A stretch of 64,000 nucleotides of DNA from assembly GCA_963777605.1 (NCBI GenBank), contig CAVZRV010000008.1:96001-160000 (forward strand), given 5' to 3'. The position numbers were made by a program, and so were the translations under genes. Positions 1-64,000 of the stretch are shown here, piece by piece; the first letter of the stretch is position 1, and every line of letters starts with the position of its first letter. This stretch comes from an uncultured Acidobacteriota bacterium (GTDB taxonomy: Bacteria; Acidobacteriota; UBA6911; RPQK01; JAPXNP01). Under the pieces are notes generated by a model. The model was not told where the DNA came from, did no database searches, and saw nothing but the letters and a program-made list of their open reading frames with translations.

Positions 1-2124
1 TACGACACTCAGACGGAGACTCGCCAGGGGATGCCCGTCGCGGCCCGGATAGATCAACAGGCCGTCCCCGTTCGCCCAGTCATAGCTTCGGCTGTTCCAA
101 GCATCCCGGTGACCAGTCGGCCAGGGTTCCGGACCCCGGCTCAGCTCCATGTTTGGTCGCCAGAAGTTGAACCACCAGTACTCGAAACCGCCGACGCCAT
201 ATTTCCAGGCTTGCCACCAGAGTGCCCGGATCGCGGGGAGAGGATGATCATTGTAGACGTTGGCAAAGGGCGCCTTCGGACCAACACAGGTGTACCAGAA
301 GACCTCCTCCCCCCGCTTGAGAGCCGGAGCGACCGAGTTGGGGTTGAAGTTGTAGGTCTCTCCTCCGTAGGTGATCGGATCCCAGACATCGACATATCCG
401 ATCAATTCATCCCGGGGCTTACTTCCACCAACCATGATGCGAAGCTGGGGCCACTGCCGACGAATGGTCAGCGATTTTGCCCGAATGCCCTCAAAGTCAT
501 CCGTTTCGTCCCCGATGTAGATGACGGTCCGTTCGATGTAACCGTTTTCGACCAGCCAGCGGTATGCCGGCTCGATCACCTCGGGATCCAGAGGATCACT
601 GGAGAAACCGCCGATGAGGATTACCGTACCACCATCCTGCATGACCCGGGGAATGTCCGCAGGCTCCGGGGACAACCGGGCACTGTACTGGCTGGTGGGC
701 GAAAATCGGTGCTCGAGGAGCATGCGATAGAAGTTCTTTCGAACCGGGTCGGCGTCCAGGGCAGGGTACCATTCCTCCAGACCCTTTAGATCGAGATGTC
801 CCTGGGTGCGGAAGTGCCCGGGGGTTGGAATCTTGAAACCGTGCACGAGAAGTTCAACGGGGATTGTCTCTGCGTCGCCCTGGCTCGAGACCACCTTAAT
901 CTGGCCAGCGTAGCTCCCCGGCAAGGTGTCGGGGGGCACGCTCAAAGTTACCCAGATCGGCTTCACTTCTCCGGCGGCCACGGCAATCGTGCCATCGACA
1001 GGAAGCAGAGCGTCCGGAAGCCAACCGACCTGTGACTGGTCGGTTCCGGGGCTCGGCTGAATGTACTGCTCGATTTCTTCAAACAAGGCGAACGAAGCTG
1101 CGTCGATTTCGACAGCCCCACCGGCCTGCTTCAGATTCGAGACGCGGAGACGCACACTCTCAACCGGCCCCCGAGGCGCCGCCAGCACAATCTGAAAGCT
1201 CTCAAACTCATTCTGCGCGGCTTCCAGCCTTAACTTGCGGTCGAGGTCGGGCAGCCCGAACTTCTCGTGTCGACCGGAAATGCGAATCAAGCTGGGAACC
1301 GACCCGACTACCAGAGCGCTGTCCGACTTTAGGCCTCGTGACCAGATCCGGCTCTTCAAAAACATCTCCTTCAGTTCGTCCTGGAGATTCCACCAGCTCA
1401 AAAGTTCGTTCCGCTCGCTTGAGGGGAGTTCACTCACTCGACGCTCGAACGATTCGACCTCAGGAGTCCAAAATGTCCGGGAAGGCGAACCGTCCGGCAG
1501 TTCCTCCAGGCGAGTTCGCAGGGACCGGGACAGGACCGCCAGGTAGTCATGCCGGGCAGCAGCCGTCAGTTCGTACCCCTTGATTTCGGCAACCTCGAAC
1601 TTCTGGCCGGCTTCCACTGGGACCGAAAGGTGAAACGCCATCCGGGCAACGCCAATCCCGGCCAAATCGTAAGGCATCTTGGAACGCGTCACCGATTCGA
1701 AAACGTCCCGGTTCAGGCTGATGACGTGCTCCTGCGCCGCTCCGGGCTGCAAATCAACGACAACCCGAAAGTCGTAGAGCCGGTTCGGATTGGCCCAGTC
1801 CTCGGCGGGTATGACCTGCTTCAGTTTCTCGGGGAGTGTGGCCGGCTGGAAGTGAATCGTCAGGCGCCCTTTTCGGGTCGCCCGTGTCGTAATGCAGAGA
1901 AACGCTGGTCCGTGCGTCGGAACTTCGAATTCGAGAGGGAAGACCTTCGCACGATGATCCCGGTCGACCTGGATCTCGCCGGAAGGGGAGACTCCTTCGA
2001 GTTCACGATCGAAGAACTTGAGAGCGGCCTCCCTGGTTGATGGGTCGAGGCGCCACTTTGCCCCGAAGGCAGGCTGAACAAATAGAAGGAGCAGCGAAAG
2101 AAATCCCAGGGACACTCGTACCAT
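1..2124 (-). CDS. Secreted glycoside hydrolase-like protein, GH123/DUF4091 type; 3' end runs off the window and it is absent from the ORF track
   Basis: Manual translation from ATG at 2124 (RBS GGGAGG upstream) gives signal peptide MVRVSLGFLSLLLLFVQPAFG, then LEAAQNEFESFQIVL, YIGDE, VFWYTCVGP, GFEYWWFN and GDGLLIYPG..PLASLRL, typical of DUF4091 proteins. The + strand ORFs here are antisense shadows. Confidence 0.8.
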   Translation of the reverse strand, partial: MVRVSLGFLSLLLLFVQPAFGAKWRLDPSTREAALKFFDRELEGVSPSGEIQVDRDHRAKVFPLEFEVPTHGPAFLCITTRATRKGRLTIHFQPATLPEKLKQVIPAEDWANPNRLYDFRVVVDLQPGAAQEHVISLNRDVFESVTRSKMPYDLAGIGVARMAFHLSVPVEAGQKFEVAEIKGYELTAAARHDYLAVLSRSLRTRLEELPDGSPSRTFWTPEVESFERRVSELPSSERNELLSWWNLQDELKEMFLKSRIWSRGLKSDSALVVGSVPSLIRISGRHEKFGLPDLDRKLRLEAAQNEFESFQIVLAAPRGPVESVRLRVSNLKQAGGAVEIDAASFALFEEIEQYIQPSPGTDQSQVGWLPDALLPVDGTIAVAAGEVKPIWVTLSVPPDTLPGSYAGQIKVVSSQGDAETIPVELLVHGFKIPTPGHFRTQGHLDLKGLEEWYPALDADPVRKNFYRMLLEHRFSPTSQYSARLSPEPADIPRVMQDGGTVILIGGFSSDPLDPEVIEPAYRWLVENGYIERTVIYIGDETDDFEGIRAKSLTIRRQWPQLRIMVGGSKPRDELIGYVDVWDPITYGGETYNFNPNSVAPALKRGEEVFWYTCVGPKAPFANVYNDHPLPAIRALWWQAWKYGVGGFEYWWFNFWRPNMELSRGPEPWPTGHRDAWNSRSYDWANGDGLLIYPGRDGHPLASLRLSVV

Positions 2125-2197
2125 AGTTCCTCCCGAACACGCTCTTACCAACCCGCTCCCGATCACCGAGCGCCCACTGGTACTCGGCCGCGCGTTC

Positions 2198-5100
2198 CTA
2201 CGGGAACGGTCCTTCCTTGAGGATCAGAATTCGCCCGCGACCCGGCTCAATCATGAAAGAGCCTCCCGGTCGCAGTTCCGCAGCCGCCTGGAATTCCTGG
2301 ATGTCGGGTGCCGTGATGACGGCCTTGTCCGGATCGATCCCAAGTCGATTCCAATCGACCTCGAGACGGCATTCGACAGGGCCCGGCGCCCAACTGGCGA
2401 CGGCAATCATGGCTTCTCCCGGCTTTGTATAGGTCGTGGCCAGAACGTCCCTACGATCGGTCTTGACCGGATTGTTCCCGACCCAGTAGCCGATCATTTC
2501 CGAATCCTCCAGGCCAAAAGCATCCCAGATCGCCCATATCGGCCGGGGATTACCCGCCCAGGGCAGTCTGCCGGTCATTCCGTAAACCATTCCCCGCCAG
2601 GGATTCCCCCCATCCTGAAGCATTTCGCCCATCAGCCCGAACGGGATCCCGGAAACCTCGACCATCCAGAAATCGGGCGAGGATCCGTAGTCGAAATACT
2701 CCCCGAACCAGAGGCGATCGATATAGGGAAAGTGTTCGAGATAGAGGTTGGCGCTGTTGGCAAAGCCGTCCCGGACGTTGAACTGGTTGGCGGAGTGCAG
2801 GTCGATCAGGCCCGGGCGGTCCCCCTGATTGAGGATTCGTCTCACTCGCTGCATGATGGTTCGATCGAATGCCACATCGTCGATATAGATCCCGTCGATC
2901 CCGACGTTCCGGACCAGCCAGTTGAGTCCCTCGAGGTAGTAGTTGTGCCAGCGGGAAGTCCCGCTGTTGATCACCGCTTCGTCCTTCAGGGCGGGCACGT
3001 ACCATCCCGGGATGTAACCCGACTCGACGTGCTCACTCAGCCAGGGAGTGCCGCCTCCCTTACCGTCCGAGATCACCTCGTCTCCCAGGCTGAACAGGGC
3101 GAACAGCTCCGGAGCCCGGTTGGAGAGTTCGCGGACCGTGTAGTAGATCTTGACCCTCAGGTCGCGGGCGTGGGCGGCCTGGATGTAGTTTCGCAGCTCT
3201 TCCGTCCGCAGAAAGGGGTAGTTGATGTAGGGGTTTACCTCGGTCGCGTGGTGAACGTTGATCGTGTTGGCCCCGGCCTTAACCACCTCGCCGAGGTCCG
3301 CGTAGCGATGGTAGTAGCGGGTTTTCCACTGGGAACGGGTGGCGATCGTCTTGAACGGGGTAATCAGCAACCGGATATTGAAATGGAGCTGGTCGCCGGC
3401 CTGAATAACGCGTTTCCCGCTGTAGGCTTTGACGAGGAATTCGCCCGATCCCCGATCGACGAGGCTGATCCCTCCCCTCCCGCCGTTATACCAGGACGGC
3501 GGGAGGTTGAGCGGCTTGAGCAGGTAGAAGTTCGTGTTGAGCGGCCGTGAATAGTTGCGATCCTTGAGGCTCACCTGCAGGCCGGCATTGACATCGCCGA
3601 GCCAGACCGAGTCCTGGTTCTTTGTCTGGTCCCAGTGCCACTCAAACTCGTCCGGTCGAAATCCGCCCTTTCGCCCCAATCCCATCATGTATCGGGCCGC
3701 ATCGGACCGGAGGGGGACTTCCAGCGAAACGTCTTCCAACAGCGTCGGCTCTTCGGCCTCAAGGGTGACCTGCAGTTCGATACTGCCGTCAAACTCGAGT
3801 TCTCCGTCGACGTTCAGGGAAAGGCTCCCCGAGCGACTCTGACTGCTCCAGCGGGTGCGCGCGGGAGTGCTTGCGCCAAACTGGAAGCGCTCGATCTTCC
3901 ACCGGACCGGCTCTCCGTCCGTGCCGGCCACCACCAGGCGGGCGGGGCTCGCCAGCACCTCGCGGCCTGCCTCCTGCAGCCGGGTCATCTCGGGAGCGAA
4001 GAAACTCGTGATCGCCGCCGGCAGGCCGTTCATACCGATCCGAATGGTCCTCCCGAGGATGCGCAGGGAATCTCCGTCCAACTCAACCGGAGTGTACGGA
4101 CGGACCACCGTTTCATCCGCGCCGATTTGGGAGTCCAACCAGCGAAGTCGGGACAATCGATAGGGATCACTGTCCCCGGCGTCTGGCAGTCGCTGGTCCA
4201 GCACTGTCAGATCGAGATCGACCTCCGACTCGCCGGCGTTCCGGGACGAAATGGCGATCCGGCCCCGATAGTCTCCCGGTGCGGCGGCGTCCGGCAGGTC
4301 GATTCCAATCCAGAGCGGCTGCACGTTCCCGACCGGGACAGTGATCCGTTTCTCGAAGGGTTTTCCTTCCCAGTCGGTCCCGCCCAAATTGAAACAACGC
4401 ATGCGGGAGGCTGAGACCCTGGCTGTTTGCGCTCCCGAGTTGAGGTCCTCAAACCGGACCTGGATGTCGCGGACTTCCTCTGTTGCGGCATACAATCCGA
4501 TCTGAAAAACAAAGAACTCACCCTGCCTGGCCTCGGCCTGGAAGATTTGTTGCGGGCCTTCCCGGACCCAATTCCAGGGTAACTGGGATTTCATTCGGAT
4601 CGAATGGTCCCGACTTTCCGGAAAGAGGAGAAACGGAGGCGACCCGGTTCGTTCGATCAAGTCGGCGACTTCGGAATCACTCGCAGTTACCTCCATCGGG
4701 TAGAAGCTGTTGAACCCGTCGATGGACTCCATGCGCAGGACCTCTCCGACAGGCAGCGTCCGACTGACGGTCGTCGGATCGCTCGAATCCAGCCCGTTTC
4801 TCGCCAGCCATCGCCCATCCGGCCGGGTCTCGGCGGGATCCCGATAGCTGGTTGACGGGTAGTTCGTGCGGCCTTCGAGGGTGTAGGGCAGGTAGTAGAG
4901 ATAGTAATCGGAGGGCACGGTCGGGGGCTGAAAGACAAACTCCCCGAACTCCCGGTTCACGGCGATTCGCAGCAGGTTCGGCACCGGTTGCCCTGTCGAG
5001 GCATCGATCAGGATGACTCCGTTCGCTTCCGGGTCGGAGTCCCGCCGCCTCCAGGGCACGTGGACCTGGACGGCATCGGCCACTGCCTCGACCCTCAGGA

Positions 5101-5239
5101 CCGCGCGGTGATTGCCCAGTACATCGGAATCCCAGCGGCCGATACCGTCCCGCGAAAGCTCGACCGAAGGGGCGGACAAGAGAGGCCCGGAACTTGTCAA
5201 GAATAGGAAAATGACCAGCAGGACACCGTGCAGTTTCAT
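2198..5239 (-). CDS. Secreted glycoside hydrolase-like protein (DUF6067/GH123-related)
   Basis: ~1013-aa ORF. Likely start MKLHGVLLVIFLFL (signal peptide). Motifs NVHHATEVNPYINYPF, KIYYTVRELS, DGIYIDDVAFDR, LWFGEYFDY. Confidence 0.75.
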   Translation of the reverse strand: MKLHGVLLVIFLFLTSSGPLLSAPSVELSRDGIGRWDSDVLGNHRAVLRVEAVADAVQVHVPWRRRDSDPEANGVILIDASTGQPVPNLLRIAVNREFGEFVFQPPTVPSDYYLYYLPYTLEGRTNYPSTSYRDPAETRPDGRWLARNGLDSSDPTTVSRTLPVGEVLRMESIDGFNSFYPMEVTASDSEVADLIERTGSPPFLLFPESRDHSIRMKSQLPWNWVREGPQQIFQAEARQGEFFVFQIGLYAATEEVRDIQVRFEDLNSGAQTARVSASRMRCFNLGGTDWEGKPFEKRITVPVGNVQPLWIGIDLPDAAAPGDYRGRIAISSRNAGESEVDLDLTVLDQRLPDAGDSDPYRLSRLRWLDSQIGADETVVRPYTPVELDGDSLRILGRTIRIGMNGLPAAITSFFAPEMTRLQEAGREVLASPARLVVAGTDGEPVRWKIERFQFGASTPARTRWSSQSRSGSLSLNVDGELEFDGSIELQVTLEAEEPTLLEDVSLEVPLRSDAARYMMGLGRKGGFRPDEFEWHWDQTKNQDSVWLGDVNAGLQVSLKDRNYSRPLNTNFYLLKPLNLPPSWYNGGRGGISLVDRGSGEFLVKAYSGKRVIQAGDQLHFNIRLLITPFKTIATRSQWKTRYYHRYADLGEVVKAGANTINVHHATEVNPYINYPFLRTEELRNYIQAAHARDLRVKIYYTVRELSNRAPELFALFSLGDEVISDGKGGGTPWLSEHVESGYIPGWYVPALKDEAVINSGTSRWHNYYLEGLNWLVRNVGIDGIYIDDVAFDRTIMQRVRRILNQGDRPGLIDLHSANQFNVRDGFANSANLYLEHFPYIDRLWFGEYFDYGSSPDFWMVEVSGIPFGLMGEMLQDGGNPWRGMVYGMTGRLPWAGNPRPIWAIWDAFGLEDSEMIGYWVGNNPVKTDRRDVLATTYTKPGEAMIAVASWAPGPVECRLEVDWNRLGIDPDKAVITAPDIQEFQAAAELRPGGSFMIEPGRGRILILKEGPFP

Positions 5240-5579
5240 CTCATCCCTTCTCTGTTTGCTCAAGGGCGGCCCCCCATTGACCGAGTCTCGCTCGAACACC
5301 CGTGTTCGAAGCATACATGCCAAAACGAAATCAGCAAACTCCTGAGAGGACTGCGGAATCACTCAGTGCCCGAACCCCGGGTGGGGGAGGCATGAAGTAG
5401 CCCGGGGTGGAGCAAGTGGAATCCCGTGTAGCCCGGAACGACGTCGAATCGAATCCCGCCCGACGGGACGACATGGCCCTTCAGTCAGGAATCAGGGGCC
5501 AAGGTCAAAGGGTTCCCGGATTCGCCGAACCGCTCCTCCGGACTTCCGAATTCTGAACGGCGGCGTAGAATAACAAAGC

Positions 5580-6920
5580 ATGGTGGAAACGGGGGCAGAG
5601 CCTCGACAGACTATCCGGACAGCCAACCTCCTGGGCGGGGCAGGTGCCTTTTTCCGCCCCATTGAGTTCGATACCTTCGTCCGGCAGGAGTCGATCCTGA
5701 TCTTGCTCAACCTCGGGGTTCTGGCACTGATCGTTGTGGCCCACATCGTTTTTGGCCCGACTCTCGGGGCGCCTCCGCCACTCCTGTTCATGCTGATCGC
5801 CAGCCGGTTCCTGATGCAGTCAATCGAGCTGATCTGGCTGACGACCCGCAGCGAACCGCTGCCTCCGTTCTGGGTCACGGCTTACGCGAATTTCTCGATC
5901 TGGATGAACATCGCGTTCGCCTTTACCTTGGCACTGCTTGGCGGCTACTTTGGACTTCCCGACAGCCACTACAGCGAACTCATGGCAATTCCTCTGGTCG
6001 CGGCAGCATTCCGTTACTCGCTGGCGGGCATCATCCCGGTGTTCTTCACGGTCGCCGCCCTCACGTTCGCGGAAGTCTACTACTACTTCACCCGGAATCC
6101 CCCCCTTCAGCCGATGGAGTTCTTTGAGGCGGCGAACACGGTCCTGATCTACCTGGTCGTCCTGCTGGTGACCTTCGTGCTGGTCCGCCAACTGCGGCGG
6201 GACCAGCACAGGCTCGAGGACAGCCTCGAGGTTCTCGAGCGGACGCGCGACCAGTTGGTCCAGGAAGAGAAACTGGCCGCGATCGGCAGGCTCAGCAGCA
6301 GTATCGCCCATGAAATCAGGAACCCGGTCGCGATGATCATGAGTTCGGTTTCGCTGGCCGGACGCCCGAACGCCCAACTCGCCGATCGTGAAGAGTTGTG
6401 CGAAATCGTCTTCCGGGAAGCGGGTCGGCTGGAGAAGCTTACGGAAGACTTTCTGACCTACGCCCGGATGAAGAAGCCGCAAGCGAAGCAGACCTCCATT
6501 CGCACGACCCTCGACTACGTTGCCAGCGTGGTACGGGCCAAGGCGGAAGAGCGCGCCGTGACCGTGACGGTGGAATGCGCCGACGATCTAACGGCACGGG
6601 TTGACGAATTCCAATTCCATCAGGCGCTGCTCAACCTGGTCCTGAATGCGCTCGACGCCTCGCAGACAGGTGGAAAGATCCATTTGAGGGGTGCGGGCAA
6701 GGGCGGTATGCTGCAACTCGATGTCGAGAACGCAGGCGAGCCGATTCCCCCAGAGATCGCCACTCGACTGTACGAGCCGTTCTTCACGACGAAGCCCCAT
6801 GGAACCGGCCTGGGCCTGGCGATTACCCGAAACATCCTGATTGCGCACAGGGGAGAGATACAGCTGCGCGAGAACGAACCGGGCAAGATCTGTTTTCGCA
6901 TCACGGTTCCCTTAGACTGA
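5580..6920 (+). CDS. Intramembrane-sensing histidine kinase (about 6 TM, NtrB/PilS-like)
   Basis: H-box AHEIRNP, N-box LNLVLNALDA, F/G boxes EPFFTTKPHGTGLGL; hydrophobic N-terminal half. Confidence 0.93.
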   Translation: MVETGAEPRQTIRTANLLGGAGAFFRPIEFDTFVRQESILILLNLGVLALIVVAHIVFGPTLGAPPPLLFMLIASRFLMQSIELIWLTTRSEPLPPFWVTAYANFSIWMNIAFAFTLALLGGYFGLPDSHYSELMAIPLVAAAFRYSLAGIIPVFFTVAALTFAEVYYYFTRNPPLQPMEFFEAANTVLIYLVVLLVTFVLVRQLRRDQHRLEDSLEVLERTRDQLVQEEKLAAIGRLSSSIAHEIRNPVAMIMSSVSLAGRPNAQLADREELCEIVFREAGRLEKLTEDFLTYARMKKPQAKQTSIRTTLDYVASVVRAKAEERAVTVTVECADDLTARVDEFQFHQALLNLVLNALDASQTGGKIHLRGAGKGGMLQLDVENAGEPIPPEIATRLYEPFFTTKPHGTGLGLAITRNILIAHRGEIQLRENEPGKICFRITVPLD

Positions 6921-6939
6921 CTCTGAAAGGCTGGACATC

Positions 6940-8346
6940 ATGGCCCGAATCCTTGTCGTAGACGACGAACCCCATATGCGGAGGATTCTGCATACGATTC
7001 TGAAGCCTCTCGGCCATGAAGTGACTGAGGCATCTGGAATCAAACCGGCCCAGGAGTTCCTTGAGCAATCGCACTTCGACCTCCTCATCACCGATCAGCG
7101 AATGCCGGACGGAGAAGGACTCGACCTATTGAGCTTCGCGCGGGAACTGGATCCGACGCTGCCGGTCGTCTTCATCACCGCCTTCGCCACTGTAGAACTG
7201 GCGGTGGATGCCATGCGCCTCGGTGCATTCGACGTGATCCCCAAACCCTTCGTCCCTGAAACCGTAGAAGCGGTTACAGCCAGGGCGCTGGAACGAACCC
7301 TGCTGGTCCGGGAAAACGAGGAACTGAAGCGAACGATCGAGACGCTCACATCGGCTGGTCGTTTGCTCGGTGAAAGTCGAGCCATGCGGGAGATCCTTGG
7401 AATGATTGAAAGGGTTGCCCCTACGCCGGCGACCGTCCTGATCACGGGAGAGACAGGAACCGGCAAGGAACTGGTCGCCCGAGCGATCCATGAAAACAGC
7501 CCTCGCGCCAACAAGCCATTCGTCGCGGTGAATTGCGCGGCATTCACCGAGACACTGCTCGAAAGCGAACTTTTCGGCGCCGAGCGGGGAGCCTACACGG
7601 GGGCCGACAGGGCTCGGCGAGGACTTTTCGAGGCCGCCCACACGGGCACGCTCTTCCTGGACGAAGCGGGGGAGATGTCGCTTCCCCTTCAGGCACGGCT
7701 CCTGCGCGTACTGATGAACGGTGAAATCGTTCGGGTTGGATCCACCACCCCGCGTTCGGTTGATGTCCGAATCCTGGCGGCAACTCACCGCAACCTCGAA
7801 AGACGCGTCAGCGAGGGGCTCTTTCGAGAAGATCTTTACTATCGCCTGGCCGTCGTGCCACTCCACATTCCCCCGCTGCGGGAGCGCCGCGAGGACATTC
7901 CCCTGCTGGTCGACCATTTCCTGAAGCAGGTGTCCACCGACCTCAAAATGCCGCTCAAACGGCTCGATCCTGAAGCGCTTCAAAGGCTTTCCAACTACCC
8001 GTTCCCCGGCAACATCCGGGAACTTCGCAATCTCATTGAACGGGGATACATCTTGTCTCGAGGTGACGAGATCCGGGCCGAAGAACTGCCTCTCGGCCAG
8101 GGAGGCACCGGGTCCTTCCGATCCCCCCACCCGGATACTCCCATAACACCGGAAGCCCTCCGACAGCAGTGGATGGACAGTCTTCCCGAGCAACTGAACC
8201 TCAGGTCTGTCCTCGAGGAAAACGAACGGGACCTCATCATTCGAGCCCTGAAGCTGTCCGATGATGTTCAAGCCGAAGCCGCCCGCAAGCTGGAAATCTC
8301 CCGCAGCGATCTTTCCTACAAGCTCCGGAAACACAAGAGCATTTGA
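6940..8346 (+). CDS. Sigma54-dependent response regulator (NtrC/AtoC family)
   Basis: Receiver (VVDDE, TDQRMP), Walker A GETGTGKE, GAYTGA loop, LFLDE, FREDLYYRL, C-terminal Fis-like HTH. Confidence 0.96.
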   Translation: MARILVVDDEPHMRRILHTILKPLGHEVTEASGIKPAQEFLEQSHFDLLITDQRMPDGEGLDLLSFARELDPTLPVVFITAFATVELAVDAMRLGAFDVIPKPFVPETVEAVTARALERTLLVRENEELKRTIETLTSAGRLLGESRAMREILGMIERVAPTPATVLITGETGTGKELVARAIHENSPRANKPFVAVNCAAFTETLLESELFGAERGAYTGADRARRGLFEAAHTGTLFLDEAGEMSLPLQARLLRVLMNGEIVRVGSTTPRSVDVRILAATHRNLERRVSEGLFREDLYYRLAVVPLHIPPLRERREDIPLLVDHFLKQVSTDLKMPLKRLDPEALQRLSNYPFPGNIRELRNLIERGYILSRGDEIRAEELPLGQGGTGSFRSPHPDTPITPEALRQQWMDSLPEQLNLRSVLEENERDLIIRALKLSDDVQAEAARKLEISRSDLSYKLRKHKSI

Positions 8347-8365
8347 GTCCTGCGAGTCTCTGGGG

Positions 8366-8522
8366 CCGATTGCCGGAATCGCCATCAGGACCAAATCTGA
8401 CACATCTCCGCGCACACAATCCGGCGGCGGGCGCACGAGGCCCCCGGGCAAAGCCGCCGGCGGCGGCTAAACCCCAAACCCCACTTACTAATTACGAACG
8501 TGCGCGAAAAAGTGCGGGGAGA
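8366..8522 (+). repeat. Dispersed element family A, partial copy 1
   Basis: Shares gcgggcgcacga(g/a)gcccccgggcaaagcc and ccccaaaccccacttactaa.(t/a)acgaacgtg with 29200-29460 (+) and 29800-30060 (-). Confidence 0.85.
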
Positions 8523-8694
8523 CAGTGGGACGGCATGATTTTGGGCTGGAGATGGATCCGGGAGTGCTGAGCCGCGCTTCAGGGCTGGTGGCGACGGAAG
8601 CTTTCGCTTCCTGCGGTTGGTTGCGCCGTCCAAGGTTGGGCAAAAGCGGAACCTCTCGATTCCGCACTTCCACTTAGTGCCAGGTAGTTGAAGC

Positions 8695-8744
8695 GTGTTC
8701 GAATTTTTGAACACGCACCCGCCTTTTGCTTGAATTCTTGAACA
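8695..8744. promoter_or_regulatory. Candidate upstream activator sites for the sigma54 activator
   Basis: Palindrome GTGTTC-gaattttt-GAACAC at 8695-8714 and a degenerate repeat (gaattcttgaaca) 30 bp later, about 80-125 bp upstream of the -24 element. Confidence 0.6.
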
Positions 8745-8819
8745 TCACCAGGCTCCATAACCTTTCCACCCATCGAGGGAAACTCAATCATTTTAAAGAC
8801 TTAGGTTTAAATTTCAATA

Positions 8820-8836
8820 TTGGCACACCTATTGCA
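8820..8836 (+). promoter_or_regulatory. Sigma54 (-24/-12) promoter of the rubrerythrin-DUF2231 unit
   Basis: TTGGCACACCTATTGCA with GG at 8822-23 and GC at 8834-35 (canonical spacing), preceded by an AT-rich, IHF-like tract at 8786-8820. Confidence 0.88.
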
Positions 8837-8902
8837 ATCCAGATAGACAGTCGCACGGTGCGACGATTTGGATAACGCATTCATTGATCAGGAGTATTCG
8901 AA

Positions 8903-9556
8903 ATGCAGCATAGATCCGCCCTTTCACGCAGCCGCAACCTGTTACCCACCCTTCTCTTTGCGTTCGCCGTCCTGTCGGCTTCACTCTGGTCGGCCCCACC
9001 AACCCAAACGTCGGGCAAAACCCTGGGAAACCTGATGGCGGCATTCAACGGAGAGAGCAACGCCCACGCACGCTACCTGAGCTTCGCCAAGAAAGCCGAC
9101 GAAGAGGGATACGGTGAAGTCGCCAGCCTCTTCCGGGCAGCGGCCCGCGCAGAAGAGATCCACGCTGGCAACCACGCAGCCGTGATTCGAACGATGGGAG
9201 GCGAGCCCAAGGCGGACATCCAGCAACCAGACGTCAAAACGACGGCAGAGAACCTGAAGGCGGCCATCAAGGGTGAATCGTACGAGCGAGACACCATGTA
9301 CCCCGAGTTTATCGGTCAGGCGCGAGCAGAGAGAAATCGCGGGGCGCTGAAGTCGTTCAATTTTGCCATCTCAGCGGAAACCGAGCACGCCAAACTCTAT
9401 TCCGCGGCACTCGACAAGCTGGACACACTCAAGGGTTCCCAGGCGCGCGACTACTACGTCTGCACCGTCTGCGGCTACACCACTCAGAAAGTCGATTTTT
9501 CCAAGTGCCCGTCCTGCTTCAATCCGGCGGACGAAGTTTACGTCAAGGTCAGTTGA
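8903..9556 (+). CDS. rbr: Rubrerythrin (ferritin-like diiron domain plus C-terminal rubredoxin-like domain) with an N-terminal signal peptide
   Basis: GESNAHARY, AEEIHA, GESYERDTMY, AETEHA, CTVCG...CPSC. RBS AGGAG 8 nt before the ATG. Hydrophobic leader LLPTLLFAFAVLSASLWSA. Confidence 0.9.
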   Translation: MQHRSALSRSRNLLPTLLFAFAVLSASLWSAPPTQTSGKTLGNLMAAFNGESNAHARYLSFAKKADEEGYGEVASLFRAAARAEEIHAGNHAAVIRTMGGEPKADIQQPDVKTTAENLKAAIKGESYERDTMYPEFIGQARAERNRGALKSFNFAISAETEHAKLYSAALDKLDTLKGSQARDYYVCTVCGYTTQKVDFSKCPSCFNPADEVYVKVS

Positions 9557-9755
9557 TCCTGGCAAAGCGTCGAACATGCGGCAGCAATCAGGCCGGGAGA
9601 CTTTTACCCCGGGGGGCGGGTCACGCCCCCATCTCCTTCACCACATTGTTATTGCTGCCGCGGTTCATCGGAAAATCCTGGTCACTCGCAAGCGGTTTTG
9701 AGATTCCCGGTGGGCCCTCGACACCACCCGCGACAACCATGAAGGGAGTTCAATC

Positions 9756-10331
9756 ATGATCGAGTTTCCACCAATTCCAACCTGGGACGGTCTGCACCCG
9801 CTGATCGTTCATTTCCCCATCGCGATGCTGCTCGTTGCCCCGATCTTCGTTGTCCTTGGCGCCCTGCTTCCACGGGCCGGTCGGACCTTTTCAATCGCCG
9901 CTCTCCTGCTCATGTTCATGGGAACAACTGCGACCTTCGTGGCCATCGAAACGGGGGAAGCGGCTGGAGAACTGGCCGAACGGACGCCTCAGGTGATGGA
10001 GGTTCTCGAGCACCACGAAGAACTGGCCGAGCAGACGCGCACCGTTTTCGTGGCCCTGACCACCATCTTCCTGGTAATCCTGGTACTGCCCAGGCTCCTT
10101 TCCAAGGAACTTGGCAGGGGAACTGCACTGGCCTTGAACGGAGTCTTCCTGCTCTTCTACTTGGCCGGAGCCGTCGTTCTGATCAACACGGCACACAACG
10201 GTGGAAGGCTGGTCCATGAACTGGGCGTACGGGCATTCGTCGCTGCCCCGACGGGTCAACCCGGGAGCATAGCCAAGGCAGGGATCGCAGAAGCAATCCC
10301 TGATCGAACCAACTCCGACTTTGACGACTGA
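9756..10331 (+). CDS. DUF2231-family 4-TM membrane protein (putative heme-binding)
   Basis: LHPLIVHFPIA motif, EHHEELA, TAHNGGRLVH; four hydrophobic segments. Confidence 0.8.
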   Translation: MIEFPPIPTWDGLHPLIVHFPIAMLLVAPIFVVLGALLPRAGRTFSIAALLLMFMGTTATFVAIETGEAAGELAERTPQVMEVLEHHEELAEQTRTVFVALTTIFLVILVLPRLLSKELGRGTALALNGVFLLFYLAGAVVLINTAHNGGRLVHELGVRAFVAAPTGQPGSIAKAGIAEAIPDRTNSDFDD

Positions 10332-10339
10332 ACGGGAGG

Positions 10340-12001
10340 TTACTTGCTGGCCTCCTGCAGCAGCCAGCGGTGAGCCTCCCTGAAGGCGTCCACCTTGGCA
10401 TCGTAATCGGTGAAACTGCGCACCAGTCGGGCACAGATTTCATCAGCCAGTCCGGGATCCCGTTCGCCGACGAGCCGGAGCAGTTCGTAGTCTTCGATTC
10501 CGGATCCCATCGCCTCAAAGCGGACACTCGACCAGGGACCGTCCTTACCCGGATAGACAATGTGGGAGTCACCAGGAGGCAGGTGAAAAGCTTTGTAGGG
10601 TCCGTGCGGCGGACAGGTGTCCTCGAACGGGTCCTGCTCTTCGATGACCTGGTTGAGCCCCCAGTGGAGGAATCCGTCGAGCCGGTAGCGCCAGTTTGCC
10701 CAGTGGAGCAGGCGGGTGCGCAGCAACTCAGTGTCGATGAGTCGGTTGAGGTAAAAGCCGGTGGGATTGCAACAGGTGTAGAACCAGAGGGTGTCACCCC
10801 TGCGGCGGTGCGCCTCGAACCCGTCTCGATGCTCTTCATAGCTCTTGCTGACCGGGACCCAGATGTCGACGGCGCCGTCCAATTCAGGGTCGCCGAGGGC
10901 GTCGATCAGCGGGACTCCGGGGAGGAACTTCCGCACGGTGCCCGCCATGATCCGGTAATCGTCAAAATCTTCCGGGTTGGGCTCGTCAACAACGTGCTGG
11001 ATGGCCAGGTCGTACCATCCGTTGCGACGCAACATCTCCCTCCAGGCCGGGAGGTACTGGGAAAGGAATACGTAGGCTTCGTGGGACGTTCCGGACGTCA
11101 GGACCCCGTCGATGTTGACTACGAATGGGGCCACCCGTTCTTTCCTGCGGTCGTGGCTGGCGATGTGGGGAAGTTCGATATGGGTGAACCCCTCCTCGAG
11201 GAACATGCGGATCATCCGCTCAGTCCGGGAGAAATCGAATTCCCAGGTTCCTTCGCCCGTTTTGGTCCGCTCGGGCCCGACCGGGATAAAGTCGGTCTGG
11301 CGGCCACGCCGCATCAGGGCCGCATATTTCCGCAGCATGGCCCAGTGGGCTTCCGACCAGGGCTCGAGACCATGTAGCCGGGCCATCCTCGCTGTGCTGA
11401 ACCAGTTCGTCACTCTTAAATGTCCCTGGACGGGAACCTGGGCCGCGTACACCGTGACCGTCACCTTGACATCGGCTTCTCCGATCGGTGTGCGCACGCG
11501 CAGCCGCCCCTCGTGCCGTCCCGGTTGGACGTCACGGGGTATGACGAACGACACGTAGAGGGCGTCGGTTTCTCCCCGGGCAGGATCACCACTCTTCATT
11601 GGGCGCAGTGCCTCGAACACCCGGTAGGGAGCCTTTCGGATCACGTAGTCCGGAGTTGGTTGGTCGGGGGGAATGGCGCTGCAGGGAGGACCCGAGTTTT
11701 CCGGGACTCGCACGTCCACCATTTGATAGATTTCCGGAGACAAGTCCCCGTCAATTCGGTACTTGAGAGGGGCGCCCTCCTTCATCCCGCGGAGCAGCAA
11801 CTGGAACCCGGCTCGCCCCCCTCGGGGAGCGTCCAACTCGATCTGTCGAACCGGAGAGTCCGGGATCGGGGTATCCGGGTACAACCACTCATTGGCGGTG
11901 ACAACATGGTACTGAAGATCCTGTGCCAGAACTGCTCCGCCCACGAAACAAGCGACGCAGCCCGCCAGCAACCCCACCGACACCCAACTGAAACTCCTCA
12001 T
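10340..12001 (-). CDS. Secreted GH123/DUF4091-like glycoside hydrolase
   Basis: Signal peptide; HVVDEP, LWFYTCCNP, GFLHWG, PGDSHIVYPG, SSVRFEAMGSGIEDYELL. Confidence 0.82.
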   Translation of the reverse strand: MRSFSWVSVGLLAGCVACFVGGAVLAQDLQYHVVTANEWLYPDTPIPDSPVRQIELDAPRGGRAGFQLLLRGMKEGAPLKYRIDGDLSPEIYQMVDVRVPENSGPPCSAIPPDQPTPDYVIRKAPYRVFEALRPMKSGDPARGETDALYVSFVIPRDVQPGRHEGRLRVRTPIGEADVKVTVTVYAAQVPVQGHLRVTNWFSTARMARLHGLEPWSEAHWAMLRKYAALMRRGRQTDFIPVGPERTKTGEGTWEFDFSRTERMIRMFLEEGFTHIELPHIASHDRRKERVAPFVVNIDGVLTSGTSHEAYVFLSQYLPAWREMLRRNGWYDLAIQHVVDEPNPEDFDDYRIMAGTVRKFLPGVPLIDALGDPELDGAVDIWVPVSKSYEEHRDGFEAHRRRGDTLWFYTCCNPTGFYLNRLIDTELLRTRLLHWANWRYRLDGFLHWGLNQVIEEQDPFEDTCPPHGPYKAFHLPPGDSHIVYPGKDGPWSSVRFEAMGSGIEDYELLRLVGERDPGLADEICARLVRSFTDYDAKVDAFREAHRWLLQEASK

Positions 12002-12028
12002 CTTCTCCCCCCATTTCCGTCCGACTGG

Positions 12029-12418
12029 TTATCCAGGCCCACCGCGAGGAGGAGGGCCGGCCGATTCGAGCTCAGCCAGCTCTTCCTCGCTGAAAACCCG
12101 GGAACGCACCAGGAAACGCACACCTTCAGGGGCTTCCAGAGAGAAACCTCCTCCCCGACCCTTGACGACATCGATCGTCAGATGGGTGTGTTTCCAGAAC
12201 TCGAACTGGGCGGCACTCATGTAAAAGGGGCAGCCGTCGATCTCTCCCAGGAAGACATCCTGTTGCCCCACCCTGAACTCCCCCTTCGGATAACACATGG
12301 GAGAACTTCCGTCACAACATCCGCCGGACTGATGGAACATCAGGTCCCCGTGAAGGCTGCGGAGCTTGCGAATCAGTTCCAGGGCCTTTTCAGTCGCCGC
12401 CACTCGCAATACCGGCAT
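12029..12418 (-). CDS. DUF779 family protein
   Basis: MFHQSGGCCDGSSPMC and GRGGGFSLE; translationally coupled to the upstream aldehyde dehydrogenase, its usual context. Confidence 0.9.
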   Translation of the reverse strand: MPVLRVAATEKALELIRKLRSLHGDLMFHQSGGCCDGSSPMCYPKGEFRVGQQDVFLGEIDGCPFYMSAAQFEFWKHTHLTIDVVKGRGGGFSLEAPEGVRFLVRSRVFSEEELAELESAGPPPRGGPG

Positions 12419-13938
12419 CAGAAGAATCCTAACGCTTTCGGGCTGTAACTCACGAGCAGATTCTTGGTCTGCTGGTAGTGATCCAGCATCATCTTGTGAG
12501 TCTCCCGGCCAATCCCCGACTGCTTGTAACCGCCGAATGCCGCATGGGCCGGGTAAAGGTGATAGCAGTTGGTCCAGACTCTTCCGGCCTTGATTTCGCG
12601 ACCCATCCGGTAGGCGGTGCTCCCGTCGCGGGACCAGACGCCGGCGCCGAGCCCGTACAAGGTCTCGTTGGCGATCTTCAGGGCATCGTTATAATCCTCG
12701 AATGAAGTCACCGAAAGGACGGGACCGAAAATCTCCTCCTGGAAAATCCTCATCCGGTTGTTCCCAACGAAAATTGTGGGGGCCACGTAGTATCCCCCCG
12801 CCAATTCTCCGTCGAGTTGACACTGCTCCCCTCCCAGAACCAGGTCGGCACCTTCCTTCTTGCCAATGTCGATATAAGAGAGAATCTTTTCCAACTGGTC
12901 GGTCGAAGCCTGGGCACCAATCATGGTCGTCGTGTCCAGGGGATTGCCCTGCTTGATGCGCCGCGTCCGCTCGATGGCTCGTTCCATGAACTTGTCGAAA
13001 ATCGACTTTTGGACAAGCGCTCGAGACGGGCAGGTGCAGACTTCCCCCTGATTGAGCGCGAACATCGCAAAGCCCTCCATGGCCTTGTCCGCGAAATCGT
13101 CATCCTGGTCGAGGACGTCGGCAAAGAATACGTTGGGGGACTTGCCACCAAGTTCCAGGGTTACCGGGATGATGTTCTCCGAGGCGTACTGCATGATCAG
13201 GCGCCCCGTGGTCGTCTCACCGGTAAATGCAACCTTGGCGATGCGATTGCTGCTCGCCAGCGGTTTCCCGGCCTCGATTCCGAAACCGTTGACCACGTTC
13301 AGAACCCCGGCCGGAAGAAGGTCGCCGATCAGTTCCATCAAGACGAGAATTGCCACCGGAGTCTGCTCCGCCGGCTTGAGCACGATTGCATTACCTGCGG
13401 CCAGGGCCGGGGCCATCTTCCAGACTGCCATTAAGATAGGGAAATTCCAGGGAATGATCTGTCCGACCACTCCCAACGGTTCGTGGAAGTGGTAAGCCAC
13501 GGTGTCGGCATCGATCTCGGACAGGGATCCTTCCTGCGCCCGGATACAGCCAGCAAAGTAGCGGAAGTGGTCGACAGCGAGAGGGAGGTCGGCGGCCAGG
13601 CTCTCCCGAATCGGTTTCCCATTGTCCCAGGTCTCGACCAGGGCGAGCGTTTCCAGGTTCTGTTCGATCCGGTCGGCAATGGCGTTGAGCACCTGGGCTC
13701 GACTGGCCGGGGGTGTCTTCCCCCACCTGGGTGCCGCCTTGTGGGCGGCATCGAGAGCTAACTCGATGTCTTCTGCCGTCGAACGGGGCACTTCGCAGAA
13801 CGTTTTGCCGTTGACCGGACTGGGGTTCTCAAAATACATCCCCTTGACCGGAGCAACCCATTTGCCACCGATGAAATTCTCGTACCGTGATTTAAGATTA
13901 ATCTTGCTGTCTGGCTGGTTGGGCGCCTTGTAGATCAT
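12418..13938 (-). CDS. aldB: NAD-dependent aldehyde dehydrogenase (AldB/ExaC/AcoD type)
   Basis: [50 protein letters not shown]. Confidence 0.93.
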
Positions 13939-14214
13939 GATCAGGCCTCCGTTTCTCCGGGTCAGTGATTATCAGGCGGAGGAGGACCCGGGCGGGCGAA
14001 TCGGCAGAATCGTTCGTCGAGTTCGCACTCGCAAAGTCAAACCGGAAACACGTCAAACAGCTCAAGACCGGATCCCTTCCGCAAAACAATTTGGGAATAC
14101 GCTTTGCAAAGCAGAATATGTCGTCCAGACGGAGGGCGTCAAGCCGCCACCAAGATGAGGGCGACAGGACACCAGGCCTTTCCTTTGGCTTCCGATCGTG
14201 CTATCTGTTCGCCC

Positions 14215-15462
14215 ATGGACCTTTCCATCCAGCGCCCCCAGTTTCGGCCTCGCATCGGTTTGTTCTCAACCCTGACAGTTGCCCTGACTCTTTCAGCGAT
14301 CCCCAGTCCGTTGAATGCCCAGGCTCAGTCCCCGGATTCTGTGAAGTGGACAATTCGGGCACTGACGGTGGATTCCAACGAGGGTATCGATCTCGCCGAC
14401 ATCAACCGTGACGGCAGGCTCGATGTCGTCGCCGGACGCAACTGGTATGCGGCGCCCGATTTCATCCCCCGGCCGGTGCGGCTGATCGACGACTGGTCGG
14501 GATATGTCCTCAGCAACGGCGACTTTGCCTATGACGTGAACCGCGACGGGTGGGTAGACGTCATCGCAGGGGCTTTCAATCTCCCGGAAGTCCACTGGTA
14601 CGAGAACCCCGGAGCGAAGGATCTCGCGATGGGCAAGCTCTGGCCGAAGCACCTTCTTGCCGATACCGGGGCGACGACGAATGAGGGGCAGTTGCTCTAC
14701 GACATCGACGGTGACGGCACGCCGGAGTGGGTGGTCAACAGCTGGACGCCGGAAACCCCTTTTGTTGCCTGGAGGTTTCGTCGCCAGGCGGACCCAGAAG
14801 ATGGAAAAGGAACCGACTCTTCCTCCCCGGCAGTCATTCTCGAGAAAGCAGTCATCGGCCGGGACCTCAACGGCCACGGCTTGGGCTTTGGTGACCTCAA
14901 CGGTGACGGACGTGCCGATCTTCTCTTCGAGTCGGGCTGGTACGAAGCACCGGCGACCGGTTCACTGTCGGAACCCTGGACGCTTCACCGGGACTGGAAC
15001 TTTCATGCCTCGATCCCGATTCTGGTCCGCGACCTCAACGGAGACGGTCGCAACGATGTCGTCATTGGCCGGGGACACGACTACGGCCTTTATTGGTGGG
15101 AACAGGGTCAACCCCGCTCCGACGGTACCTTGACCTGGACCGAGCATGTCATCGACGACTCCTTTTCCCAGGTCCATGCCCTCCACTTCGCCGACCTGGA
15201 TGGTGACGGGCAGGACGAACTGATCGCCGGAAAGCGGGTACTCGCCCACAATGGTCAGGATCCCGGTTCGGCTGACCCTCCCTGCATCGCCTACTACGCT
15301 TGGGACGCCCGGTTGAAGTCGTTCCAAAAGCACGTCATCGACGAAGGAAGAGTCGGCGGCGGCCTTCAGATTCGGACCGGAGACCTCAACGGAGACGGCC
15401 GCCTCGACATCGCCGTGGCGGGCAAGAGCGGGACGTACATTCTCTTCAACGAGGGGGACTGA
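14215..15462 (+). CDS. Secreted FG-GAP/VCBS repeat beta-propeller protein
   Basis: Repeated D(I/L/V)NxDGxxD motifs and a signal-peptide-like stretch. Start codon uncertain (14155 or 14215). Confidence 0.85.
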   Translation: MDLSIQRPQFRPRIGLFSTLTVALTLSAIPSPLNAQAQSPDSVKWTIRALTVDSNEGIDLADINRDGRLDVVAGRNWYAAPDFIPRPVRLIDDWSGYVLSNGDFAYDVNRDGWVDVIAGAFNLPEVHWYENPGAKDLAMGKLWPKHLLADTGATTNEGQLLYDIDGDGTPEWVVNSWTPETPFVAWRFRRQADPEDGKGTDSSSPAVILEKAVIGRDLNGHGLGFGDLNGDGRADLLFESGWYEAPATGSLSEPWTLHRDWNFHASIPILVRDLNGDGRNDVVIGRGHDYGLYWWEQGQPRSDGTLTWTEHVIDDSFSQVHALHFADLDGDGQDELIAGKRVLAHNGQDPGSADPPCIAYYAWDARLKSFQKHVIDEGRVGGGLQIRTGDLNGDGRLDIAVAGKSGTYILFNEGD

Positions 15463-15503
15463 TTCGAAGTCCGAAGTCCGAAGTTCGAAGTTCGAAGTTC
15501 AAA
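15463..15503. repeat. Heptamer tandem repeat (GAAGTYC)n between convergent genes
   Basis: ttcgaagtccgaagtccgaagttcgaagttcgaagttcaaag; related heptamers occur at 29500-29532 and 29685-29728. Confidence 0.75.
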
Positions 15504-15543
15504 GCGGGAAGCGAACGATTGTGCCGATTTCCGGCGTCGGCCC

Positions 15544-16626
15544 TCAAATTTTGAACGTCGAACGGAAGTTTGAGTAAATTTTCCCCGGTTGCATGGCATG
15601 TCCCCAGCTCAGCGTGTTGGCATCGGGGATGTCGGTGCGGGCCCCCGGGATTTTCCCGGCCTGGATCAGCGATCCGAACTGGAAGTAGACGGCATCCATA
15701 TCCGAATGCCAGCCCGGAAAATGGCCGAATCCGCCGTCATCGTTGCGGCAACCCACTACCCATTCCGCGGCCTTGTCCATGGCCGTGCGGCAGGCCGGGG
15801 CGTCACCGCCCAACTGATGAAGAATGAAGAGGGCGTCAAAGCAGGCGTGGACGTCCCAGTCCGGCTCCTTGATATTCCACCCTCCTTCGTTGGTCTGGTC
15901 TGCGAGGGTCCGTGTCACCATGGCATCGGCACGTGGGGTGGGTTCCCCGATCATGCGGAAGAAATGCGCCATGTGAAAGGTCGCTGCGACATGGTCCTGA
16001 AGGTAGCCATCCGCACCTTGCGAAGCAATCATGAAATCTTTGACGGCCTGCTTGTAGCCCGGCGGGAACTCGGTCCCGAGCGCAGCATAGAAGAGCGGAA
16101 AGAAACTGGTGGTATAGAGTGGCAACTGGGCGAACCTGTCGTTCTCGAAAAACGGGTCGAGGACAGCTGTCGGATCATAATCGGGAAGAGCGCCGAGAGC
16201 TCGAAGGGCCACAACCCCCTGCGTGGTGTTGTAAAGAACCGCCAACTCGCTCTCGGGATCGAACTCTCCCGCGAGGTTCCGGAACCGGCCATCCGGCTGT
16301 TGGTGCATCGCCACGAAGGCGATGCTGTTGGCCAGACTCGGCAATTCCCATCCCATCGTCTTGGCCAGGACCGCGGCATAGGTTACGGCGGCCAGGTCGC
16401 TTGCATTGGTATCGGAATTGCCCGGATAGTTGAGGTCGGGAGAGGCTGAATAACCTCCGTCGTCCCGACGGCATTGCTCGATAAACTTCCGGCATGCGTC
16501 GGAAATCGCTTCGAAGTCCACCCCCGGCTCCGGCGAGGCTTCCTGCCGCCTGCCGAAGGCGAGGGCGCCGGCCAGCGGGCCTGCCGAAAGCACTTTCAAC
16601 ACCGTTCGTCGATCCAGTGGCTTCAT
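15544..16626 (-). CDS. Tat-exported prenyltransferase/squalene-oxidase-repeat (alpha/alpha toroid) protein
   Basis: DRRTVLK Tat motif; repeats CRRDDGGY, QQPDGRF, QGADGY, QTNEGGW, CRNDDGGF. Confidence 0.75.
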   Translation of the reverse strand: MKPLDRRTVLKVLSAGPLAGALAFGRRQEASPEPGVDFEAISDACRKFIEQCRRDDGGYSASPDLNYPGNSDTNASDLAAVTYAAVLAKTMGWELPSLANSIAFVAMHQQPDGRFRNLAGEFDPESELAVLYNTTQGVVALRALGALPDYDPTAVLDPFFENDRFAQLPLYTTSFFPLFYAALGTEFPPGYKQAVKDFMIASQGADGYLQDHVAATFHMAHFFRMIGEPTPRADAMVTRTLADQTNEGGWNIKEPDWDVHACFDALFILHQLGGDAPACRTAMDKAAEWVVGCRNDDGGFGHFPGWHSDMDAVYFQFGSLIQAGKIPGARTDIPDANTLSWGHAMQPGKIYSNFRSTFKI

Positions 16627-16671
16627 GACTCATCTCCTCCTTCTCCGGTCAGAATGACCGTTTCTTTCGAG

Positions 16672-18006
16672 TCAGTCCAGCCCGTGCGGAGACTCCTCTT
16701 GCAGATCTCCCGGAACGCTGGCCGAGCCAGTCGTCAGCGAGCGGTGGGCCAGGTGGCCGATCAACTCCGCATGTTCCATCGCCTCGTGGATGACTCCCGT
16801 CCGTCCGGAACGGATAGATTCAAAAAAGCCGGTCAAGTGAAGCCGGGTCCCATCCGCCTCAACCTTGATCTCCTCGACGGGCGCCTGGTTCGCCTCAACA
16901 CCGGGTGAGATATCCTCCGTTTCCCCTCCGAGCTCTTTCGCGTATGCGGACCGGTAACGGTTCGGCCAGGCCAGGGCCGGTTCCACATACCGGCCGGCGC
17001 GGAACCGTCTAACCGACGCCGGAGAGAACTCGATCCTGCCCTCGGAGCCCTGCAGGGTCACCAGGAACCGGGGAGGGCCTTCCTGCTCGACAGCCGATAG
17101 GTAGATAGCGGGACCCTCGGCGAACTCAACGCGGGAAAAAACACGATCGGGAAGGTCCCAACGCGAGTCCTGCCGCTCGATGCCCCCGAGACTGGTCACT
17201 TTTACCGGCTTTGCGAGGGGGCGAACCGTGTGGATGGCGGCAAGGAGATGCTGAAAATGACGCATAGTGATCCCGGCCGAGTAGTCGGAGTATCCTCCCC
17301 ACGTGAAGAAGCGATGGGCATCGAACTCTCGCTCGGGACCTTCGTTGAGAAACCAGTCCCAGTTGCGCTTCTGAAGCGTTGCGCCGGGCGGGATCGGAGA
17401 AAAACCGCCCCAGTAGCCGCTTGCCTCTCCTTCGATGGAAAGCAGCTCTCCGATTTTGTCGTTGGCCAGCCACTGGGCGGCCGTGCGGGCCGTCGCGCTG
17501 CTCAACTGTTGCGCCCCCCAATACAGTGACGACGTCGGGCGATCAGTGGATTTGGTCTTGATGTTTGCCCATTCCTCCCACCGGTAGGTTCCCGGAGGCT
17601 CGACGTAAACCCGCTTCCCGCGGTGGAGTGCTTCTTCGACGACCTGGGCCGACAGGTGATCAGGAAGAGCCACGATCACTCCGTCGAGGTGCTCGGCCAG
17701 GAGCACTTTGATCCACATCGGAGTGAAGAACGATCGTCTCATCCCGAGTTCGCGCAGGCGATCGAAGTGGGGAGTCCAGAGGTCACCGCAGGAGACCACG
17801 TTGATGCCCGGATCATCTGCGACGAGACGCAGCAACTGAAATCCCCGGTTTCCCATCCCGATGAAGCCGATCCCCAGGGGGGCCTCACTTCCCGACTGGG
17901 AGAACTGTCCGATCAGCGGGGCGGTTATGAAGGGAGCAACGGCCGTATTCTGGAGAAAGCGACGTCGAGTGGGGCGATCGAATTGGGACAGCGGGCGACT
18001 CTTCAC
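16672..18006 (-). CDS. Tat-exported Gfo/Idh/MocA-family oxidoreductase (degenerate active site)
   Basis: TRRRFL, IGFIGMGNRG Rossmann motif, VYVEPP in place of EKP, WDWFL, FFTWGGYSDYSAG. Confidence 0.8.
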   Translation of the reverse strand: MKSRPLSQFDRPTRRRFLQNTAVAPFITAPLIGQFSQSGSEAPLGIGFIGMGNRGFQLLRLVADDPGINVVSCGDLWTPHFDRLRELGMRRSFFTPMWIKVLLAEHLDGVIVALPDHLSAQVVEEALHRGKRVYVEPPGTYRWEEWANIKTKSTDRPTSSLYWGAQQLSSATARTAAQWLANDKIGELLSIEGEASGYWGGFSPIPPGATLQKRNWDWFLNEGPEREFDAHRFFTWGGYSDYSAGITMRHFQHLLAAIHTVRPLAKPVKVTSLGGIERQDSRWDLPDRVFSRVEFAEGPAIYLSAVEQEGPPRFLVTLQGSEGRIEFSPASVRRFRAGRYVEPALAWPNRYRSAYAKELGGETEDISPGVEANQAPVEEIKVEADGTRLHLTGFFESIRSGRTGVIHEAMEHAELIGHLAHRSLTTGSASVPGDLQEESPHGLD

Positions 18007-18053
18007 GGGAAGAATATAGCCGCAGGAACCCGCACTGGCAACCAGGGTGCTTC

Positions 18054-19859
18054 TTAGTCCTCACCGATCACCAGTTTCAGCTGGCGGATCCGGTTATTGA
18101 CCTCTGTAAGGCTCAACTCCCGATAGCGAGGCGGGAGGAATCGGTTGTCCGTGCACTCCTTGACAGCAAGAAGATCCATCAACTCCAGGCGATCCACGTG
18201 CGCCGACGGGCGAAAGTCGGCAATCACCTCGGAAATGATTTCCGGGAGCGACCGGGGAGCTGCATCCTCCGCCTGGGTCTCGAATCGCCGCAGGCTCCGG
18301 ATCAGAATCCCCTCCATTTCGTTCCCACCGATCCGGTTGTCGTCGGGCAGCCGGGGCAACTCCTCCGCCGATATCGTCAGCCCGACTTTCCGGGCCATGG
18401 CGTAGAAGAGGGCGTGACGGCTTTCCTCGTCCTGAGGGGGAAACAGGGGAATGTGCACATCGAGCCTTCCCTGCCGCTTGAGATCGACTTCGAGCAGGTC
18501 GGGGCGGCTCGTGGCGAAGATCCAGACGATCTTACCCCGATTCCGGGTGTCGCTCATTTCGCGGGCCAGCATGCCGTACACGCGGCCGCTGAGGCCCGAG
18601 TCTCCCGATCCACTGTCGCGCCTTCCGGTCATCTGGTCGGCTTCGTCAACGAACACGATGACCTGTCCCAAGGCGTGCAAAATGTTGAACACCCGCTCCA
18701 GGTTGCCCTCGGTTGCACCTACCCACTTGTCCCGGAAATTCTTGATCTCGACGACCGGTATGCCGACCTCTCCGGCGAGGCATTCAACCAGGTAGGTCTT
18801 GCCCGTCCCGATGCGGCCGCACAACAGGTACCCCATTGGAATCGCCCGAAGCCGGCCGCGTCTCAGGAGGGCTGCGTCCTCTTTCAGCCAGCGCTTGGCC
18901 TCATTGTGCCCCGCCACATCATCGAGCCGGCGGGTCGTTTCGATGAACTCGATTCGACCGAAAGCCTCCTTCTCAATCGTCTCCTTCTTCACCCTGGTCA
19001 GATAGTCCATGGTGATCCGGAGATTGCCCACCCTGGCGCGCAACAGGAGTCCGCGGATATTGACCCGCGAGAGGCCGACAAGTTTCTCGGCCAGCTGATC
19101 GCGACCGACCTCGCAGTTCTCTTCGAAGGACTCATCCTGGGGAACTGCCTCGGCAACAAACTCGGCGATCTCGGCCGCGTTGGGAAGGTCGATCTTGATC
19201 TTCGCGGAATACGGGTTCTCTACCAGGTTTTGATTCAGGTCCGAGAGGTTCTCGGCGACGAGAACGGTTGCCACCGACGCCCCGGAAATCGCAGGGTCAC
19301 TCGACCAGTCGAGCAACTGGATCAGGTTCTGGCTCAACTGTCCGGAGAGATGGACCGGCTCACCCCGGGGGGCAATGAACTCCACGTAGTCGATTACAAT
19401 AGCGACCTTGAGGGGGTCGGGCACTCGCACTCCGCCGCCGTCAGTCCGGGTTCTGTGCTGGCTCCCCCGAAGGAACCGGGTAATCAGCTCGAGGGCCCGC
19501 TGCGGGTCCCTCGGAAGAAGATTGCTCAGGTCGAGTGCCGACATCCGGTCCGGTCCGGTGTCGGGCAACTCTGCCCAGGCGGTTCCCCGAAACGAGTCGA
19601 ATGACTTGAGAAACTGGTGGAACAGGTCGCCACCCTTGGGCACCCGGATCCCCCGCCCGCGGTCGTAGTCGATGATCACGTCGAATGGATCGAACATGAC
19701 CTGGGTCAGGAACTGCGTCAGGGAGGTGTACTGCATCCTGCCTTCAGACGCCGGAGCGCCCACCAGGTCGAACACGTCGCCGTAAAGAATGAACTGGCTG
19801 TTCGATCCGGACCGGTAGAGCTGACGCATCTCCTCGGCCCAGGCGGGAAGGTCGGCCAT
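18054..19859 (-). CDS. Classical-clade AAA+ ATPase with an N-terminal degenerate AAA-like domain
   Basis: Walker A GRIGTGKT, pore loop KWVG, Walker B VFVDEAD, SRH TSRPDLLEVDLKRQGRLD. The N-terminal half has the Walker-B-like AIVIDYVE but no P-loop. Confidence 0.9.
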   Translation of the reverse strand: MADLPAWAEEMRQLYRSGSNSQFILYGDVFDLVGAPASEGRMQYTSLTQFLTQVMFDPFDVIIDYDRGRGIRVPKGGDLFHQFLKSFDSFRGTAWAELPDTGPDRMSALDLSNLLPRDPQRALELITRFLRGSQHRTRTDGGGVRVPDPLKVAIVIDYVEFIAPRGEPVHLSGQLSQNLIQLLDWSSDPAISGASVATVLVAENLSDLNQNLVENPYSAKIKIDLPNAAEIAEFVAEAVPQDESFEENCEVGRDQLAEKLVGLSRVNIRGLLLRARVGNLRITMDYLTRVKKETIEKEAFGRIEFIETTRRLDDVAGHNEAKRWLKEDAALLRRGRLRAIPMGYLLCGRIGTGKTYLVECLAGEVGIPVVEIKNFRDKWVGATEGNLERVFNILHALGQVIVFVDEADQMTGRRDSGSGDSGLSGRVYGMLAREMSDTRNRGKIVWIFATSRPDLLEVDLKRQGRLDVHIPLFPPQDEESRHALFYAMARKVGLTISAEELPRLPDDNRIGGNEMEGILIRSLRRFETQAEDAAPRSLPEIISEVIADFRPSAHVDRLELMDLLAVKECTDNRFLPPRYRELSLTEVNNRIRQLKLVIGED

Positions 19860-19862
19860 GGT

Positions 19863-20741
19863 CTACTCCTTCTCCATCTCAGGTGGCAAATCCGGGAGTT
19901 CCGCAACTGAGCCGATCGTCTCGTCTCCGCTCAGCGAACTGAAAAACTCGGAGTGATCATCCATCCAACGGTTGGTTTCACTCATGGTGGACGTGACCGC
20001 ATCGAGCCGGCTCGTCATCAATTCCGGATTTCCACTCACTGCAGTCTCCTCCCGTATGAGCTCAACCTGTTTCTCGATCCGTTCCAACTCGGCGTCGATG
20101 ACCCGCAGGCTTTCCTGGGCACGCTCCAGGTTTTCCAGCCGTCGCCGGTTGATTTCCAGCGTACCCTGCAGCGACCGCTTCAGCGCAGTCTCTTCCGGCA
20201 TCGCGGCAATCCGCTTCTCGACCGTGGCGGCCTCTTTCTTCAACTCGGCGGCGTCGGCCGTGGGAAGGTTCGCCTCGATCAGTTCCTTAGAGCCGAGAAG
20301 TCGCAGGAAGATCGCCAGCAACTGGTTGAGGTTTCGGGTGCGCAGGTCCCGGAACTGACCAAGGCTGTCGGAATCAAGGCTCTCCGAATCCCCCAGGATT
20401 CGCCGGCACTCGGTCAGAAGTGCCCGGTATCGTTCCCGGTTGGAAATCGTCAACCGGGCAACGGCCCGCTCGACTTTTTCTTTCCAGGAGACCTGGGCCT
20501 CCATGAGCCGACTCGCCTCGACCAGATTCTGGAACCGCCTGCTGCTGGCCAGTCCGAACAGCAGCGAGATCTCAAACGCCGCTCCGAGCAGCCAGAAGCC
20601 GGGATTTGCCAGGCCCGCGACTACGAATGCACCCAAGCCCATCTTGTTGATCGGCATCGAACCCAACAGCGGCAATGCGGACTTCCAGTGAAAAGCCTCG
20701 CCCACGTAATCCCAGAAACTGAGGTTATCGGGTGGTTTCAT
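19863..20741 (-). CDS. Membrane-anchored (1-2 TM) coiled-coil protein
   Basis: Hydrophobic GLGAFVVAGLANPGFWLLGAAFEISLLFGL followed by a long E/R/L-rich helical region; overlaps or abuts both neighbours. Confidence 0.75.
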   Translation of the reverse strand: MKPPDNLSFWDYVGEAFHWKSALPLLGSMPINKMGLGAFVVAGLANPGFWLLGAAFEISLLFGLASSRRFQNLVEASRLMEAQVSWKEKVERAVARLTISNRERYRALLTECRRILGDSESLDSDSLGQFRDLRTRNLNQLLAIFLRLLGSKELIEANLPTADAAELKKEAATVEKRIAAMPEETALKRSLQGTLEINRRRLENLERAQESLRVIDAELERIEKQVELIREETAVSGNPELMTSRLDAVTSTMSETNRWMDDHSEFFSSLSGDETIGSVAELPDLPPEMEKE

Positions 20742-21607
20742 TCCCTGCCTGTTTCAATACTCCGAAACGCTCGTGTTACCGAGGCCACCGCCTCCTTGAA
20801 TGCCGTTTCTTCCTGCACGAGCATCGGATCACTGTTGCGGGTCGGAGGGATTACATCATCGAAGACCCGGGCAATGCGGCCTGGCCCGTGATTCATCAAC
20901 CAGACCCGGTCGCCGAGGTAGACGGCCTCGGCAATCGAATGGGTGACCAGGAAAACTGTCGCCTCGACTTCGTGCCAGAGGTTGGTGATCAAGCGCTGCA
21001 TGTCGTAACGGGTGGGTTCGTCCAGCGCCGAGAAGGGCTCGTCCATGAGAATGATGTGGGGCTTCAGTGCCAGGGTCCGAGCCAGGGCGACCCGCTGCTG
21101 CTGTCCTCCCGACAACTGGTGTGGATACTTCTGCTCATGGCCGGTCAAACCAACCCGCTCGATCCACTGCATGGCCCGGTCCTTGATTTCCGACCGGCTC
21201 AGTCCCATTTCCAAGCGATTGAGTTCCAGGCCGAAAGAAACATTGCGCAGTACCGTCAAGTGGGGGAATGAACTGTACTTTTGGAATACCATTCCCCGGT
21301 CCCGGCCCGGTCCGGTCACGATTCTTCCGCGTACTCGCACCTCACCCAGTGTCGGAGGGTAAACATCGGGGAAGCCCTGAATAAGGTTCAAGATGGTCGA
21401 CTTCCCGCAGCCGGAAGGACCGATGATCGAGATGAACTCGCCCGTTCCCGGTTTGTCTTCGACCAGAAAGGAGACTCCTTTGATCGCAGTGAAGGCATTC
21501 GGCGTTCCGGCATCAAAGGTCTTTTCCACGTCGCGGAATTCCACAATCGGTGGAGCCCCGTTTCCGGACGAGACAGAGTCCTTGCTCTTACTCCCCTGAA
21601 ATCTCAT
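20738..21607 (-). CDS. ABC transporter ATP-binding protein (NitT/TauB/SsuB type)
   Basis: GPSGCGKS, LSGGQQQR, LMDEPFSALD, VTH. The ATG at 21607 overlaps the permease stop (ATGA). Confidence 0.93.
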   Translation of the reverse strand: MRFQGSKSKDSVSSGNGAPPIVEFRDVEKTFDAGTPNAFTAIKGVSFLVEDKPGTGEFISIIGPSGCGKSTILNLIQGFPDVYPPTLGEVRVRGRIVTGPGRDRGMVFQKYSSFPHLTVLRNVSFGLELNRLEMGLSRSEIKDRAMQWIERVGLTGHEQKYPHQLSGGQQQRVALARTLALKPHIILMDEPFSALDEPTRYDMQRLITNLWHEVEATVFLVTHSIAEAVYLGDRVWLMNHGPGRIARVFDDVIPPTRNSDPMLVQEETAFKEAVASVTRAFRSIETGRE

Positions 21608-22461
21608 GAATGCTGCTCCCGGTACGGGAACAGGTACCGCCCCAGCACGGCCCAGATCCGATCCGTAACAAAGGCCAGGGCGACGATCACCAGGAGGACC
21701 AGGTAGATGTGTTCCCGGGGGCCGCGCCGCTGCGAAATGATGATGATCCCGCCCAGTCCTTTGCCGATATCGACCATTTCGGCCAGGATGATGTAGCTCC
21801 ACCCAATTCCGAACCCGAGGCGCATGGCACTGTAGATGTCGACCCAGGCCACTCCGAGAAGGACCTTGAGGACCACCTGCAACTTGCTTGCCCCGAGAGT
21901 GAATGCGGTTTTGAGATAAATCTCGTCGACGCCGTCCACGGCCTGGACGATCAGGGGCAAGAGGTAGATGACAAAGGCAAGGGCAAGGAATGCCACCTTC
22001 TGGGTTTCCCCGGTCCCGAACAAGCTCAGCGTCAGGGGGACCAGGGCAGGAATCGGCAGGTAGGCACCGAACACCGAAAGGGGAGTGAAGAGGGCTTTGA
22101 CCTTTCCGAAAGCCCCCATCGCAACACCCAGCGGAAAGGCGATCAGGGCCCCGACCGCAAAACCGGTCACCACCCGCCCCAGAGAAATCACGGCATTTCT
22201 GGTCAGGGCCCGGTCGAACCAGAGGCTACCGAACGAATTGGCCACCTCCATCGGGTTTGGCAGGATCGCGGGAGTGATGATCCGATCCTCGGGGCGGGCC
22301 CCGCTGGTAATGAACCACCAGACTCCCACCAGGAGGATGATGGGGACCAGCCCGAGAACCCACCTTTGCCACCCGGGAAGATCTTCCCGAATCTTCAAAA
22401 GATCAGACAACCAGTTCCGGGCAGCGGGCGTTTCCAATTGTGCACTGGAGTCTGCGTTCAC
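21604..22461 (-). CDS. ABC transporter permease (SsuC/TauC type)
   Basis: ILPNPMEV, EAA-like TAFTLGAS, ILAEM...GLG; six hydrophobic segments. Confidence 0.92.
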   Translation of the reverse strand: MNADSSAQLETPAARNWLSDLLKIREDLPGWQRWVLGLVPIILLVGVWWFITSGARPEDRIITPAILPNPMEVANSFGSLWFDRALTRNAVISLGRVVTGFAVGALIAFPLGVAMGAFGKVKALFTPLSVFGAYLPIPALVPLTLSLFGTGETQKVAFLALAFVIYLLPLIVQAVDGVDEIYLKTAFTLGASKLQVVLKVLLGVAWVDIYSAMRLGFGIGWSYIILAEMVDIGKGLGGIIIISQRRGPREHIYLVLLVIVALAFVTDRIWAVLGRYLFPYREQHS

Positions 22462-22516
22462 CAGCCTTCCTCCCTCTGCTCCAATCCTTGCTCCCGGTAC
22501 TCCCAGTCAAGAGTCT

Positions 22517-24244
22517 TCATTGCTGCTCCGGAGGATAGACCGATACCTCTACCCTGCGGTTGAGCGCGTGATTGTCGGGATCTTCCATGTCTGCTGGTTC
22601 ATCCCAACCTTTCCCTTCCACAATGAACTTGTTCGGATCAAATTTGAACTTCTTTACCAGTGCCGCCTTTACGGCATCGGCACGATCGAGGGAGAGCTTT
22701 CGCACGTCCTCGTCCCTGACGCCTTTCCCGCGCATCGAGGCATCGGTGTGCCCTACAACCGCAATGGTTGCCCTTTCGTATTGCCCCGCCAACCGTCCCA
22801 CCTTCTCGATAGTGGCGTCCGCGGTCGGGTCGTAGAGGGTGTTGGCGATAGGCCGGCCCAGGTCGTCGTGGGTCGGCTCATAGATGTTGGCCGAGTTCGG
22901 GTAGAAGTTGATTCGGATGGTCTGCGTCAGGATCGGGGCTTCCGCCTGAACTCTGGAATAGGACGTCGGGACGAACTGGGTCCGGTACTCATCCTTCTGT
23001 GACGCAAACGCTCCTTCCTTCTCCAGTTGCTGGATTACGCTGAAATCCATCACCTCGTCAAAGCGGACCGGGGTGCCGACCATGCCCAACTCCCGGTAAA
23101 CAAAGGTGATGTTTTTCCAGGTGCGTTCAAAGTTCGCCGCCTCGTTCTGATTCAGGAAGAAGGACTTGTTCTCGGCAAAGTTGGTTGAGTGGGCGTCCGC
23201 GGCCATCCCCTGGACCTCATCAACCGGCATGCCATAACCTTCGGCCATCCACTGGAACGCCTTCGCCTTGAAGGTGTCGTTCTTGAGTTCGTCCATTGCC
23301 TTGAACACGCCGGCAACCAGTCCCTTGATGATCTCCGGATGGTCCTTGGCAAAGTCGGCTCGGGCCGCCCATACGTCGGCAATCAGCTTGTTGGCCTCCG
23401 ACGTCGTGGTCAGGATCCGGGTCCCCGGAACCTTCTCCGGAATGTTGTAGATGTCCGGGGCCCAGGAGACACAGGCATCGATCGATTTGTCGGCGACGAA
23501 GGCGGCAGCCGCCTCAAAGGCCGTTGCCGTGTAGCGATGGTTCACTTCGCTCGGCTGGATACCCGCGTTCAGAAGCAGATTGTTGATGAAGTACTGGGAC
23601 GGGCTGTTCTGGGCGTAGACGACGGTTTTGCCCTTCAAGTCACGAGCCGTTGCGACCGCTCCGCGCACGACGATCCCGTCTCCGCCATTCGACCAGTCGA
23701 CCTGCTGAAAGATCCGGGGCGCCGTCCGGGAATCCCGCATCAGTTCAGGGGCGAACATGACCATCATGTCCAGAGTTCCCCAGAGGATGTGACTCTCACC
23801 CGAAACAAAAGCGTCCCTCGCCACGACCGGGTCGTCGATCAGCTTCAGATTGACCTTGAAACCGTATTCCTTGGCAAAAATGCTGTCGGCGTTCGGGCTA
23901 AACCCGTGGTTGGCCGCCACGATCGGGAGCCAGCCGATCCAGACGTTGATCGGAAACTCAACGATCTTCTCGTTGGCATCCCACTTGTAATTGCTGACCC
24001 CTTGAACGGGGGGCAGCTTCTCTGCCGGCCGATAGGTGTACTCGCTGACCGTGGTGATTCCCACGGTATCGGGAGCTTCGTACTTTCCCATCTGGTTGAA
24101 CTTCGCGAGATCGACATCGCCGGGTCCTGCACCTCCCGGCGCGATGAAGTCCCAGAAGTAATAACCGGCCCCTGAAAAAAGGACGATCACGAACAGAATG
24201 ATGACTATTTTGCCGAGCAGGGTCGGCCCTACTTTCTCCGCCAT
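22517..24244 (-). CDS. Membrane-anchored ABC substrate-binding protein (NMT1/SsuA-like) fused to a C-terminal OmpA-like peptidoglycan-binding domain
   Basis: N-terminal TM; WIGWLP, DWSNGGDGIV, VSWAP, IADVW; C-terminal INF...S, GHTD, LSLDRADAVK, NRRVEV. Confidence 0.9.
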   Translation of the reverse strand: MAEKVGPTLLGKIVIILFVIVLFSGAGYYFWDFIAPGGAGPGDVDLAKFNQMGKYEAPDTVGITTVSEYTYRPAEKLPPVQGVSNYKWDANEKIVEFPINVWIGWLPIVAANHGFSPNADSIFAKEYGFKVNLKLIDDPVVARDAFVSGESHILWGTLDMMVMFAPELMRDSRTAPRIFQQVDWSNGGDGIVVRGAVATARDLKGKTVVYAQNSPSQYFINNLLLNAGIQPSEVNHRYTATAFEAAAAFVADKSIDACVSWAPDIYNIPEKVPGTRILTTTSEANKLIADVWAARADFAKDHPEIIKGLVAGVFKAMDELKNDTFKAKAFQWMAEGYGMPVDEVQGMAADAHSTNFAENKSFFLNQNEAANFERTWKNITFVYRELGMVGTPVRFDEVMDFSVIQQLEKEGAFASQKDEYRTQFVPTSYSRVQAEAPILTQTIRINFYPNSANIYEPTHDDLGRPIANTLYDPTADATIEKVGRLAGQYERATIAVVGHTDASMRGKGVRDEDVRKLSLDRADAVKAALVKKFKFDPNKFIVEGKGWDEPADMEDPDNHALNRRVEVSVYPPEQQ

Positions 24245-24328
24245 GGTCCTACTCCTTTGTGACGTTCTCAACTGCGGCGAATCGCAATTTCCTGGCTGCT
24301 TCCACGATAGGCTCCAACTCCAAAGAGC

Positions 24329-25093
24329 CTAGCTCTCGGGCGTCTTAAGACCCATCTCCCGAACGGGAGGCTCGGCAGCGGACTCAGATTCCTGAGGTGG
24401 TGCCTCCGTCGGGCCAAGGTCGAGCCCGTAGGCAGACGCAAACTCGGCCAGGGCCTGGTCGGCCATCGCCTCCTGCTCCGCCTCCTTCAGCTGCACCTCG
24501 CTCATATCAATGGAGGAAGAGGCGACCCGGGCCCGCCCGGCAGCCTTGTCTCTGCGCTCCGTGAGGTATTCCTCGACGCGTGAAATGGTGTCGCCGGTGC
24601 CGCCGATCGAACTGATCATGCCCTGGGCCATTTCCTGAAGTTCGGCCTGGGCCTCCATCAGCTCGGTCTCCGAGATCATCCGCTTCAGGGATTCGATCTT
24701 CGCCCGGGCCTCGGTAACCGCTACTTCCCGCGTCTTCACCAGTTGCTGGTAGGTCTGCTCCTGGGCCTCCAACTGCTGCCGGTTTTCCTCGAGCTGCTCC
24801 TTGACCGTTCGCAACTGGAGCGCGTACTGCCCCGCCGCCGTGCGGTTGCCCGCCTTCAGGTGTGCAGCCGCCTTTCCGGCCAACTCCCGTTCCTGTGTTT
24901 CGAGGTTCTTGACCTGGCGCATCAAGCGCTCGATGAACCCGGCGTGGTTTGCCAGGTTGTCGTTGAACCGGGCAATCTGCCCCCGCAGGTTCTCCTTCTC
25001 CGCTTCGATCAATGCCTGCGGGTTGGCGCGTTCGATGCCCGAAATGAAAAGGCTGAGAAAGCCTTTGAACAGGTTACTGACTCGTCTCCACAT
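24329..25093 (-). CDS. pspA: PspA/IM30/Vipp1 (ESCRT-III superfamily) protein
   Basis: Amphipathic N-terminal helix MWRRVSNLFKGFLSLFISGIERANP followed by a long coiled coil and an acidic tail; RBS GGAGG. Confidence 0.88.
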   Translation of the reverse strand: MWRRVSNLFKGFLSLFISGIERANPQALIEAEKENLRGQIARFNDNLANHAGFIERLMRQVKNLETQERELAGKAAAHLKAGNRTAAGQYALQLRTVKEQLEENRQQLEAQEQTYQQLVKTREVAVTEARAKIESLKRMISETELMEAQAELQEMAQGMISSIGGTGDTISRVEEYLTERRDKAAGRARVASSSIDMSEVQLKEAEQEAMADQALAEFASAYGLDLGPTEAPPQESESAAEPPVREMGLKTPES

Positions 25094-25474
25094 GCCCCCT
25101 CCTTCAGCCTGAGTCCAGACAGACTTCGGTCACACTCGTTCGTCGTAGAGCATGATCTTCCTTCCGGGGTTATCGCTCATGCTCGCCGTTGCTCGAAGGC
25201 GAATCTGGTTCAGACCGGCGCAAGCCCCTGAATCTGCGGAAGAACATATCATCGTTGCCCGAAAAAAAGATACTGGTGGCGGCGGAGTTTTATTCAAGAT
25301 TGTTCCTCGCCATGCTCTGGAAACCGATCAAGGCGGACAGGCCGGGTTAGTTGACACAATCCGCCACCTGCAGCCCGATTAGTGGCACAATTCAGTCTGC
25401 TTCCATCGGACGGAGAGCGACGCCGGGCAAAGTGAGGGTGGCCGGCTGATGGATTGAAGCGGAGGCCTGATGCC

Positions 25475-26428
25475 ATGAGCGAAACCATCGTCTTCCTGAC
25501 TGATCACGGTTACCTGGTGGTGTTTCTCTGGGTTCTTGCCGAACAACTCGGCCTTCCTCTCCCGTCCTCGGTCGTCCTGCTGGTGGCCGGGGCGGCCGCC
25601 GCATTTGGACAACTCTCGCTCGGAACCGTGGTACTGGTGGCCCTGGTTGCCTCCACGATCAGTGACGTCATCTGGTACGAAATCGGCAGGAGACGGGGGA
25701 TGGCGGTCCTGGGACTGCTTTGCAGGATCTCTCTGGAACCGGACTCCTGTGTGCGCCGTACAGAAGAGCGGTTTGCCCGTCACGGAGTCCGCTCCCTCCT
25801 CATTGCCAAGTTTGTGCCCGGCCTCAACACTGCGGCGCCGCCACTGGCCGGCATGTTCCAGATGGGTTTCTGGCGATTTCTACTCTTCGACGTTCTCGGC
25901 GGCCTTTTCTGGATCGGGACCTCCACCATTCTGGGCTACCTCTTCTCCCGCCAACTGGAGGACCTGGTCGGATGGGCGCGCCAGTTCGGGCTCGGAGTAG
26001 GGATCTTGTTGGGGCTTTGCGCGCTCTTGTACGTCGGATGGAAATTCATGCAGCGTCAGCGTTTCATTCGTGAGATCAGCGTTTCGGCGATTGCTCCGGA
26101 TGAACTCAAGCAAATGCTCGACTCCGGCGAGTCTCCGTTGATCGTCGATCTCCGCCACGGCGTTGATATTGCCGCCAACCCCGTTCGACTCCCCGGAGCA
26201 CTGCAAATGTCCCCCTCGGCGATTCGGGATGGGAAGACCCGCCTTCCAGGCGATCGTGAAATCGTCCTCTACTGCACCTGACCGAACGAGGCCTCCAGCG
26301 CCCGGGTGGCGCTGCAACTGAAGCGGCTCGGAATCGAGCGCGTGCGCCCGCTGCGGGGTGGTCTGAACTCCTGGCGGGAACTGGGTTACCCACTGGAAAG
26401 TCAGGTTGAGGGGCACTTCAACCTGTAG
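25475..26428 (+). CDS. DedA(VTT)-rhodanese fusion selenoprotein; in-frame TGA at 26279-26281 read as Sec
   Basis: DedA motifs EQLGLPLP and KFVPGL; rhodanese IVDLR...LPGA; IVLYCT-TGA-PNEASSARVA...VRPLRGG..W continuing to TAG at 26428; RBS GGAGG at 25461. Confidence 0.88.
26296..26314 (+). promoter_or_regulatory. Candidate bacterial SECIS hairpin
   Basis: CAGCGCC-CGGGT-GGCGCTG, a perfect 7-bp stem with a G-containing loop starting 21 nt after the UGA. Confidence 0.75.
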
Positions 26429-26440
26429 AATGGTTCTGAA

Positions 26441-27457
26441 ATGGAAAAGAAAGTCAAAATCGGAGTCGTCGGCCTGGGCTTCATGGGCCTCACCCACCTC
26501 CAGGCTTATCGAAATATGAACAATGTGGTCCTTGCCGCCGTTTGCAGCAGCGACCCGAAAAAGCTCTCGGGCGATTTATCCGGCATCTCCGGGAATCTGG
26601 GAAACAGCGGCGAGAAAATGGACTTTGGAGACGCGGCCCGTTACGCGGAAGCGCTTTCAGTGATCGAAGATCCGCGAGTCGATGCGATTGATCTCTGTGT
26701 CCCGACCGACCTGCACGACAAACTGGCCGCGGCCGCTCTCGATGCCGGCAAACACGTCCTGGTTGAAAAACCGATGGCGCTGAATGAAGACGCCTGCCGG
26801 AGGATGATCCGTGCGGCCGACCGGTCCTCACGGGTCCTGATGGTCGGTCAGGTGCTGCGATTCTGGCCCGAATACCGGGAAGCCCAACGGCTCGTTTCAG
26901 ACGGAACGCTCGGTCAGGTCAGGTACGCGACCTTCAATCGACGCTGCGGAACCCCGAAGTGGGGCGGTTGGCTGCGCGACCCGGCCCGAAGCGGAGGAGG
27001 GGCCTTCGATCTTCTCATCCACGATTTCGACTTTGCACTCTACCTGTTCGGGCTTCCCCGCGCGATTCGAGCCGGGGGCTATTTGAGGAGCGACAATACC
27101 ATCGACCTGGTTCATGCCGATCTGGAAACATCCGATGGAGCCCGGGTCAGGGTTTCTGGCGGCTGGTACCCGGGAGAAGTGCCGTTCGGGGCGAACTTCA
27201 CGATTGCTGGAGACAAAGGGACGCTGGAGTTCACTTCGGCAGGGGGCAAACTGATCCTGTACCCGAACGAGGGGACCGAATCTGTTGTCGAGGCGGCCGG
27301 TGATCCCTTCCAGGGGGAGTTGACGGAGTTCATCCGCTGCTGTCTCGCCGGCAAGCCCAGCACAATCTGCCCGCCCGCGCAGTCGGCCCAGTCCGTAACG
27401 GTCACCAATGCCGCGCTGGTGGCCCGCGCCACCGGCGAAGCCCAAACTCTGGTCTAA
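26441..27457 (+). CDS. Gfo/Idh/MocA-family oxidoreductase
   Basis: IGVVGLGFMG, HVLVEKPMA, SGGGAFDLLIHDFD. Confidence 0.93.
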   Translation: MEKKVKIGVVGLGFMGLTHLQAYRNMNNVVLAAVCSSDPKKLSGDLSGISGNLGNSGEKMDFGDAARYAEALSVIEDPRVDAIDLCVPTDLHDKLAAAALDAGKHVLVEKPMALNEDACRRMIRAADRSSRVLMVGQVLRFWPEYREAQRLVSDGTLGQVRYATFNRRCGTPKWGGWLRDPARSGGGAFDLLIHDFDFALYLFGLPRAIRAGGYLRSDNTIDLVHADLETSDGARVRVSGGWYPGEVPFGANFTIAGDKGTLEFTSAGGKLILYPNEGTESVVEAAGDPFQGELTEFIRCCLAGKPSTICPPAQSAQSVTVTNAALVARATGEAQTLV

Positions 27458-27458
27458 A

Positions 27459-27608
27459 GTAGTCCAGGCTGCCAGCCTGAGATGTTGACCAGGGCTGCCA
27501 GCCCGGTGCCGCGCCTGAACTCCCCGCCAGGCAAGCTGCCTGGCAGACATACCTGGCAAGGCTGCCAGGACTACCGTGGCGCCAGGCGGACATTCCAAGT
27601 GGCGCTAC
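27459..27608. repeat. GTAG-type REP cluster (REPIN-like doublet), family B
   Basis: GTAGTCCAGGCTGCCAGCCTGA ... CCTGGCAAGGCTGCCAGGACTAC; related units at 35011-35062 and 40196-40411. Confidence 0.8.
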
Positions 27609-28981
27609 TACACTTCTTCGGGCACCACGTAAGGTGGTCGGTAGCGTCGCTTCAGGAATCCGTTTGCTTCGTCGTCATTGACGAACCGCTCGTTGTGGTC
27701 GTCGAAAACAACCGTCCGTCCGAGCCGGTACGAAATGTTGCCGAGGTGGCACAGGGCCGTGGACATGAACCCTTCCTGGATGTCGGCATGGAGGTCCTGC
27801 CACCGGCGTGACCGGACGCAGTCGATGAAGTTCTGAAAGTGCCGCTGCACCGAATCTTCCCGGACCCAGGGTTCCGACTGGAAGGAGCGACCGGCCGCCT
27901 CCTTGGCGCCCTCGTAGTCCATCTGGGTCCAGTTGATGCTGAAGCCGGGCTTGCCTTCCCGCCCCAGAAACGTCTTGAACTCCGAGCCGTGGAGCATGCC
28001 CCAGCCCTCGGTGCCGAAAAAGAAGTTGCCTATTTTCATCCCTTCCTCGGCTCCCGTGTACCAACCTCTGACTTCGAAATGGAGGATGGTCCCGTCCGGG
28101 TACTGGAACGTCGTGTACTGGGTATTGGGGGTCTCCTGGTCGGTTGCGCCCGGTGTCTCGTGGAGCCCGCCAACTCCGTGAATAACCCGGGGATGCTCCC
28201 GCTTTCCCATGCCCCAGCGCATTACATCCATCTGATGAATCCCCTGGTTTCCCATGTCGGTGTCACCGAAATCCCACACCCAGTGCCAATTGTAATGTAG
28301 CCGGTTTTCGTTGTACGGACGCCATTCGGCCGGTCCCAGCCAGCGGTCGTAGTGCAGTCCGGCCGGCACCGGACCCTCCTTCCCCTTCCCGATCGGGTCG
28401 CGCGGCTTGTAGCAGAGCGCCTTTGCCGCGTAGAGCTCTCCGAGCCCACCATCGCGCATGAATTCGACCGCGCGCTGGGCCACCAGGTCACTTCGGCTCT
28501 GGGTTCCCGCGGCAACCACCCGGTCGTACTTGCGTGCCGCCTCGATGGCTTTTCGTCCCTCCTGGATGTTGTGACAGGTCGGCTTCTCACAGTAGACATC
28601 CTTGCCGGCCTGGCAACCCCAGATCGTCATCAGGGCGTGCCAGTGGTCGGGTGTAGCGATGGAGATGGCGTCTACTTCCTTGTCATCCAGGACTCTCCGG
28701 AGATCGGTTTCGGTCTTTGGGTTCCCTCCGTTCTGGGCCTTCATTCTGGAGAGGTGGTCGCCGAACAGGCGCTCGTCTGCGTCTACCACGTATGCTACAC
28801 GGACGTTCCGGATTTTCTGATAGGCCTTGTAGTGATCGGCACCCCGGCTTCGGATGCCGACGATGGCGACGTTGATCGTTTCGTTCGGGCTTTGCGCCCC
28901 GTAGCTGGTCCGGGCAACTGCGGCCGAAGCGACCGTGGCAGTCACGGCGGAACTTTTCTGGATGAATTGGCGACGGTTCAT
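27608..28981 (-). CDS. Tat-exported Gfo/Idh/MocA-family oxidoreductase
   Basis: MNRRQFI, IVGIRSRG, ATPDHWH, DVYCEKP, HYNWHW, NQGIHQMD. Confidence 0.93.
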   Translation of the reverse strand: MNRRQFIQKSSAVTATVASAAVARTSYGAQSPNETINVAIVGIRSRGADHYKAYQKIRNVRVAYVVDADERLFGDHLSRMKAQNGGNPKTETDLRRVLDDKEVDAISIATPDHWHALMTIWGCQAGKDVYCEKPTCHNIQEGRKAIEAARKYDRVVAAGTQSRSDLVAQRAVEFMRDGGLGELYAAKALCYKPRDPIGKGKEGPVPAGLHYDRWLGPAEWRPYNENRLHYNWHWVWDFGDTDMGNQGIHQMDVMRWGMGKREHPRVIHGVGGLHETPGATDQETPNTQYTTFQYPDGTILHFEVRGWYTGAEEGMKIGNFFFGTEGWGMLHGSEFKTFLGREGKPGFSINWTQMDYEGAKEAAGRSFQSEPWVREDSVQRHFQNFIDCVRSRRWQDLHADIQEGFMSTALCHLGNISYRLGRTVVFDDHNERFVNDDEANGFLKRRYRPPYVVPEEV

Positions 28982-29199
28982 GTGAAATCCTCCCTTGAAG
29001 GCCACGAGCCGGATGACTGCAGAAGCGGATCCGGAGGATCACCCGGAATCGGGTCCGGCCCGAGACTTTATCCCCCCATCAGAAGGTGTCAACCGGCTTG
29101 TCTGGGCAGCATCGGCCGCCTGCAAAGCGGCAATAATCTCCTGCAAATTTGTTTGGGAGCCCGCAATTGACAACCGGGGGGAGTGAATCAAAAATCGAA

Positions 29200-29460
29200 G
29201 GATGTGTTGCCGAAATCGCCATCGGAGCCAAATCTGACTCCCCTCTCCCTGCCCAACGCGGCGGCGGGCGCACGAAGCCCCCGGGCAAAGCCTCTGGCGG
29301 GGGCCAAACCCCAAACCCCACTTACTAATAACGAACGTGTTGGAAAAAGTGGGAAAAGACCGCATTAAGAAAGTTTAAAAGGCGCCGTTTGGAGGGAGGG
29401 CGAAGCGAAAGGACCGTCGGAGAGCAAGGATGCAGAGACAATCCAGGAAGAGACGGTGCT
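29200..29460 (+). repeat. Dispersed element family A, copy 2 (left arm around tRNA-Ala)
   Basis: Aligns by eye over about 260 bp with the reverse complement of 29800-30060, e.g. aaaaggcgccgtttgga.gg.ag..cgaagc.aaaggaccgtcggaga. Confidence 0.88.
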
Positions 29461-29547
29461 CCATCCAGGTTTGCGCAACACACCCCGGGGATCAAGGTTC
29501 CGGAATCGAAATTCGAAATTCGTAAATCGTAACTGTTCCGAAGACCG

Positions 29548-29556
29548 TGCTAAAAT
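29548..29556 (+). promoter_or_regulatory. Extended -10 promoter element for tRNA-Ala
   Basis: TGcTAAAAT about 50 nt upstream of the tRNA. Confidence 0.5.
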
Positions 29557-29608
29557 GGCAGCTTCCCGGCCAATCCCTCGATCGGGACGGCCAGATTCCA
29601 TTCAGGGT

Positions 29609-29684
29609 GGGGGTATAGCTCAGATGGAAGAGCACCTGCTTTGCACGCAGGGGGTCGTCGGTTCGAGTCCGATTACCTCCACCA
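29609..29684 (+). tRNA. tRNA-Ala(UGC)
   Basis: 76-nt cloverleaf: acceptor GGGGGTA/TACCTCC with G3:U70, anticodon arm CCTGC-TTTGCAC-GCAGG, GTTCGA T-loop, encoded CCA. Confidence 0.97.
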
Positions 29685-29799
29685 ATTCAAATTGCAAATT
29701 TCGAGGTTCGAAGTGCGAAATCTCGGAGGTGGCACTTCGGTTTCGGGCATTGTAATCAATCTTCGAATTCGAATGGCAGGTTGCACAAATTCGAATAGA

Positions 29800-30060
29800 G
29801 AGACACCTCTCCCCTGGATGGTCTCGGTATTCGTTCTCCGACGGTCCTTTTGCTTCGACTCCCTTCCAAACGGCGCCTTTTCCACCGTTTTTCGCCAATC
29901 TTTCGCACTTTTTCCTGCACGTTCGTTATTACTAGGTGGGGTTAGGGGTTTGGCCCCCGCCGGAGGCTTTGCCCGGGGGCTTCGTGCGCCCGCTGCGCGG
30001 ACTGGGCACGAAGAGACGAGTCGGATTTGGCTCGGATGCGATTCCGGAAACACACCCCGA
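29800..30060 (-). repeat. Dispersed element family A, copy 3 (right arm, inverted)
   Basis: Reverse complement reads gcgggcgcacgaagcccccgggcaaagcctccggcgggggccaaacccctaaccccacctagtaataacgaacgtg. Confidence 0.88.
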
Positions 30061-30220
30061 ATTTCGGCATTCGCCCTAAGACTTCTCTCCCGACCTCACC
30101 GAAAAAGGGTTGCGGAAGTCTTCGATTTTCATAAAGATGGGGGTGCTGGGGGCGGCGATCAGCCCCCCGATTGTGGAGATACGCTTCTAATAAGGCGAGG
30201 TGGTGCCATGAGACGAGCTC

Positions 30221-31806
30221 TTGGAGCTTGTTTTGCGTTCCCTGTTCTTGAGCCTTCTTTCAGTCGGGTGTGAAAGCACTCAGACTGGCGACCAGAGTGA
30301 AATTCGGCGGCCGAACGTTCTTTTCATCATGTGCGATGATCTGAACGACTATTCCGGGACGTTCGGCGGGCATCCCCAGGTTCGAACGCCCAATATCGAC
30401 CGGCTGGCCGCCTCGGGTGTTACGTTTGTGAACAACCAGAGTAATTCACCGATCTGTTCTCCTTCCCGAAACAGCCTATTTACCGGCGTCTACACCCACG
30501 TTTCCAGGGATTTCGGATGGACGCCCTACCACAAGCAACCCGTTCTGATGCACAACAAGGTGCTGATGGAGATGTTTCGGGAGAACGGATATGTGGTCGC
30601 GGGAAGCGGAAAGCTCCTGCACATCAACCGGAAAGAGCTGTGGGACGATCCCGGAATCGACATCAACAATTACGGCCCCTTCGCCTATGACGGGAAGAAA
30701 ATGGTGGGCCACCCGTCGGTTCCGGAACCGTACCGAAGCATCGGTGAGGTCGACGGCTCGTTCGCCCCGCTGTCCGACGTTCCGGCTGTTCGCAGCAGCG
30801 AGGAAGGAGCCGGCGAACCGGGCTGGGTCTATTCCGACGAAGGGAAACACCTGAACTACGTCGATGAAAACAACCGGGACCTCACCCCGGACGAGATGCA
30901 CGCTCAATGGGCTGCGCACAAAGATCGCGGAGTGGGACCAGCAGGGACTGGACAAGCCCTTTTTCCTGGGAGTGGGCTTCGTTCGCCCCCACACGCCCCT
31001 CTACGCACCCAAGCGGTTCTTCGAGATGTTCCCCATCGACGAACTGGAACTCTCGCCGATCAAGGAGGGCGACACCGACGACACCTACTACACCGCCAAT
31101 TTTACTCCCGACCGGAAAGGGCCCCGTTACTACCGGACGTTGAAAGAGTCCTATCCCGACATCGAAACCGGCCTGAAGCATTTCCTGCAGGCCTACCTGG
31201 CCTGTATCGCCTTCGCCGACGAGCAGGTCGGAGTCGTTCTCGACGCACTGGAGCAGAGCCAGTTCCGAGACAACACGATCGTCGTCTTCACCAGCGACAA
31301 CGGCTGGAACATGGGGGAGAAGGAATACCTCTTCAAGAACTCGCCCTGGGAGGAAAGCACCCGGGTTCCGCTGATCATCAGAGACCCCGGCGAAGCAGCC
31401 CCCGGCTCGAAAGTTGAACATCCGGTCTCTCTGATCGACATCTTTCCGACTCTCGTGGACCTTTGTGACCTTCAGGGCAGCAACCGGAAGGACGATCAAG
31501 GCTCCCGGTTGAACGGGTTCAGCGTGCGCCCCTTCTTGAAAGACCCCGAATCCCAGGACTGGCAAGGCCCTGAAGGAGCCTTCTCCGTGCTCGGAGTGGG
31601 CATGGACAAGGAGGAACTCTCCCAGCAGACCTTCAGCTATCGAACCCGCGATTGGAGGTACGTGCTCTATCGGGGCGGCCAGGAGGAACTCTACGACCAG
31701 CGCAACGATCCGTTCGAGTGGGACAACCTCGCTGATGACCCGGCGCTCGCCGACGAGAAGCAGCAACTGCGGGACCCAGATGATGGCAATCGTGAATCTG
31801 GATTGA
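30221..31806 (+). CDS. Formylglycine-dependent sulfatase (iduronate/choline-sulfatase-like lipoprotein), split by apparent frameshifts near 30921 and 31776
   Basis: RPNVLFIMCDDL, CSPSRNSLFTG and GKLLH in one frame; GFVRPHTP, FTSDNG, EKEYLFKNSPWEESTRVP and ELYD in the next. Removing one base at each site restores a single ORF. Start uncertain. Confidence 0.85.
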
Positions 31807-31990
31807 GCCACCTGCCCAACCAGTCCCCGGATTACTCACCGCCGGCCGCTGGTCGAAGTGAGACCGGGCTGAGTATCGACTTGCCACCCGGTCCCTGTGA
31901 ACGGATTTCATGGCATCCACAAGATCGGCAGGGTTGCCGATTCGATTGGCGTTCTCGCGTATTCCCGGCCGCTTCGGTATTCTGCTTCCC

Positions 31991-34957
31991 ATGGCGGCAG
32001 AGAGGCTCAATCGGAGGCGGTTTCTGGGCGGTAGCGTGAGCGGTCTTGTGGCGGTGCGACTCTACGGAGGAATCGAGCCGAAGGGGCGGCCCGGAACGGA
32101 CGGAACCGGGAACCTGGCCGAACTCCTGCAGAATTCCCCTCTGAATTGCCGGCCCATGACCCGATGGTGGTGGTATGGCGGTGCGGTCGAGGAAAAGGAG
32201 ATCAGCCGGGAATTGGAATCGATGCGGGATGCTGGGATCGGCGGCGCCGAAATCCAGCCGGTCTACCCGCTCGCGGTCGATGATCCGGTTCGTGGCATTG
32301 TCAACGTCCCGTTCTTTTCGGCTCGCTGGTACGATCTGCTCGGGTACGCCGTCAGGCGTGGCCACGAACTCGGACTGCGAGTAGAGTTGACGCTCGGCAG
32401 CGGGTGGCCGTTTGGAGGGCCGTTCATTGAGCTCGGGGAGGCCGCGAGGAGGATCCGGATGGTCAGCCGTGAGGTCACGGGGCCCGGCAACCTGGTCTGG
32501 GACCTTAACGAGGGCCTTGGCGAAGGGAGAGCGGGTGGAGCGCGTCGCCGGCACGACGGCTGGACCGGCCCGAACGGGAGGCCAGCCTCGATTCTTCTGT
32601 CCGGAGATGATCTCAAAAAACTGGGGGGGCCCGGTCTTCCGGTGAATCAAGGGCAATGGCGGCTTTATGCAGCTGTCAACTCGCCGACTTACATGCAGGT
32701 GAAGCGACCGACCCTGGAGATGGAGGGCTATGTCCTGGACCACTTCAGCAGGGAGCCGCTCGAATTCTTTCTCAAGGCTACCGGGCAGCGCACCCTGGAC
32801 GAACTCGATGCGCGCGGCATTGCCCCCCCGGACGGCTTCTTCTGCGACAGCCTCGAAGTCTTCGGGGCCGATTGGACGGGCAGCTTACTCGACGAGTTCC
32901 GGAAACGCCGCGGCTATGATCTCTCGGGTTTCCTGCACCTCCTGGTCGAAACGGCGGGCGGTATGGAGGGCCGGGTGCGCCACGACTACCACCTTACGCT
33001 TTCCGAGCTTACTCTCGAGAACTTCTTCCTGCCGCTCGCCGAGTGGTGCCGGTCGAGGAAGATTCCGTCGCGGGTTCAGGCCCACGGCGCTATGGGGGAC
33101 ATCCTGAGGGCCTACGGTAGTGTCGATGTGCCCGAAGGGGAGACGATTTTCGGCGGGGACGTGAACCGGGTCAATATCCGTCACCGGCGCCTGGCGTCCT
33201 CGGCTGCCCACCTTTACTCCAAGCCCCTGGTTTCGGCCGAAACCTACACCTGGCTCCGAACGCCGATTTTCATGGCCAACCTCGAGATGATGAAAGGTGC
33301 GACCGACGCCGCGTTTCTTGACGGGATCAACCAGATCGTCAATCACGGCTACTCCTACTCCCCTCCTTCGGCCGGCCGGCCCGGGTGGTCGTTTTATGCA
33401 TCGACCCACATCTCTCCGGCCAACACCTGGTGGCCTCACTATCATCACCTCTCGGAGTACGTCCGGCGCTGCGCGTCGCTGCTTCGCGAGGGAGAACCCG
33501 TAAACCGGGTCGGGATCTACGTCCCTCTGTCGGACATCTTCTCCTCGAGAGGGATTGGCGGATTCCACCTCGACGAGGCCATCGAGGAACGGCTCGGCCA
33601 GGAACTGGTGGGCGGTCTTCGTGCGGGTGGCTTCGACTTCGATTTTCTCAATGACGACTCGCTACAAAACCGTGCCCGGATCGAGTCGGCGCGGATCGTG
33701 ATCGGACAGGGCCGCTATGAGGCAATCGTCCTGCCGGAAGTCCAGTTCATTCCGGTGGAGACATTCCAGGTGTTGGCCGATTTCGTCCGGGCGGGCGGTC
33801 GCCTCATTTTCCTGAAACGGTGTCCAGACAAGGTACCGGGCATGTCCGAGGTGGAGGAAATACAGAGGGAACTGGATGCCCTGAGAGGAGCTATGGGGAT
33901 CGGAAACGCCATCTCGGGCAAGCACGGGTCCGGACGTTGGGCGATTGCAGACGGGATTCAGGGGATCGTCGGTGAACTGAATCAAGGCCTTGTTCCAGAT
34001 TTGGTTGTGCGGGACGATTCGGACCACGCTTCCGAGGTGCCGGCAAGCGCTGAAGTGGGATTCGTCCGGCGCCGCCTCGGCGAGACCGACCTCTTCTTCC
34101 TGTCCAATATCGGGGCCGGCGCAAAGGCGTTGACGGTTCAATGCGGGGTCGGTCACCGCAGGCCGGTCAGGCTCGACCCGATGACGCTCGCACGAAGCGA
34201 GGAACTGATCTACCGCTTCGGGACTGCTCCGAGCGGCGGTGAAACTACCGAGGTCGTCATCGACCTGGCGCCCTTCGAATCCTGTTTTATCGAGTTCTCT
34301 TCTGAGCGGCCGCCCTTGATCCAGTCGGGGCGGATTCCACGAACTCTATCGATTTCCGAAAGGGAGGGTCGTGTCGCCGTCCAGGGGTATCTGACCGAAC
34401 CGGTGGACTCCATGGTGACTTCGGCCGACGGTCGCGTCCATCGGATTCAGGGACAGGGAGGGCGCACGGTCCCGCTTCCGGGCCCCTGGACCCTGGACGT
34501 GGATGGTGTGTCGCCTCAGCAACTCGGGCAGTTGGTATCGTGGGCCGACATCCCGGCCCTCCACGGTTTCAGCGGGTGGGGGACCTACACGTCCGGGTTC
34601 AACCTCGAGAACCCCGCATCGGAGACGCGCTGGTTCATCGACCTCGGAGAAGTGTTCGACACGGCCGAAGTCGAGATCAACGGACGTCGAGTCGGGGACG
34701 CCTGGATGCGCCCGCGGGTCCTGGAGTGTACCGAGGCGCTCAATTCCGGCACAAACCGCATCCGGATTCGCGTCGCCAACGTCTGGATCCACCACGTTCT
34801 GGCGGCTCCCAAGCCGGACTATTCCAAACTCGAAGCCAGCTACGGCATCCGCTGGGGCCGATACGGAGAAGTTCCTCCCGAAAGCATCCCGCCGTCCGGA
34901 CTGCTGGGCCCGGTCCGGCTGGTCTCGGGAAGGGAATACCGCAAGCGGTTGACTTGA
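31991..34957 (+). CDS. Tat-exported GH106-family glycoside hydrolase (alpha-L-rhamnosidase-like)
   Basis: NRRRFL, RPMTRWWWYG, GIGGAEI, GSGWPFGGP, FCDSLEV, VSAETYTW, GINQIVNHG, IDLGEV, PSGLLGPV. Confidence 0.87.
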   Translation: MAAERLNRRRFLGGSVSGLVAVRLYGGIEPKGRPGTDGTGNLAELLQNSPLNCRPMTRWWWYGGAVEEKEISRELESMRDAGIGGAEIQPVYPLAVDDPVRGIVNVPFFSARWYDLLGYAVRRGHELGLRVELTLGSGWPFGGPFIELGEAARRIRMVSREVTGPGNLVWDLNEGLGEGRAGGARRRHDGWTGPNGRPASILLSGDDLKKLGGPGLPVNQGQWRLYAAVNSPTYMQVKRPTLEMEGYVLDHFSREPLEFFLKATGQRTLDELDARGIAPPDGFFCDSLEVFGADWTGSLLDEFRKRRGYDLSGFLHLLVETAGGMEGRVRHDYHLTLSELTLENFFLPLAEWCRSRKIPSRVQAHGAMGDILRAYGSVDVPEGETIFGGDVNRVNIRHRRLASSAAHLYSKPLVSAETYTWLRTPIFMANLEMMKGATDAAFLDGINQIVNHGYSYSPPSAGRPGWSFYASTHISPANTWWPHYHHLSEYVRRCASLLREGEPVNRVGIYVPLSDIFSSRGIGGFHLDEAIEERLGQELVGGLRAGGFDFDFLNDDSLQNRARIESARIVIGQGRYEAIVLPEVQFIPVETFQVLADFVRAGGRLIFLKRCPDKVPGMSEVEEIQRELDALRGAMGIGNAISGKHGSGRWAIADGIQGIVGELNQGLVPDLVVRDDSDHASEVPASAEVGFVRRRLGETDLFFLSNIGAGAKALTVQCGVGHRRPVRLDPMTLARSEELIYRFGTAPSGGETTEVVIDLAPFESCFIEFSSERPPLIQSGRIPRTLSISEREGRVAVQGYLTEPVDSMVTSADGRVHRIQGQGGRTVPLPGPWTLDVDGVSPQQLGQLVSWADIPALHGFSGWGTYTSGFNLENPASETRWFIDLGEVFDTAEVEINGRRVGDAWMRPRVLECTEALNSGTNRIRIRVANVWIHHVLAAPKPDYSKLEASYGIRWGRYGEVPPESIPPSGLLGPVRLVSGREYRKRLT

Positions 34958-35010
34958 AACTTCAATCGAGATGAGTTCCTGGTTCCTGGTTTCTCGTTTC
35001 TGGAGGGAAA

Positions 35011-35062
35011 GTAATCCAGGCATCCCTGCCTGATACGGCGGCCGGGCAGCTTGCCCGGCGGA
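35011..35062. repeat. REP family B variant
   Basis: GTAATCCAGGCATCCCTGCCTGA and GCCGGGCAGCTTGCCCGGCGGA resemble units at 40253-40370. Confidence 0.65.
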
Positions 35063-35169
35063 AGTGAACCTTCTCAATCCAGGATTCTTGATTTCCGGGT
35101 TCTTCTGAAACCGTCCACCACCGGGACTGAATCGCACTTTCAGTGCTGCATTGCCGTCTTGGCTCCGAT

Positions 35170-35287
35170 TCCCGGGGCGTTGCCGCCGGGCTGGAAATGA
35201 CCCTGCGCCGTTGGCGCGCTCATCTGGCGATGCTTCACCAGTTTCACTCTTTGAATGGCCCGGCGCCGCCGGGGGCCCGGCTGACTC
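35170..35287 (-). repeat. Composite palindromic element, family C
   Basis: Reverse complement gtcagccgggcccccggcggcgccgggccattcaaagagtgaaactgg is nearly identical to 45846-45894 and related to 45435-45525. Confidence 0.8.
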
Positions 35288-35445
35288 ACACACGCGATCG
35301 AATGGAAGGGCAGTTTCACTCCTTTAAATAGTCCAGTGGCCACCAAGACCGTGGGTTGGGTTCCGGCTTAGGGCCCCGAATTTGGAATTGACTCTTGGTG
35401 AACCAGAGTTGAGACTGGTTGTTTGGGGGGAGATGGGAAATTGTC

Positions 35446-38400
35446 ATGCTCCAATCCGTTCGATCGACCCTGCTACGGATCTCCTTGAGTCTGACCCTCT
35501 CCGCAATCGCGACCGGGACGGTTACTGCCGCAATCCCAGCCACTGAACGAGCTGCTTTGCTGGCGTTCTACGAGGCCACCGGTGGAGGAACGGCCTGGAA
35601 AGGGGACGGCTGGGGAGGGTCCTCCGGAACCGAAGGGAGTTGGGAAGGGGTCACCGTTGCGGGAGACCACGTCGTCGCAATCGTTCTCGTGGCGAGGGGA
35701 CTGGACGGGCCGCTGCCTCCCGAAATCGGCGTTCTGACCGCGCTGCGGCTGCTCGACCTGACCGGTTGGGAGTGGGAGGCGTATGATCATAACGTCATCC
35801 GGGAGATTCCGGACGAAATCGGCTTGCTCAAGAACCTGGAGGTACTCAATCTGAGCGGCGTCGAGTTGCAGGAACTGCCGGAGTCTGTCGGCCAGCTCGA
35901 GAACCTCCAGGCACTTGCTCTCGGGCAGAACCCGCTGAGCTCACTTCCAGAGTCTCTGGGCTTGCTGGGAAATCTCGTCTCACTGGACCTGTACTACTGT
36001 CAACTCACGGCTCTACCCGAATCGACGGGCCTCCTGAAGAATCTTGTCGGTCTCAATCTTAAGGGCAACTCACTTTTGTCACTTCCGGATTCTTTGGGGG
36101 GACTGGTATCGCTCCAGGAGTTGGACCTCGGGGGCAATTCACTGACGGCTCTTCCGGATTCTTTCGGCGAATTGGCATCGCTTGAGGTGCTGGACCTGGG
36201 GGGCAACAAATCACTTCGGGGATTTCCCTCCACTCTCGCTAATCTCCAGAAACTCAGGATCCTGGGGGCGATCGGAATGGGGCTGACGAGTCTTCCAACT
36301 GCGTTTTTGAGCCTGACTACGCTCGAGGAACTCCGTCTGAACGCCAACCCGCTTGGGACACTGCCGCCGTCTATTGCCAATTTGAGAAATCTCGTGACGC
36401 TGGACTTGACCGGATGCGAACTGGAATCACTCCCGCCCGAGATCGGTGATTTGAGCGATCTCGAAGTCTTGGGACTTTCCAATTCAACCTTGGAGTCGCT
36501 GCCGCCTGAAATTACCCGACTCCAGAAACTGCACGAGCTCGAGCTGTCGGAGAGTTCCATCCGCACACTACCAGTCGGCATGGGACAAATGAGCGCGCTG
36601 GAGAACCTCTTCCTGAACGGAAGCCAGTTCTCCGAATTTCCTTCGGATGTGGGCGACTGGTCTCAAATCCAAAAAATCACCGCACGAAGCACTCAGCTTC
36701 GCGGCACGATCCCTTCCGATCTTGGGAATGCTGCCTCCCTCGAGAACCTCGATCTCTCAGACAACCAGTTGGAAGGGGCGATTCCTTCTGAACTGGGTAA
36801 TTTGCCCAATCTCGTGTACCTAAGACTGACATCCAATCAGCTGACCGGATCCATCCCGCCGGAACTGGGCGAGATCCAGACTCTTCGTTCTTTGTCCCTG
36901 GCGGGGAACCAACTTGCCGGCCCACTGCCTGAGTCGGTGGCCGGTCATCCAGGCCTGACCAGTCTGTATCTTAGTGATAATCTCCTGAGCGGTCCGCTTC
37001 CGAAGTCGCTCGCCGCTGGAAACCTCCGTTCTATCGACCTTTCCTATAATCTGTTTTCGGGGCCGATTCCTGCCGAACTGGGAGAATCCCGGGCCACGTC
37101 GATCGATTTGAGCCACAACCTCCTGAGCGGTTCGATTCCTCCGGAACTGGGAAATCTGGATCTCAGCACTCTTGATTTGAGTCAGAATCAATTGAGTGGA
37201 TCTTTCCCGCCGCAATTATGGAACCTCCGCGTCAAGCAGAGGCTGGACCTCTCCGGCAATCTCCTGTCCGGAGATGTTCCAATCTGGGGGGAAGCGGGGC
37301 CCTTCGATCCGTACCGGTTCGACATGCGCTACAACCTCTTGACCGCAACTGACCCCGACGTCCGCTGGTTTCTCGAAGGCCTCATGAACAATGAGTTCGC
37401 CGATACCCAGACCCTTCCTCCTCAAGGGCTGATCCCGGTCGAAATCTCGGGAACCTGGGCCGATCTGCGCTGGGCCGTGACGCGGTACCGTTCCGATCCG
37501 GGACGTTATGAACTCGCCGTATCCCCAGAACCGGAAGAACCGGGGGAGGTTCGCGCGGAGACGCTGAGCAAAGAGGAGACTGCCGCCGATGTTCGCGGGC
37601 TGGCTCTGGACACCGACTACTTCGTCCGGGTCCGTACCGTGACCGATCCCCATGAAGGGAATCCGAACCGCGCCCGGAGTTCCTGGAGCGAACCCGTCGC
37701 CTTGAGAACTCTCACTGAGGCGACTCAGATCTTCCCGCTCTTCATCTCGAGTCCATCCCGGTTTACGGGGCTGGCACTCTCGAACCAGGGAGGCCGGACA
37801 GCTGTATTGACCTTCTCCGCCCTCGGTGAAGACGGCCTCCCGATTCCAGCGCTTCACAATCCAATTCAGATCGAACTGCCGTTGGGCCGGCAACTGGCGT
37901 TGCTTGGGAAAGAACTGTTCCAGCCTCAAGGCGGCGAGATTGACGGGTGGGTCGAACTGCAGTCAAGCGATGCCGAGGTCGGGGGCCTGTTTCTCGCAGG
38001 CGGAGTGGGGCTGCTGGATGGGCTGCCCGCGGTCGTCTACCCGGCCCGCCGACTGTTTTGGCCCGGCTTTGTTCCGGCCTCTGATTTGGGTGCGGAGCAA
38101 AAGAATGAGGCCCGAATCGTCAATCCGGGCATGGAAGCGGTCGAAGTCAACCTTCAGCTCGTCGGTTCGAAGTTCGGGTCAACCGATATCGAGTCTCTCA
38201 CCAGTACACAGGTCATTCCTCCACAGGGAGTGCTGTCCGCGACGGCCTCCGATCTCTTCGGAAACGATTTTGACCTCGACCAAGGTTACCTGGTGGCTGA
38301 GGTTCAGGGGGACGGCCGGATTGCCGGGATGGGCTGGAGCGAGTACGGAGCAGGGCGCTCTCTTGCCGCCTATCCCGCCCAGGAGACTACATCGGCGACG

Positions 38401-39039
38401 CGCCTCTACTCCGCCCAATTGGCGGCCACGCCGGACTTGGAGAGCCTGCTTGCTTTCGTAAACACCTCGGATGAACCCCGAGTGCTGAGCCTGAATTTCG
38501 TGAACGGCGACGGGACGATCGGTGCTACGGCAACGGTTGAGCTGCTCAGCCATCAGGCGGTCCAGAGGAGTGCGCAAGAGTGGTTTATCTGGCACGAACC
38601 CAACCAGGTTGGGTCTCTGAGAGTCGATTGCAGCGGTTGGGGAGTTCTTGGACAGATAATCTTCCGGGAGAGAAGTCGCGCCGATTATGCGGCGGCGGTT
38701 CCACTCCTGACGGCGGGAGACTCATCGATCGTCTTCAACCAGGTGGCTGAAGACGGAGACCTCTTCACCGGCCTTGCGCTCTTCAACCCGGGCGACGAGC
38801 CGGCGAGTGTCCGCGTGGAAGTGTTCTCCGCCGCAGGGACGCGGGTCGGAGAGCGAACCCTGGACCTGGCCGCCGGCAGTCGTCTGGCTGAGCTGTTGAA
38901 TCAGCTCGTTCCCGAATCCGCCGGGCAAATTCAAGGATACATTCGAGTCACGTCCAGCACCCCGATCATCGCCCAGCAACTATTTGGAGATTACCGGCAG
39001 ACCTACCTCGCGGCTGTCCCGCCGGTGCAGGGGCGCTGA
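35446..39039 (+). CDS. Secreted leucine-rich-repeat protein with an FN3-like domain and C-terminal beta-sandwich modules
   Basis: Signal peptide, N-cap ERAALLAFYEAT, about 20 LRRs (LxxLPxxxGxLxxL, then LxGxIPxELGNL), GLALDTDYFVRV, two FTGLALxN modules. Confidence 0.88.
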   Translation: MLQSVRSTLLRISLSLTLSAIATGTVTAAIPATERAALLAFYEATGGGTAWKGDGWGGSSGTEGSWEGVTVAGDHVVAIVLVARGLDGPLPPEIGVLTALRLLDLTGWEWEAYDHNVIREIPDEIGLLKNLEVLNLSGVELQELPESVGQLENLQALALGQNPLSSLPESLGLLGNLVSLDLYYCQLTALPESTGLLKNLVGLNLKGNSLLSLPDSLGGLVSLQELDLGGNSLTALPDSFGELASLEVLDLGGNKSLRGFPSTLANLQKLRILGAIGMGLTSLPTAFLSLTTLEELRLNANPLGTLPPSIANLRNLVTLDLTGCELESLPPEIGDLSDLEVLGLSNSTLESLPPEITRLQKLHELELSESSIRTLPVGMGQMSALENLFLNGSQFSEFPSDVGDWSQIQKITARSTQLRGTIPSDLGNAASLENLDLSDNQLEGAIPSELGNLPNLVYLRLTSNQLTGSIPPELGEIQTLRSLSLAGNQLAGPLPESVAGHPGLTSLYLSDNLLSGPLPKSLAAGNLRSIDLSYNLFSGPIPAELGESRATSIDLSHNLLSGSIPPELGNLDLSTLDLSQNQLSGSFPPQLWNLRVKQRLDLSGNLLSGDVPIWGEAGPFDPYRFDMRYNLLTATDPDVRWFLEGLMNNEFADTQTLPPQGLIPVEISGTWADLRWAVTRYRSDPGRYELAVSPEPEEPGEVRAETLSKEETAADVRGLALDTDYFVRVRTVTDPHEGNPNRARSSWSEPVALRTLTEATQIFPLFISSPSRFTGLALSNQGGRTAVLTFSALGEDGLPIPALHNPIQIELPLGRQLALLGKELFQPQGGEIDGWVELQSSDAEVGGLFLAGGVGLLDGLPAVVYPARRLFWPGFVPASDLGAEQKNEARIVNPGMEAVEVNLQLVGSKFGSTDIESLTSTQVIPPQGVLSATASDLFGNDFDLDQGYLVAEVQGDGRIAGMGWSEYGAGRSLAAYPAQETTSATRLYSAQLAATPDLESLLAFVNTSDEPRVLSLNFVNGDGTIGATATVELLSHQAVQRSAQEWFIWHEPNQVGSLRVDCSGWGVLGQIIFRERSRADYAAAVPLLTAGDSSIVFNQVAEDGDLFTGLALFNPGDEPASVRVEVFSAAGTRVGERTLDLAAGSRLAELLNQLVPESAGQIQGYIRVTSSTPIIAQQLFGDYRQTYLAAVPPVQGR

Positions 39040-39221
39040 CCTGGAGGACCGTAGACCGATTCGTGGAATCAGTGTACCCTCGCCGTCGGAGGATGGATAA
39101 TGCAAACAGGAGATGCTGGAACAGTACCCGGCGGGTAACCTCAGCGAAGTGGCCCGCGAAGCCCTGTCTGTGCTCAAGTAGAAGTCGCGCCCAAGCGGTA
39201 GCGCTCGGTATCCCGAGAATT

Positions 39222-40163
39222 TCAGGCTTCCTGCCATTGACTGATGATGTAGTTCCGGGCCCGTTTCAGTGCGGATTCAGGATCATCGGTGGCTCCGGAT
39301 TCGATGGTCAGCCAACCGTCGTAGCCGTGATCCTTGAGAGCGCGAAAGCCGGGACGATAATCGAAGGGGAGCGATCCCGGTTCGGTGCGGGCTTCACCGT
39401 CCGCCATGTGGACGTACCGGGTCTGTTGACCCCAGCGTTCCAGGGTCCGGGCGATGTTCCCCTCTTCCATCTGCATGTGATAGAAGTCGCTCAGCAGGCC
39501 GAAATTCCCTCCGCCGACCTCCTCGATGATCCGGCTTCCGTGGCCCTGGAGGTTCATGAAGTGGGTCTCTTTCCGCGTCAGGGGCTCGAGCAGCAGGGTA
39601 ACTCCGGTCCGCTCCGTGTCGGAGACCAGTTGCTTCAGTCCCTCCACGAGCAACTGGTCCTCCTTCTCCTTGCACGCGGCCTCCGGTTCGAGACCAAGTT
39701 GGCAGGGGCCGAAAATCGGGACTTCGACCACTCCTGAGGCCCCCAATTCGGCTGCTATCCGGAGGCGATCGCGATCGAGCTTGACCCCGTCGGCTCGGAC
39801 CTTCGGGTCGGGATTCAGGAGCTTGAGCGAACCTACAATCGCGCTGACTCGAATTCCCGAGCCCTTGAGCCGGGAGCGAATGCCGTCAACACCCATTCCC
39901 AGGTACTCGGGCCCGAGCTCGATTCCCTGGAAACCGAGGCGAGCCAGGAGTTCGGCGCGTTCACTAAGGTCCTTCATCGGAAAGGGCCCCCGCACCCCCA
40001 TCGGGGGAACGTCCTCCGTGCGGCCACTCTCCCCAAAGGTCAGGCCGGAAGCAAGGGAAACGACGGCGGCACCGGAAAGTCCGGCAATGAACTTCCGCCG
40101 GGACACGGGTGAAAGGGAAGTTCGATGTTCGACGCCCGGTTGGATGCGATGCGGAGGAGCCAT
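39222..40163 (-). CDS. Tat-exported sugar phosphate isomerase/epimerase (AP endonuclease 2 TIM barrel)
   Basis: SRRKFI, GFQGIEL, LLLEPLTRKE, DFYHM, YVHMAD, PGS, GYDGWLTIE. Confidence 0.87.
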   Translation of the reverse strand: MAPPHRIQPGVEHRTSLSPVSRRKFIAGLSGAAVVSLASGLTFGESGRTEDVPPMGVRGPFPMKDLSERAELLARLGFQGIELGPEYLGMGVDGIRSRLKGSGIRVSAIVGSLKLLNPDPKVRADGVKLDRDRLRIAAELGASGVVEVPIFGPCQLGLEPEAACKEKEDQLLVEGLKQLVSDTERTGVTLLLEPLTRKETHFMNLQGHGSRIIEEVGGGNFGLLSDFYHMQMEEGNIARTLERWGQQTRYVHMADGEARTEPGSLPFDYRPGFRALKDHGYDGWLTIESGATDDPESALKRARNYIISQWQEA

Positions 40164-40195
40164 AGAGGAATCGTAACTCAAGCCCGGGAAAGAGG

Positions 40196-40411
40196 GTAGT
40201 CCAGGGTCCAGGTTAATCCAGGCTTTCAAGCTTGGCGAGTCGGGGCTGCAGAGTAGTCCAGGCTGCCAGCCTGACAGGTCCGCCGGGCTGCCAGCACGGC
40301 GGGGGGAGTGGGAGGGGTTTTGCCGGGCAGGCTGCCCGGCGGACATTCCTGGCAAGGATGCCAGGATTACACTCACTTGGCCGACGTTCCTGGCAGGGCC
40401 TGCCAGGATAC
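40196..40411. repeat. GTAG-type REP cluster, family B
   Basis: GTAGTCCAGGCTGCCAGCCTGA at 40253 is identical to the copy at 27459; also CCTGGCAAGGATGCCAGGATTAC and further hairpins. Confidence 0.8.
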
Positions 40412-40420
40412 TTTGGACAC

Positions 40421-40451
40421 AAAAAAAGCGGAACCAGAAGGTTCCGCTTTT
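40421..40451 (-). terminator. Rho-independent terminator downstream of 16S
   Basis: Minus strand GCGGAACC-TTCT-GGTTCCGC followed by T7. Confidence 0.9.
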
Positions 40452-40524
40452 GATTTGGCGTCGAGATCTTTGACAACCGGACGAGAAGGCGACAACGCGA
40501 GGGGAGTAGATTTTATCGCACCTG

Positions 40525-42036
<1,512 letters not shown>

Positions 42037-42056
42037 ATTGCTTAAGTAGTTAGTCC

Positions 42057-42115
42057 TACTCCCGGTTCTCGCGCTGTTTTCCGCCTGTCTCGTTCCGGTT
42101 GTCAAAGATCTCGCG
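42057..42115 (-). promoter_or_regulatory. rRNA leader with boxA and 5' arm of the processing stem
   Basis: Minus strand GAGATCTTTGACAACCGG (boxA-like) is complementary to the trailer at about 40458-40509. Confidence 0.8.
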
Positions 42116-42150
42116 CGGAGACGGTTTGTTTTCGTACCGCGCAAACTTTC

Positions 42151-42179
42151 ATTCTAAACTAAAAGATCTGACACTGCAA
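42151..42179 (-). promoter_or_regulatory. Sigma70 promoter of the 16S gene
   Basis: TTGCAG-17 nt-TAGAAT on the minus strand. Confidence 0.8.
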
Positions 42180-42186
42180 GACCGAA

Positions 42187-44187
42187 TCATCCGATTACGG
42201 AACTCGGCTTGGAGTAAGGCTCGTCCAGATACTTCCGGGCTTCAGCCTGCGCGCCATTATAGTCGATCTTCGAGTTGAGTGCTTTTTGGTACTCGGCGCT
42301 CGCTCGCTGACGCTGGCCCAGGATGTCATAAACCTTGCCCATATAGATGTGGGCCCAGGTCTCGACCCATTCCGGCTTCAAATCACCATTAAGGCTGTCC
42401 CGCATGCTGTTGGCCGCATTGGAATAGCTGTGCTGATCGAAGAAACACTGTCCGAGCCGGAAATGCGCCAGCGAACTGCGAGGGTTCTGATCGATGGCCC
42501 GTTCGTATTCCTGGACGGCCGAGACGTATTCACCCTGTTCCCGGAACTCGTCCCCTTTGGCTATCGAGACCTCTACCTGCATCCGGTCCGAGTCCATCAG
42601 GACCTTGCCCTTGGGATCGAGTTCGATCCGAACCGGGGTTGTCTCGGTGTCGAACACGAACGGTGTCGTCTTCCCGTTGACCATCAACTCCTTGTCTTCG
42701 GGCTTCCCCTTGGTTTCGATCAGGACGTCCATGGGCATCCGGAAGAGGTCGATGTTCTGCTTGACCTGTCCGCGAATTTTGAACCCCCCCTCGCGCAGCT
42801 TGAAGACAGTGTAGTCAACCTGAAATTCAGGAACGCCGACCGATTCGAGCCACTGGGTGAAAAACCATGCGTAGTTGTCGGGAGCCCGTTCGTCGATCAA
42901 CCGGGTGAAGTCGCTGATTGCCGCAGCCTGTCCCGCGTAGTCGCCGTAGAACTCCTTGATGCTCGAATTGAGCGTATCGGCACCGGTCAACTGGCCGAGC
43001 ATGTACAAAACCCAGGCTCCCTTGCTGCCCACGATCGACTCGTATTTGGGAGAACCGACCTCGAGGTTGAGGCCGCTCACGACGGGTGCCTGGTCCTGGT
43101 ACTTGAGGGCATCGACAGCCATCGCCGCCAGGCGAGCCTGAAACTCATCGCCCTTCTTAACCTGGAAGTAGCGCAGCGCCGCGTAGTGCGCAAACCCGTC
43201 CGCCAGCCAGGCATCAACCGCCCGCGCCGGCCGAACCGAGTACCCCCACCACTGTTGGGCGACCCGCCGTGCCAGCTCAAAGGTCGGAAACAGAGCGGAA
43301 TTCAAGAGACGATCCTCGAGGAGGATCAGGCCGTGAGAGCCCGCGGTCGCGAGCGTGATGTTCCCGCTTTGCACGATACTCAGCCCCTCGACCGGGGCGG
43401 GCCCATACTCCTGGGAGAAGAAGTCCACCATGTCCCAGATCGCCGTCGCAAAGGGCTTCAAGTCTCCGTCGAAGTCGGCACCCACGAAGAAAGTCAGCGG
43501 GATCCCTCCCTCCGACAGGGACTGGCGGTAATACCTCGAAACCAGAACCGGCACCGTGTTGATCTCGTCCGGTGAACTCCAGTTGAATGCTTCGGTGATC
43601 CCAAGCGTCTCAATCTCCCCCAGAGTACCGGGAGCAACTGCCGTGAAGCCGAGAGGGACCACCAGCCGCAGAGAAACGACGGCCGAGTCGATCGCCAGCT
43701 GGTGCGACGGGAACCAGTAGCCCTCACTCAGCAACCAGGCTCCGTCGGGCTCGATCACCGCCTTCTGGGTGGAAGGAATGTCGAGCAGTGCGTACTGCTC
43801 CTTCTCAAGCTGCCCTTCGAACTTGAATGTCAGAGTCTTGACCGAACCGGCCATCATGAGGTCGTCTCCCTGAACGCGGATCCGGTCGCGGGAATAGTCA
43901 TCTCCACGCAGGGAGTAACGAACACCTTTCGCATCCGTCACCTCGGTAATCGTCAGTTGACGATTCAGGTTGAAGGAGACTGCCATGGTGTCCTCCAGGA
44001 CGATGAACTCGGTCTCCACCGTTCCGCTGATCAGGCTCCTGTTCAGGTCCAGCTCGGCGTCAATCCGGTAGCTCTTCACGTCAACCGTCGGCGACTCAGG
44101 TGCGTCCGGTCCAACCTGAGCCCAGCCTGTCCCAAGACTCATTGCCGTTAGGATCAGCGGTGCAATGACACGATTCGCAATGCCCAT
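42187..44187 (-). CDS. Secreted M1-aminopeptidase-fold protein with C-terminal TPRs; zinc ligands absent
   Basis: Signal peptide; SYRIDAEL, YWFP, ARRVAQQWWG, WLADGFAHY, SKGAWVLYML, WFFTQW; TPR helices at the C-terminus. Confidence 0.85.
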   Translation of the reverse strand: MGIANRVIAPLILTAMSLGTGWAQVGPDAPESPTVDVKSYRIDAELDLNRSLISGTVETEFIVLEDTMAVSFNLNRQLTITEVTDAKGVRYSLRGDDYSRDRIRVQGDDLMMAGSVKTLTFKFEGQLEKEQYALLDIPSTQKAVIEPDGAWLLSEGYWFPSHQLAIDSAVVSLRLVVPLGFTAVAPGTLGEIETLGITEAFNWSSPDEINTVPVLVSRYYRQSLSEGGIPLTFFVGADFDGDLKPFATAIWDMVDFFSQEYGPAPVEGLSIVQSGNITLATAGSHGLILLEDRLLNSALFPTFELARRVAQQWWGYSVRPARAVDAWLADGFAHYAALRYFQVKKGDEFQARLAAMAVDALKYQDQAPVVSGLNLEVGSPKYESIVGSKGAWVLYMLGQLTGADTLNSSIKEFYGDYAGQAAAISDFTRLIDERAPDNYAWFFTQWLESVGVPEFQVDYTVFKLREGGFKIRGQVKQNIDLFRMPMDVLIETKGKPEDKELMVNGKTTPFVFDTETTPVRIELDPKGKVLMDSDRMQVEVSIAKGDEFREQGEYVSAVQEYERAIDQNPRSSLAHFRLGQCFFDQHSYSNAANSMRDSLNGDLKPEWVETWAHIYMGKVYDILGQRQRASAEYQKALNSKIDYNGAQAEARKYLDEPYSKPSSVIG

Positions 44188-44188
44188 C

Positions 44189-45360
44189 TCAGCTACTCTT
44201 TCTTTCTTTCATGAACCGGCGGGCGATAAGCCCGGCCGCCTCATCATACGCATCCCGACTACCCAACCTCGCCCCGACTTCCAGCAACTCGCGCCGGATC
44301 CGCTCCGCTTCCGCCGGGTTTCCCAGCACCTTCTCCAGGTAGGCCCCAATCCGGCTGCCGGTCGCCCTGTGCTGCACGAACTCGGGAACCAGCGGGCGCC
44401 CGGCGACCAGGTTGGCCAGACAAAATGTCTGGGTCCGAACGAACGGTCGCAACGCGATGTAACTTGTCCAGGCGAGGCGGTAAACCATCGCGAACGGGAC
44501 CCCCGATAAAAGCGCCTCGAGCGTCGAAGTCCCGCTCTTCACCACGGCACAATCCGCCAGCGGAAGAATCGATTCCGTGCTGCCCGACCTGTACTCCAGG
44601 CTCAACTGCCTGCCCCTCTTCTGCTTCCATCCCTCGACGACCGACTCCATCATGCGTTCGGACACTTCTTCCGCACGGACCAGCCAACAGCGGATATCAA
44701 AGCGGTCGGACAGATAAGCCGCCGCATCCAGCTGCGTGGGCAGAATCAGTTCCACCTCATTCTTCCGGCTGCCTGGCAGCAGGGCCAGAATCCGCTCCTT
44801 GCGATCGGGGGGCGGAGCCGGCAACTCCTCTGGCCGAAAACGGGAAGCCGTTGGATTCCCGACATAGACAGGCCTCGACGCCCCGCTCCCGATAAAATCT
44901 CTCCTCAAAAGGAAAGATCACTAACATAAGATCAATATTACGGCGTATTTGTTTCACCCGGGACTGACGCCAGGCCCAGACTTGGGGACTGATGAAGTAA
45001 CAGACCGGAATCTGGAGCGCTTTCAGATGTTTTGCCAGGCGCAGGTTGAAATCTGGAAAGTCGACCAGGATCGCGAAATCGGGGCGGTTGTCACGCAGCC
45101 ATCTCTTTCAACCGCCGGTAGAGATCCCAGTAGCTCTTCAGATTCGAAATGGCTGCCCTGGGTCCGATCGCAGCGAGTTGAGAGACGTCGTGTGCGAGTT
45201 CGACCCCGGCCTCCCGCATGAGCCTGCCTCCGCTGCCGAAGAATCGGACACCATTCCCAAGCCGGGCAGACAATCGCCGGACGAGGCCCGCCGCGTGTCG
45301 TTCCCCGGAAGGCTCACCCGCCACTATCAGGACTCGCGATTTCTCTGCCTGAATCCCCAT
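44189..45360 (-). CDS. lpxB: Lipid-A-disaccharide synthase, split by two apparent single-base insertions (near 45107 and 44872)
   Basis: IVAGEPSG, LVDFPDFNLRLA, YFISPQVWAWR, IFPFE, YVGNP, LLPGSR, KSGTSTLE, LANLVA, VPEFVQ spread across three frames. Confidence 0.93.
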
Positions 45361-45434
45361 AAAGAATCGCTAGAATGCTCGTGCCAAGGACCGCCCCGGA
45401 GCCACCCATTCCGCCGGTGCCCCACCTTTTCAAC

Positions 45435-45994
45435 TCAGCCCTTGCGCCCTGCGCGGATCATTCAGCGAGTGAAACTGGACCTGGCGCTGGAGGCGCCTTG
45501 GTTTCAGCCCAGGGCTTGCCCTGGGTCTGTGGTCCCGGCAAGGCGATTGCGGCCTGTAAGGTCGCGCCGATTCTTCACGTCCGGAGAGCTGTGCCGCCCT
45601 TTCAGGGCTGGATTCTTGATGGGTGGGCCGTGAACCCAGGCAAATGCCTGGGCTGGAAACAGGCCCCCTTCAGGGGCCCGCCCGGCGCCGATCCTGTGAT
45701 CATCACTCATCCACGTCTGGCACCTGACCAGGAACCAGGATCCAGCCGATAATTGCGTCATTGGCTCTCCACCGATCGCCCTAATTCCCATCCAAACGCG
45801 TCCAAATCATCCAGTTCTTCCAGTTCATCCAAGTTGAAGTTTCAGGTCAGCCGGGCCCCCGGCGGCGCCGGACCATTCAGAGAGGTGAAACTGGGTCCGC
45901 GAACCCGGGGGCGCGGCTTCGCCTTACCCCCGGCTCTGTGTCCGTGCCATTCCACGTTTCAAATGGACCCAGGGTCCAAGCTTCAGGTGAAGTT
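45435..45994. repeat. Intergenic cluster of palindromic repeats (two family C copies, CCCAGGGC..GCCCTGGG and GCCCTTTCAGGGC hairpins, 9-mer repeats)
   Basis: cattcag..agtgaaactgg at about 45459 and 45874; hairpins at 45508-45523, 45596-45608 and 45635-45652; gaagtttcaggtcagc at about 45836 and 45989. Confidence 0.7.
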
Positions 45995-46561
45995 TCAGGT
46001 CAGCGTACCGCCTCCCTCGTACTCCCGGCGCAGGATACCGAAGTTCAGGAAATCATTGCGTCTTCCATGACGGACAACTGCTTCACGCATGGTCCCCTCG
46101 AGCGTGAACCCGTTTTTCTCCAGAACTCTGCGGCTCGCCCCGTTTCCGTCGAAGGTCGAGGCGTAAACGCGGTGCAACTCGAGATGATCGAATGCAAAGC
46201 CCAGGGCAAGGCGCACCGCCTCAGTCATGATTCCTCTGCCCCAATGATCGGGCCCCGACCAGTAACCCAACTCCGCACAACCATGCTTGCGTGAGACATT
46301 GTTGAGACTGATCAGGCCTACAACATCCTCGGCATCGCCCGAGAGAATCGTAAAGACGTAACCCGTGCCGCCTGCCCAGCGCCTCCAGGAGGACTGCAGA
46401 AACCTCCGGGCTCCTCCCGCCGGATAGGGATGGGGAATCTGGATGGTCCAGCGTACGACCTCGGGGCGGCTCACCTGCGCTTGCAGAAGCGGAGCGTCCA
46501 CCATCCTCGGTTTTCGAATACTGACCAGGTTTCCTTTGAGTTGAGTCGGCAAGAGATCCAT
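45995..46561 (-). CDS. GNAT N-acetyltransferase (RimJ/RimL type)
   Basis: IPHPY, AELGYW, WGRGIMTEA, NGASRRVLEKNGFTLEG. Confidence 0.92.
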   Translation of the reverse strand: MDLLPTQLKGNLVSIRKPRMVDAPLLQAQVSRPEVVRWTIQIPHPYPAGGARRFLQSSWRRWAGGTGYVFTILSGDAEDVVGLISLNNVSRKHGCAELGYWSGPDHWGRGIMTEAVRLALGFAFDHLELHRVYASTFDGNGASRRVLEKNGFTLEGTMREAVVRHGRRNDFLNFGILRREYEGGGTLT

Positions 46562-46717
46562 TTTATCGAGCGATCATGATACCGCACCCTGGTTCAACGC
46601 GGGAGTTTGAACCCCTGGCATCCCCCTCGATCACTGGTTCGCACTGCGCACTTTGCACTTTGGATGGTTGTCTTTTCGGTTTATGATGCGACATCGAAAA
46701 GCCACACAGGGAGAGTA

Positions 46718-47959
46718 ATGCACTTACAGGGTCTTCTCGGGATTGTTGTGATCCTCCTCGCAGCCTGGCTGCTCAGTGAAAACCGATGGAACGTCAATTG
46801 GCGCCTCATTGGAACTGCATTTGGCCTGCAGTTGGGAATCGCCGTTGCGCTGCTGAAACTGCCCGCTTCAAGGGGAATTTTTCTGGTTTTGAATCGGGGA
46901 ATCTTTTCACTCGAAGAATCGACCCGCGCCGGCACCGCTTTTGTCTTCGGGTACCTCGGTGGGGGAGAGGCCCCGTTCAAGGTCACAGCGGAATCGGCGA
47001 CGTACATCCTGGCATTCCGAGCGCTACCCCTGATCGTTTTCATCAGTGCTCTTTCCGCCGTTCTTTTCTACTGGAAGGTATTGCCCCTCGTGGTGAGGGG
47101 CTTTTCGACCCTACTGCAGCGCACGACCGGCATTGGAGGCGCAGAAGGACTCGGAGTCGCCGCAAACATCTTTCTGGGAATGGTTGAATCGCCGCTGGCT
47201 ATCCGTCCCTACCTGGCCCAAATGAACCGGAGTGAGCTTTTCACAGTGATGACATCCGGGATGGCGACCATCGCCGGAACCGTGATGGTCCTGTACGCGA
47301 GCCTTTTGACCCGGGTCCTTCCGGGGGGCATCGGCCATATTCTGGCGGCCTCCATCATCAACGCTCCCGCCGCGATCGTGATCTCGAAACTCCTGGTTCC
47401 GGCAACCGGCCCGGTGACGGCCGGTGAGTTGAGCGATCCGGAACCGGCACACAACACCATGGACGCGCTGACGAGGGGGACTTTGCGCGGGGTCCAACTC
47501 TATCTCAACGTAGTGGCGATGCTGGTGGTCCTGGTGGCTCTCGTGTACCTGGTCAACCTGATGCTGGGGCTGATTCCCTGGACAGGGGAAGAGAGTCTGA
47601 CCCTGCAGGGGATTCTCGGGTTCCTGCTGGCGCCCTTCACCTGGCTCATGGGCATTTCCTGGGCAGATGCCCCCACCGCAGCTCGGCTTCTCGGAACCAA
47701 GACAATCCTCAACGAGTTGGTAGCCTACCTTGACCTTGGGAACCTCGGTCCGAATGCAATGAGCCCGCGCAGCGTACTGATCATGACGTATGCGATGTGT
47801 GGGTTTGCAAACCCCGGCAGCGTGGGCATTATGATCGGGGGGATGGGAACGATGGTTCCGGATCGGCGTTCTGAAATCGTCGACCTGGGACTGAAATCAC
47901 TGCTTGCGGGAACGCTCGCCACTTGTCTCACCGGAACCCTGGTGGGCATTTTGATTTAG
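46718..47959 (+). CDS. nupC: Concentrative nucleoside transporter (CNT/NupC family)
   Basis: GTAFVFG, ANIFLGMVESPL, GMATIAG, LNELVAY, CGFANPGS. Confidence 0.92.
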   Translation: MHLQGLLGIVVILLAAWLLSENRWNVNWRLIGTAFGLQLGIAVALLKLPASRGIFLVLNRGIFSLEESTRAGTAFVFGYLGGGEAPFKVTAESATYILAFRALPLIVFISALSAVLFYWKVLPLVVRGFSTLLQRTTGIGGAEGLGVAANIFLGMVESPLAIRPYLAQMNRSELFTVMTSGMATIAGTVMVLYASLLTRVLPGGIGHILAASIINAPAAIVISKLLVPATGPVTAGELSDPEPAHNTMDALTRGTLRGVQLYLNVVAMLVVLVALVYLVNLMLGLIPWTGEESLTLQGILGFLLAPFTWLMGISWADAPTAARLLGTKTILNELVAYLDLGNLGPNAMSPRSVLIMTYAMCGFANPGSVGIMIGGMGTMVPDRRSEIVDLGLKSLLAGTLATCLTGTLVGILI

Positions 47960-48000
47960 CCAGAGATCCAACGGCAACCGACTAAACGCGGAGGTTAACA

Positions 48001-49080
48001 ATGGGAATTTTAGACTTTATTAAGGGCGAACTAATCGAGATCATTGAGTGGCAGGACGACTCGCGGGACACGATCTCCTTCCGGTTCCCCGACGAAGACA
48101 AGGCGATCAAGAACGGCGCCCAGTTAATTGTTCGCGAGTCGCAGACAGTTCAGTTCGTTTACCTGGGTGAGTTCGGAGACCGGTTCGGACCGGGGAAGCA
48201 TACGCTGACCACCGACAACATTCCGATCCTGACCCGCCTCAAGTCCTGGAAGTACGGACTGGAGTCTCCCTTTAAGGCGGACGTCTACTTCGTCAATACG
48301 CGACTGTTCACCGGAAACAAGTGGGGAACCTCGAACCCGGTCATGGTGCGCGACCAGGATTTCGGAATCGTTCGGTTGCGGGCGTTTGGGACCTATGATT
48401 TTCGGGTCGTTGACGTCGCCAGGTTTCTCCGTGAAGTTGCCGGCTCAGACCACAACTTCATCCTTTCCGAGTTCGACGAAACTATGCGGTCGCGTCTCGT
48501 CAGCGTCTTCAGTGACGCCCTGTCGTCCTCCAAGATCCCTGCACTGGATGTGGCCACCCGCTACGTCGAACTCGGCGAGGCTCTGCTCCCGCTGATCAAC
48601 CCGGTGGTGACTGCCAAGTACGGCATTGAGATCGCCAGTTTCATCGTCGAGAACGTCTCCGTTCCTCCGGAAGTGGAGGAAGCCATCGACAAGCGGGCCA
48701 GCATGTCGGCGGTGGGGAACCTCAACGACTACGTGAAATACCAGCTCGCCCAGGGAATGGAAGCAGGCGGCTCCGGTGGTGCCGGTGGAATGGCCACCGA
48801 GCTGGCGGTCGGCCTGGCAATCGCCCAGCAGGTCGTCCAACAGCAGGGAGGGCAGTTGCTCGGAAATCAACCACCTTCACCCGGCCCGGTCGCCGGTTCA
48901 GTTTCAGCCACTCCTGGCGGGCTTCCCGACCTGCTCGGCCCGGCCGAAGTCGCGCAGATCCTGGGAGTCTCGGAACCGGATGTTTTGGCGGTGATCGAAA
49001 GTGGGGAGTTGAAGGCCAAGAAAATCGGAAGCGCCTACCGGATCAAACGATCGGCGGTTGATGAATTTCTGGCCGATTGA
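48001..49080 (+). CDS. SPFH/Band-7 protein (YdjI-like) with a C-terminal excisionase-type HTH
   Basis: IIEW, IKNGAQLIVRESQ, SPFKADVYFVN, KWGT.NP, RAFG, ENVSVPPEVE; C-terminal AEVAQILGVS...GELKAKKIGSAYRI. Confidence 0.88.
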   Translation: MGILDFIKGELIEIIEWQDDSRDTISFRFPDEDKAIKNGAQLIVRESQTVQFVYLGEFGDRFGPGKHTLTTDNIPILTRLKSWKYGLESPFKADVYFVNTRLFTGNKWGTSNPVMVRDQDFGIVRLRAFGTYDFRVVDVARFLREVAGSDHNFILSEFDETMRSRLVSVFSDALSSSKIPALDVATRYVELGEALLPLINPVVTAKYGIEIASFIVENVSVPPEVEEAIDKRASMSAVGNLNDYVKYQLAQGMEAGGSGGAGGMATELAVGLAIAQQVVQQQGGQLLGNQPPSPGPVAGSVSATPGGLPDLLGPAEVAQILGVSEPDVLAVIESGELKAKKIGSAYRIKRSAVDEFLAD

Positions 49081-49104
49081 TCCCGCCTGGATGGGAAAGA
49101 GACC

Positions 49105-50196
49105 ATGAGCACGATTGAAGCTCTCAAGAAGCACCCCTGCGCTGCTTGCGGAGCCCAGGCGGAATGGGATCCGGCGGCCCAGGTGTTGCGCTGCCCTTAC
49201 TGTGGAACCGTGTCTCCCTACGAGGTGGACCCCGACACCGGTCAGATTCGCGAGATCGACCTGATCAAGACCCTTCGAGAACTTGGGGACGACGAGCGTG
49301 GCTGGCAGACTCCGCGGCGCTCGGTCCAGTGTCGCAGTTGCCATGCCGTCTCGGTGTTCGATCCAGCCCGGGTGGGCCAGCGCTGCGAATTTTGTGGTTC
49401 TCCGGAACTAGTCGACTACGAGGAAATCAAGGCACCCATCCGGCCCCAGGCCCTGTTGCCGTTCAAGGTCAGCGAAAGTGACCTGCGCCAGCATGTTCAC
49501 GACTGGATCAAGGGGAGGTGGTTCGCCCCAAACCGTCTGCGATCGGGCGCAATGATCGACCGGGTCAGCGGCCTGTACATTCCCTATTGGACGTTCGACG
49601 CTCAGACTCACTGTCCCTGGACAGCGGAGGCGGGACACTACTACTACACCACCGAGTCCTACCGGGATGACAAGGGAAACCTCAAGACCCGGCAGATTAG
49701 ACACATTCGATGGGAACCGGCTGCCGGCACCGTCGAACAGTTCTTCGACGACGAGCCGGTGCCCGGTACCCAGGGGCTGCGAGCTGACCTACTCCGGACG
49801 GTGGTGCCCTTTCCGACCGATGAGCTGGTTCCGTATGACACCAGCTACCTGTCCGGTTTCGTCGTCGAACACTACCAGGTCGTACTCGTGGACGCCGCCC
49901 AGACCGCACGGCAGTCGATCGAAGCAAAGCTGCGGCAGATCTGTGCCGGGCAGGTGCCTGGCGACACCCATCGCAACCTCCAGATTTACCCCGAGTTTTC
50001 GGGCCAGACTTTCAAGCACATACTCGTGCCGGTGTGGCTTCTCAACTACGACTTCGGGGCGCGCACTTTCCAGGTGATTGTCAACGGCTACACGGGAAAG
50101 GTCGGCGGAGACTACCCTAAAAGCTTCTGGAAGATCGCACTTCTCGTCCTGACCATTGTGACCATACTCGGGATCATCATGTGGCTGGCCCGGTAA
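49105..50196 (+). CDS. Double zinc-ribbon protein with a C-terminal TM anchor (YdjG-like)
   Basis: CAACG, CPYCG, CRSC, CEFCG; GLYIPYWTFD; LVPVW; VNGYTGKVGG.YP.S followed by a TM segment. Confidence 0.85.
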   Translation: MSTIEALKKHPCAACGAQAEWDPAAQVLRCPYCGTVSPYEVDPDTGQIREIDLIKTLRELGDDERGWQTPRRSVQCRSCHAVSVFDPARVGQRCEFCGSPELVDYEEIKAPIRPQALLPFKVSESDLRQHVHDWIKGRWFAPNRLRSGAMIDRVSGLYIPYWTFDAQTHCPWTAEAGHYYYTTESYRDDKGNLKTRQIRHIRWEPAAGTVEQFFDDEPVPGTQGLRADLLRTVVPFPTDELVPYDTSYLSGFVVEHYQVVLVDAAQTARQSIEAKLRQICAGQVPGDTHRNLQIYPEFSGQTFKHILVPVWLLNYDFGARTFQVIVNGYTGKVGGDYPKSFWKIALLVLTIVTILGIIMWLAR

Positions 50197-52777
50197 ACCG
50201 CATCCGTGGCTCTTCGGCCTTCTTCAACGAGAAGGCGCGGACGATCCGCTCTCTCGAGGAACCATCGCCTGACCGCATCCCGATTACCCAGTGCGGTGCC
50301 CAACCCACGGAGAGGTCGTCGATCCGAACGTCCGTCCGGCGCGGGGCCACCTGGACCTCCTCGGTTTCCCCGGCAGCGGCTTCCCACTGCCGGGTGATCT
50401 TCTCGGTCTCATCCTTGAGTTCCTGTTCCACCTGGGAGATGTCACCGCGCAGCGTCTCAACCTTCCCTTCGGCCGACTCGCGCGCCATTTCGGCCGAGTT
50501 CTTGACTCGGTACTTGCTCATTGACGAAGAAGCCGCCCGCAGCGACCGCCGCCCCATGAACATGCCGAGAATGGACTCTCCAACCGAAACCAGCAACTCC
50601 CGCTTTCGAGCGCTTTCCTCCGCCTCTTTTTTGGACAGTGCCAACTCCGCCGTGCGCAACCTGTCCTGGAACTGGTCGATCTTCTTTTCGTAACGACTGG
50701 TCAGCTTGTCGACCTCCTGGTCCCGTGCTTCGCGGGCCACTTGAGTGAGCCGCATCGTGAATTCACGCCGGGACTCTCCGGGTCTGGAGTACTCCCGCAG
50801 CGTGGGGCTGTAGAAGAGTTGCAGCCTTCGGTTCCGATAGAGGTGGTCGGCCAGGTCCCGGCTGACGCGGTTGAGCTCGTTCGATTCGTTCACGAAGGCT
50901 GGAAGGCGCTCGAAGTGGGCTTCCGATTCCGGGCGGACAGCTTCACTTGATCGATCCTCCAGTTCGAACGCTTCCGACCAATCGGGAAGGCATTCCAGCT
51001 GAGAGACCCCGAGGAAAAGGAGGAAATTCTCGCGTTCGTCAACATTCCGTTTCTGGTCGAAAAAGCTGACGCTGCCTCGGGCCAGAACTCCCGGTCGATA
51101 GAGCAGCCCGGTCCGGGAGTCGCCCGCCTCGCTTGCGGCATCGGATTCAGCCTCGAGTCGGGCCGCGGCTGCGCTCACGGAAGGGACCAGGAAGGACTGC
51201 CTGATGCCGGGGGCGAGGGAAGGTGGCTGGATCGCATAGCCCGCAAGTAATCCTGGGAGCGTCTCCGGTTTGTGAACTGGGGCTGGACGGCCAAGCCCGG
51301 GGCCCGGTCCCGGATCCGTCACGGGAACTGGAACCGGGGATCGAGAGGAAGCCCTGACGTCGGGCTCGGTCCGAGATCGAACCAGGTCGGCCACCTGGGT
51401 TCTGGTCAAGGGCCCGCGGAGATAACTCATGGCCCAGCGGGTCTGAAACACTGTCGGAACATCCCGGTGAACGTCGTGGAGCAGAAAGACCCGATTTCCA
51501 AGCGCCGAGATCAAGTTCGACAGCTCTCGCCGACCCTCGGCTGTCCCTCCCCCGGCACTCGCTCCCAGTAGTCCGTCCAGGACCCGCTGCCGGTCACGAT
51601 CGGTCTGAAGCCGACCAATAAACCACGTGCCCGCGTTACTCAGCCCCTTGTAGTCCAGATCGACCGGATTCTGGGTTGCCAGGACCATGCCGATCCCGAA
51701 TGCCCGTGCCTGCTTGAGCAGCGTCAGCATCGGCTTCTTGCTGGGAGGGCTTGCGATCGGGGGGAAGAACCCGAAAATCTCATCCATGTAGACGATCGCA
51801 CGGAGACTGGAGGTCCCGGGTTGACCACGCATCCACCCGATGAGGCTGTTCAGCAACATGGTCACGAAAAAGTGCCGCTCCGCTTCGGTCAGGTGAGCGA
51901 TGTAGAAGATAGAGTGGCGAATCCGGCCATCCTCGCCGGCTAGAAAGTTGCCAATATCGAGGGGCTCTCCGTGAATCCAGCTGGCAAACCCGGGAGAAGC
52001 CAGGATGTTGTTTAAGAGCATCGCCAGTTCGAAACGGTCCTGAGGAGGGAAAAAGGTGTCAATGTCGAAAACTCCGAGACGGTCGAGGGGAGGCTTCTGA
52101 ATCGCGAGAATCAACTTCTGAAAATTGAGATCGGTTCCCTGGCGCCAGAAATATTCCAGGATATTCGAGATCAGGATGTGCTCCCGCGATCGAAGCGGAT
52201 CGGCATTGACCCCGATCAAGCCAAGAAGCGCACTTACCGTTCCCTCAATCCGCTCCCGCAGAATTTCTGCCTCGACGTCCCAGTCGAGCTTGGGACAGGC
52301 AAATGACTGGAGAACCGAAACCGGGATGCCGGACTCGCTTCCCGGGGTATAAATCCTGAAATCCGCAGTGTCCTGGAGCATCCGGATGCGGGCTCCGCTC
52401 TGTCCCCACTCGCCGAGACCGTTCCTCCACAGCTCCGCCTGGGCACCGGCATGCTCTTCAACCGACAACCCTTTCCGACGGGCATCGTCGGGGTTGACCC
52501 AGGGGAGAAAATCCTCGGGACGAAGTTCGGGAAATTGCAGCAACAGGTTGGTGATGTCCCCCTTCGGATCGATGATTAAGGCAGGAACCCGGTCGATCGC
52601 GGCTTCCTCCAGCAGGTCGATGCAGAGGCCGGTCTTGCCGCTGCCCGTCATCCCGAGGCAGACGGCGTGAGTAGTAAGGTCCCGCGCGTCATACATGACG
52701 AGCCGGTCGAGCAGACGCCCCTGGTCAAGGTCGTACTCTTTCCCCAGGTAAAAGGAACCCAGCTTCTCGAAATCCAT
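50177..52777 (-). CDS. HerA/FtsK-like (DUF87/DUF853) ATPase with a C-terminal coiled coil
   Basis: GMTGSGKT, IIDPKGD, YMDEIFGFFPP, LATQNPVDLDYK; RBS GGAGG before MDFEKLG. Confidence 0.85.
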   Translation of the reverse strand: MDFEKLGSFYLGKEYDLDQGRLLDRLVMYDARDLTTHAVCLGMTGSGKTGLCIDLLEEAAIDRVPALIIDPKGDITNLLLQFPELRPEDFLPWVNPDDARRKGLSVEEHAGAQAELWRNGLGEWGQSGARIRMLQDTADFRIYTPGSESGIPVSVLQSFACPKLDWDVEAEILRERIEGTVSALLGLIGVNADPLRSREHILISNILEYFWRQGTDLNFQKLILAIQKPPLDRLGVFDIDTFFPPQDRFELAMLLNNILASPGFASWIHGEPLDIGNFLAGEDGRIRHSIFYIAHLTEAERHFFVTMLLNSLIGWMRGQPGTSSLRAIVYMDEIFGFFPPIASPPSKKPMLTLLKQARAFGIGMVLATQNPVDLDYKGLSNAGTWFIGRLQTDRDRQRVLDGLLGASAGGGTAEGRRELSNLISALGNRVFLLHDVHRDVPTVFQTRWAMSYLRGPLTRTQVADLVRSRTEPDVRASSRSPVPVPVTDPGPGPGLGRPAPVHKPETLPGLLAGYAIQPPSLAPGIRQSFLVPSVSAAAARLEAESDAASEAGDSRTGLLYRPGVLARGSVSFFDQKRNVDERENFLLFLGVSQLECLPDWSEAFELEDRSSEAVRPESEAHFERLPAFVNESNELNRVSRDLADHLYRNRRLQLFYSPTLREYSRPGESRREFTMRLTQVAREARDQEVDKLTSRYEKKIDQFQDRLRTAELALSKKEAEESARKRELLVSVGESILGMFMGRRSLRAASSSMSKYRVKNSAEMARESAEGKVETLRGDISQVEQELKDETEKITRQWEAAAGETEEVQVAPRRTDVRIDDLSVGWAPHWVIGMRSGDGSSRERIVRAFSLKKAEEPRMRFTGPAT

Positions 52778-53072
52778 ACCCATAACCTCCAAACTGTTCC
52801 AGCAATTTGCCGATAAAACCATTCGACAGGAGTGGAGCCGAATATACCGAATTGGCAAGGTTGTGAGAACCGCCCAGTAAGAAGAAGTAATGTCCGGTTC
52901 CAGCTTGCAGTTTCGCGTGGAGAAAGAACCTGTGAATCTGAAATCGTGAGACGGAAATCGGTTCCGCCCAGTCGATTCAGCCGATTTGGTACCAGCGGCT
53001 ATCTGGGGGAGAATAGGCGAAGTCTTTCCCTGTCGGGCTCTTTCCCCGGGAGAGGACTGGAGGTAGAGCATT

Positions 53073-55100
53073 TTGTTATCGAATCGTCGCTATCCGGTTT
53101 TCAGCGGGATCTTTTCAGCACTGATCCCCATCCCGGTGCTGGTGGCAGCCTGTTACGGCGGGCTGCTTCAACTGCCGGAGTGGATCGCGGGCACTGCTGT
53201 GATTGCCAGCGTGTCCTTTCTGCTGGCAGCAATTATGATCCAGCGGAAGCCGGACCAGGCGCGTTTCATGGCCTTGCTCGGGATCGCCGGGCTGGTCGCC
53301 TTACTGGCCGGCCGGCTCTTCGATGCCCCGGGACGTGCGCTGGCACTTGCCTCGCTGACGATTGTCGGAACCTACGTGATCTGGCAACACTCCCGGTCCG
53401 TCAGAATAGTCGAAGGAATGCTCGAAATTCGGACCGCCGATCGGGCTCGCGCCGCCGGCTTCACGGTGATCGGGCTCTGGCTCGTGATCTGGCTTACGCT
53501 TTCCGAGGCTCACCGGGACGCCACGGTGATCTGGTTCTCGGTCTCGATCCTGATTTCTCTGATATTCCTCCTGATTTGGGTCGCACAGGCGAGGCATTCA
53601 AACCCGATTCGCGCGGTTGTGGTTGGCGGGCTTCTGAGTGTTGCGTTGCTCGGAACGGCATCGCTTTGGGGCCACTGGTGGCAGATGGCAAACCTTGGTG
53701 CCTTGGCGGTAACCGTTGCGGCAGCGGCTCTGCCCAGGCTCCGGCTCCGTTCCGACATTCAACTTCTGGCCTGGTGGGAACCGATCCTCGGACACCCTGA
53801 ACGCCTCCTGGGGGCAACCTTCCTCGGATTGTGCCTGGTCGGGACCGTGTTACTGGCTCTTCCCGTCTGCTCGAATTCGGGAAACGGGGTAAGTGCCGTC
53901 GATGCCGCTTTCACGGCCGTCAGTGCCGTCTGCGTGACGGGCCTGATCGTGCTCGACACTCCAATCGATTTCACAGGGTTTGGACAGGTGGTCATACTTT
54001 TCCTGATCCAGCTCGGCGGTCTTGGAATTATGACCTTCTCGACAGTGGCCATGCAGTTGTTGGGGCGGAAAATGAGCCTGCGCCAGGAAGAAGTTGTTGC
54101 CGGGCTTTTTTCTGTCAAGGACCGGAGCCGTCTCTTCAGCACAGCCGGGACTATCCTGCTATTTACATTCGCGGCGGAATTTGCTGGAGCGGCCTTTCTC
54201 GCAGTTCAGTTCGTTCTCCGGGGAGACCCTCTCTCGACGGCTCTCTGGAGGGCGACGTTCACTTCCGTTTCCGCATTCTGTAACGCCGGCTTCGCACTCC
54301 AGAGCACGAGCCTGATCCCATTCCAGCGGGACGCTGGAATCCTCCACGTCGTGGCGCTCCTGATCATTGCCGGCGGACTGTCTCCGGCCGCGGTGCTGGC
54401 CCTGCCCCGGCTCAAGAAGCGTGCTTCCGACCCCGTCTCGATCCAGATCCGGATCGCCGTAATTTCCACGGTAGTTTTGTTGCTGGTCGGCTTCCTTTAC
54501 ATTCTGGCTTCGGAATGGTCCAGTGCGCTTGCGGGGATGACTGTCTGGGACCGTCTCAACAATGCCTGGTTCCAGTCGGTAACGCTTCGCACCGCTGGTT
54601 TCAACTCGGTCGACTTCGCTCTTCTGCGACCGGCCACCATCACTCTGATGATCGTGTTCATGTTCATCGGAGGAAGTCCCGGGGGTACCGCGGGAGGCAT
54701 CAAGACGACAACCCTCGCCGTTCTCCTGCTTTCGGTCGGCACGGTTATCCGGGGCCGTTCTTCCGTGACCGTGTACGGAAGAACGATCCCACATCGAGTC
54801 ATCTACAAGGCGGCCGCGATCACGACCGCCGGGGTGGCCGCACTGTTGCTCGGAGTGATCCTGATCCAGGTGACTCAGACTCTTTCTCCGTTGGTGGCCC
54901 TGTTCGAGGTCACCTCGGCCCTGGGAACCGTGGGTCTTTCCCTCGGGGGCACGGCGCTGCTGGACGGCGTCGGAAAGGGGATAATCATTGTGGCGATGTT
55001 TGCGGGAAGGGTAGGGCCGCTGACTCTGTTCATGTTCTTGAGTCACCGGAGCCGGGAAGCCGAATGGCGCTACCCTGAGGAGGAAATTAACGTCGGATAG
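53073..55100 (+). CDS. ktrB: KtrB/TrkH potassium uptake membrane subunit with an extra N-terminal multi-TM domain
   Basis: Four pore loops SAVCVTGL, SAFCNAGF, RTAGF, SALGTVGLS; MFIGGSPGGTAGGIKTTT; GRVGPL. Confidence 0.92.
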   Translation: MLSNRRYPVFSGIFSALIPIPVLVAACYGGLLQLPEWIAGTAVIASVSFLLAAIMIQRKPDQARFMALLGIAGLVALLAGRLFDAPGRALALASLTIVGTYVIWQHSRSVRIVEGMLEIRTADRARAAGFTVIGLWLVIWLTLSEAHRDATVIWFSVSILISLIFLLIWVAQARHSNPIRAVVVGGLLSVALLGTASLWGHWWQMANLGALAVTVAAAALPRLRLRSDIQLLAWWEPILGHPERLLGATFLGLCLVGTVLLALPVCSNSGNGVSAVDAAFTAVSAVCVTGLIVLDTPIDFTGFGQVVILFLIQLGGLGIMTFSTVAMQLLGRKMSLRQEEVVAGLFSVKDRSRLFSTAGTILLFTFAAEFAGAAFLAVQFVLRGDPLSTALWRATFTSVSAFCNAGFALQSTSLIPFQRDAGILHVVALLIIAGGLSPAAVLALPRLKKRASDPVSIQIRIAVISTVVLLLVGFLYILASEWSSALAGMTVWDRLNNAWFQSVTLRTAGFNSVDFALLRPATITLMIVFMFIGGSPGGTAGGIKTTTLAVLLLSVGTVIRGRSSVTVYGRTIPHRVIYKAAAITTAGVAALLLGVILIQVTQTLSPLVALFEVTSALGTVGLSLGGTALLDGVGKGIIIVAMFAGRVGPLTLFMFLSHRSREAEWRYPEEEINVG

Positions 55101-55108
55101 GAACGAAC

Positions 55109-55762
55109 ATGGCAAAACAGGCAATTGTTATCGGACTCGGTCACTTTGGGCTTTCCCTCGTCCGCGCGCTGTCGGAGCGATCGGTTGAAGTGCTCGCAAT
55201 CGACATCTCCGAAGATCGGGTTCGGCTGGCTTCGACCTTTGCGGCTGAGGCAGTTTCGTTTGACGCGACCGATGAGGAAGCGCTGTCCAGGACGTCCCCC
55301 GCACGAAGAGACCTGTGCATCTGCGCCATCGGGGAAGAATCCCGGGAGTCTTCGATCATCTGCACCGCGCTGCTGCGTCAAATGGGTGCTCCCCGGGTCA
55401 TTTCCCGTGCCAGCGACGATCTTCACGAACGGATCCTGAAACTGGTCGGCGCCCACCAGGTGGTCAACCCGGAGAGACAGTTCGGTGAGAATTTCGCCAG
55501 CCAGGTCCTCCAGGAAACCGTGACCGGCGAACTCGATCTCGGCGGAGGGCTGGTCATCAGCGAAATCAAAGCGCCCGAGATGATTCTCGGTCATTCCCTG
55601 TCCAAGCTGCAACTCCCCCGCCGATTCGGAGTCACCGTGGTTGCCATTCGCCGCGACCAGAAGATTCGCCTGCCCGAAGCCAATGAGTCGTTGAAGGCCG
55701 GCGACGGGCTGATCGTCGTCGCCCGCGAAGGCGCCATCAGCCGCCTCATGGAACGGAGATAG
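55109..55762 (+). CDS. ktrA: KtrA/TrkA regulatory subunit (RCK_N and RCK_C)
   Basis: VIGLGHFG, LKLVGAHQVVNPE, FGVTVVAIRR. Confidence 0.92.
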   Translation: MAKQAIVIGLGHFGLSLVRALSERSVEVLAIDISEDRVRLASTFAAEAVSFDATDEEALSRTSPARRDLCICAIGEESRESSIICTALLRQMGAPRVISRASDDLHERILKLVGAHQVVNPERQFGENFASQVLQETVTGELDLGGGLVISEIKAPEMILGHSLSKLQLPRRFGVTVVAIRRDQKIRLPEANESLKAGDGLIVVAREGAISRLMERR

Positions 55763-55765
55763 ATC

Positions 55766-56755
55766 ATGGAATTGCGCCGCTATTTCCTGATCGGAGTGGG
55801 ATCGCTGGTCGTATTCAACCTGCTGCTGGCGTTCGGCTCCGTTGGTCTCCTGAGCCGCATGAGCCCTGCCATCCTCGAAATTCTTGAGGAAAATGTGGTC
55901 TCCATATCGGCCGCTGAGACAATGCTGGCGGTCCTCGCCACTCCGAAGGCGGAATCCAGCCTGGGAAGTGACGGCACGAAGCGGTTCAAGACAGCCCTTT
56001 CCCGCGCGCGCGAGAATGTCACAGAACCCGATGAAGTCCCGGTGCTCAACGAGATCGAAGCCAATACCGACGCGGCTTTGGCGGGCAATGCCGATGCAAT
56101 TTCACTGGTAGTCAGCCGTCTTCTGCTTCTGTCCCAGATCAACCGACAGGCGATGGCCCAGGCGGATGCCGAAGCCCAGCGGATTGGGGTTGCCGGTGCC
56201 TGGGTTGCAGTGTTGCTCTTCATCGTTTCGGTGGTGATCAGTTTGTTCGTGATCCGGGGCCTGGAGAAGCGATTCGTGGATCCGCTTACCGAGTTGCACG
56301 ATGTTCTCCTGGCAGTCCAGCAGGGCGAAAAACACCGGCGCTGTTATGCCGAGGACCCTCCTCCCCAGGTCAAACACGTCATGGACTCAGTAAACGGGTT
56401 GCTGTCGCGCGTCTTTGATCCGACCTCCGAGGAGCCCCCGCCGCAGGACCTGGACGATTCCGCGTTGGAGCGGACTGCCCTGATTCACTTCCTGGAGACG
56501 CTCAGCCGGGCAGCCGTGGTCGTCGACAAGACCGGCCGCCTGGTGGCCTCCAACCAGGAGGCGCTCATCGTCCTCAGCGGCAGCGACCGGGATGGCTTCC
56601 TGGAGAGTATGCAGCAACTGGTCCGGGACGGGACAGCTCCGAAGTCACTCGATGCCGTGCAACTGGGAACAGACGGCTGGCTCTGCATCCGGGAACGCGT
56701 GATCCGCGGGAGTCAGAGCAGCGCTGCGGTGACCCAGGACAACCCGACCGGGTGA
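55766..56755 (+). CDS. 2-TM sensor-like protein (four-helix periplasmic domain, HAMP-like, PAS-like stub) without a kinase domain
   Basis: TM1, ILEENVVSISAAETM..ARENVTEPDE, TM2, PLTEL, AVVVDKTGRLVASN; no H-box or HATPase motifs. Confidence 0.7.
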   Translation: MELRRYFLIGVGSLVVFNLLLAFGSVGLLSRMSPAILEILEENVVSISAAETMLAVLATPKAESSLGSDGTKRFKTALSRARENVTEPDEVPVLNEIEANTDAALAGNADAISLVVSRLLLLSQINRQAMAQADAEAQRIGVAGAWVAVLLFIVSVVISLFVIRGLEKRFVDPLTELHDVLLAVQQGEKHRRCYAEDPPPQVKHVMDSVNGLLSRVFDPTSEEPPPQDLDDSALERTALIHFLETLSRAAVVVDKTGRLVASNQEALIVLSGSDRDGFLESMQQLVRDGTAPKSLDAVQLGTDGWLCIRERVIRGSQSSAAVTQDNPTG

Positions 56756-56782
56756 AACGCCGACTCTGCTACACTGCCTCCA

Positions 56783-58862
56783 ATGCCCCACCACAAAGAG
56801 AACCGGCTCGCTCGGGAGTCCAGTCCCTATTTGCTGCAGCATGCCCGCAATCCGGTCGAATGGTACGCGTGGGGAGACGAAGCACTTCAGGCTGCCCGTG
56901 ACCTGGACCGTCCCATCCTTTTGAGCATCGGCTACTCGAGCTGTCACTGGTGTCATGTGATGGAACGTGAGTCGTTCGAAGACGAGGAAACGGCTCGACT
57001 GATGAACGATCGGTTCATCAACGTCAAGATTGACCGGGAGGAACGACCCGACCTCGATTCCATATACATGGGTTTCGTGCAGATGACGACCGGTCACGGA
57101 GGATGGCCTCTCACCGTATTTCTCAGCCCTGACCTGGTGCCTTTCTTCGGTGGGACCTACTTTCCTCCGCAAGATCTTCCAGGCCGGCCTGGATTCAGGA
57201 CCGTGCTTGACGGCGTTGCGAGCTACTACCAGGGGCACCGGCAAGAAGTGGCTCAGGGGAGAGGCGAGATCGTTCGTGTCCTGGAACGCAGTGACTACCT
57301 CGATGAACGGGGAATCCCTCCGCACGAGGGGATCCTGAAAAGGGCAGCAGACGGCTTAATGAGTCGTTTCGACTCGCTTAACGGCGGCTTTGGCGGAGCT
57401 CCAAAGTTTCCCCCGGCCATGAGTCTCGGCTTCCTGATGCGAGCTTACACGCGCAGTCGGGATCGCAGCCAGCTAGCCGCAGTCGAAATGACCCTCGATC
57501 GAATGGTTCAGGGAGGAATGTACGACCAAGCTTGGTGGAGGGTTTCACCGGTACTCGGTGGACGAACGCTGGTTCGCCCCTCATTTTGAAAAGATGCTGT
57601 ACGACAATGCCCTGCTTTGCCGTACTTACCTGGAAGCTTTCCAGTTGACCGGAAAACCTCGCTACCGGGAAGTTGTCGAAGAGACTCTCTCTTATGTCCA
57701 GACCACGATGACCCACCCTGACGGCGGCTTCTTCTCTGCCGAGGACGCCGACAGTGAAGGCGAAGAGGGACGGTTTTACACCTGGTCGGAAGAGGAACTC
57801 GTCTCCTGCCTTGGTTCTAAGGCGGCCCGGTTGGCGACCGCTGCTTACGGTGTCGAACCGGGTGGGAACTGGGAAGGGAAGAATATCCTTTGCAGGCGCG
57901 ATTCGCTGGAGTCTGTGGCGACAAGACTGGGAGAGTCGACAGAGTCTGTCGCCGACCAATTCAATGAAATCCGGAAGGCCCTCTTTGACCACAGGGCTTC
58001 CCGGGTCCGGCCCGGGTTGGACGACAAAGTCCTCACCTCCTGGAACGGCCTGATGTTAACCGCGTTCTGCGAAGCTGCTTTTGTCCTCGAGAACTCCCAA
58101 TTCCTCGAGACCGCCAATCGTAACGCCAACTTCCTCGTTCGTGAAATGGTCCAGGAGGGGAGGTTGATGCGCACCTGGAGGTCGGGTCGGGCAAAGCTGA
58201 ACGGATACCTGGAAGACTACTCCCATGTTGTTGAGGCCTTCTTGACGCTCTTCCAGGTCACCGGAGAATCACGCTGGCTCGACAAAGCCGAGGAACTGAC
58301 CGAGGCTCAGATCGGCCTCTTCTTCGACCGCGAGGCCGGCGACTTCTACTTCACCGCCGCCGACCACGAAGAACTGCTGATCCGCCCCAAAGAACACTAC
58401 GATAATGCCACCCCCAGCGGGAATTCGACAACGGCAATCAACCTGCTGCAACTGGGCAATCTCACCGGGAACTCCGGGTACGCTGAGATGGCGCAACGAA
58501 TGTTGGCGCGGATGACCGGGACGCTTTCCCGTTACCCGTCGGCATTCAGCAATTGGCTCAAGGCGCTGGATTTCCAGCTTGGCCCGGTAGCCGAGATCGT
58601 GATCCTGGGCCCCGAAGAAGCCCGGCGGCCACTGGAAGCGGTAATCCGAAGCTCTTATCTTCCTCGGAAGGTTCTGATCAGGGCTGACTCGTCAGCAGGA
58701 TTCTCCGCCTTGCCGGTTCTCGAGGGGAAGCATGCGCCAACCGGGCACGCGCTCGCCTTCGTGTGCGAGGCCTACTCCTGCAAGGAGCCGGTCTCGGACC
58801 CGGCTCGACTCAAGCAACAACTCGGGATTCCGCCGGAAACAGCGAAGACTTCGGCTGACTGA
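56783..58862 (+). CDS. yyaL: DUF255/YyaL thioredoxin-domain protein, split by an apparent insertion near 57528
   Basis: [37 protein letters not shown]; the repaired junction reads [14 protein letters not shown]; [20 protein letters not shown]. Confidence 0.92.
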
Positions 58863-58908
58863 CCGGGTGCTCCCCGCTTGGCTGGCCGATATCGACTACA
58901 CTGTCTGC

Positions 58909-59678
58909 ATGCTGGCAGCGACCTGGAACGTCAACGGCCTCAGGGCACGATACGAGTTCTTTGTTCACTGGTTGCGAGAACGACGCCCCGACGTCGTGGC
59001 CCTTCAGGAGCTAAACTGACGGAAGATCAGTTCCCGTTCGAGGAACTGACCAGCGAAGGGTATCACGCAACCATCCTCGGGCAGAAGGCCTGGAACGGAG
59101 TGGCCGTGGTCAGCCGCGAACCGGGGGAAGTTGTTCAACTGGGTCTCCCCGGAGACGAACAGATGGGAGCACGCCTCGTGGCTGCCCGCGTCGGTGGGGT
59201 CGCCGTGATCTCGGTTTATTGCCCGAACGGGAAGAACCTGGAACATCCCGATTTCAAGAAAAAGCTCCACTGGTTCGACCTCCTCCAGAAATTCCTTGAG
59301 TCCACCTTCACTCAGGGAGATGATCTGCTCCTCTGCGGCGATTTCAACATCTGCCCCACTCCGCTCGACAGCTGGAACGAGGAGGGCCTCGAAGGCACCA
59401 TCTTCCATACCGAAGTGGAACGTACGCGAGTTGAATCACTCCTCGACTGGGGCCTCTTTGACCTCTTTCGCGCCCTTCATCCCGCCGAGAAGGTATTTTC
59501 ATGGTGGGACTATAGGGGCGGCGCGTTCCACAAGAACCAGGGCCTGAGGATCGACCTCATCCTCGGAACTCAGAGCCTGGCGAATCGAGTCGCTGCGTCC
59601 GGGACGGACCGGGAATATCGAAAGAAAAAGGGCGACCTGACTCCTTCCGACCACGCCCCGGTTCTGGTCGAACTCTGA
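58909..59678 (+). CDS. xth: Exodeoxyribonuclease III, split by an apparent 1-nt deletion near 59013
   Basis: ATWNVNG, LQE, NGVA, VYCPNG, GDFN, SWWDYR, RID, SDHAP. Confidence 0.92.
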
Positions 59679-59776
59679 GCCGGCGGTTTGCCATCGGGAC
59701 TCGCCCGCTGTAAAATTAATGGTTCTTACAGGCTGGCCGAACTAACCCTGTATAATAGGGGTCTGGAGAAAAGATT

Positions 59777-59869
59777 ATGAGTGGAGTTCTCAAGAAGAAG
59801 AGAAAGCGTCGCGGTAAGCTGCGCCGGAAGCGCCGCCACCGCATCAGAAAGAATTCACACGCCAAGTAA
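59777..59869 (+). CDS. 30-aa highly basic protein, AURKAIP1/COX24/bS22-like
   Basis: MSGVLKKKRKRRGKLRRKRRHRIRKNSHAK; RBS GGAG 8 nt upstream, TATAAT at 59751, hairpin at 59877-59918. Confidence 0.7.
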   Translation: MSGVLKKKRKRRGKLRRKRRHRIRKNSHAK

Positions 59870-60289
59870 GAAGCCTGGCAGAGGAAAGACTCCGTGAGCA
59901 TCCACGGTTTTCCTTGCCGCATGGGATCTGGGCGCTATGGTGCGCTTCTGCCCAGCGGCTGCTGCTTTGGCTGTTGCCTGTCGCATTCACACGCGCAGGG
60001 ACAGTTTTGGTGTGTCTTTAGAACCCGGAAAGGGACTCCTCCGTTGTCAGTCGCTGTTGTCGCCTGACAGCGGATGGGTCTCCGTACCCGGGTCATTTCT
60101 GCGTTCCACCCCATAAGGTAGCTCCAACGATGTACCCGCCTCGCACGCTTTTCGGAGGAGTGGCGCAGGTCCGATTTGAGCTCCCCACCGCGGACGTGAC
60201 GCCAGTCACAGGCGAATTTCCGCGAATACCCCACACTGCTTCTCGAGCTTCGGTGAGCCTGGCGTGCTCACCTGAAGGGGGAGTTTCCG

Positions 60290-61108
60290 ATGAGATGCAG
60301 TGGTGGTCCAGAAAGCTGTCGCCGGCGCGCCCGCAGGTGGTCGAGAGGGATGTTGTGTGCCCTCCTTCTGCTGATTTGTACGTTTGGGGATCAGACCCGG
60401 CTCATGGCCACGAAAGTCGTCGACGTCCGGGTTTCTTTGCAGGACCGCTTTCTGCGGTTTGTTTTCAACGCAGACGGCCCTGTGATGGTTGATCAACCCG
60501 TCCTCGACAGCCAAAACGTGATCCTCCTTCCTTTTCCCGGAATGACGGTTCGTACCGATGCATCCGGTTTCTGGAAGCCCTTGCCCGGGGTCGAGTCGAT
60601 TCGGTTCTATGACTGGAACCCTGTCACAGTGGCTCGCATCTCACTCCGTTTCCCGGTTACCGAAAGCCGAGTATTTACCCTTGCGAATCCCAATCGCGTC
60701 GTCCTGGATCTCTATGTCGACCCTGAGACTTATGCGGCGCTCGCGGCACAGGATGATCTGTCCTCAATCGACGAGGTGAGTCCGCAGGCACCAGTCGCCA
60801 GCCGCCCAGATGCAACCATGCTCCGCGAAGAACCTGCGGAGGCCTCCAGCATTCCGCTGGACGGGTGGTTGTCCCCGCAGGATTCTTACCAATACCGTTC
60901 GGCGGTCCTCCTGCTGGGCGGTTTGCTTCTCCTGGGGATCATCGCGTCGGTTCTGCTGTCGATTCGGAAGGGGAAGACCTGGCCTGACTGGACCCGTTCC
61001 TCACTTGAACGGGCACCGTCAGAAATCGACCTAATTGAACTCGACTCTATGATTCAACGCGAAATGGACCGATATGAAAGGCTGAGCCGGTTGGAGCAGT
61101 CGAAATGA
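60290..61108 (+). CDS. AMIN-domain envelope protein with a C-terminal TM segment
   Basis: Signal-like segment, VVDVRV..RFVF, RVFTLANPNRVVLDL (AMIN signature), TM VLLLGGLLLLGIIASVLLSI. Start uncertain. Confidence 0.7.
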   Translation: MRCSGGPESCRRRARRWSRGMLCALLLLICTFGDQTRLMATKVVDVRVSLQDRFLRFVFNADGPVMVDQPVLDSQNVILLPFPGMTVRTDASGFWKPLPGVESIRFYDWNPVTVARISLRFPVTESRVFTLANPNRVVLDLYVDPETYAALAAQDDLSSIDEVSPQAPVASRPDATMLREEPAEASSIPLDGWLSPQDSYQYRSAVLLLGGLLLLGIIASVLLSIRKGKTWPDWTRSSLERAPSEIDLIELDSMIQREMDRYERLSRLEQSK

Positions 61109-61414
61109 ATGGATGAATTCAGTAACAGAGTCAGCTTCGGGCTTTCAGAAGAGGAGAAGAATGACCTGGAGGAACTGATTCGGGCTTCCCAGCAGTCCTC
61201 CGAAGCAGAATTGGGTCGCTCGTCACCTGAAGAACTGTGTTCGCGGATCCACGAGTTGGGCGACCAGACCAGGGTACTCGCGAACGTGGTACTGGAACTC
61301 GATGAGCGCATCAACCTGCTCTATCGGATCATCCGCCTCTGCTACCAGAAGACCGAGTTGCTCGGGGAACGGTCACGCTGGTCCCAGGCCGGACATCCTG
61401 ACCGGAGATATTGA
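61109..61414 (+). CDS. Small helical hypothetical protein
   Basis: Abuts both neighbours in an operon-like arrangement; E/L-rich. Confidence 0.55.
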   Translation: MDEFSNRVSFGLSEEEKNDLEELIRASQQSSEAELGRSSPEELCSRIHELGDQTRVLANVVLELDERINLLYRIIRLCYQKTELLGERSRWSQAGHPDRRY

Positions 61415-61418
61415 AACG

Positions 61419-61982
61419 ATGGATACAACACCAGACAGACAGGCTCCCAGCTCCGACGAAAGTGGCCCCTTCGAGGCGACTGGCGCAAAGAGCCGGACTG
61501 AAGTCCGACTTCCCGCGCCGCCGGCAGAATCCTTCAAGGACCGGCGCAAGGTGACCCGTTACGAGGTGTCGGCCAAAGTGACCATTACGATCTTCGCGCA
61601 GCTGAAGCTCGGGTCCGATCCCAGGTCCGAAGCCGAACGCGTGAAGCTTGTCCGTGAAGGATTCAGTGTCGATGTCTCGTCCCACGGTCTCTGCATGGTA
61701 ATTGACGGCAAACCAACCGGGATCGCGCTCCAACAGCTGATCGGGCAGACGGCAAAAGTCAAACTCGATCTGAACCGGCCGGGCAAGCCTGAGCTTAACA
61801 TCCTCGGGCGGATCGCCTGGGCGAAGGAGGACACGTCCAACACCAAGGTAGGCATCCAGTTTACGGACGTCCCTCCGGAAGAGAATGAGATTCTCCTGGC
61901 TCATTGCACGCAGGATGAAGGTGAATTCGATCAACTGAGCACTCTATGGGAACTCCTGGTGGCCCAACCCAAGAATTCGTGA
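61419..61982 (+). CDS. PilZ-domain protein
   Basis: RRKVTR (RxxxR) and DVSSHG (DxSxxG); GRIAW, VGIQF. Confidence 0.85.
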   Translation: MDTTPDRQAPSSDESGPFEATGAKSRTEVRLPAPPAESFKDRRKVTRYEVSAKVTITIFAQLKLGSDPRSEAERVKLVREGFSVDVSSHGLCMVIDGKPTGIALQQLIGQTAKVKLDLNRPGKPELNILGRIAWAKEDTSNTKVGIQFTDVPPEENEILLAHCTQDEGEFDQLSTLWELLVAQPKNS

Positions 61983-62010
61983 CCAGTCAGGGAATCGTGA
62001 AAGGAACGTT

Positions 62011-62976
62011 ATGAAGGCATCTCCCATTTCAATCGCGGTAGGCGGAGGCAAAGGAGGGGTAGGGAAGAGCGTGTTCAGCATTCTCCTCGGGCAGTGGCTC
62101 GCACGCCTCGGCAAGTCCACAGTGATCGTGGACCTCGACCTCGGGGGGGCCAATGTCCACACTCTGCTCGGCATAAAGAACCCTCCAGCGACGATCCAGG
62201 ACCTCATCAGTCGCCGGGTCGATTCCCTCGACCAGGTAGCGGTCCAAACCGAAGTTGAGAACCTGAGGATCGTGTGCGGAGCCAGTGAGATTCTCTCGGC
62301 AGCCAACCCGGTGTTCGCCCAGAAGCTCAAAATTATGAGGAAGCTCAGCGCCCTGGAGGCCGACTTCCTGGTACTCGACTTGGGAGCAGGAACCTCGTTC
62401 GACGTCCTCGACTTTTTCCTTGCCGCCGATGAGAAGGTTGTCGTGACCACTTCCGAGCCGATCTCGATCTACAACGCTTACGGGTTTCTGAGGAATTCCC
62501 TTTACCGGAGGCTCTTCCAGGTATTCCGGGAATATCCTCAGCTCACGGAGCTCGTGCGGTCTGCCATGGATCCCAGAAACGGACTCGGGATTCGAAATGT
62601 CCGAACTCTCATTGAACACCTGTTCGAGGAGGCGGACCCGGAACTGCTCGGCGTCGTGATGGACGACCTGAAGCGGTTCAGACCCGGAGTGGTTGTCAAC
62701 CAGGTCAAAGGGCCACGTGACCGTAATACGTCCCGGATTCTTCAGCAGGTCGCCGAGCGGTATCTGACACTGGAACTTCACGAACTGGGATTTGTGGACC
62801 ACGATCCTAAACTGCAGTCGATGGTCTCGGGGATGATCCCCCTGACCTCTGGAAGCGGATATCGCGGTGCCTATGACTGCGTCCGTGAAATTGCCTCGGA
62901 GATGCTGATCGACCGATTCAACATGCCGCCCCAGAACCGGCCGAACCCGGTCGCAAGCGGCCTCGGCCGTCACTGA
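62011..62976 (+). CDS. MinD/FlhG(FleN)-like ATPase
   Basis: Deviant Walker A GGKGGVGKS, DLDLGGAN, DLGAG, EPISIYNAY, VVNQ. Confidence 0.88.
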   Translation: MKASPISIAVGGGKGGVGKSVFSILLGQWLARLGKSTVIVDLDLGGANVHTLLGIKNPPATIQDLISRRVDSLDQVAVQTEVENLRIVCGASEILSAANPVFAQKLKIMRKLSALEADFLVLDLGAGTSFDVLDFFLAADEKVVVTTSEPISIYNAYGFLRNSLYRRLFQVFREYPQLTELVRSAMDPRNGLGIRNVRTLIEHLFEEADPELLGVVMDDLKRFRPGVVVNQVKGPRDRNTSRILQQVAERYLTLELHELGFVDHDPKLQSMVSGMIPLTSGSGYRGAYDCVREIASEMLIDRFNMPPQNRPNPVASGLGRH

Positions 62977-62989
62977 TCGGCCAGAGGGC

Positions 62990-64000
62990 TCAAGCCAGTT
63001 CCAGCCAGTCGATTCCGACCTTTTCGAGTGCGTAACCCGTTTCCTTCAGGTAATTCCCGTAGCAAACCATCCAATGGAAGCCACGGGTTTCCTGGTTGAG
63101 CCGATCGGTGTCGCAGCCGAACTGAACGTCGATCTGGGACCTGCAAATGTCCAGGAACGGATTGTCTGCGATGCGGCCGGCGAAGCCCATCCACCGCTCG
63201 AAATTGAAATCCGGGTCGAGGACCGTCACTTCCTGCCCGATCGACATTTCGACCTTGGGCGCAGCTCCCCAGTCCGATTCAAAGTGCGTCAGAACTCGGA
63301 CCGGCTCCAGAGAGGCCCCATTCATCCGGCGGGGAGCAGTGCAGTGGGCCAGAGTAACCAAACCGTCGTGCGGATAGGTCGGATCGTTGAGAAATACTGG
63401 TTTTCCTGAGATGTGATGGAGCAGTATTCCGGAGGGTATGACCACAAAGTCGGACTCACAAAATGCGAGGCAACCATCGTCGTTGAGAAGCGAAAGGGGA
63501 AGGCAGGCTGTAGTACCCGACACCTCCATGATCGTCCCCATACACTGGTTGATGGTGATCGCATCCGTCTCTGCTTCCCGCATGAGGTCTTTGAAGACCT
63601 CGGTCAGGAGAAATGCCTTGGAGACGAAATCCTCCCTGGTTTCGAGCGTGACACCTCCGGCTTCAAGATAGGCACGCGCTGCCTGACTGCAACGGCTGAC
63701 CAGATCCCGGTTCTGGCGGGCCCGTTTCAAACGGCGGCCAAGTTCATCGTAGGAAACCTCGACCAAGTCCATCTTGAACCGCCGGCGAGTCAGTTCGGGC
63801 GCTTTCCGCCCGCCTTCTCCCCAACCGGCGGCACCTCCGACGCAGACGACTTTCTTGTTGAGAGCGTTCTTCAGCCCGGTCAATGCCCGCAACCTCCAGG
63901 CGACGTCCTGGAGATCGTCCACCACAACATCACGCGTGCTCACGCCGGGCTGCCCGAACTCGTCCACGGTCTTCCGCAGGAAACGGTTGGAGACGATCTC
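62990..64000 (-). CDS. L-fucose/L-arabinose isomerase-like protein; 5' end beyond the window
   Basis: Frame is open to the window edge (EIVSNRFLRKT...); TINQCM, CLPLSLLND, FCESD, LAHCTAP, THFES, CRSQ, HWMVCYG. Confidence 0.8.
   Translation of the reverse strand, partial: EIVSNRFLRKTVDEFGQPGVSTRDVVVDDLQDVAWRLRALTGLKNALNKKVVCVGGAAGWGEGGRKAPELTRRRFKMDLVEVSYDELGRRLKRARQNRDLVSRCSQAARAYLEAGGVTLETREDFVSKAFLLTEVFKDLMREAETDAITINQCMGTIMEVSGTTACLPLSLLNDDGCLAFCESDFVVIPSGILLHHISGKPVFLNDPTYPHDGLVTLAHCTAPRRMNGASLEPVRVLTHFESDWGAAPKVEMSIGQEVTVLDPDFNFERWMGFAGRIADNPFLDICRSQIDVQFGCDTDRLNQETRGFHWMVCYGNYLKETGYALEKVGIDWLELA

Follow-up and report, generated by a model that had tools for sequence, protein, structure and literature searches.

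A conserved six-gene cluster in an uncultured Acidobacteriota bacterium pairs a divergent PspA with a tandem Cdc48-like AAA+ ATPase and a candidate wall-tethered ABC module

The window analysed here is a stretch of 64,000 nucleotides of Acidobacteriota DNA. Positions 18054–25093 of the window carry six co-oriented genes on the minus strand, at the coordinates given for them in the preliminary description. They encode PspA, a TM-anchored fusion of a substrate-binding protein with an OmpA-like domain (SBP-OmpA), an ABC permease, an ABC ATPase, a helical protein with a hairpin-type transmembrane (TM) segment, and a classical AAA+ protein with a dead and an active domain in tandem. Reading frame positions and Pfam assignments agree on this content, except that the TM protein falls into no family. 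The features are as follows.

24329–25093, minus strand: pspA, 254-residue PspA/IM30 protein, ESCRT-III superfamily
22517–24244, minus strand: SBP-OmpA, 575 residues; the open reading frame reaches a TTG at 24271
21604–22461, minus strand: ABC permease, 285 residues, BPD_transp_1 type
20738–21607, minus strand: ABC ATPase, 289 residues; the open reading frame spans 20738–21802
19863–20741, minus strand: hairpin-TM membrane protein, 292 residues, no named family
18054–19859, minus strand: AAA+ protein, 601 residues, type II classical AAA+
25094–25453, no strand assigned: intergenic region and presumed promoter, 360 nt, between pspA and a divergent VTT/DedA-family gene
18021–18034, minus strand: weak terminator-like hairpin directly 3' of the AAA+ stop codon

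Judging from the sequence, the likeliest start of SBP-OmpA is the ATG at 24244, which is preceded by AAAGGAG, rather than the TTG at 24271; conservation among homologues also sets in at this ATG. For the ABC ATPase the start is the ATG at 21607, which yields a protein of 289 residues. The last four genes are tightly coupled, as had been proposed: the permease and ATPase genes share an ATGA overlap, as do the ATPase and TM-protein genes, and only 3 nt separate the TM-protein gene from the AAA+ gene. The remaining spacings are 84 nt between pspA and SBP-OmpA and 55 nt between SBP-OmpA and the permease.

A GGAGG ribosome-binding site precedes pspA. The region 25094–25453 gave no sigma-70-like or sigma-54-like match, and in comparison with five relatives it did not align outside the ribosome-binding site. 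In 10 kb there were 7 terminator-like sites, where chance alone would give 9.6; because this count is not above chance, the hairpin at 18021–18034 is weak evidence of a terminator. No other site of this kind lies on the coding strand at the end of the cluster, and within 18054–25093 the minus strand has none. The neighbours in the window are oxidoreductases, a prenyltransferase-like gene and the DedA-family gene. They are not kept beside the cluster elsewhere (one GFO-family match in 80 loci, non-adjacent); the cluster is a self-contained unit. The earlier statement that pspBC, pspF and liaRS are missing holds for the cluster and its immediate flanks. In the genome, a PspC-domain gene lies on another contig. 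Sigma-54 activator matches number 42 in the genome, one of them inside the window at about 7363–7863 on the plus strand, roughly 10 kb from the cluster.

Pfam identifies the AAA domain (PF00004) at residues 345–471 of the AAA+ protein. This second domain (D2) has Walker A GRIGTGKT at 348–355, the aromatic pore loop KWVG at 378–381, Walker B at 402–409 and the SRH at 449–467, all at positions invariant in 15 homologues. D2 is predicted to be active, its motifs being intact and invariant. D1, at about residues 1–300, is degenerate: FILYGDVFDL and VAIVIDY replace Walker A and Walker B at the expected sites, so that GK[ST] and DE are both missing. The tandem of dead and active domains, with the pore loop and Walker A named in the preliminary description, is thus confirmed. 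The best 120 of 7140 homologous matches are 64–100% identical over the full length.

The term Vps4-like, also used in that description, is appropriate as an analogy but not as a statement of orthology. The protein has no MIT or Vps4_C domain in Pfam. With NCBIfam models, CdvC scores 45 bits (cut-off 650), below FtsH at 72 and the CDC48 model TIGR01243 at 78 bits (cut-off about 803), and the best PDB matches from phmmer are to D2 of VAT/Cdc48/p97. We therefore rejected the Vps4 orthologue on the missing MIT domain and the low CdvC score. Foldseek aligned the predicted model, which is of moderate confidence (pLDDT 73.8), to D1-D2 proteins over 604–675 columns; the E-value was about 1e-13, yet TM-scores reached only 0.27–0.41. 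The protein resembles the D1-D2 part of Cdc48/VAT without the N domain: Cdc48/p97/VAT proteins are its best sequence and fold neighbours and share the D1-D2 tandem, and its pore loop resembles SKWVGESE of VAT D2. Unlike them, it has no N-terminal double-psi barrel, has lost Walker A and B of D1, and carries a conserved C-terminal helical extension of about 100 residues.

PspA matches PF04012 (PspA_IM30) over residues 2–220 with 38.6 bits against a cut-off of 33.9, and is the single match to this family in the 6.73-Mb genome, which has no other PspA. Its subfamily is divergent and AAA-linked, and a profile built from 32 homologues matches Vipp1 (7o3w, E 1.1e-4). The N-terminal amphipathic segment is conserved, as is a C-terminal K[DE]MGP-type motif, which reads REMGL in the window. 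Canonical PspAs from genomes without the AAA+ protein also have the C-terminal M-G core (LKKKMGI), so this core is not a specific docking motif.

The TM protein reached the cut-off of no family in Pfam or NCBIfam. At its N-terminus is an amphipathic helix, followed by a short hairpin of helices around NPGFW (residues 34–65) and then by a cytoplasmic helical bundle of about 220 residues; the AlphaFold2 model (pLDDT 86.7) has helices at 31–45 and 48–66, followed by long helices. A profile search found 1961 representatives at E ≤ 1e-3, and the best 150 of these are all about 270–310 residues long. Its gene adjoins the AAA+ gene, directly upstream, in every arrangement that contains it. The PspM model PF25587 did not match the protein; in the Atlas, PspM is the nearest named cluster (score 0.88), which is only a lead.

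SBP-OmpA is laid out as a short cytoplasmic tail, one TM helix (hydrophobic segment at residues 13–40 of the long reading frame), a TauA/SsuA-class substrate-binding domain and a C-terminal OmpA-like peptidoglycan-binding domain, which carries an NRRVE signature like the anchors MotB, Pal and YiaD. Pfam matches are to OmpA (42.5 bits, cut-off 27.2), NMT1, Phosphonate-bd and NMT1_2; in the PDB it matches TauA 6ssy (E 2.7e-10) and Omp38 3td3 best, and in 49 homologues many positions reach 95% conservation or more. The permease has several hydrophobic segments and matches PF00528 (BPD_transp_1) at E 5.9e-13, with SaoP (109 bits) and TauC (88 bits) as the closest NCBIfam models, both under cut-off. 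The ATPase matches PF00005 (ABC_tran) at E 2.7e-28 and contains Walker A GPSGCGKST, signature LSGGQQQR and Walker B ILMDEP; its closest models, PhnT2, TauB, NtrCD and SaoA, are also all under cut-off. The importer parts therefore resemble the NitT/TauT-type systems TauABC and SsuABC in permease, ATPase and binding domain, all with matches far below the equivalog cut-offs. Unlike those systems, the binding protein is fused to a TM anchor and OmpA, and the genes sit within a PspA-AAA operon.

We then compared the neighbourhoods of 80 related loci from other genomes of many phyla. All six families occur on one strand in 49 of them; 39 have the order seen in the window, 6 carry SBP-OmpA in an additional copy and 4 have a permuted order. 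The ABC genes are thus kept together with pspA and the AAA+ gene, and the preliminary description is not refuted by their absence from such loci in other genomes. The same six families in the same order at 39 of 80 loci elsewhere is clustering in excess of chance. The proposed link of PspA with a classical AAA+ protein is likewise conserved, the two being side by side in 60/80 loci. Of the 20 others, 15 end at a contig edge on the relevant side, and five with full flanks (L009, L065, L025, L044 and L053) have the AAA+ gene or a partial cluster with no PspA nearby. Among 41 related genomes, the AAA+ protein is present in eight, all with PspA 5.2–5.5 kb upstream on the same strand, and six have a canonical PspA (134–149 bits) and no AAA+ protein. 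The bit scores of all five partners follow that of the AAA+ protein across loci (Spearman 0.87–0.91, n=55–64; related loci are not independent).

Five of the 80 loci retain PspA and AAA+ alone, which identifies these two as the core pair and the ABC part as dispensable for the core function. Such minimal pairs arose at least twice on the AAA tree, and the pair at L049 is flanked by unrelated genes. Where the gene order is permuted, the genes move in three pairs: PspA plus SBP-OmpA, permease plus ATPase, and TM protein plus AAA+. Four permuted loci have neither permease nor ATPase, so transport cannot be essential; a scan of three of these (L069, L076 and L078) recognised nothing but an OmpA domain in the partner protein, apart from a weak NMT1_2 trace at L078. 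This modularity, and the ordinary NitT/TauT-type character of the importer parts, would also suit a possible but doubtful alternative in which an importer of an osmolyte or sulfonate-type solute and a PspA-AAA stress pair have separate functions and simply occur together, sharing their regulation during envelope or osmotic stress but not physically coupled. Against it, the ATGA overlap of the ATPase and TM-protein genes links the transport and AAA units translationally, and on permutation SBP-OmpA stays by PspA and not by its permease. Moreover, the whole block is kept across many phyla with correlated divergence, and a TM-anchored SBP-OmpA fusion is unusual for a plain importer.

On balance, the cluster probably encodes one accessory envelope-maintenance module, with a PspA-AAA+ remodelling core, a membrane anchor and a wall-tethered ABC module. 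The divergent PspA would pair with its dedicated type II AAA+ protein as the core. We infer that PspA binds the inner membrane from the cytoplasmic side by its conserved amphipathic N-terminus and polymerises there, and that the AAA+ hexamer extracts or unfolds PspA subunits with ATP by means of its KWVG pore loop, so that the polymer is disassembled, recycled or remodelled. This role would be analogous to that of Vps4 on ESCRT-III, performed by a Cdc48/VAT-like enzyme that is not an orthologue. The most likely role of the hairpin-TM protein, translationally coupled to AAA+, is to anchor the ATPase, PspA or both at the membrane, or to position them there. The binding protein would be held to the inner membrane by its TM helix and to peptidoglycan by its OmpA-like domain, and the TauA/SsuA-class importer may supply or report a small periplasmic solute, perhaps an amine or sulfonate-type osmolyte; the ABC module would thereby tie the machine to a wall-anchored site.

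PspA could instead be a regulator or adaptor that gates the Cdc48-like ATPase, as E. coli PspA inhibits PspF by binding it, with the ATPase extracting or unfolding membrane proteins such as the hairpin-TM protein, the transporter or damaged inner-membrane proteins. According to the review PMC7619361, control of an AAA+ protein by PspA is established for PspF. The ATPase is closer to Cdc48/VAT, AFG2 and FtsH-type unfoldases than to Vps4, and the TM-protein gene, where present, is always directly upstream of the AAA+ gene and translationally coupled to it. We nevertheless consider this unlikely: the five minimal pairs have no TM protein or transporter nearby, Pfam finds no protease or other output domain fused to the ATPase or encoded beside it, and PspF is one of the sigma-54 activators, a separate AAA+ clade, with no DNA-binding domain being present here.

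The module has a patchy distribution, which may reflect horizontal transfer: a sample of 301 genomes from the phylum contained it in 21. Phylum labels are mixed on the AAA tree. Distant AAA+ homologues (28–32% identity) on Paenibacillaceae megaplasmids have no PspA neighbour. Patchiness (with 8/41 related genomes) and mixed labels would be expected of an anti-phage or abortive-infection system with a membrane-active effector and an AAA+ switch, and the AAA domain is weakly like the defence ATPases IetA/IteA (44 bits in PADLOC, 35 bits in NCBIfam). Such a function is very improbable, since PADLOC matches only generic coiled-coil, ABC and AAA models and no defence-system-specific one, Pfam finds no nuclease, protease or other typical effector, and the neighbours in the window are not defence or mobile-element genes.

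An envelope-maintenance module of this kind can be compared with known systems. Like ESCRT-III/Vps4 of archaea and eukaryotes (CdvB/CdvC, Snf7/Vps4), it places a polymer-forming superfamily protein beside a classical AAA+ protein with an aromatic pore loop, and the expected logic, ATP-driven polymer disassembly, would be the same. It differs in having no MIT domain, Vps4 C-terminal helix or wH/ESCRT-II gene, in its tandem ATPase with a dead D1 that scores nearer Cdc48/FtsH than CdvC, in a partner of PspA and not Snf7 type, and in the attached ABC importer and peptidoglycan anchor. E. coli PspF-PspABC, B. subtilis LiaIH and M. tuberculosis ClgR-PspA-PspM-PspN similarly combine a PspA-family effector with a small membrane partner, and E. 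coli Psp also encodes an AAA+ protein with PspA, but the cluster has no sigma-54 activator, PspB/C, LiaI/F or ClgR.

Similar neighbourhoods have been noted in comparative genomics of the PspA/Snf7 superfamily, as the preliminary description correctly states. The passages of Ravi et al. (mSystems 2024; PMC11237479) on this operon type describe it by comparative genomics only, listing PspA, a protein with two AAA+ copies of which the N-terminal one is inactive, the ATPase and permease of an ABC system, and PBPB-OmpA, and propose ATP-dependent remodelling "comparable to Snf7 and VPS4". The remodelling proposed there is the one favoured here, and the families are the same as here, including the inactive N-terminal AAA, the SBP-OmpA fusion and the TM protein, which is labelled there a "Snf7 homolog with a TM segment", a homology not reproduced in our analysis. 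Beyond those passages, the present work counts the arrangements, shows their modularity and the minimal pairs, assigns PspA to a divergent subfamily, documents the patchy distribution and places the ATPase as Cdc48-like. A binding protein also occurs near ESCRT genes in archaea, where some ESCRT loci include ProX, according to PMC10936438.

Six head-to-tail open reading frames, all on the minus strand, occupy positions 18054–25093 of the window, and five of the six were assigned to Pfam families.

Genes of the cluster, in order from pspA (all on the minus strand)
pspA: 254 aa; PspA_IM30 (PF04012), scoring 38.6 bits (gathering score 33.9) and covering profile positions 3–216 of 220
SBP-OmpA, a fused binding protein: 584 aa; matches to binding proteins of the NMT1/phosphonate type, with an OmpA domain at the C-terminus
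ABC permease: BPD_transp_1
ABC ATPase: ABC_tran
TM protein, the fifth gene, 19863–20741: 292 aa; above the cut-off in neither Pfam nor NCBIfam
AAA+ ATPase, 18054–19859: 601 aa; a single PF00004 match, at residues 345–471

The junction sequences show an ATGA common to the permease stop and the ABC ATPase start, and another common to the ABC ATPase stop and the start of the TM-protein gene, which itself ends 3 nt before the AAA+ gene begins. The SBP–permease gap is 55 nt, and the gap between pspA and the SBP gene is 84 nt when measured to the ATG at 24244, which is preceded by AAAGGAG and is the likelier start of SBP-OmpA. A motif scan of the coding strand found no terminator-like sites inside the cluster. 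It placed a weak hairpin 3′ of the AAA+ stop, but the counts from the terminator and promoter scan were not above those in shuffled sequence. The upstream regions of six loci did not align past the ribosome-binding site, and thus yielded no conserved promoter. The preliminary description of these genes was therefore accurate.

That description had also remarked on the lack of psp-type regulators, and for the sigma-54 activator and PspC this was borne out: the nearest match to a sigma-54 activator lies about 10 kb away, and PspC is encoded on another contig. No sigma-54-like site was found on the minus strand upstream of pspA (25094–25453, up to two mismatches). A classical psp operon regulated by PspF and PspBC was accordingly rejected, there being no adjacent activator, no sigma-54 promoter and no adjoining pspC. 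The genome has 42 matches to this activator domain; the one in question is at about 7363–7863 (plus strand), and a perfect sigma-54 promoter consensus (TGGCAC-N5-TTGC) is found roughly 1 kb downstream of it at 8821–8835 (plus strand). Both are about 10 kb from the operon and are probably unrelated to it.

The AAA+ protein has two halves, D1 and D2. D2 carries a Walker A motif (GRIGTGKT, residues 348–355), a pore loop (KWVG, 378–381), a Walker B motif (VFVDEADQ, 402–409) and a second region of homology with arginines (449–467), all of them invariant or nearly so in 15 homologues. Within the pore loop W379 and G381 are invariant, V380 is nearly so, and lysine occupies position 378 in 15/15 aligned sequences. 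The N-terminal half is conserved equally with D2 in the same 15 homologues. D1 lacks both GK[ST] and DE, having FILYGDVFDL in place of the P-loop and VAIVIDY where the hhhhDE motif would be. In the AlphaFold2 model (pLDDT 73.8) the strands and helices of this half are arranged as in an AAA core, with a helical lid after it, so that the model contains two AAA-like halves in the tandem D1-D2 arrangement. In a Foldseek search, 604–675 columns of the model aligned with proteins of the D1-D2 type (p97, Cdc48, Rix7, SPATA5 and MSMEG_0858), with E about 1e-13 and low TM-scores of 0.27–0.41. By sequence, solved chains were matched through D2 only, the best being the D2 domains of VAT and Cdc48; the first 60 distinct matches are all of the Cdc48/p97/AFG2/NVL/Rix7 type, plus one i-AAA. 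The NCBIfam models ranked CDC48 first (78.1 bits), followed by FtsH (72), PAN (57) and CdvC (45.4), all far below their cut-offs, which are 802.65 for CDC48 (TIGR01243) and 650 for CdvC. At E ≤ 0.01 Pfam gave no match to MIT or Vps4_C, and it gave none to the Cdc48 N-domain (CDC48_N) or to CDC48_2.

Vps4 and CdvC consist of a single AAA cassette with an N-terminal MIT domain and a C-terminal oligomerisation helix, whereas the protein described here has neither; it resembles them in having an aromatic pore loop 1 and a gene neighbour from the ESCRT-III superfamily. With Cdc48, p97 and VAT it shares the tandem D1-D2 fold, D2 alone matching by sequence; it differs from them in lacking the N-terminal double-psi barrel and the nucleotide-site motifs of D1, and in scoring below the cut-off of the family HMM. 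The motifs, the fold and sequence neighbours, the NCBIfam ranking and the missing domains together identify it as a type II classical AAA+ ATPase that is distinct from these and whose D1 is dead. Its ancestry is Cdc48-like, and its likeness to Vps4 is by analogy only. The earlier label of a Vps4-like ATPase thus holds for the aromatic pore loop and the PspA neighbour, but does not extend to the domain content (no MIT or Vps4_C) or to the CdvC model (45.4 bits against 650).

Homologues are numerous: 7140 of the 8000 proteins scored matched at E ≤ 1e-10, and the best 120 of these 7140 have full-length identities of 64–100%. Distant homologues of the full tandem are present on Paenibacillaceae megaplasmids (L108, 7001–8554, and L109, 7001–8287), with 28–32% identity across 71–96% of the query and annotated merely as ATP-binding protein. 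Their neighbours are small hypothetical genes, with an SLT transglycosylase and ArdA nearby in the Aneurinibacillus plasmid; no PspA was found near either. These two may represent a branch of the family in its own right, carried on plasmids.

The PspA of the cluster is the sole PF04012 match of the 6.73-Mb genome. Matches to this family are present in 20 of 41 related genomes. Eight of the 41 encode an orthologue of the AAA+ protein, and each of these eight has a PspA 5.2–5.5 kb upstream on the same strand. The AAA-linked PspAs of the eight genomes score 32–42 bits only, whereas canonical PspAs scoring 134–149 bits are found in six others of the 41, which have no AAA+ orthologue. On these profile scores, we therefore conclude that the AAA-linked PspAs form a divergent subfamily. 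The Vipp1 structure 7o3w is still matched (E 1.1e-4) by a profile built from 32 of these proteins, and the amphipathic N-terminus is conserved among them. Their C-terminus consists of a variable Pro/Ala-rich linker followed by a K[DE]MGP-type motif, which is REMGL in the protein from the window. This motif was considered as an AAA-specific docking signal, an idea weakened by the canonical PspAs of related genomes, which end in LKKKMGI where there is no such ATPase. The comparison suggests that the M-G core is probably ancestral, and it is therefore not treated as a specific docking signal.

We then analysed the arrangement of the genes in other genomes. The scan, limited to one genome per species, gave at least 600 pattern matches and at least 537 confirmed relatives, from which the best 80 loci were kept and their open reading frames searched with the six proteins.

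Gene arrangements in the 80 related loci
Order as in the window: 39 loci
Extra SBP-OmpA copy before PspA: 6 loci (Rifleibacteriota and unnamed MAGs)
All six genes, permuted: 4 loci
TM-AAA-PspA-(X)OmpA, without permease and ATPase: 4 loci
PspA-AAA alone: 5 loci
Locus truncated at a contig end, the part present agreeing with a known order: 17 loci
Full flanks and no PspA near: 5 loci (L009, L065, L025, L044 and L053)

The order seen here is a recurrent one: 39 loci reproduce it, six more do so with an extra SBP-OmpA, and four hold the same genes permuted. PspA adjoins the AAA+ gene or lies within the cluster in 60 of the 80. Three pairs stay intact in every permutation, namely PspA with SBP-OmpA, permease with ABC ATPase, and TM protein with AAA+. 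Three of the loci of the TM-AAA-PspA-(X)OmpA type were scanned for domains and contain the OmpA domain only, plus a weak NMT1_2 trace in one. Two clusters are interrupted: in L025 an insert of about 6.3 kb (2636–8977) separates the TM-protein gene from the AAA+ gene, and in L053 one of about 4.9 kb (349–5217) separates SBP-OmpA from the permease.

In a tree of the AAA+ proteins (74 rows, seven partial rows being excluded), the loci in which PspA lies downstream group in a single clade with good support, and the minimal pairs arise twice, once nested within the seven-gene clade. The bit scores of the partners follow that of the AAA+ protein (Spearman 0.87–0.91, among related loci that are not independent). 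A less likely alternative is that the cluster comprises two independent modules brought together; the three pairs that move as units speak for it, and the conservation of the whole block with correlated divergence speaks against it. The module is patchily distributed, being present in 8 of the 41 related genomes (7/31 of those of high quality) and in 21 of 301 genomes taken as a sample of the phylum (19/274 of high quality). The tree mixes phylum labels, with at least six changes for Acidobacteriota on well-supported branches, which suggests some transfer, subject to the usual caveat for binned genomes.

The most economical reading of these results is that PspA and the AAA+ protein would be a substrate-enzyme pair, because no genes but these two persist on their own, because the ATPase keeps an intact substrate-threading pore loop, and because, in the genomes compared, the AAA-linked PspA lineage never occurs apart from the ATPase. 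A less likely alternative is that PspA regulates an unfoldase that acts on another substrate. A defence system is unlikely; for this PADLOC gave generic matches only. The operon offers a concrete and widely conserved candidate for taking apart bacterial PspA/Vipp1 polymers, open to direct test with purified proteins, with a dedicated classical AAA+ kept beside a specialised PspA even where all the other genes are lost. The TM protein, coupled to the ATPase, would be a likely membrane adaptor. The transporter, whose binding protein is tethered at two points, would be optional and would act as a periplasmic input or anchor.

The TM protein gave a confident AlphaFold2 model (pLDDT 86.7), with an N-terminal helix, a small strand hairpin and then two hydrophobic helices (31–45 and 48–66) joined by a conserved NPGFW turn and followed by about 220 residues of long helices. 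Given their shortness, the two hydrophobic helices as modelled may form a re-entrant hairpin instead of two full spans. The family has 1961 representatives at E ≤ 1e-3, uniform in length in the best 150; among the matches listed, its members have no Pfam domain and, where named, are annotated as hypothetical protein, apart from one JGI label. Longer proteins yielded no fused forms of it, although this evidence is weak, and three long open frames that resembled fusions were rejected as chance read-through.

According to PMC11237479, operons of this kind encode Snf7 homologs that carry a TM segment. An hhalign comparison of the TM protein with the PspA profile gave a probability of 1.3%, and values of 13% and 9% with a 172-sequence profile. 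Neither Snf7 nor PspA appears among the 25 of 31 matched Pfam families listed for 33 members, and a genome-wide search with PF03357 (E ≤ 10) had no match. Foldseek returned no matches at E ≤ 1e-3, and ESCRT-III structures are absent both from the Foldseek matches listed and from the best 50 VIA matches. The best VIA-wide Z, 10.8, was to generic helical bundles and is below the level that the tool regards as meaningful for helical proteins; a PDB profile search found unrelated coiled coils only. Homology to Snf7 was thus not reproduced by hhalign, Pfam, PDB profile or fold searches, which is not evidence of its absence. With a homologue as the query, the nearest named Atlas cluster is mycobacterial PspM (similarity 0.88, a lead only). 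Identity with PspM (Rv2743c) was rejected: PF25587 gave four weak matches genome-wide at E ≤ 10, none of them at the TM-protein gene.

The transporter genes correspond to a NitT/TauT-type importer, with a BPD_transp_1 permease, an ABC_tran ATPase and a binding domain of the TauA/SsuA/NMT1 class. The closest models are SaoP/TauC and PhnT2/TauB/NtrCD for the permease and ATPase, and TauA and SsuA for the binding domain. All equivalog models fall well short of their cut-offs (TauC 88 against 342, for instance, and TauA 39 against 490 for the SBP), and the models therefore assign the transporter no substrate; our guess would be a ligand of the amine or osmolyte type. The cytoplasmic tail of SBP-OmpA is very short, and the protein has a single TM helix and an OmpA-like domain at the C-terminus; it is strongly conserved in 49 homologues, with several conserved Trp-containing motifs. 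The OmpA domain (PF00691, residues 481–567, 42.5 bits against 27.2) is matched by Omp38 (PDB 3td3, E 1.4e-9) and is predicted to bind peptidoglycan. A wall-tethered transporter hints at signalling from the periplasm to the machine. A parallel to the SBP is provided by the ProX binding proteins mentioned for some archaeal ESCRT loci in PMC10936438.

It is possible, if somewhat doubtful, that bacteria of many phyla possess an ATP-driven ESCRT-III machine whose evolution was independent of archaeal Vps4, complete with a hairpin anchor and a periplasmic sensor or anchor. Here an ATPase derived from Cdc48, its D1 ring dead, would act on a specialised PspA polymer, which the membrane-inserted hairpin protein would nucleate or anchor. 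The binding protein, fastened to the membrane as well as to peptidoglycan, would serve with the ABC transporter as the periplasmic sensor or anchor, and would couple the wall-to-membrane state or osmolyte supply to membrane remodelling.

An operon class of this kind, together with the remodelling hypothesis, is described in one paragraph of Ravi et al. (PMC11237479, 2024; preprint 2020). In that paragraph, as found here, PspA is joined by an AAA+ whose N-terminal copy is inactive, by SBP-OmpA and by the permease and ATPase of an ABC transporter; this corresponds to the comparative-genomics work that the preliminary description mentioned. By comparison, bacteria appear to have no Vps4-like ATPase according to a 2025 review (PMC7619361), and a 2024 survey (PMC10936438) recognises ESCRT-III-plus-ATPase systems in archaea and eukaryotes only. 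Among the papers listed on bacterial PspA/ESCRT-III with AAA+ or Vps4-like ATPases, none is a bench study of this operon. The operon is therefore a new instance of a computationally defined class, and the idea is already in print as a genomic inference; what is added here is the counts, the modular anatomy and a corrected placement of the ATPase, not the discovery of a new kind of system.

Proteins of the DedA family are linked to envelope integrity. A gene for a VTT/DedA-family membrane protein (25454–26281, plus strand) diverges from pspA across a 360-nt gap; no such gene lies beside the cluster in any of the 80 related loci. Several GFO/IDH/MocA oxidoreductase genes surround the operon (14104–18006 and 26441–29005), together with an FG-GAP repeat protein and a prenyltransferase/squalene-cyclase-like gene. 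One of the GFO genes (16672–18006) is on the same strand and starts 47 nt past the AAA+ stop, and is not conserved with the cluster; neither the oxidoreductase nor the DedA-family neighbours were found adjoining the cluster in the 80 loci compared. The only tRNA in the window is Ala-TGC (29609–29684), on the opposite strand from a full-length 16S rRNA gene 11 kb away (40529–42036, minus strand). With no 23S or 5S match across the 64-kb window, this 16S gene may be an unlinked rRNA gene.
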